DNA of 27,516 nt from a virus. Taxonomy: Duplodnaviria > Caudoviricetes. Both the position numbers and the translations under genes were made by a program. The notes beneath the pieces are model-generated. The model did no database searches, was not told the origin of the DNA, and was given only the letters and a program-made list of their open reading frames with translations. The stretch covers positions 1 through 27,516 of the IMG/VR virus record IMGVR_UViG_3300032181_000503; one strand, written 5' to 3'. Shown here one piece after another: positions 1 to 27,516 of the stretch; position 1 is the first letter of the stretch; every line of letters begins with the position of its first letter.

Positions 1-84
1 GAGAGAAAAAAGAATCGGAAACACAACCCATGTGAGAGAGAGGTGGGACCCCTCTTGGTGCCTCCCCTGCTGACGAGCAGGGGA
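1..84 (+). ncRNA. 3' part of a structured non-coding RNA upstream of tRNA-Asn (possibly manA-motif-like; truncated by window start)
   Basis: Three hairpins: CACA/TGTG (22-34, loop ACCCA), AGAGG/CCTCT (39-55, loop TGGGACC), and a perfect 9-bp TCCCCTGCT/AGCAGGGGA stem (63-84). Loops 1 and 2 are complementary (CCCA/TGGG). The family assignment is from recall that manA RNAs occur in cyanophages next to tRNAs; not verified by a search. Confidence 0.45.
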
Positions 85-93
85 TATTCCCCT

Positions 94-167
94 TCCTCTA
101 TAGCTCAATTAGGCAGAGCGGTTGACTGTTAATCAATAGGTTCCTGGTTCGAGTCCAGGTGGAGGAG
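94..167 (+). tRNA. trnN: tRNA-Asn (anticodon GTT), CCA not encoded
   Basis: Acceptor TCCTCTA(94-100)/TGGAGGA(160-166), discriminator G167; D-arm GCTC..GAGC; anticodon stem GTTGA/TCAAT with loop CTGTTAA (GTT at 128-130); T-arm CCTGG-TTCGAGT-CCAGG. Confidence 0.96.
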
Positions 168-205
168 TTGGCGATACTGCCAAACCAAACCCCTTCCGTG
201 TGCTG

Positions 206-233
206 TAAAACCTCCCTACAAGGGGAGGTTTTA
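206..233 (+). terminator. Intrinsic terminator (possibly bidirectional) ending the tRNA transcript
   Basis: Inverted repeat TAAAACCTCCC(206-216)/GGGAGGTTTTA(223-233) with a 6-nt loop; T-run on the 3' side and A-run on the 5' side. Confidence 0.75.
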
Positions 234-236
234 TTG

Positions 237-244
237 TATAAATA
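237..244 (+). promoter_or_regulatory. T4-type late promoter (gp55-dependent) TATAAATA
   Basis: Exact T4 late consensus, 36 nt before ATG 281 of a structural gene and just after a terminator. Confidence 0.85.
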
Positions 245-280
245 ATCCAGAAGAAATTGTCCAGCAGGATTGGGTTAATT

Positions 281-3200
281 ATGCCTCTTACAAGACTTGA
301 TAACCTTTACTCAAGTAAAACAGGTAAGTATCTATACGTATCGCCAGATGACTTTAATGCGACTGATGAGTTAGACAACCGAGGCAATTCACCTCTCCGT
401 CCATTTAAAACCATCCAGCGTGCTTTCCTTGAAGTAGCACGTTATTCTTATCTGCCTGGTAAGGATAATGACCGTTTTGACCAGTTCAGCATCATGCTGA
501 TGCCTGGTAATCACTTTATTGATAACCGCCCTGGTCTTGTAGATACTGCTAACCCAGAATCCAGATATTTTGACTCTGGTAACCTGATTGAGGCAAACAA
601 GCAGTTGATCATTGATCGTTCTGCTGCTGAAATTTTTGTACAACATCCTGATTTCTTCCACCCTGGTGATAACCAAACTGATGACGGATCGAGATATGCT
701 GATGCATATCGCCTAATTCAACTGAACAGACAAGAAATTATTGATACTTCGTGGACTGAACTTCAAAATGGTCCTACACCTGTAGATGCTGCTTACGAAA
801 CAAAATGTAAGCGTGATATTGGTGAATATATTGATGCTTTGTCTCTTGACATTGCACTTGCTGGTGGTAACAGATATACTCGTAAGTATCTGAAGACCTA
901 TTTCAATGAGGCAGGTACACAATTCATTGAAGATTCTTTAGAAGACGAAACTGCAGAATCCATCGTTGCTTTCAATAAAGCAAGAGATTTGATGATTGAT
1001 GCGTTTCAAAATAATCTCACTATCACTGACGACACCATTACTGCTGATCCAAATGGTGCTCCATTGTGTGCAGATGTTGCGAGTATGCTCGGCACCTTGG
1101 CTGCTATTGTTGAGACCGTTCTGACTGATGGTAACCTCTCTCAACTACCTGCTGAAACTGTTACTGATCACGAAACACCTGGCGAGCAGAAGTGTAAGCG
1201 TGACATCGGATTTGTTGTTGATGGTGTACTTGCTGACATCAGAAACGGTGGTAACAGCAACATCATCTCTGTTGCGAAGACATACTTCGACAGAGAGGGC
1301 AATCCCCTTGCTGACGGTATTGTTGGTGAAGAGGCAGAAAGCATCACCGCTTACAATAAAGCGCGTGACATGATGAAACTGGCAGTCACGAACTCCTTGT
1401 ATGACAAGGATCTGACTATCTCTCCTGGTCCTGCTATTGCAGGTGCTAACACCCCAGACATCGAGTATGGTGCGTCTGGTAACCCTGGTACATGTATTGA
1501 CGTTCAGACTAACATCCAGACTTTGATGACGATCCTGACGGATGTTATCAACGCTGGTAGTCTTTCTGCTCTTGCATCGGTTCAGGTTACAGGTGTTGTT
1601 CCTGTCTTTGACTACAACAGAGCACTTCAAGAGTGGCAGGATGATAGCATCCTTGATCTAGGCAACCCTGATAACGTACTCTACAAGTTCAACTCTACCG
1701 AGGGCGGTTGTATTGTTCCTAGAGGTTGTTCTCTGATCGGTTATGACCTTCGTCGTACTATCATCAGACCTCTGTATGTTCCCGATCCTGTAGATGGCGA
1801 TCAAGAGAGAACTGGTATCTTCAAACTGACTGGTGGTTGTTACCTGTGGCAGTTCACTATCAAGGATGGTGACCTCTCCGAGAACTCCCCACTATATGAT
1901 CAGGCAGACAAGGTGGGTAAGGTTTACTATAAACAGAACTCTACTGATCTAAAGATCCCCGAGTATTCTCACCACAAGATCTGCATCATGACCTATGCAG
2001 GTAATGATGAATTGGATCGCTTCTATGAGAAAGTTGGTAGGGCATTTGCACAGTTCCAACCTACTATCGATGATGGTGAACTAGAAGCATTGGTACAGGA
2101 GACCAGAATTGTTGGTCCTCTATCTGATACTAGAACTGTTGAGCAGATCGAAGTTGTTGATATCCCTGGTACATCAACTTCTAGACTCACTGTCACCACC
2201 AAGATTGAGCACGGATACTTCAAAGGTCAGTACATCGCTGTTATCAATAGTGGTCTATCTGATGAGGTCAACGGAACATTTAAGGTTGAAAACATTGATG
2301 ATAACAACCCTAAAGTCTTTGAATACATTATTCCTATCACCGCTGCTGGTCTAGGATTAGTTTCTGGCACAACTTACACCACTGCTAACGGTCTTGGCAC
2401 CAGTGCAGTGATTCAGGCAGAGATTGACTCTGTTGAGTCTGCATCTCCTTATGTCTTTAACTGCTCCATCAGATCCACCTGGGGTCAGTGTGGTATGTGG
2501 GCAGATGGATCCAAGGCAACTGGATTCAAGTCGATGGTTGTTGCACAGTACACGGGTGTTTCTCTACAGAAAGACGACCGTGCGTTCATCCGCTACGATA
2601 GATTCACTAACACTTGGAATCAAGCATCTCTAACTGATGCTTTCGCTACGATTCCTTATCACACCAAGGGTGATGCATATTGGAAGGATGATTGGAGAAA
2701 CTTCCACATTCGTGCTTCTGATGACTCCTTCATCCAGTGCGTCTCGGTCTTCGCTGTTGGTTTCCACGATCACTTCCTGATGGAAAGTGGTGGTGACATG
2801 TCTATCACCAACTCGAACTCCAACTTCGGTAACACCTCGCTCCACTCTATTGGTTTCAAAGGATTTGCATTCAACCAGGACAAAGGTGGTTACATCGATG
2901 CTATTATTCCTCCCAAGGTTGTTAATACAAATCAGGAAGCAATCAAGAAGAATGCTTACTACACCCTTGACATTGAAGCATCCAACGATGTTGCTAACGA
3001 CACCAAGCTATACCTAGCAGGTGATATCAATGTAGATCCAGCAACACGTCCTGCTGCATCCATCGATGGATACAGAATTGGTGCCAAGCAAGATGATAGA
3101 CTATATGTCAAACTACCTTCTGGTGGTGTAGGTGGTAAGCAAACTTACCATGGTACACTAGAACCATCTGGTATCACTACTTACAGAGCATCTCTGTCTA

Positions 3201-6200
3201 CTCTAACACCTTCTAACCTGAACGTATTGTTCGATCTAGATGGTGATGGTAACGATGACTTTAACAAGGCATATGATGCTGCTAACCTCATCGAGAAGAA
3301 CAGAGACTATCTGGCACAAGAAACTTATGGATATATCACTGATCTCTATCCAGCACTGCTGACTAATCAGTCTCTGACTATCACCAAGTGTGAAAGAGAC
3401 ATCGGATTTATCACTGATGCAGTCGTAAAAGACCTTCGCGTTGGTGGTAACATTAACACTGTATATGCTGCAGAGTCTTACATCTCTGGTGGTAACGTAT
3501 CCTATGTTGATGGAGAACTTACCGAGACTCTGATTGCTTATGACTATCTGAAGAGATTGATCTTCGGTGTAATCCGTAATGGCACACTGCTAATCAAGAA
3601 CTGCACCACGTCTACCAGCAGCACCAACGTTATTGTTGGCGACACTTCTGGTCTTGTACCTGGTATGCAGGTCAATGAGTATGCTGAATCTGACTTCACC
3701 AATGGTCTTCTAAACGAAGGTGCTGTTCCTCTGGGCACTAACTTGCTCGGTGGTAGTCCACTAATTATTGGTCAGATTGTTAATGCGACCACAATCGTGT
3801 TGACTGATCCTAACACTGGTCAGACATATCAACCACAGCAAGATAGCACAACTGCATGGTTGTACTTCGAGAATTCTAATATCTACTCTGGTGCTCAAAG
3901 AGTCATTGACCTCTCGATCACTCAAGACGATACATATCCCGAGTGTACTAACATTGCGTCCGCGATCGAAGGATACTTCGATGTTGTGAATCTGGTCCTC
4001 AATGGCAATGCTAATCAGGTAACTAGAGTTGAACCTATCATTGAGTCTTCGGCTCTGATTGGTAGAGCAACTGTATTCACGATTGATACTGGTCTAGGAC
4101 AGACCGACCCTCATGGATTCCAAACTGGAACCCCTGTAAGACTTGTTCCAAGAGCAACTAATGCTGGCGTTGATAAGCGCCTAGTCAGACTACCTCGTGG
4201 TTTTGAGACTAACAGACCATACTATGTAATCGCTCCTGGCAGAGATACATATCCAAATTCGTTTAATAATACTTCAGAGTTCGATAATACTGCAGGCACC
4301 AAGTTGATGCTTGCTGCTACTAAAGAAAACGCTGCTGCTGGTATTTACATTTACTCTTCAGAAACGGAGAGCATGAGCCCAGATGTTGAACTACTAGTCC
4401 AACAACAGGTTCTTGACGAAAGTTATGATCTGCACAGATATGTTTGTAATGTCTCTGGTATTTACATCGAAACGGATATTCCACACGTATTCGACGTTCC
4501 TGTACCAAATGTCCCTGCACAAACAATTTTCTTCGCTACATCTGGCGATGCAAGTTCTCAACTCCCAACTATTTCGGGCGCTGGCGACGTGGCAACAGAT
4601 GTGTATTACTACCCACGTTTTATCACCAAAACGAAGTTTAGTGTTCATACCACACAAGCGGATGCTCAAGCTGGCACAAATGCTGTCATATTTACTTCAG
4701 GTAGCGGAAGCGACTTTATCGTCTATGGCAATAAAAAGACTTCCCCCCTCAAGTACGACCCAGTTGACTTCCAAAGATGGTACTTGAATGTCAAACCTGA
4801 ATCTGCAGGTGGTCTTGATCCTAATGCTATCCTCACTAGATTCCACCAGTCCGACTTTGTAGATGGAACTGGTAACCTGTTTACCCCAGATACTTGGTAC
4901 GAAAGAATTCTGGATGAAAGACCTGCTCTCGACAGAATCTATCGTTTGCGTTATGTTCTGCCACAATATCTGCAGACAGTTCGTGAACCTCTCAATGGTT
5001 ATGTCATTAAGACAAGAACTGACGACAGAAGACGCCTGAAGCCACAGAAGTTCTACCTAGAACCCTTCAGCAACGGCGCTCCAGACGTTGCACAGTTCTT
5101 TAACCCTGCTCGTGCTGGTGAGCAGCTGGGTCTCTCCCTGGCGGACCTAGATGCCGCTAACGTCGATGTTAGTGGTGGATTCTATGATCCATACGAAAAT
5201 CCTCTACAGATCGAGTTTGAGTCCAAGATTGCAACTACTATCCAGTCTGCTAGAACCATTGAGGTTGATCCTCAAGGTACAGGAACCCTGGTGGATAGAC
5301 TTGAGTTGACTGTATTTGATCATACGATCATCAACCAGCAACTGAAGAATGAAATCTTCACTGTTATTGAGATTGGAACTCCACAGGGTGCAGGTATTCA
5401 AACCAGCATCTACAACAGCGATGACTCCAACTATGTTAGCTGGACTGGTTACTGCTCTGGATCTGCTTATGTTCACGCATACTATCAGGCAGATGCTACT
5501 GCGTTTGTAATCCTTAAGAACATCACTGGAAAACTAGACTACTCTGGTAACAGTGCCACTACATTTGTTCAGAACAACGGTACGTTCTTCAACCTTTCTG
5601 GATATCCTGATGCATATCCAACAACACTCTCTAGATCTAATAGAAAGAACTATCTCTATAGAATCGAGGGCGCTAATGTCTACACCGTAGTACCTGGTGA
5701 TAAGATTACTACACCTGGTGGCGACACATACACTGTCACTACACTAGAGGATGTACCTGAAATTGATGATACCTTCTACATCTTTGATGTTGAGACTATC
5801 CAAGAGCAGATTCCTCTACAGCAAGATGGTATCTACTATCTGACATGTGTCCGTGGTAACATCTCTCCATATCCTCTGGGTGCTGGTGTTGGAACTAACT
5901 TCCACTACTACAGGTTCTCCCAACCTATTTCTAACCTGTATCCTCTAGACTACAAGAATGACCCACTGTGGTTCCAGATCAATGTTGACACTGGATCTAG
6001 AGATGCAACGGTTCTTGATCCCCCAGCATCTGCTGCGGCTGCTGACAACTACGTTCACGGTCTTGTTACTCTTAACGACTACAAGTTCAGTGAAACGAAG
6101 GAAGCGATCGTTGATTTGACTAGAACGCTACCTTTCTCTGGTTTTGATTATACCAATACCACAAGCGATCTGAACAGTGTGATTCTGGATAACAGAATTC

Positions 6201-9200
6201 AAGCACAAGAAGGTAACGCATCTGTAGGTTCCGAGAACAGACAGATTCCTATCTCTGGTGACTCTGTATATCCTCTAGACAGAAGATTCTACACTGAACT
6301 GCGTCGTCCTTCGATTGCAAGATCTGGTAACCATACGTTTGAATACCTTGGTTTCGGTCCTGGTAACTACTCAACTGGTTTCCCACTGCGTCAGGAAGTC
6401 GTTCTATCTGATAAGCAGGACTTCTACGCACAAGCGAAGCGTGAGGACGCTGGTATCGTCTTCTACACGGGTCTAAACTCCAACGGTGACCTCTATATTG
6501 GTAACCGTAAGATCAACGCTATTACAGGCGAAGAGACGTTCCTTGAGCAGGCAGTTCTTGAGGACAGTGGTGACGACGATGAAGGAATCGGCGCACTCGT
6601 CACTACCTTCGATACAGCAGTTACCTTCAATGACAAGGTAACCATCGAGGGTGACACCTTCCTGAACAATCCTGTTACTATCAACGTCGATCCTCTAGAA
6701 GGTGATGCACTTCGCATCCTGTCTCTGGTTGACACTGGTGACGATCCTACACAAGATAGATCCTCCTTCAGAGACACTAGAGATGGTGATGTTATTATCA
6801 CCAAGAACCAGGTTGATGCTGCAGTTTATAAGTTTAACCCACGCGGTAACGTAAACGATCCTGGTCAAGGTTACAGCTGGAGAACTCACTACACTGGTGG
6901 TCTTCCTTCTAACACTTCTCCTGACAACACTGGTCTTCTGGCTGATGGTCAAGGTGGCACTGCCTTCTACACCCTACAGAACATCAGTTATGGTTCTTCT
7001 ATCCTACCTTCTTCTGGTGATGTACTCTACAAGGGTCTAGAGGTTGGTAGTAGTGGTTCGATGGGTTGGGTCTACTCCAACTTCTTTACCGAACTGGCTG
7101 ACAACCAAATCTTCACTATTGCATCTAACAATACTTCAGAACTTACAATTACCTGGGCTGCTGGTCTGGATAACGCTGGTCTGGGTATTAGAGTTGGTGA
7201 GAAACTACGCATCTCCAACTTCAGTAACTCCTTCTTCAATGGTTCTTGGGCAGTTCTTGCTGGTGGATTCTCTTCTTCTGGTAACACCTGTAAGATCAGA
7301 ATTTTCAATGAGATTGCACAGAACGTCTACACCTGGGCTGATGAAGGTCCTGGTGCGAAGATGGAAATCTCCAAGTCCAGATGGAAGGAGACTGGCGTCA
7401 TTGGTGCTGAAACACTTCGCACGAGAACTGAAGTACCTGGTGATTACAGACTGGGTATCAACACTGTCGGCAGAATGGCGAAGGAAGGTGTACTCACCGC
7501 CTCTGTAACTGCTGAAACGGATCCAAGATCTAACTTGGATGTTGTTGGTAACGCATTTATCAGTGGTAAGGCTCTCGTAACTTATGACGGTGTTGGTGCA
7601 GTAACTGCAAACAACTACCTAGCAGAACCTTCTGTCGGTAAGACATACTTTGCACTCACTAACGCATTCTTGGTTGGTGGTGATAGTGCTGATCCTGATG
7701 ACTTTGCTACACTTCGTGTTGCAACTTCTGATCTGGCAGTTGCTGATCAATCTTCTACCTACAGAACAGGTGGTCGCGTTGGTGTTAACACCAGTATCGG
7801 TCTAGATGCATCTACCGAACTCGATAGAAACTTCGTTGTAATCGGTGACTCTAGATTCTCTGGTAACATCACTGCACAGGATGACTTGAGTGTTGACGGT
7901 GGAGACATCAACTCTACTGCCGAAACATTCAGATTCCTGACCGAGAACGTTGACTTCCTGATTGCTGCTAGTGACGCAGAATCGTTCAACATCGGTAACA
8001 ACACCACTAGTGACCAGCTTATCAACATCGGTAACAATGTTTCTGATACTTCTTCTCATACCTTGAGAATTGGTGCTAACGCTGGTGTAACTACCTTTGA
8101 GGTACATAAGCGTTCTACTAACGCATTTGTTGACATTGCATCGGTAGAAGATGTAGTAGGTGCTGCTTGCTCTATCAAGATTGGTGGTGCTGCTCCTAAC
8201 CTGAACTCTCAAACTCTGATCGGTACATATCAGACCAAACTGAATGGTACTCTGGAAGTTGGTGCTTTTGCTGGCACATCCACAACCAGAATCTTCACCA
8301 CCGCAGCAACATTGAACGTTGGTGATGGTCAGAACACTACGAGAGTTACCCTCGGTGCTAACTCTTCTACAGTTGATATTGCAGCACTTGGTGGTCGCAC
8401 AACGATTAGAAACTCTCTACTTGTACAAGGTAGCACCACATCTAACTCTACCATCAAACTATCTGGTGGTCTAAATGCTGGTATTATTGAGATTGAGAGA
8501 TCAAGATTTGGCACTACTCCATCGGAGCACATTGTTGGATCTCTTGACAATCCTAACATCACGTTCCTCAAGTACATCCAACTTGGCAGACAAATTGATA
8601 CTGCTGGTGTTGGACCTTGGGGTGGTGATCAGTATCTCCTATCTGGTGGTCAGATTGCTGCAATCGACAACATCACTCCAGAGCAAAGTGCTACATGGGT
8701 TGCTAACGAAACCTATTCGTTCATCCAACCAACTGGTGGTACAGGTAGCGGTGCTCTGTTCACTGTTCAGGTTCTATCTGACGGAACAGCAGACATCACT
8801 CTAGTATCTCCTGGTTCTGGTTACTCTGACAACGATCTGTTGACCATTGAGGCATCGAAACTAGGTAACTCCAACGGTGCTGACCTATCCTTCAGAGTTA
8901 ATGGAACTAATGATTCTGGTAACGTATACTTGCTACCAATCACCAGACCTTCTGTCAATGACTTCCAGATCGGTGATCTACTGTTTATCGAAAGAGACAC
9001 AGCAGTAGATGGACAGGACACAAACATTTCTCCTGTTGGTGAAGAGTACAGCGAACTCCTTGAGGTTGCTGGTCTAACTAACATCTCCGACCCTGCTGAT
9101 CCTCTCGGTTTCAGAATTCTGGTTACTCGTGCTAAAGATGGCACAACTGCTAGAACTGATCACCCAGATAATGCAATCATCTCCAAGTTTGACAAGCAGA

Positions 9201-10654
9201 TCAATGCTTCGTTCATCACTGGATTTGACTTTGATAATAGCGGAACTCTAGATCCTACATCTAGTGTTACGATCAATGATAGTTCTATCTTGACGATTGT
9301 TGCTGATGGCACTGATATTGTTACAGTCAACTGGAACAGTGAAACTAACGATAGTGTTGGTGCTGATTACGGTGAGTTTATTACAATCGCTGGCACGAAC
9401 ATTGTTGGTCTGAATGGTACGTGGCCAATTCAAGGTGGCATCACTGGAACTGCTTCTTCTCTTCAAATCAAGACAAGTCAGTATGTTTCCACAGGAACTT
9501 ACATCTGGTCTGATCAGGTAGCAGCTGCTGAACTTAAGATCAACAGCGGCGCTGGTCTCCTCGCAGATAGTGTTGATGTTAGAATCGGTGTTGCAGAATT
9601 TGGTGGTGTTCTAACCACCAGTGATTACCTGCTCCTATCTGATTCTGAAATCGTCAAGGTTTCTGAATTGGTATCTACCGATATTCAGTCCCTGGTTGTT
9701 ACAGACGGTGGTGATCCTGAAGTTGAGGTATTCAAGGTTGAGTCTACAACTGGTAACACATTTGTAGGCAACACGCTATCGGTCGGACAAGGATTTAACA
9801 AGTTCGTTGTTGATGGTGGAACTGGTGATACCGTAACTCAAGGTAAACTAACCACTAATGATTCTCTGACGGTAAGAGGATCTGTTGTAGAACTGACCCA
9901 GTTCTTCACTCTAACTAACGGTGGATCCCAGAACATCGCTGAAAGAAACACGCTCCGTGTTGACACCGCAACTGGTGATCTTGAGATCTATGGCGGTGAC
10001 TTCAATATCTTTGGACCTGATGGCACTACACCACGTCTTCAGTTCAGCAATTCTTCGGGTGACTTTACTACCTACGGTTCGTTCTCTGCTCTAGGAACAG
10101 GAACATCAACATTCGGTGGTAGCATTGTTGCTGGTGGTGATCTGACTCTCAATGGTGGTGATCTAACAGTCAACTCTGATGGCAATAAGATCTTCTCGGT
10201 TGAGAATGATGGTGCTGTCAATATCGCTGGCATTAGCAACTACTTCTCACAAACTGGTGGACGTAAGTGGGAGTACAGCGACAACTTTGTAGTTGAGGCA
10301 GAAGCAAACGTTAACTACTTCCTCAATGTTACTCAAAATACCGTTGTTAAACTACCTACAAACGCTCTAATCGGTGACATGATTCGCATCGTGGACATCG
10401 GTGGTCTTCTAACTTATAACCTCACGCTGGTTGTAAGAGCACCATCTACGATTAGAGTACAAAATGCAACCGACAACACAGGAACCACTCTATTGACAGG
10501 TAATACTGCTGACCTAAATGGTTATGATGGTGGTGAACTAGTTGTTCAAACACCTAACGCTGGATTCGCACTAGTATTCGCTGGTACATCTACTCCAGAC
10601 GGTAACACTGCAGTTCCAACAGGAAAAGACGGATGGTTCTTAATCGAGGTCTGA
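281..10654 (+). CDS. Giant virion structural / tail-fibre-like protein (~3,457 aa)
   Basis: Long ORF. The start is more likely ATG 281 (MPLTRLDNL..., typical of giant cyanomyovirus structural proteins) than TTG 257. N-terminal 'LYVSPDD..ATD..DNRGNS..RPFKTIQRA' motif, three KCxRDIG helical repeats, a probable beta-helix segment (SPYVFNCS..GGDMSITNSNSNFG), G/T/S-rich beta repeats, and a C-terminal 'KLP..ALIGDMIRIVDIGG...GW' domain typical of fibre/baseplate attachment. Late promoter upstream. Confidence 0.85.
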   Translation: MPLTRLDNLYSSKTGKYLYVSPDDFNATDELDNRGNSPLRPFKTIQRAFLEVARYSYLPGKDNDRFDQFSIMLMPGNHFIDNRPGLVDTANPESRYFDSGNLIEANKQLIIDRSAAEIFVQHPDFFHPGDNQTDDGSRYADAYRLIQLNRQEIIDTSWTELQNGPTPVDAAYETKCKRDIGEYIDALSLDIALAGGNRYTRKYLKTYFNEAGTQFIEDSLEDETAESIVAFNKARDLMIDAFQNNLTITDDTITADPNGAPLCADVASMLGTLAAIVETVLTDGNLSQLPAETVTDHETPGEQKCKRDIGFVVDGVLADIRNGGNSNIISVAKTYFDREGNPLADGIVGEEAESITAYNKARDMMKLAVTNSLYDKDLTISPGPAIAGANTPDIEYGASGNPGTCIDVQTNIQTLMTILTDVINAGSLSALASVQVTGVVPVFDYNRALQEWQDDSILDLGNPDNVLYKFNSTEGGCIVPRGCSLIGYDLRRTIIRPLYVPDPVDGDQERTGIFKLTGGCYLWQFTIKDGDLSENSPLYDQADKVGKVYYKQNSTDLKIPEYSHHKICIMTYAGNDELDRFYEKVGRAFAQFQPTIDDGELEALVQETRIVGPLSDTRTVEQIEVVDIPGTSTSRLTVTTKIEHGYFKGQYIAVINSGLSDEVNGTFKVENIDDNNPKVFEYIIPITAAGLGLVSGTTYTTANGLGTSAVIQAEIDSVESASPYVFNCSIRSTWGQCGMWADGSKATGFKSMVVAQYTGVSLQKDDRAFIRYDRFTNTWNQASLTDAFATIPYHTKGDAYWKDDWRNFHIRASDDSFIQCVSVFAVGFHDHFLMESGGDMSITNSNSNFGNTSLHSIGFKGFAFNQDKGGYIDAIIPPKVVNTNQEAIKKNAYYTLDIEASNDVANDTKLYLAGDINVDPATRPAASIDGYRIGAKQDDRLYVKLPSGGVGGKQTYHGTLEPSGITTYRASLSTLTPSNLNVLFDLDGDGNDDFNKAYDAANLIEKNRDYLAQETYGYITDLYPALLTNQSLTITKCERDIGFITDAVVKDLRVGGNINTVYAAESYISGGNVSYVDGELTETLIAYDYLKRLIFGVIRNGTLLIKNCTTSTSSTNVIVGDTSGLVPGMQVNEYAESDFTNGLLNEGAVPLGTNLLGGSPLIIGQIVNATTIVLTDPNTGQTYQPQQDSTTAWLYFENSNIYSGAQRVIDLSITQDDTYPECTNIASAIEGYFDVVNLVLNGNANQVTRVEPIIESSALIGRATVFTIDTGLGQTDPHGFQTGTPVRLVPRATNAGVDKRLVRLPRGFETNRPYYVIAPGRDTYPNSFNNTSEFDNTAGTKLMLAATKENAAAGIYIYSSETESMSPDVELLVQQQVLDESYDLHRYVCNVSGIYIETDIPHVFDVPVPNVPAQTIFFATSGDASSQLPTISGAGDVATDVYYYPRFITKTKFSVHTTQADAQAGTNAVIFTSGSGSDFIVYGNKKTSPLKYDPVDFQRWYLNVKPESAGGLDPNAILTRFHQSDFVDGTGNLFTPDTWYERILDERPALDRIYRLRYVLPQYLQTVREPLNGYVIKTRTDDRRRLKPQKFYLEPFSNGAPDVAQFFNPARAGEQLGLSLADLDAANVDVSGGFYDPYENPLQIEFESKIATTIQSARTIEVDPQGTGTLVDRLELTVFDHTIINQQLKNEIFTVIEIGTPQGAGIQTSIYNSDDSNYVSWTGYCSGSAYVHAYYQADATAFVILKNITGKLDYSGNSATTFVQNNGTFFNLSGYPDAYPTTLSRSNRKNYLYRIEGANVYTVVPGDKITTPGGDTYTVTTLEDVPEIDDTFYIFDVETIQEQIPLQQDGIYYLTCVRGNISPYPLGAGVGTNFHYYRFSQPISNLYPLDYKNDPLWFQINVDTGSRDATVLDPPASAAAADNYVHGLVTLNDYKFSETKEAIVDLTRTLPFSGFDYTNTTSDLNSVILDNRIQAQEGNASVGSENRQIPISGDSVYPLDRRFYTELRRPSIARSGNHTFEYLGFGPGNYSTGFPLRQEVVLSDKQDFYAQAKREDAGIVFYTGLNSNGDLYIGNRKINAITGEETFLEQAVLEDSGDDDEGIGALVTTFDTAVTFNDKVTIEGDTFLNNPVTINVDPLEGDALRILSLVDTGDDPTQDRSSFRDTRDGDVIITKNQVDAAVYKFNPRGNVNDPGQGYSWRTHYTGGLPSNTSPDNTGLLADGQGGTAFYTLQNISYGSSILPSSGDVLYKGLEVGSSGSMGWVYSNFFTELADNQIFTIASNNTSELTITWAAGLDNAGLGIRVGEKLRISNFSNSFFNGSWAVLAGGFSSSGNTCKIRIFNEIAQNVYTWADEGPGAKMEISKSRWKETGVIGAETLRTRTEVPGDYRLGINTVGRMAKEGVLTASVTAETDPRSNLDVVGNAFISGKALVTYDGVGAVTANNYLAEPSVGKTYFALTNAFLVGGDSADPDDFATLRVATSDLAVADQSSTYRTGGRVGVNTSIGLDASTELDRNFVVIGDSRFSGNITAQDDLSVDGGDINSTAETFRFLTENVDFLIAASDAESFNIGNNTTSDQLINIGNNVSDTSSHTLRIGANAGVTTFEVHKRSTNAFVDIASVEDVVGAACSIKIGGAAPNLNSQTLIGTYQTKLNGTLEVGAFAGTSTTRIFTTAATLNVGDGQNTTRVTLGANSSTVDIAALGGRTTIRNSLLVQGSTTSNSTIKLSGGLNAGIIEIERSRFGTTPSEHIVGSLDNPNITFLKYIQLGRQIDTAGVGPWGGDQYLLSGGQIAAIDNITPEQSATWVANETYSFIQPTGGTGSGALFTVQVLSDGTADITLVSPGSGYSDNDLLTIEASKLGNSNGADLSFRVNGTNDSGNVYLLPITRPSVNDFQIGDLLFIERDTAVDGQDTNISPVGEEYSELLEVAGLTNISDPADPLGFRILVTRAKDGTTARTDHPDNAIISKFDKQINASFITGFDFDNSGTLDPTSSVTINDSSILTIVADGTDIVTVNWNSETNDSVGADYGEFITIAGTNIVGLNGTWPIQGGITGTASSLQIKTSQYVSTGTYIWSDQVAAAELKINSGAGLLADSVDVRIGVAEFGGVLTTSDYLLLSDSEIVKVSELVSTDIQSLVVTDGGDPEVEVFKVESTTGNTFVGNTLSVGQGFNKFVVDGGTGDTVTQGKLTTNDSLTVRGSVVELTQFFTLTNGGSQNIAERNTLRVDTATGDLEIYGGDFNIFGPDGTTPRLQFSNSSGDFTTYGSFSALGTGTSTFGGSIVAGGDLTLNGGDLTVNSDGNKIFSVENDGAVNIAGISNYFSQTGGRKWEYSDNFVVEAEANVNYFLNVTQNTVVKLPTNALIGDMIRIVDIGGLLTYNLTLVVRAPSTIRVQNATDNTGTTLLTGNTADLNGYDGGELVVQTPNAGFALVFAGTSTPDGNTAVPTGKDGWFLIEV

Positions 10655-10658
10655 TTTA

Positions 10659-12014
10659 ATGTTTTATCAGGAAGCAAAAACAGCAAGATCGGCGGTGGTT
10701 GGCACCATCATGCCGTGGACGGGGGGATTAAGTAGCATCCCTCCTGGGTGGATTCTATGTGATGGTGGTGTTGTAGATGCAGCAGATTATCCACTGCTTA
10801 CACAAGCTATTGGTAATACATATGATGCTTTGGGGGGATCTATTACAGGCAATTTCCCTGCTTATACTGGAACGGTCAAGTTACCTGACTTGAATGAAAA
10901 AACATTGATGGATATTGAATCGAGTTACTTCGCTCCCGTTGCAAATGGTGGTACAGGTAGAGATGCAGACATAGATTCTGATGCTCTCACCATCATCTCA
11001 CCAATCATTGGAGAACATGATGACAATGGTATTACAATTTCACCAACAGATGTTACTGTTGATGTTTTGTTTAATATAAACGCTGGTGATAGAACTGGAT
11101 ATTCAGGAAAGATCACGGGTAATACAAAAGAAGATGGAGAAGGTGTTGCAACGGTTTACATCGGTCCTAGAAAATTAGGAAGAAAGCACATTAAGAGACA
11201 TAACCATCCAGGAACATATCCAACACTGGATGATCAAAACCGAAAAAGACCTGGTAGAGGTGTTTCTGCATTCGAGAATATTAAATATACACTATATCAC
11301 TCACACGTTGATAACGAGGGTGGTGGTGATCAAGGTGATACCTACTACTTTGGTTGGACTAGTGAAACTGCTGGTGATGGTAGCGCAGGTACAGTTGATG
11401 AACGCCCTGGTATTGCAATCGGAGATGCAACGTCAATTCCAAGTGGTCAAGAACTTGACTATACACTAACTTGGCCAGAAGCAGGTGATGTTATACCTGA
11501 TGGACATGGTGGTGGAACGCAAGGTGTTGTCGTAGCACACGTAATATCCGAGAGTCCTCCTGTTAACTTGAAACCTAAAGACCTTTTATCAACTCCTATT
11601 TCAACTCAATTTAAGGTAACTAATTTGAGACCTGAAGGACCATTTCTAGATTCAGGTAGAGCAGTTCCAGCAGCTTCTAGAGGCGGTAGTTTGAATATTC
11701 CCACTGGATTTACAAATTACTATGATGATAACAACCAAAACGCATCACAACTTCGTGATACACTGATGAGTCATATTGGACTCAATTTTACAAACACTGA
11801 ACCTGGTGGTGATTTCATTGAAGCTCATGACCATGGAGAATTTGATGTTGAGTTTGATTCATCTGGATTGAGACCCAATAGTAGTATTGTATGTGAGGTT
11901 AACCTTCCAGCAACAGTCAATGTAGATAATACACAGAATGAAAAAGCATTGCAAATTGACGTGAACATCGCACAACCAACTCTTTCTTGCATATACATCA
12001 TCAGAGCATACTAA
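10659..12014 (+). CDS. Tail-collar domain fibre protein (451 aa)
   Basis: N-terminal collar motif VGTIMPWTG..IPPGWILCDG..DYPLL..IGNTY..LPDL; HxH motifs (RHNH, AHDH); C-terminal YIIRAY. Confidence 0.85.
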   Translation: MFYQEAKTARSAVVGTIMPWTGGLSSIPPGWILCDGGVVDAADYPLLTQAIGNTYDALGGSITGNFPAYTGTVKLPDLNEKTLMDIESSYFAPVANGGTGRDADIDSDALTIISPIIGEHDDNGITISPTDVTVDVLFNINAGDRTGYSGKITGNTKEDGEGVATVYIGPRKLGRKHIKRHNHPGTYPTLDDQNRKRPGRGVSAFENIKYTLYHSHVDNEGGGDQGDTYYFGWTSETAGDGSAGTVDERPGIAIGDATSIPSGQELDYTLTWPEAGDVIPDGHGGGTQGVVVAHVISESPPVNLKPKDLLSTPISTQFKVTNLRPEGPFLDSGRAVPAASRGGSLNIPTGFTNYYDDNNQNASQLRDTLMSHIGLNFTNTEPGGDFIEAHDHGEFDVEFDSSGLRPNSSIVCEVNLPATVNVDNTQNEKALQIDVNIAQPTLSCIYIIRAY

Positions 12015-12015
12015 A

Positions 12016-12933
12016 ATGGGAAAGTCTATATCTACTAATTACGCCAGACAGAAATCTCACTGGGGTGGTGTTCCTGGAACTATTCAGATTCATACCGTTC
12101 CTGGTATGGGATTTAATAATGATCCTACTACTGCAGTGTTTAAAGATAACCTGCCTGGTGGATTTTTAAGATGTAATGGTGCTATTTTAAATGCAAAAGA
12201 TTATCTGCTATTGTCTAGAATTTTAGGTGTAGGCACTGAATGTAGATTTGCAAAACCAAATGCTATTCTGCGCGATCCTGATCCTGAAACAGGAGATCTT
12301 GGATCATTTCAGTTACCTGATCTAGGATCTAAAGTTATGATTGGTGGTAGAGGATCGGGTGAATACCGTGAGACAACCTTGAGCAATAAACCCAACCAAA
12401 ACAAGGTTGGTGTTGAGGTTACGCCAAACACACCACTTGGTGAAAGATTGATTACAAACTATATCTCCAATACTGGAGACGGCATGAAAGTTACGGCGCA
12501 ATCAAGTATTGATTTTAGGGGTAATCTTAAGTTTAACATGCCTAGGAATGTTGAGCCTACTATCATTTCGATTGAACAGTTCCAAGCACACCAACATGAC
12601 GCTGATTTGCGTATTTTGAATACTACATCTGATGGTTATAATACTGATGGGGATGGACTTACTGGTGACGCTGATTCGGCATTTGATGCAAACGTAGAAG
12701 CACAAAACATCCTAGATGAAACTCAACCAAATGTGCCAAGAGGTTCGGTTCAACACGATCATAGAATTACAAAACCTTTTACTTACAGTAATAACTTCAC
12801 TTATTCATTCCCAGCTACGAACGTACCGTTGGATGACATGGAATCATATATCGATGTTGATACAACCAACTTGGAGGTTTTGAATCAAGTGGTAACTCCA
12901 TTCATCATGGTACACTATATCATCAAGTTCTGA
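12016..12933 (+). CDS. Tail-collar domain fibre protein (305 aa)
   Basis: PGTIQ..LPGGFLRCNG..DYLLL..FQLPDLG collar motif; HxH motifs (AHQH, QHDH); C-terminal HYIIKF; starts 1 nt after the previous stop. Confidence 0.8.
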   Translation: MGKSISTNYARQKSHWGGVPGTIQIHTVPGMGFNNDPTTAVFKDNLPGGFLRCNGAILNAKDYLLLSRILGVGTECRFAKPNAILRDPDPETGDLGSFQLPDLGSKVMIGGRGSGEYRETTLSNKPNQNKVGVEVTPNTPLGERLITNYISNTGDGMKVTAQSSIDFRGNLKFNMPRNVEPTIISIEQFQAHQHDADLRILNTTSDGYNTDGDGLTGDADSAFDANVEAQNILDETQPNVPRGSVQHDHRITKPFTYSNNFTYSFPATNVPLDDMESYIDVDTTNLEVLNQVVTPFIMVHYIIKF

Positions 12934-12934
12934 T

Positions 12935-14446
12935 ATGGCTACGTATAACAATACCTACACGTATAGTAGCAGTCAGCGTTTAAGATCAGATGTAAAGCAA
13001 GTTAATTACATTACTGTTGCTGGTGGTGGTGGCGGAGCCCGCCCTAATGCTGGTTTTGGTAGATCTCCTAATAATGGTCAAGATACTAGACTGAACACCA
13101 CAGGATTATGGTCGCAGGGTGGTAGACATGGAGAACTAAATCGTGGTGGTTATGGTGGATATGGAAACTACAGTTATGGTAGGAATGGTCAGATTAACTA
13201 TTCTGGTGGTCAGTATCAACGTGCTGCATCTGGTTATGGACCATATGGATCTGGTGGTGCAGGACAGTGGAGATCGCCTAGTTTAACTGGTGGTGGTGGC
13301 GGTGGTGGTGCCTCGCGCTCAACATACTATCGAGGATCGAGTGGTGCTATCGCTGGTCAAAGAGTATATTGGACGATCGGGCAAGGTGGTACACAAGGTG
13401 GTAATGGTAATAGAAGAAGGGGTGACAATGGGGCAATCTACATCTCTCAAACTACATATGACCGCCCTTCTGCTAGCATAAGTGCAAGCCCAACTAGTAT
13501 TGTTTTGGGGAACAGCAGTACATTATCGTGGAGCTCAAGTGGAGATATTAATTCAGTTAATGTGCAGCCTGGTATTGGAAATGTAAGCACAAGCGGATCA
13601 TTTAATGTCTCTCCAGCCTCTACGACTTCATATACAATTACGGCATCTAATCCAGCATATACAACAACTGATACTGTCACAATTACTGTATTGATTCCCC
13701 CGCAAGTTAATATGACTGTTGACGATCCTACTATTGTCTTGGGAGAGAGCACTACCTTGAGATGGAATGTTACTGGTGATGCTAATAATATGACGATTGA
13801 CAACGGAATTGGAACCTCTAACCTTGTTGGTCAGCAAGTAATTACACCAACATCAACCATAGTTTATACAGGAACTGCTACTGGTCCTGGTGGAACAGGT
13901 AGTGACACTGCGGTTGTTACAGTATTGCCACCACCAACATTGAGTGTTTCTGGTCCAATTGTGGTTGGATATGAAGATCCAATGCCTTTTAGTATAGAAG
14001 CAACAAATGCACCAGGTGGTATTAGTTATGTCTATTCACAGGTTAATACTGACGGTAGTACAGAAGCCGTGACAACTCCAGTAACAATCCCAGGTAGCAC
14101 TGGAGATTTGGTTAACATCACTGATTTTGAATTCACTCCTGTATATGATAACTTTGGACCATCGTCGGTGACAATTACTTTCACTGCCAATGGATATGGT
14201 GGACTGCTAGCACAAGAAGTAGAAGTAATTCCTGTCAATATTGACCAGACTCCTAATGCTATTGATATTCCCTCAACTGAAGATAAGTTGAGAGATGAAG
14301 AACCTGTTATCACACCTAACGTTGAGGTTACAACCGAACAGATTGTAGTTGAGGATATTGATATCCCTGTTGAGATTAAGTCTGACTATCCTATTCAAGT
14401 TGAGATCGAGAATAGTGATGTCTGGTATGATGTGAGGGAGATCTAA
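12935..14446 (+). CDS. Adhesin-like paralog 1: glycine-rich head + 3 Ig/PKD-like domains + conserved 71-aa C-terminal module (503 aa)
   Basis: Head has AGGGGG / GGGGGGGAS / TIGQGG motifs. Ig-like repeats begin PSASISASPTSIVLG..TLSW, PPQV..TIVLGESTTLRW and PPTLSVSGP. The C-terminus PVNIDQTP..VREI is shared with the next three genes. Confidence 0.8.
   Translation: MATYNNTYTYSSSQRLRSDVKQVNYITVAGGGGGARPNAGFGRSPNNGQDTRLNTTGLWSQGGRHGELNRGGYGGYGNYSYGRNGQINYSGGQYQRAASGYGPYGSGGAGQWRSPSLTGGGGGGGASRSTYYRGSSGAIAGQRVYWTIGQGGTQGGNGNRRRGDNGAIYISQTTYDRPSASISASPTSIVLGNSSTLSWSSSGDINSVNVQPGIGNVSTSGSFNVSPASTTSYTITASNPAYTTTDTVTITVLIPPQVNMTVDDPTIVLGESTTLRWNVTGDANNMTIDNGIGTSNLVGQQVITPTSTIVYTGTATGPGGTGSDTAVVTVLPPPTLSVSGPIVVGYEDPMPFSIEATNAPGGISYVYSQVNTDGSTEAVTTPVTIPGSTGDLVNITDFEFTPVYDNFGPSSVTITFTANGYGGLLAQEVEVIPVNIDQTPNAIDIPSTEDKLRDEEPVITPNVEVTTEQIVVEDIDIPVEIKSDYPIQVEIENSDVWYDVREI
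14231..14446 (+). repeat. Conserved 216-nt (71 aa + stop) C-terminal module, copy 1 of 4
   Basis: PVNIDQTPNAIDIPSTEDKLRDEEPVITP...; gap-free homologs at 15580-15795, 17256-17471 and 18815-19030. Confidence 0.95.
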
Positions 14447-15795
14447 TGCCACAGATTAGTATTTCATGGGCTAGAAACGCAGGCGATAGTAACTACCTAT
14501 ATGGTATGCCTGGTGGAACCATTGGTCCCAATGGTGGTAGTAGAACTGCGAATGTTGGGTGGAACCAGGTATTTAATCTATCTGCTAATGGCAGTGGTCC
14601 TGGCAATGTTGCTATGAGAAGATTAAATAGTCAGACTTTAGGTTTAGATGATAGACAAGGAGCTGGCGCTGATGGTGACTTCAATGACATGCTCATATAT
14701 GTCAATGGTGGACAATTTATTAATGATAGTCAGTATCAAGGTCCAATTGCTATCTATGGTTGTACTAATTCAGGTGCGATTAACTACAATCCTAACGCAG
14801 ATCTTGATGATGGTAGTTGCATAGTTGTCAATCCAATACTAAATCTTGACGCTAGTTCTACCAGTATTATTTTGGGTAATAGCACTACGCTATCTTGGTC
14901 TGCTAGCGATTCGCAGTATATACAAGAAGCTACCGTTGATCCTGTGCCTGGTGCTGTAAATACATCTGGAAGTGCTGTTGTTACGCCAATAGAGACGACA
15001 ACATATTTCTATACTGTTAGATGGGCAAATGGAACTAGACAAACGCAGCGTACAGTTACGGTACTAATACCACCACAAATTACGGTATCATTAGATAATA
15101 ATCCGATTATTCAGGGAGAGACCACCACATTACGGTGGAGCACTACTGGTGATGCTTCTACCATGACTATTACTCCTGGTATTGGTGCAACTAATTTGTC
15201 TGGTGCTCAAGCAGTAACACCAACACAAGACACTACCTATACTCTTACCGCTAGTGGACCTGGTGGTACAGATACTGAACAGATTACTTTAACTGTCATT
15301 CAACCACCAGAACTAGATTTAACTGGTCCTCTTGCAATACCTTACGGTCAATCTACTGTTGATTTTTCATATGAAGCAGTAAATGCATTGAGCATAGATG
15401 TATCAATAATACAGAGAGATCTAGACAACAGTGATGATTTCTTCACCGATACTGCTACAACTGATGGTAGTGTATATACATATACACCAACGTGGGGCAA
15501 TAGAGGACCACAATCAATTCTGGTCACAATGACTGCTAATGGGCAAGGTGGACTGCAAACAGTAAGACAAGCTACCGTACCTGTTAATATTGATCAGACT
15601 CCAAATGCTATTGATATTCCATCAACAGAAGATAAATTACGTGACGAAGAACCAGTTATTACGCCTGATGTTGAGGTAGTTAGTGAACAAATTGTAGTTG
15701 AGGATATAGATATTCCTGTAGAGGTAAAATCTAACTATCCAATTCAGGTCGAGATTGATAATTCCAACGTTTGGTATAACGTACAAGAACTATGA
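14446..15795 (+). CDS. Adhesin-like paralog 2: DxDFND (lectin/Ca-binding-like) head + Cys repeat + 3 Ig-like domains + conserved C-terminal module (449 aa)
   Basis: LDDRQGAGADGDFNDM motif; YGCTNSGAINYNPNADLDDGSC repeat; same Ig-like stalk and C-terminal module; TAATG overlap with paralog 1. Confidence 0.8.
   Translation: MPQISISWARNAGDSNYLYGMPGGTIGPNGGSRTANVGWNQVFNLSANGSGPGNVAMRRLNSQTLGLDDRQGAGADGDFNDMLIYVNGGQFINDSQYQGPIAIYGCTNSGAINYNPNADLDDGSCIVVNPILNLDASSTSIILGNSTTLSWSASDSQYIQEATVDPVPGAVNTSGSAVVTPIETTTYFYTVRWANGTRQTQRTVTVLIPPQITVSLDNNPIIQGETTTLRWSTTGDASTMTITPGIGATNLSGAQAVTPTQDTTYTLTASGPGGTDTEQITLTVIQPPELDLTGPLAIPYGQSTVDFSYEAVNALSIDVSIIQRDLDNSDDFFTDTATTDGSVYTYTPTWGNRGPQSILVTMTANGQGGLQTVRQATVPVNIDQTPNAIDIPSTEDKLRDEEPVITPDVEVVSEQIVVEDIDIPVEVKSNYPIQVEIDNSNVWYNVQEL
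15580..15795 (+). repeat. Conserved C-terminal module, copy 2 of 4
   Basis: First 29 aa identical to copy 1; same length. Confidence 0.95.
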
Positions 15796-17471
15796 CAGTA
15801 ACACAGAGTAGATATAGTCCTGGGCAGGTAACTTGGTCTGTCCCAGCAGGTGCCACTAATGTTTCCTTTACTATTGCCGCTGGTAGTGGTGGTGGATCTA
15901 AATCGCCTTCTGATGGTAGTCTGTGGAATCATAGTAGAGGTGGATTTGGTAGAGCTGGTAACTTCACTATCGCACCAAGAAGTGGTTCATACAATCTAAC
16001 ATTTTACATTGGTGGGCAAGGTGGCAATGGAGTAGGACCCCAGAATCCTGGTGGCAGTGGTGGTTCTTCCCCTCTCGCTGGTGGTGGTAGTGGACATAGA
16101 TCTGGTGGAGGCGGTGGCGGCGCTACTGCTGTATACGATAGCTGGCTTGGTAGATATATTGCATGGACTGGTGGTGGCGGCGGTGCTGGTAGATTCGGTC
16201 AGGACACTGGTATCAGTGGGTATTACACTGCTGGTCGTGGTATTGGTGGTGGTGCAACTAGCAGCTCACCCTCGTGGAGAACTGGACAATCTGCTCCTGC
16301 TGGTCACCGTGGTGGCGGTGGTGGAGGATCCACTAGTGGTGGTGCAGGAAGTTTGGGTGGTGCTCAAACTAGCAATGGATATGGTGGTATTGGTGGTAAC
16401 TCTGGTTGGTATAATAATGGAGATATTGGTTGGATTACTAACAGTGGTTATGGAAACTTTGGTAACGGATATGCAGTTCTTACTTATGTAAATCCACCAC
16501 CATCGATTGATACGTTTACTGCTAGCCCCAGCACATTGGTTCTTGGCAATACTTTTCAGTTAAACTGGAGTGTATCTGGTACTGTGAATTCGGTCAACAT
16601 TACTGACGTTGGAAATGTGAATACATCTGGAACTGCTACGATACTACCAGGTGGTGATATCACTTACACAATAACTGCTACTGGTCCTGGTGGAACGGTT
16701 GCAAAGAGTGTTGCCATTGATGTCCATATCCCACCGCAGATTAGTTTCAGTGTTGACAAATCTCAAATTGTTGGTGGAGATACTGCCACTTTAACGTGGA
16801 GTGTTACTGGCGATGCTGATACAATGAGCATCAATCCTGGTATTGGTGGCACCAACCTTTCTGGCACTCAACTTATACAACCATCACAAGACACTACATA
16901 TACTGCTGTTGCTAGTGGTCTTGGTGGTACAGATACTGAACAACTTACTGTTGAGGTTGTATATCCACCTGAAGTTTCCTTGACTGGACCACTATCTACT
17001 GACTATGGTAATGATATAACTTTGACATTTAATGCAGACAATGCTGTTACTTCATTACAGTTGTTGAGAAAGTATGTCAGTCAGGGAAATGTTGACCCAG
17101 ACTGGACATTAGTGGAAAATTTACCGACAGGTCAAAACACATCTGGAACCTTACTATTCTCTCCAGATTATGATAATTTTGGACCAGATGTTGTTCAGTT
17201 CCAGTTATATGCCGTTGGTGAAGCAGGATTGAACGATACTGCTACTTTTGATGCATTCATCAATATTGACAGAACGCCTGATGCTATTGATATTCCTGCA
17301 TCCGAAGATAAATTACGAGATGAAGAACCAGTCATTACTCCTGATGCGGTAGTAACATCAGAACAAATTGTGGTTGATGATATTGATGTTCCTGTTGAGA
17401 TCAAAGCAGATCAACCTATTCAGGTTGAGATAGATGATAGCGGTACATTCCAAGATATTAGGGAGATCTAA
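15792..17471 (+). CDS. Adhesin-like paralog 3: long glycine-rich head + 3 Ig-like domains + conserved C-terminal module (559 aa)
   Basis: TWSVPAGATNVSFTIAAGSGGG..LTFYIGGQGGNG..GGGGGATA..TGGGGGAG, a polyglycine-type domain; same stalk and C-terminus; ATGA overlap with paralog 2. Confidence 0.8.
   Translation: MTVTQSRYSPGQVTWSVPAGATNVSFTIAAGSGGGSKSPSDGSLWNHSRGGFGRAGNFTIAPRSGSYNLTFYIGGQGGNGVGPQNPGGSGGSSPLAGGGSGHRSGGGGGGATAVYDSWLGRYIAWTGGGGGAGRFGQDTGISGYYTAGRGIGGGATSSSPSWRTGQSAPAGHRGGGGGGSTSGGAGSLGGAQTSNGYGGIGGNSGWYNNGDIGWITNSGYGNFGNGYAVLTYVNPPPSIDTFTASPSTLVLGNTFQLNWSVSGTVNSVNITDVGNVNTSGTATILPGGDITYTITATGPGGTVAKSVAIDVHIPPQISFSVDKSQIVGGDTATLTWSVTGDADTMSINPGIGGTNLSGTQLIQPSQDTTYTAVASGLGGTDTEQLTVEVVYPPEVSLTGPLSTDYGNDITLTFNADNAVTSLQLLRKYVSQGNVDPDWTLVENLPTGQNTSGTLLFSPDYDNFGPDVVQFQLYAVGEAGLNDTATFDAFINIDRTPDAIDIPASEDKLRDEEPVITPDAVVTSEQIVVDDIDVPVEIKADQPIQVEIDDSGTFQDIREI
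17256..17471 (+). repeat. Conserved C-terminal module, copy 3 of 4
   Basis: FINIDRTPDAIDIPASEDKLRDEEPVITPD...IREI; same length. Confidence 0.95.
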
Positions 17472-17473
17472 CC

Positions 17474-19030
17474 ATGGGCGCAATGGGCAACCTGCACACC
17501 TTTGATTCGTATTACAACCCCACGGGTGGTGATACTTTTTACACCTCAAATCCTGGTGGAGAGAACTTGGCTGCATACAATTTTGTTGCTAGTAATGTGT
17601 GGAAACTGTTCATGTCTGCTAGCGTCCCAGGTATCCCATATGGTCAATCGGTAGGAACTATCTACAGATTTTATAGCAGCAATCTTGTAGATCACTTGTT
17701 TAAGTTTGGGTCTAGTGTTCCTAGTAGTGATTACTATCTGGAAGGTGCTATTGGAGTTGCATTTACACAGAATGGATCTTATCGTCAACCAGTCTATAGA
17801 TTTTATAATTCTAGTAACGGTGACCACAAGTATAAAACGAGCAGTAATACACCTAGTGGATACGTCTATGAAGGTGTTGCGTGGTACTCTCCAATTCCTG
17901 TCTATGGGTGTAAAGATTCTAGTGCTACCAACTATAATCCATGGGCAAATCAACCAAGCACTGGATGTACCTATATTGTATATGGATGCACTGATCCCAA
18001 TGCTAGTAACTACAATTCTAGTGCTACAAATAATGATGGTAGTTGTCAATACCCCAATCCAACTGTTTCTTTAAGCGTGAGTCCCAATTCAATTATTCAG
18101 GGAGAGAGTGCATCATTGTCATGGAGTACATTTAATTCTACATCACAGTCAATTACAAATATTGGTGGAGTTTCTAGTTCTGGTAATATTAATGTATCTC
18201 CTAGTTCTACAACAACATATACACTCACTGGAAACTATTATGGATATACATCTGCGAGTGTAAGTAGAACTCTCACGGTGTATACACCACCAAGTATTTC
18301 ATTTACTGTGGATGATAGTGAGATTGTTAGATTAGATACTACAATATTACGTTGGAGTGTGAGTGGTAGTGTAAGCACAGTGACCATCAGTCCTGAAATT
18401 GGTTCTACTAATATATCTTCTCAAGCGACTATTTCTCCAACAACAACCACTACATATACTTTGTCTGCAGATGGTCCTGGTGGAGCTGCTAGCGCAACAG
18501 TTACTGTTACTGTAATAGATCCACCATCAGTTTCTCTTAATGGTCCTCTGGCAGTATCTTATGGAGATAACATAACACTCTCCCATGAGATGTCTAGAGC
18601 AACAGCATCATATTTGCTGTACATAGAGGAGACAGATCTTGACGGCAATGTAACTACTCCGTCTGTCAGTCCTGTTGATCTTGGGGCAGGAAATTCCGCA
18701 AATGCTTCTTACACTCATTTAGTTACTTATAATGATAGAGGACCTGCTTCTATACAATACTCACTAACTGGAATTGGTAGCGGTGGATTGACTGATGTGG
18801 ATGTTGTCACTGTACCTATCAATATCGATCAAACACCTAATGCTATACAGATTCCATCATCCGAAGATAAATTGCGTGATGAAGAACCAGTCATTACTCC
18901 TGATACAGAAGTAACAACTGATCAAATTTTAATTGAGGAGATTGATATACCTGTGGAGGTCAAATCTGATTATCCTATTCAGGTTGAAATTGAAAACAGT
19001 GGAACATATATTGAGGTCAGAGAGATCTGA
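17474..19030 (+). CDS. Adhesin-like paralog 4: DUF5648-like repeat head + 2 Cys repeats + 3 Ig-like domains + conserved C-terminal module (518 aa)
   Basis: Three repeats of YRFY....DH....Y.EG type (YYNPTGGDTFYT; IYRFYSSNLVDHLF..YYLEG; VYRFYNSSNGDHKY..YVYEG); two YGCxDxxAxNY repeats; same stalk and C-terminus. Alternative ATG at 17483. Confidence 0.8.
   Translation: MGAMGNLHTFDSYYNPTGGDTFYTSNPGGENLAAYNFVASNVWKLFMSASVPGIPYGQSVGTIYRFYSSNLVDHLFKFGSSVPSSDYYLEGAIGVAFTQNGSYRQPVYRFYNSSNGDHKYKTSSNTPSGYVYEGVAWYSPIPVYGCKDSSATNYNPWANQPSTGCTYIVYGCTDPNASNYNSSATNNDGSCQYPNPTVSLSVSPNSIIQGESASLSWSTFNSTSQSITNIGGVSSSGNINVSPSSTTTYTLTGNYYGYTSASVSRTLTVYTPPSISFTVDDSEIVRLDTTILRWSVSGSVSTVTISPEIGSTNISSQATISPTTTTTYTLSADGPGGAASATVTVTVIDPPSVSLNGPLAVSYGDNITLSHEMSRATASYLLYIEETDLDGNVTTPSVSPVDLGAGNSANASYTHLVTYNDRGPASIQYSLTGIGSGGLTDVDVVTVPINIDQTPNAIQIPSSEDKLRDEEPVITPDTEVTTDQILIEEIDIPVEVKSDYPIQVEIENSGTYIEVREI
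18815..19030 (+). repeat. Conserved C-terminal module, copy 4 of 4
   Basis: PINIDQTPNAIQIPSSEDKLRDEEPVITPD...VREI; same length. Confidence 0.95.
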
Positions 19031-19036
19031 TAAATA
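19029..19036 (+). promoter_or_regulatory. Late promoter GATAAATA upstream of the 1,035-aa gene
   Basis: ATAAATA core overlapping the paralog 4 stop codon, 31 nt before ATG 19068, in the only sizeable intergenic gap of the tail module. Confidence 0.65.
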
Positions 19037-19067
19037 CTACAGAAATTGTGACCATCGCCTGCGTTAA

Positions 19068-22000
19068 ATGACCTTTTCGTTCGGAACTACACCAGTATAT
19101 GTAAGCGAAGGACAAACTATTCGCCTGAAGTTTAAAGCACCTTCGGCGTGGGATACGACCCAGAGTGTAACGGTTCAGATTGGTGATCAGCAAACAATCT
19201 GGTATATCTCTACAGTTCCAGAAGACTTTGCTCCTGATCCATTCCCATTTACACCATTAGATGATGCAACACCAGACGTTATGTACGTCTATGGTGATGG
19301 TACTAGAGCACAAGAAGATATTATTGAGGTTGCTGGTCTAACACCTGGATCATCTGCGAGTGTTTCTCTAGTCTCATCTTATCTTGGAACTAATATTGAT
19401 GACTATTCTGTTCGTATTCAGTTAGTACACCAAGGTGAAGCAGATTTTGGTGACTGGGTTATTCCAACTAGTAATATCTTTGTACAAAATGGTGACAGAC
19501 TTCAGTTAAGACTCAAGTCTAATGATACTGGTGGTCTAACTAGAACTGCTGACCTGACTATTGGTGCAAGAACCGAGAGATGGACGATCACATCAGCGAT
19601 TCAACCACCCAACATTCCAGAACCATTCCCTGACTTTAATGAAATTACTGGTGCTCCAGTTGATGAAGATGTTTATAGCGAGATCTTAAGAGTCACTGGT
19701 CTAAATGCACAGGCAGTGGTCAATACTGATAATAATGCTAGAATTGGTATCTCTTCTAGTAATACTTTCGTTGTAAACGATCTAGGATACAGTGTTCTAG
19801 ATGGTGTTACTTTTGTCGATTCTAGCACCAATCCAACCATTCAGAATGGTGAGTATCTACAGTTAGTATTAACCACTCCAGTAACATCAACTACTACAGT
19901 TACAAACTTGTTAAGCATTGGTGATGCTGTCGCTGGATCTAGTTGGGGTGTTACCACTGGTAGTTTCCCATCAACCACACCACAATCATTCGTATTTACA
20001 GATGAACCAAGTGCAGAAGAAGATGCACTGATTGCGTCTGATGTAAAACCAGTTGGTGGAATCACTGGACTGGGTGCTGGTGTATCTGTACCTGTAACAC
20101 TAGTATCTACAGATGGTACGGAACCAAGAGTTAAAATTTACTATGACGATGGTAGTGAGAGTTCTGTCGGAATCTTCCCTACAGATGTAAGCAACGGAGA
20201 TAGTATTCAGATCTATAACAGATCTAGTGCTACATTCAGTGGTACAGTACAAACTACGATTAAAGTTGGTACACTACAGGTTCCTACATGGTCTATCGTT
20301 ACAAATTCTGGTCCTGATACTGAAGCTGACTTCACAGCACCAGCAAGTCTTACAAATAAAGCTCCCAACAGACAGTATGTTAGTTCTGTTGTTAGTGTTT
20401 CTGGTATCAACAGAGATATTACAATCGCAGGTACAAATAATGTACTGATTTCTATTGACTTTGACGCACCAGTTGAGGGACCAAGAACATTTACACCCTC
20501 CAACAGTAGTGTCCAGTTCTATCTAACTTCTGGTGGTCTTGCAAGCACTGTGAGCACTACTATCGCTATTGGTACTGGCAACAGCAATCAATTTACTTGG
20601 AACGTTTCAACATACGCTGTTGCTCCACCAGCTCCAGAATTACTGGGAACATGGTATAGTAGGAAGAACTCTTACACATATGAAGACTCTAATGGTGATC
20701 TCCAACTACGAAATTCAAAGGATGATGGTCTCGCTATTGGTACAGTTCTTTCCATTCTTAAGCAACCAGGCGGAAGTTATGGTACAATAGATGGTGATCT
20801 AGATTCTAGATATCCTGGTTTCATTGAGTGTGATGGCAGAAGTCTTTCTAAAGATTCTTATGGAGATCTATTTGCTGTCATCGGATATACTTATGGTGGT
20901 TCTGGTGCTAACTTCAATGTTCCAGATTATAGAAACAGGAAACTCACTGGTTGTGGTGTTGTTGATGGAAATAGAGCATCTTCTGCTTTCTTACCAACAA
21001 ACAATATCAATGAACCAGGTAACATTGGAGGATGGTGGTACATTGATAAGGTAGACGTTGCTGGTGATAATCCTTATGAGCAGATCATTGGTACTGGTAA
21101 CACAGGTAACGAGAGTAACTTCTTTAACTTTGGTACAGTAAAGACCCAGTTCAACGCACCTATCGAAGCTGACATTGAGTTTTCTGTTGCTGGTACAGTA
21201 ACGGCACAGATTGGACAGTTGCAGGAGAAACTAATTGATGTTCCTGTACACACTCACCTATACGTTAGTGCCATCACTGATGATGTTGGTTCAACAGGTT
21301 TGATTCCATGGGACACTCAAGTTCTAGCTAGTCCTGGTGCCTTTGAAAACAGCACTCCACTTGGAACAACTGGTCTAGGTGCGGGTCCTTATGTTAACTA
21401 CATCGGTGGCGGCGGTACTGACGAACTATTCCGAGAGGAACCTGAAAACTGGTATAACCTATGGATTGCAGAATTAAATGCTACAGTAGGTAGAAATGAC
21501 TTCTCATCTGTTTGGGATGATATTTTATTAACTAATAAAGGAGTTAACTTTAAGGCAGAAATTCTTGAGTGGGTTGGTACTTGGCCAGCTTCACCTCTTG
21601 GTGAGGGCGATCCTGCAGCAAAAGTATCACGTACATTGTCTGCAAAAGTATGGTGGACATCACCTTTTTCCCAGCTTGATAGTGGTGACGTTGAATCTCT
21701 AGATACTCGACTCAACAATATGCAGAGATATCCAGAAGGAGTATATGGTCAAGATCGTACTGGTCAAACCGCTGTTTCTGGTGCTATTGACGTTGAAGGA
21801 AGAAGATTTAGAGTTGAAGCATATACTCCACCAGCAATTCTAGAAGATAGTGATACTACAACCTCTTCTCATAACCACTTGATGGGTCTAACTCCTGTTT
21901 TAGATCCAACCCAAGACTTTAGTTATGGCAACCAGAATGGTCCTGGTTCTTTCAAAGAAGGACTAGGTAGTTTCGGTAGTACGCTTAACGTCACTTTTGA

Positions 22001-22175
22001 TAATAATCAATTCAATGGTAATACAGCACCTGTTGGTCTTATACTAAATACTGGTACATTTGAGCTCAACCAAAACATTAAGAAACCAATTCCTAGTGTC
22101 ACTATGGAACCCAATAGACAGGTTCCTGTCATTGAGGAGTTCCACAAAGTCAAATATATAATTAAAGCATACTAA
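19068..22175 (+). CDS. Fibre protein: orphan half-repeat + four beta-sandwich repeats + tail-collar/needle domain (1,035 aa)
   Basis: Four ~110-125-aa repeats of the form D..P..F.F......V.G(L/I)......(V/I).NGD.(L/I)Q.......IG.....W.(I/V)T; collar motif AIGTVL..YPGFIECDGR..YGDLFAVIGYTYGGSGANFNVPDYR; HxH motifs (VHTH, SHNH); C-terminal KYIIKAY. Confidence 0.85.
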   Translation: MTFSFGTTPVYVSEGQTIRLKFKAPSAWDTTQSVTVQIGDQQTIWYISTVPEDFAPDPFPFTPLDDATPDVMYVYGDGTRAQEDIIEVAGLTPGSSASVSLVSSYLGTNIDDYSVRIQLVHQGEADFGDWVIPTSNIFVQNGDRLQLRLKSNDTGGLTRTADLTIGARTERWTITSAIQPPNIPEPFPDFNEITGAPVDEDVYSEILRVTGLNAQAVVNTDNNARIGISSSNTFVVNDLGYSVLDGVTFVDSSTNPTIQNGEYLQLVLTTPVTSTTTVTNLLSIGDAVAGSSWGVTTGSFPSTTPQSFVFTDEPSAEEDALIASDVKPVGGITGLGAGVSVPVTLVSTDGTEPRVKIYYDDGSESSVGIFPTDVSNGDSIQIYNRSSATFSGTVQTTIKVGTLQVPTWSIVTNSGPDTEADFTAPASLTNKAPNRQYVSSVVSVSGINRDITIAGTNNVLISIDFDAPVEGPRTFTPSNSSVQFYLTSGGLASTVSTTIAIGTGNSNQFTWNVSTYAVAPPAPELLGTWYSRKNSYTYEDSNGDLQLRNSKDDGLAIGTVLSILKQPGGSYGTIDGDLDSRYPGFIECDGRSLSKDSYGDLFAVIGYTYGGSGANFNVPDYRNRKLTGCGVVDGNRASSAFLPTNNINEPGNIGGWWYIDKVDVAGDNPYEQIIGTGNTGNESNFFNFGTVKTQFNAPIEADIEFSVAGTVTAQIGQLQEKLIDVPVHTHLYVSAITDDVGSTGLIPWDTQVLASPGAFENSTPLGTTGLGAGPYVNYIGGGGTDELFREEPENWYNLWIAELNATVGRNDFSSVWDDILLTNKGVNFKAEILEWVGTWPASPLGEGDPAAKVSRTLSAKVWWTSPFSQLDSGDVESLDTRLNNMQRYPEGVYGQDRTGQTAVSGAIDVEGRRFRVEAYTPPAILEDSDTTTSSHNHLMGLTPVLDPTQDFSYGNQNGPGSFKEGLGSFGSTLNVTFDNNQFNGNTAPVGLILNTGTFELNQNIKKPIPSVTMEPNRQVPVIEEFHKVKYIIKAY

Positions 22176-22190
22176 TATTATTTTATTGTA

Positions 22191-22874
22191 ATGGCAGAAC
22201 AAGGCATCCCTCCTTATCGTCCCCTGAAACTGATGAAGGATCCAAAAATCACCAAGTTTGATTTTACGGATTTTATTGGTGTATGGGAAAACTTCGTACC
22301 CCCTAATCTATGTGATCAACTCATTGATTATGGAGATAGAGTTCTAAATGAAGACGTGTCGTCGGTCATTGATCTAGAACTAGATGATGATGCAACAGAC
22401 GCTGATAGAGTCCCTATGGTGGGTTCTGAAATGTACGGATCTTCATATACTAGAGAAGATAAGTCTTTCATGCTAAATTATGCATCATCGAAGTTCACTA
22501 TGAACGTCAATCAGATGTTGAAATCTTGTGCTTCTCATTACTGTACGCATTATTCGACACTGAAGAAGACTAGGATGGTGTCTACTGATATCAAGTTCCA
22601 AAGAACTCCTCCTGGTGGTGGATATCATGCATGGCATTATGAGAATGGTACGTTTGAGTGCGCTGCCCGTGAATTGGTATGGATGATTTACTTGAATGAC
22701 ATCGAAGAGGGTGGCGAAACAGAATTTATGTATCAGAAACGTAGAATCAAACCTACTCAAGGCACGATGGTTATTTTCCCCGCTGGCATGACACACGTTC
22801 ATAGGGGCGGTTTTCTTCTTGGCGACAAGAATAAATACATAGTAACAGGTTGGTATATGAAAACCCATGGCTGA
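22191..22874 (+). CDS. 2OG-Fe(II) oxygenase (prolyl-4-hydroxylase-like), 227 aa
   Basis: GGYHAWHYE (HxE), MIYLNDIEEGGETEF, IFPAGMTHVHRG, KYIVTGW. Confidence 0.9.
   Translation: MAEQGIPPYRPLKLMKDPKITKFDFTDFIGVWENFVPPNLCDQLIDYGDRVLNEDVSSVIDLELDDDATDADRVPMVGSEMYGSSYTREDKSFMLNYASSKFTMNVNQMLKSCASHYCTHYSTLKKTRMVSTDIKFQRTPPGGGYHAWHYENGTFECAARELVWMIYLNDIEEGGETEFMYQKRRIKPTQGTMVIFPAGMTHVHRGGFLLGDKNKYIVTGWYMKTHG
22830..22837 (+). promoter_or_regulatory. Possible internal late promoter AATAAATA
   Basis: ATAAATA core 29 nt before ATG 22867, similar spacing to the other two late promoters. It lies inside a coding region, so a chance match is possible. Confidence 0.4.
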
Positions 22875-23817
22875 TATCGAAACAACTATTAGGAGAAGTG
22901 TTTTGGAGATTGATCTCCTGAACAGTCTTGTGATTGACGCTACTCATATTCTCGATCTACCTAATGGTACAAAGATCAATCAACCAATCAAAATCCTTCC
23001 TGATGTTATGGAAAGATTTAAGACAGAGGTTGTTGGTGACACATTTCACACGGAAGGTGATGAACTACAGCATGTTATTTTCTATAGTGATGACACTGCA
23101 ATTATCCAACGTAGAAAGTTAAAGTACGATTTTGCGACAGATTCAGCAACTGCAGTGCAGTACATCTTTAACGGTGCTACAACAGAGCAAATTCTGGCAC
23201 TAAAAGCGAGAGTGATAGATCTAATTTCTGCTTCTCGTGTTGTCAGAGAGAAACAGATCCAGAATAAGATCGTTAAAATTTCTGAAGAGCAACTATTTTA
23301 TGATGTCAAGATGAATAAGAGGCTAGAAGAAAGAAAAGCAATGCTGAAGGGTTCTGACTGGCGTGTTCTTCCTGATATTGAAGATTCTTACGAAGGTGAG
23401 AAGGAGATGTGGAAGAAGTGGAGAAAAACACTTCGAGAAATGGACGTGTTCACTGCTACATATGAGGACAATCTTGCTCTCTTCAAAGCACTTCATCATA
23501 TGAAGTGGCCAATCGATCCATCAATCTTTAGACAAGCATTTCCAGATGGTGTAGATATCGATGGCAATCCCGTTGAATATCTCGGAACAGATGATCAGTG
23601 GACAAAAAGAGACATTGACGCATCTAAAGACTATGTTGGTGATAGAATGGCTAGTGTCATTGAGTGGAGAGATAGATCGACTAATGCGAAGAGAAACGTA
23701 GCACAGTCTGTTGAGGAACTAATGAAACTGATGCGTGTTGAGGATTTCGTTGAAAATGGTATTGACTATTCTGAATTTTACGATGAGGAAGATATAAATG
23801 ATTTGGCAACTGAATGA
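22867..23817 (+). CDS. Protein with tail-fibre assembly chaperone-like domain (316 aa)
   Basis: R..MLKGSDWRVLPD....WKKWRKTLREM...WP matches the R..LL..SDW....D..W..YRQ.LRD...WP pattern of phage tail assembly chaperones. Confidence 0.65.
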   Translation: MADIETTIRRSVLEIDLLNSLVIDATHILDLPNGTKINQPIKILPDVMERFKTEVVGDTFHTEGDELQHVIFYSDDTAIIQRRKLKYDFATDSATAVQYIFNGATTEQILALKARVIDLISASRVVREKQIQNKIVKISEEQLFYDVKMNKRLEERKAMLKGSDWRVLPDIEDSYEGEKEMWKKWRKTLREMDVFTATYEDNLALFKALHHMKWPIDPSIFRQAFPDGVDIDGNPVEYLGTDDQWTKRDIDASKDYVGDRMASVIEWRDRSTNAKRNVAQSVEELMKLMRVEDFVENGIDYSEFYDEEDINDLATE

Positions 23818-24445
23818 TGTTCTAACCACTGCCCAGTGTGACAATATACTCTCTGTATACCAAGAGCATAGATTCCACTGTGGTAGTGACAGCAACCCCC
23901 GAGAGGGTGTAAAGAAGGCGAGTGTATTAGATTATGATGATGCAGATTATAGGAAATGTGTTGACTATCTCTTTACTCCAATACAAAAAGCAACAGCAGA
24001 TCACCTAATCAGGAGAGCTGGACAACCATACTTTGTTTGGTACAAGACTGGTGGGTTCTATGATTGGCACTTGGATGCATTTCCCATCTCTGGTATTGCA
24101 CCACACTATAGTATGACTATATCTCTCAATGACCCTGATGAATATGAGGGTGGAGAGTTAGTTCTTCGTGTTGGTAATGTTGAAAAAGAATTAAAACCAC
24201 CGAAAGGATCAATGGTTTTATACAATACTGGTCTGTGGCATAAAGTCAATAAAGTCACTGCAGGTGATAGAAAGGTTGCTATTGCGTGGGCGGAGAGTTA
24301 TGTCACCGAATCTACCATGAGACAGAATCTAATTGATCTTAAATTTGCAATCAATAATGTTGCGGATGATATCAGTCATGACCAGCTAGAGCAACTGGAG
24401 CAGGTGAGAATGAATTTTATTAGAGAATGTGTTGATAGACCATGA
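23798..24445 (+). CDS. PKHD-type (PiuC/YbiX-like) 2OG-Fe(II) hydroxylase, 215 aa
   Basis: YDWHLD (HxD), SMTISLNDPDEYEGGEL, WHKVNKVTAGDRKVAIAWAES, followed by a helical tail as in PKHD hydroxylases. Confidence 0.88.
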   Translation: MIWQLNDVLTTAQCDNILSVYQEHRFHCGSDSNPREGVKKASVLDYDDADYRKCVDYLFTPIQKATADHLIRRAGQPYFVWYKTGGFYDWHLDAFPISGIAPHYSMTISLNDPDEYEGGELVLRVGNVEKELKPPKGSMVLYNTGLWHKVNKVTAGDRKVAIAWAESYVTESTMRQNLIDLKFAINNVADDISHDQLEQLEQVRMNFIRECVDRP

Positions 24446-24978
24446 AATACACCATTGACGACGTTGTACAATATGATAACTTCTTTGATAAAGAAGATTT
24501 TCAAGAGATTCAGAATAAGACTGGATATGGATCTGCGTGGAACTTTGGTCACACATCATATGGAAGAGATCATCCAGAGCATCAATATTGCACACCATTC
24601 TGGAAGATTGATTTTGCTACAGATACATTCTTTAAAGATCACCTTCTAAATAAGATACAGGAGAAACTAGAGACACGATTTAAACTACAGCATGTGTATG
24701 CCAATGGGCATACTTACGGTCAAGATGGGTCAATTCACGTTGATGCACAGACTGATAACGGAAGAACACTACTGTTATATGTAAATCCTAAATGGCATCC
24801 AATGCTAGGTGGGGCAACAAACTTCTACATCAATGATGGTGAAGCACATAGTATCTTCCCTAAAGCTAATAAAGCAGTATTGTTCCCTGGTCAAGTACCA
24901 CACTGTGCTGCACCGTGTACTAGGAACTTCAAAGGATTAAGAGTCACCATCGCCTGGAAATTGTTTATCGATGATTAA
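24442..24978 (+). CDS. 2OG-Fe(II) oxygenase, 178 aa
   Basis: YANGHTYGQDGSIHVD (HxD), LLYVNPKW..GGATNF, LFPGQVPH, LRVTIAWK; ATGA overlap with the previous gene. Confidence 0.88.
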   Translation: MKYTIDDVVQYDNFFDKEDFQEIQNKTGYGSAWNFGHTSYGRDHPEHQYCTPFWKIDFATDTFFKDHLLNKIQEKLETRFKLQHVYANGHTYGQDGSIHVDAQTDNGRTLLLYVNPKWHPMLGGATNFYINDGEAHSIFPKANKAVLFPGQVPHCAAPCTRNFKGLRVTIAWKLFIDD

Positions 24979-25324
24979 CCAAAACTATCAGATCTTCAAT
25001 CTACAAGAGATTCTTGGACGCTATGCACTAGCGGCAGGCAAACCATTGGCTTTCATTAGAGTGACTGGGTGGAACAATAGCACTGATGTTGATGCTATTA
25101 ACACATCTATTGCTAGATATACATCAATTCTGGAGACAGATCTCATCGCTGACATGAAAGAGTCAGAGTATGTGATTGTAGAACTTGAGCGACTAGACCA
25201 AGGTGTCATGGAATACTTTGAAGATAACTTCCCAGAGAATCAAGCGTCTGTTGCTAATCCAGAACTCTATATCTTCTATGCATTATATAATAAAGACGGA
25301 CAACTTATCGCATCGAACGAATGA
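24971..25324 (+). CDS. Hypothetical protein (117 aa)
   Basis: ATG ORF overlapping both neighbours; no recognised motif. Confidence 0.75.
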   Translation: MINQNYQIFNLQEILGRYALAAGKPLAFIRVTGWNNSTDVDAINTSIARYTSILETDLIADMKESEYVIVELERLDQGVMEYFEDNFPENQASVANPELYIFYALYNKDGQLIASNE

Positions 25325-26322
25325 TCTTCTCCGATATCTACACAGTTAATGAAGTATACAGTGTATTGAGGCAGGAGCATCTATACACTAGTTCATCGAT
25401 GCCATGGTTGTACACATCATTGAAAGATGTGAAGTATCAACCTGCACTAGAACATAATATTCGTAACCAGTTGAATGAGATATTTGTTTTTGAATATATG
25501 CTTGGTGGTGGTACATGTCCTGCTATTAAGAATGAACAAAAACATCTTGTGGTGAATCACAATGGTGATCAGCACTTGTCTTACGAAACTGTTGTAGATC
25601 TATCTTTCAATGATTTGTATGTGCAAGGAGGCAACTTCAAGAATTTAATCAACCAGACAAATACTTCTCACTTGAGTGCTGTGTATGACAAAGCAGTGGA
25701 GGCTCTACTAACACAACATGTTAATCCACTGGCAAATAAAACCTGTCATCATGGATCACACTTTTTTGGATACCTGCATGACAGTTCTGGTATTGCCACT
25801 GCTATCAAGGTAGGGCAGTCACAACAGTGGTCTAAATCGTTTAACCCCACTGGTAATGACCTGATGGATAGACTCGTTGCACATTGCAATAGAAGTCCTG
25901 TATATCTCAAACCAGAAAAGATCTTCCATATTGATGGTAAAGAATCAGTCAGGTTGAATTGTAAGTATCCTGAAGCATTTTGGAAAGAGAGAAAGTCTAG
26001 TGCCAAAGAGGGTAGATCAAAGATAACACCTGAAATCAATTCACAAAAGATTGAGTTAACAACAGAACAAGTCTGTAGAAAACATCTGTATGGTTTATCA
26101 TCTGCAGTGGGTAACTTCTTGACAGAAGAGCAAGGACAATACATCTATAGTGTATTTCCTGACGTTCGTCAAAGAGTATATGAGGATGGAAGAGATAGAA
26201 AAGGATTCCAGAACTTCAGACTTGACTTTGAGTTTGTGTTTGAGAATAATGAATTGGTAGATATTCTATTGTTTAGGACAACACACTATCAGTTTGATGA
26301 GGTAGAGACCCTGATCCCTTGA
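25321..26322 (+). CDS. Hypothetical protein (333 aa)
   Basis: Long ORF with an ATGA overlap; no recognised motif. Confidence 0.78.
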   Translation: MIFSDIYTVNEVYSVLRQEHLYTSSSMPWLYTSLKDVKYQPALEHNIRNQLNEIFVFEYMLGGGTCPAIKNEQKHLVVNHNGDQHLSYETVVDLSFNDLYVQGGNFKNLINQTNTSHLSAVYDKAVEALLTQHVNPLANKTCHHGSHFFGYLHDSSGIATAIKVGQSQQWSKSFNPTGNDLMDRLVAHCNRSPVYLKPEKIFHIDGKESVRLNCKYPEAFWKERKSSAKEGRSKITPEINSQKIELTTEQVCRKHLYGLSSAVGNFLTEEQGQYIYSVFPDVRQRVYEDGRDRKGFQNFRLDFEFVFENNELVDILLFRTTHYQFDEVETLIP

Positions 26323-26347
26323 CAACCATGGTCAACTGCTGTATGAT
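26319..26347 (+). promoter_or_regulatory. Sigma70-type (early) promoter TTGACA-17 bp-TATGAT
   Basis: Perfect -35 (26319-26324), 17-nt spacer, -10 TATGAT (26342-26347); ATG 26374 lies just downstream. Confidence 0.8.
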
Positions 26348-26373
26348 TAGACAGTTGATCGCCCCACTACATC

Positions 26374-26670
26374 ATGCAAGGTTCTCTGCCCGATCGCAGC
26401 ACCCTGTCTGTCAAGGATGCTGCTGCTCTCGCCCCGTTCTTCGCTGCTCAACGCCCTCACGGTGCCATTCCTACCCGCCAGGAACTCCGTGCGCGTGGTC
26501 TGCAGTCTAAAAAGCGTGAAGACTCTCTCAAGAACGTCTGTGACGCTTACAATGCTGTCTACCCTGGTAGTCTTGACTTCAGTGTAGTTGAACAGGCACG
26601 CAAGCGCAAGGCAGCAGAAGCAAAGGCAGAAAAACAACGTCTCAAGGAGGCAGCATGTACGAAGAGCTAA
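26374..26670 (+). CDS. Small basic hypothetical early protein (98 aa)
   Basis: First ORF after the early promoter; K/R/A-rich helical C-terminus. Confidence 0.7.
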   Translation: MQGSLPDRSTLSVKDAAALAPFFAAQRPHGAIPTRQELRARGLQSKKREDSLKNVCDAYNAVYPGSLDFSVVEQARKRKAAEAKAEKQRLKEAACTKS

Positions 26671-26834
26671 ATTGTTTTGAGGAGGCACTTAAACACTTTG
26701 GGACTAGAGTTGAAGTTATCACTGCTATGGAGATGTCAAGGAGAATCTCTCCTGAAGATGCATATCAGATGATCAAAGACGAACTCAAAGAAGTTAAGAA
26801 GTGCCGTAAACTGTTTAATAAGGAGCAATGCTAA
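26655..26834 (+). CDS. Small cyanobacterial/cyanophage-type hypothetical protein (59 aa; not in the ORF track)
   Basis: AGGAGG at 26645-26650, then ATG 26655. Translates to MYEELNCFEEALKHFGTRVEVITAMEMSRRISPEDAYQMIKDELKEVKKCRKLFNKEQC; the stop overlaps the next ATG (TAATG). Confidence 0.8.
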   Translation: MYEELNCFEEALKHFGTRVEVITAMEMSRRISPEDAYQMIKDELKEVKKCRKLFNKEQC

Positions 26835-27070
26835 TGTCCCAATCCGAACCACGCCAACGCGACCCACAAGATCCACTCTACGATCCCAACGATAAGTGGA
26901 ATGAGTATAAAGTAGACTTTCATGCCAATGAGACACACTCACCTGATGAGTGGGATCCAAAGACTGAAGGTAAGATCGCTGATCCACAAGAACGTCACAA
27001 AGACAAAGTTTTGGATAAGTTCTGTGATGATCACCCTGGTTCTCCCATGTGTAAGGTGTTCGACGAGTAA
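26834..27070 (+). CDS. CP12-like protein (C-terminal CxxxPxxxxC motif only), 78 aa
   Basis: Ends LDKFCDDHPGSPMCKVFDE, matching the CP12 C-terminal motif (C-x8-C with a central Pro and acidic end). AGGAG at 26821-26825 favours ATG 26834 over 26828. Confidence 0.7.
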   Translation: MSQSEPRQRDPQDPLYDPNDKWNEYKVDFHANETHSPDEWDPKTEGKIADPQERHKDKVLDKFCDDHPGSPMCKVFDE

Positions 27071-27096
27071 TATATACAAACACTGACATTACAATT

Positions 27097-27276
27097 ATGG
27101 ACGATCTTAAACGACAAAAACGAATTGATGCTTTCCATTTGTTTTATGAATCTGTTCTGAAACCAGACCATGAACTTCGTCAGGCAGCACATGAGCAACT
27201 ATGCTATCATGAGTTGATGGAATGGCGTGGTGACATTATCAAGTATCTTGACGAGAGACGAAACTTTGAGCTCTGA
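27097..27276 (+). CDS. Small hypothetical protein (59 aa; not in the ORF track)
   Basis: ATG 27097 to TGA 27276: MDDLKRQKRIDAFHLFYESVLKPDHELRQAAHEQLCYHELMEWRGDIIKYLDERRNFEL; fills the gap between neighbours. Confidence 0.75.
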   Translation: MDDLKRQKRIDAFHLFYESVLKPDHELRQAAHEQLCYHELMEWRGDIIKYLDERRNFEL

Positions 27277-27415
27277 ACCACAGAATCCCACCGTGCCACT
27301 AGTGTTATCATTGGTGGCATGTTTTTTGTTTGGCATTAGCATCATTGTTGCTGGTTACTTCAAGGGTAACATGCATATTGAAACTGTCTGGCACAACCTA
27401 CACAACTTCAACTAA
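27266..27415 (+). CDS. Small single-pass membrane protein (~49 aa; start uncertain)
   Basis: Hydrophobic stretch VPLVLSLVACFLFGISIIVAGYF. TTG 27266 minimises overlap compared with the track start 27227. The stop overlaps the next ATG. Confidence 0.6.
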   Translation: MSSEPQNPTVPLVLSLVACFLFGISIIVAGYFKGNMHIETVWHNLHNFN

Positions 27416-27516
27416 TGAAAGAGTTTGATTATGGACTGGATTACAAACAACTTGACTTCACAGATCCAGAGACTCGCAAACTTTATCGTATTGGAAGGGG
27501 AGAGCAAGGAGTGCTA
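27415..27516 (+). CDS. DUF4385-like protein, N-terminal part (runs off the window)
   Basis: MKEFDYGLDYKQLDFTDPETRKLYRIGRGEQGVL; the 'YRIGRGEQGVL' signature is recalled from the DUF4385 family; TAATG coupling. Confidence 0.7.
   Translation, partial: MKEFDYGLDYKQLDFTDPETRKLYRIGRGEQGVL

Follow-up and report, generated by a model that had tools for sequence, protein, structure and literature searches.

The 27,516-nucleotide stretch of viral DNA analysed here (the window) encodes four paralogous tip proteins (503, 449, 559 and 518 aa; 12935-19030) followed by one long fibre protein (1035 aa; 19068-22175), which raises the question of how several different tips could be attached to a single kind of fibre. 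An initial annotation had delimited these reading frames correctly and had proposed that each tip ends in the first half of a domain whose second half begins the fibre, the two halves folding together in trans.

The window, from a marine virus, is taken up by the tail cluster of a T4-like cyanophage, with the gene order of the Kyanoviridae phrog_2155/phrog_4924 cluster (giant fibre, collar, collar, tips, collar fibre, oxygenase, chaperone) and full-length homology to it. Orthologous clusters are present in S-PM2 (p220-p228), S-CAM1, S-CAM3, S-CAM4, Syn1 and ACG-2014e, with fibre identities of 32-48%. Across the Kyanoviridae the same proteins occur in the same order with 1 to 6 tips, annotated as 'virion structural protein' or 'short tail fiber/gp12', and these annotations are silent on a split domain or on docking; nor was a description or a measurement of such a joint found in the literature searched, mostly main texts of openly accessible papers. 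The placement of the tips in the virion is taken here from database labels.

Giant fibre, collar proteins and arm

All the features described below lie on the plus strand. The cluster opens with a giant tail fibre of 3465 aa (257..10654; phrog_4527/phrog_529), which gave no repeat or half-repeat match, and whose C-terminal domain of ~130 aa is similar to the repeats at the N-terminus of T4 gp34 (9x3r_M, E=1.3e-5) and is a possible dock for the collar proteins. Two collar-domain proteins without an N-terminal arm follow: one of 451 aa (10659..12014; PF07484, E=8e-11; phrog_4591) with three HxH motifs, and one of 305 aa (12016..12933; phrog_4714) with two HxH motifs and a PF07484 match below the cut-off (E=0.0016). 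The third collar gene is that of the 1035-aa fibre itself, whose collar and needle region (20700..22175; PF07484, E=5e-13; phrog_4924) is T4 gp12/gp37-like and aligned in VIA with 1ocy_A (Z 9.7, rmsd 3.1, 75 aligned). The presence of three distinct collar genes suggests a heterotrimer. Downstream of the cluster lies a conserved tail assembly chaperone-like gene (22867..23817; phrog_4697, E=2e-91), also present in the loci of the named phages.

Ahead of its collar the fibre carries an arm (19221..20615) with the four complete repeats that the initial annotation had recognised, at aa 52-177, 181-298, 301-413 and 416-516 (19221-19598, 19608-19961, 19968-20306 and 20313-20615). AF2 modelled the arm with pLDDT mostly of 81-93 per 10-aa block, and the predicted strands give all-beta, two-sheet domains of ~100 aa, in agreement with an Ig-like beta-sandwich. 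Repeat 4 aligned with 3zmr_B in VIA (Z 8.6, rmsd 2.2, 82 aligned), and since the Z values of 6-8.6 to Ig-like domains are middling, we assign the repeats to the fold class only. Pfam holds no family for the repeat, Foldseek with the whole fibre returned only generic tandem-Ig matches with low TM-scores, a search of the ESM Atlas led to unnamed clusters with repeat 4 but drew a blank with the tips' C-terminal module, and no solved relative of either was found by sequence.

Tip proteins and their plugs

Each tip consists of an N-terminal head, a stalk and a C-terminal module of 70 aa, here called the plug. Tip 1 (12935..14446; phrog_2155) has a Gly-rich head (26% Gly across the first 170 aa), an Ig-like stalk and plug 1 (14231..14443). 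In tip 2 (14446..15795) the head, with one Cys pair, matches DUF4114 weakly and precedes a stalk and plug 2 (15580..15792), and tip 3 (15792..17471) again combines a Gly-rich head with a stalk and plug 3 (17256..17468). Tip 4 (17474..19030) has a DUF5648 head (PF18885, E=4e-12) with two Cys pairs, three Ig-like domains at aa ~195-450 of the AF2 model, which resembles tandem Ig domains in VIA (e.g. 2rjm_A, Z 10.5, rmsd 4.1, 241 aligned), and plug 4 (18815..19027).

The N-termini are the most variable part of the tips (conservation 0.34) and the plug the best conserved (0.71 versus 0.34-0.61 for the other segments). The head of tip 3 is matched in the Sf-FR1 fibre by HMM, its Gly-rich composition having defeated BLASTP.

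Tips and fibre carry complementary halves of one repeat

Residues 1-50 of the fibre (19068..19217), which we call the socket or orphan, match only positions 67-116 of the 116-position repeat HMM, at 19-29 bits in all 31 non-redundant fibres, and hhalign related them to the second half of the repeat at P=3.9e-10. They form the best-conserved segment of the fibre (0.77 versus 0.58-0.71), with V12 and W45 as core residues.

That the plug holds only the first half of the repeat, as the initial annotation had claimed, is weakly visible against the repeats of its own family and clear against those of other lineages. Within the family alone the similarity appears modest: a first hhalign comparison with a narrow set of repeats gave P=0.06, and an alignment of 143 modules matched repeat 4 at P=7.4e-4, a value reached by 0 of 120 column shuffles, while tip stalk Ig domains matched the other half of repeat 4 at P=0.006. 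Against a 104-column profile built from 55 complete repeats of other phage lineages, the module occupied columns 5-57 (P=5.3e-7; 37.6 for the real alignment, 14.3 for the best of 100 shuffles) and the orphan columns 60-104 (P=2.2e-9), the complementary half-matches that had been anticipated. Moreover, when the repeat-4 HMM was run across 761,059 non-fibre residues, all 40 distinct matches of at least 10 bits fell inside modules, which make up 3.6% of those residues. The ungapped alignment of 23 aa of the plug to 20391-20459 was also confirmed, with 4 identities and 8 hydrophobic pairs in register.

In ACG-2014e the complete-repeat profile reads the module of the last tip, the spacer and the orphan as one repeat (profile positions 2-110, E=8.7e-7, 3 stops). 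Within genomes, the nearest neighbour of a module is another from its own genome in 54/90 cases, versus 19/90 and 13/90 for the adjacent stalk segments. Module and orphan also diverge together (partial r 0.30-0.37), although this is not specific to the pair, as the module and the second half of repeat 1 give 0.28.

Plug 4 is poorly predicted on its own, reaching a pLDDT of 40-60 in the AF2 model of its tip, and in single-chain models both module and orphan are of low confidence where complete Ig domains score about 81-97, a difference that in short termini may also reflect disorder. Prediction of fibre residues 1-52 in complex with a plug gave scores of 0.02 and 0.01 (mark 0.32) from alignments of 78 and 64 rows, which we count neither for nor against the joint. 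The charge complementarity put forward initially does not hold as evidence for the joint: the count of 19 D/E against 4 K/R in plug 1 is correct, but the first halves inside the arm are likewise all acidic (mean net -3 to -9), the orphan has no net charge (3 D/E, 3 K/R; family mean -1.1), and its supposedly basic strand is not distinctive (K/R 2.25 versus 2.31 in repeat 1). We therefore rejected a joint-specific charge match.

Taken together, the sequence comparisons and single-chain models, from which all the support derives, indicate that trans-complementation of a split Ig-like domain probably docks interchangeable tips on one socket. Since the tips end in a first half and the fibre begins with a second half, the two probably lock into each other, giving all four tips a common plug-and-socket joint through which one virus could carry different binding tips on one arm. 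The plug of one tip and the socket of the fibre would thus form a fifth repeat at the end of the four-repeat arm and hold that tip there without a covalent bond. The core of the initial proposal, in which tip and fibre contribute complementary parts of an Ig-like beta-sandwich that forms in trans, one socket serving several tips, is in this form well supported by profiles, conservation, co-occurrence and three natural variants.

Co-occurrence and natural variants in relatives

The module occurs in 49 GenBank phage records, every one of which has a fibre headed by the half-domain, and the orphan stands at the start of 120/120 fibre homologs among the matches listed. In ACG-2014h and S-H9-1 tips and arm are both absent, and the three collar genes are directly adjacent.

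In Sf-CH1b-type loci the same arm is cut elsewhere, the tips lacking only the last strand, which begins the collar protein; in Sf-CH1b and 10/10 related viral loci the tips end at profile position 98-101 of 112. In Sf-FR1-type loci the tips have both halves fused in one domain, which match the module at P=2.2e-6 and the orphan at P=6e-7, and a headless plug gene of 58-59 aa (P=3.3e-9) directly precedes the orphan-headed fibre in 6/6 loci. The C-terminal segments of these tips gave no significant match to the module, local or global (P=0.023), so the socket there may hold the headless plug while the tips dock otherwise.

Gene fission may have left two relics with separate partners, the module binding another virion protein or oligomerising and the orphan anchoring the fibre to the baseplate or pairing with the orphans of neighbouring chains. 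The C-terminal region here is gp12-like, and T4 gp12/gp37-type fibres attach through their N-terminal end; the orphan moreover carries invariant P25 and W28, missing from the internal repeats, and the unlike C-terminal segments of the Sf-FR1-type tips fit this explanation as well. However, two different cut points have each left exactly complementary pieces, hydrophobic core positions are kept in both halves, and in the complete genomes searched there is one orphan per genome and no second half elsewhere. Where relatives have no tips the entire arm is missing as well, which means that the collar protein can be anchored without it. We consider separate partners unlikely.

The trans joint itself may go back to the splitting of an ancestral head-stalk-arm-collar gene, followed by duplication of the tip gene and diversification of its head. 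Every plug encoded in a genome would fit the single socket type; tips expressed together would then compete for it, and the fibres of one virion, present in several copies, would end up with a mixture. We further suggest, less firmly, that the 1035-aa chain and the 451- and 305-aa proteins form a collar/needle heterotrimer with one arm per trimer, that this trimer docks on the giant fibre, and that polymers of the host surface are the ligands of the variable heads.

Mixed tips on each virion and receptor binding by the tips are thus additional suppositions, and the joint may be real without them: one tip could dominate or the positions be fixed, the heads having a decorative or an accessory adhesive role and host recognition falling to the collar needle. 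Single-plug arrays (6/50 complete arrays) and the complete absence of tips in some phages indicate that tips are dispensable, and family searches with the tips of the window found no characterised ligand-binding family in the heads. In addition, the collar heterotrimer of a related virophage itself binds Synechococcus cells (PMC12724248). On the other hand, 44/50 complete arrays retain two to six plugs, the plugs within a genome are alike where the head classes differ, and only 2/163 upstream regions between tips contain a promoter motif, so the tips are likely co-expressed. This alternative as a whole seems improbable. Nevertheless, 11/50 complete arrays contain 2-4 plugs inside single ORFs, which together with the single-plug arrays means that one free tip per socket, in mixture, is not universal. 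The C-terminal position of the plug likewise holds for the window and is not obligatory, relatives having plugs inside poly-tip chains with acidic linkers, such as gp032 of ACG-2014e.

Tip and fibre as probable separate chains

The last tip and the fibre are separated by 37 nt that begin with a late-promoter-like ATAAATA (19030..19036), and the same motif stands ahead of 51/64 fibre starts; the late-promoter motif NATAAATA is known from S-PM2 (PMC2984593). Tip-fibre spacers measure 26-60 nt, contain stops and are spread over the three frames at 21/13/12 of 46, and in the window the stop-spacer-start junction is spanned by contigs of two further samples with zero differences. An inverted repeat at 14476-14507/19034-19065 (75%) was taken as chance.

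Given the promoter-like motif and the spread of spacer frames, covalent fusion by readthrough, frameshift or a DNA rearrangement placing a plug in frame with the orphan is scarcely credible, even though the ACG-2014e spacer happens to be in frame and the modules are 68-77% identical in nucleotide sequence, which would suffice for tips to recombine: no plug-fibre fusion, a form the initial annotation had suggested looking for, occurs among the 120 near-length homologs listed or among 10 long tips (all poly-tip chains), proteins of 1813-5000 aa gave as a weak negative a single match to an unrelated repeat protein, and none of the 15 contig joints listed out of 26 links a plug to the fibre start.

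Comparison with known systems

In the donor-strand complementation of chaperone-usher pili, a second chain supplies what an incomplete beta-sandwich lacks, a mechanism reportedly also used by TasA fibres. Complementation between tip and fibre may be of this style, as an incomplete sandwich would be completed by a partner chain. The analogy, drawn initially for the window, fits best in the Sf-CH1b-type relatives, which by sequence have the single-strand anatomy; in the window about half the domain, some four strands, lies on each chain and the acceptor is short of more than one strand. Moreover, one acceptor here serves several alternative partners and there is no usher. Donor and acceptor are not both present on each subunit, and since the half-split tips carry no second half, nothing polymerises, unlike in donor-strand pili.

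In other T-even phages the adhesin gp38 sits on gp37. The cyanophage cluster shares with T4 gp12/gp37 the PF07484 collar, the C-terminal closing strand, the HxH metal motifs and the fold match to 1ocy/2xgf, and with gp38 a separate, often Gly-rich fibre tip; it differs in having three collar genes and several tip genes, and in the predicted attachment of the tip C-terminus to an N-terminal Ig arm.

Three collar-domain proteins of the virophage DSLV2 co-purify 1:1:1 (PMC12724248), and they too are encoded in one locus and are kin to Synechococcus phage tail proteins, but the accessible part of that account reports no Ig arm or tips; in the cyanophage such an assembly is suggested by the three genes. 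Klebsiella phages combine an RBP1 branching domain with a conserved RBP2 docking peptide (PMC13352976), and in both cases a conserved dock hangs variable secondary binders on a primary fibre, allowing modular change of host range. As far as the accessible part of that paper goes, the two differ in the dock, a short peptide on a gp10-like domain there and a predicted split Ig-like domain here, in the tips, depolymerase tailspikes there and Ig-stalked here, and in the several tips per socket type of the cyanophages. Rather than a short N-terminal peptide, the conserved element is the 70-aa module, which lies at the C-terminus or internally. An Ig-like half is the predicted acceptor, the gp34-N-like domain lies on the giant fibre, and tailspike matches were not significant (E 0.35). 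Finally, a podophage nozzle also has a tail protein split in two and two alternative fibres on one scaffold, with 11 fixed sites, and the accessible part of its description contains no half-domain complementation.

Implications

The two halves are complementary and conserved, are present or absent together, and are encoded in different genes, between which lies a promoter-like motif. If they fold together, they would provide a natural two-part protein coupler of about 70 + 50 aa, or of a domain plus one strand in the Sf-CH1b form, whose structure and affinity could be measured on short fragments. We tentatively extend this, as a serious but not the favoured possibility, to a universal protein-level coupling of T4-like cyanophages in which a socket on the single arm of a heterotrimeric fibre takes any of up to six heads, so that virions of identical genotype are built with differing mixtures of heads and bet-hedge host binding without DNA change; such coupling would have evolved at least twice, with different cut points, and the headless plug would cap or tune the socket. 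If true, this would amount to phenotypic mixing of tips within one clone. Clear counterparts of several T4 fibre genes are missing from cyanomyoviruses, and virion proteins of unexplained role have been proposed to take their place (PMC2984593). For the recognition of Synechococcus and Prochlorococcus by broad-host-range marine cyanomyoviruses, the reading proposed here offers a concrete and testable architecture in cultured phages, the model phage S-PM2 among them.

Organisation of the tail cluster

The window is a section of a T4-like cyanophage tail cluster, with all genes on the + strand: a giant fibre of 3465 aa (257..10654), collar-domain proteins of 451 and 305 aa, four paralogous tip proteins of 449-559 aa (12935-19030), a 1035-aa collar-domain fibre (19068-22175), an oxygenase and a tail chaperone-like gene. 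The same order was found in S-CAM3 (six paralogs), in S-CAM1, S-PM2 and Syn1 (three each) and in S-CAM4 and ACG-2014e (two each). Seawater and marine metagenome runs contain sequence near-identical to the window, and contigs from two further samples run from the last paralog into the fibre with no difference.

The three different collar genes (10659-12933 and 20700-22175; also in loci L174 and L175), with two or three HxH motifs each, always occur together, and the C-terminal domain of the giant fibre (10262-10651) is similar to the T4 gp34 N-terminal repeats (E=1.3e-5). Directly after the fibre lie three 2OG-Fe(II) oxygenase genes, on either side of the tail chaperone gene (22191-24978); the position of the first two is conserved across named phages, and modification of tail proteins is a possible role for their products. 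A candidate tRNA-like element may lie upstream of position 257.

Tips and fibre carry complementary halves of one repeat

The arm of the 1035-aa fibre consists of four complete Ig-like repeats, preceded by about 50 residues (the orphan, or socket) that the initial annotation took for the second half of a repeat, with only a first half (the module, or plug, of ~70 aa) ending each tip. Both assignments held. The orphan matched the second half of the internal-repeat profile in 31 of 31 non-redundant fibres (P=3.9e-10). For the module, a first comparison with the internal repeats was weak (P=0.06); with more sequences the match to repeat 4 reached P=7.4e-4, and it scored higher than any of 120 column shuffles or 14 control segments (best control P=0.006). 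In 761,059 residues of non-fibre ORFs, all 40 distinct repeat-4 HMM hits of at least 10 bits, and 117 of the 124 of at least 6 bits, fell in modules, a single signal counted many times because the modules are mutually related.

The clearest test used a profile of 55 complete repeats, many of them near-duplicates, from Sf-CH1b-, Sf-FR1- and S-SCSM1-type proteins of related phages, chosen by the internal-repeat profile without use of the module. Here module residues 4-64 aligned with columns 5-57 (P=5.3e-7; score 37.6 versus 14.3 for the best of 100 shuffles), a stronger match than that within its own family, and orphan residues 8-52 with columns 60-104 (P=2.2e-9), the complementary half-matches that had been predicted. 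In ACG-2014e a complete-repeat profile aligns, as to a single repeat, from the last module across the spacer into the orphan, a stretch that contains three stops. The split-domain feature is real. The proposed charge complementarity was not supported, every first half being acidic and the orphan neutral.

In an AlphaFold2 model of the fibre (98 sequences), aa 52-516 appear as four all-beta domains, where pLDDT by 10-residue block is mostly 81-93, and a single hairpin is formed in aa 1-50 (46-71). Structural matches of the arm domains to Ig-like folds have middling Z (at best 8.6, with 82 residues aligned at rmsd 2.2); the C-terminal part of the fibre is similar to T4 gp12 (Z 9.7) and also gp37. 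Tip 4, the 518-aa protein (57 sequences), was modelled as a compact head with three Ig-like domains (pLDDT 88-97 over aa 171-450), its final 68 residues being nearly without structure (40-60). In both proteins conservation is highest in the piece that folds poorly, with a mean majority frequency of 0.77 for the orphan versus 0.58-0.71 in the other fibre segments measured, and of 0.71 for the module versus 0.34-0.61 for tip head and stalk. From the modelled strand list of repeat 4, each half-domain would supply about four strands, to both sheets.

The halves co-occur on separate genes

As the initial annotation anticipated, the halves co-occur across genomes: among 50,697 phage records the module was present in 49 (16 named phages), all 49 with an orphan-headed fibre, and the repeat arm in 53. 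The orphan and then four repeats begin 120 of 120 fibre homologs among the matches listed, and in all 130 loci that extend 400 nt or more ahead of the fibre (a redundant set, some contigs being repeated) a module precedes it. After dereplication by the first 300 residues of the fibre, 50 complete arrays remain, with one to six modules each (two or more in 44), and the complete genomes searched, with a loose first filter, hold one orphan each. ACG-2014h and S-H9-1 lack the tips; there the three collar genes are adjacent and the third collar protein has no arm.

Tip and fibre are very probably not covalently fused. No plug-fibre fusion was found among the listed homologs or the longer proteins searched, and the spacers from last tip to fibre measure 26-60 nt, with every reading frame represented (for the 46 of 51 distinct spacers that are <100 nt). 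ATAAATA lies upstream of 51 of 64 distinct fibre starts versus 2 of 163 tip starts; NATAAATA is the late promoter of S-PM2 (PMC2984593). The remaining ATAAATA motifs of the window lie only at 238-244 and 22831-22837, immediately ahead of the giant fibre and of the chaperone gene. At three loci (L114:1384-2004, L123:9382-9972, L151:7368-7811) unrelated genes, two of them oxygenase-like, separate last tip and fibre; adjacency is therefore not required.

Several plugs probably share one socket type

In 28 dereplicated genomes, 54 of 90 modules had their nearest neighbour in their own genome, versus 19 and 13 of 90 for the adjacent stalk segments, and 62 of 90 were nearer to genome mates than to the module of the best stalk ortholog. 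Recombination among paralogs could produce such similarity, and one contig joint does connect plug 3 with plug 4; the four window plugs have 47-61 of 71 residues in common, but 27-48% of the codons for these shared residues differ, so the plugs are not recent copies. The divergence of module and that of orphan are correlated above background (partial r 0.30 versus -0.03 and -0.08 for stalk segments), a test that is not specific because the second half of repeat 1 scores nearly the same (0.28).

Tips are fused into chains in 11 of the 50 arrays. Poly-tip ORFs (L006:8592-13961, L086:4883-9958, L131:3159-9938, proteins P0121-P0130) carry 2-4 intact plugs, and after each plug comes an acidic, Gly/Pro-rich linker of 40-70 aa. 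At four loci (L142:6856-9267, L143, L150, L152) a single tip has its one plug inside the chain and a 278-aa Gly-rich domain after it, with heads on either side of the plug. A free C-terminus is therefore dispensable for the plug. The chains, candidate polyproteins, may be cleaved, bridge several fibres or use one plug.

Variants in related phages

An orphan half forms the fibre N-terminus in Sf-FR1 and at five related loci, directly preceded by a stand-alone 58-59-aa gene (L156:9055-9231 in Sf-FR1; L169-L173) for a headless plug (P=3.3e-9 to the module), possibly a cap or folding aid. In tips of this type one domain is intact, and its halves match module (P=2.2e-6) and orphan (P=6e-7). Their C-terminal segments gave no significant module match, which counts against the simple picture; these C-termini form a different conserved segment. 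The fibre has a Gly-rich head covalently attached to four repeats and collar (32-52 bits with high composition bias; shuffled and reversed controls <8 bits), and resembles the fused ancestor required by the model. At L156:5225-7133, overlapping ORFs of 304 and 333 aa replace the single ~630-aa tip of relatives, which looks like a frameshift or sequencing error. The 1345-aa virion protein of S-SCSM1 (L158:13356-17393) has the opposite order, the same repeats being N-terminal and a Gly-rich head C-terminal; the ~17 residues at its start could represent a final strand on its own. The 2032-aa protein P0131 combines a Flp/Fap pilin-like start (PF04964, precomputed) with ~15 complete copies of the repeat, suggesting that bacterial surface proteins contain the domain as well.

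In Sf-CH1b the complete repeats are on the tips: both have three full repeats and a shortened fourth, which ends at position 100-101 of the 112 in the profile. The short strand ending W-S-V-S-T with which the 555-aa collar protein starts corresponds to the missing last strand (L157:6592-14705; also L159-L168, L176-L181). All 10 related viral loci have this layout, as do the five metagenome loci, of eight, with the junction translated; at 81-96% identity to Sf-CH1b these count as one lineage. The same arm is therefore cut at a second place, giving matching pieces again, of which the fibre carries one and the tips several.

A model for tip attachment

The halves are complementary, lie on separate genes, are conserved and jointly present or absent, and are cut at two different points. 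Donor-strand complementation is known from pili. The plug-orphan joint would work like it, and would stand in for what a branching domain and a docking peptide do in Klebsiella phages (PMC13352976), but the window's form lacks defining features of both systems. The Sf-CH1b-type joint, judged by sequence, would be a donor-strand-type joint in a phage tail. A description of a split-domain joint was not found in the open full-text literature; the genes are already known, and the joint appears undescribed.

Plug and orphan probably complete each other in trans, and the fifth repeat so formed would hold the tip on the arm. More tentatively, the 451-, 305- and 1035-aa collar proteins might form a heterotrimer with one arm, by analogy with three consecutive related virophage proteins shown experimentally to form a heterotrimer (PMC12724248), and this trimer might dock on the gp34-N-like C-terminal domain of the giant fibre. 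An evolution experiment with S-PM2d records early mutations in genes named short tail fibre in that study (PMC9910659). The heads (Gly-rich, DUF5648 and weak DUF4114) may bind host surfaces, and virions may carry mixtures of tips.
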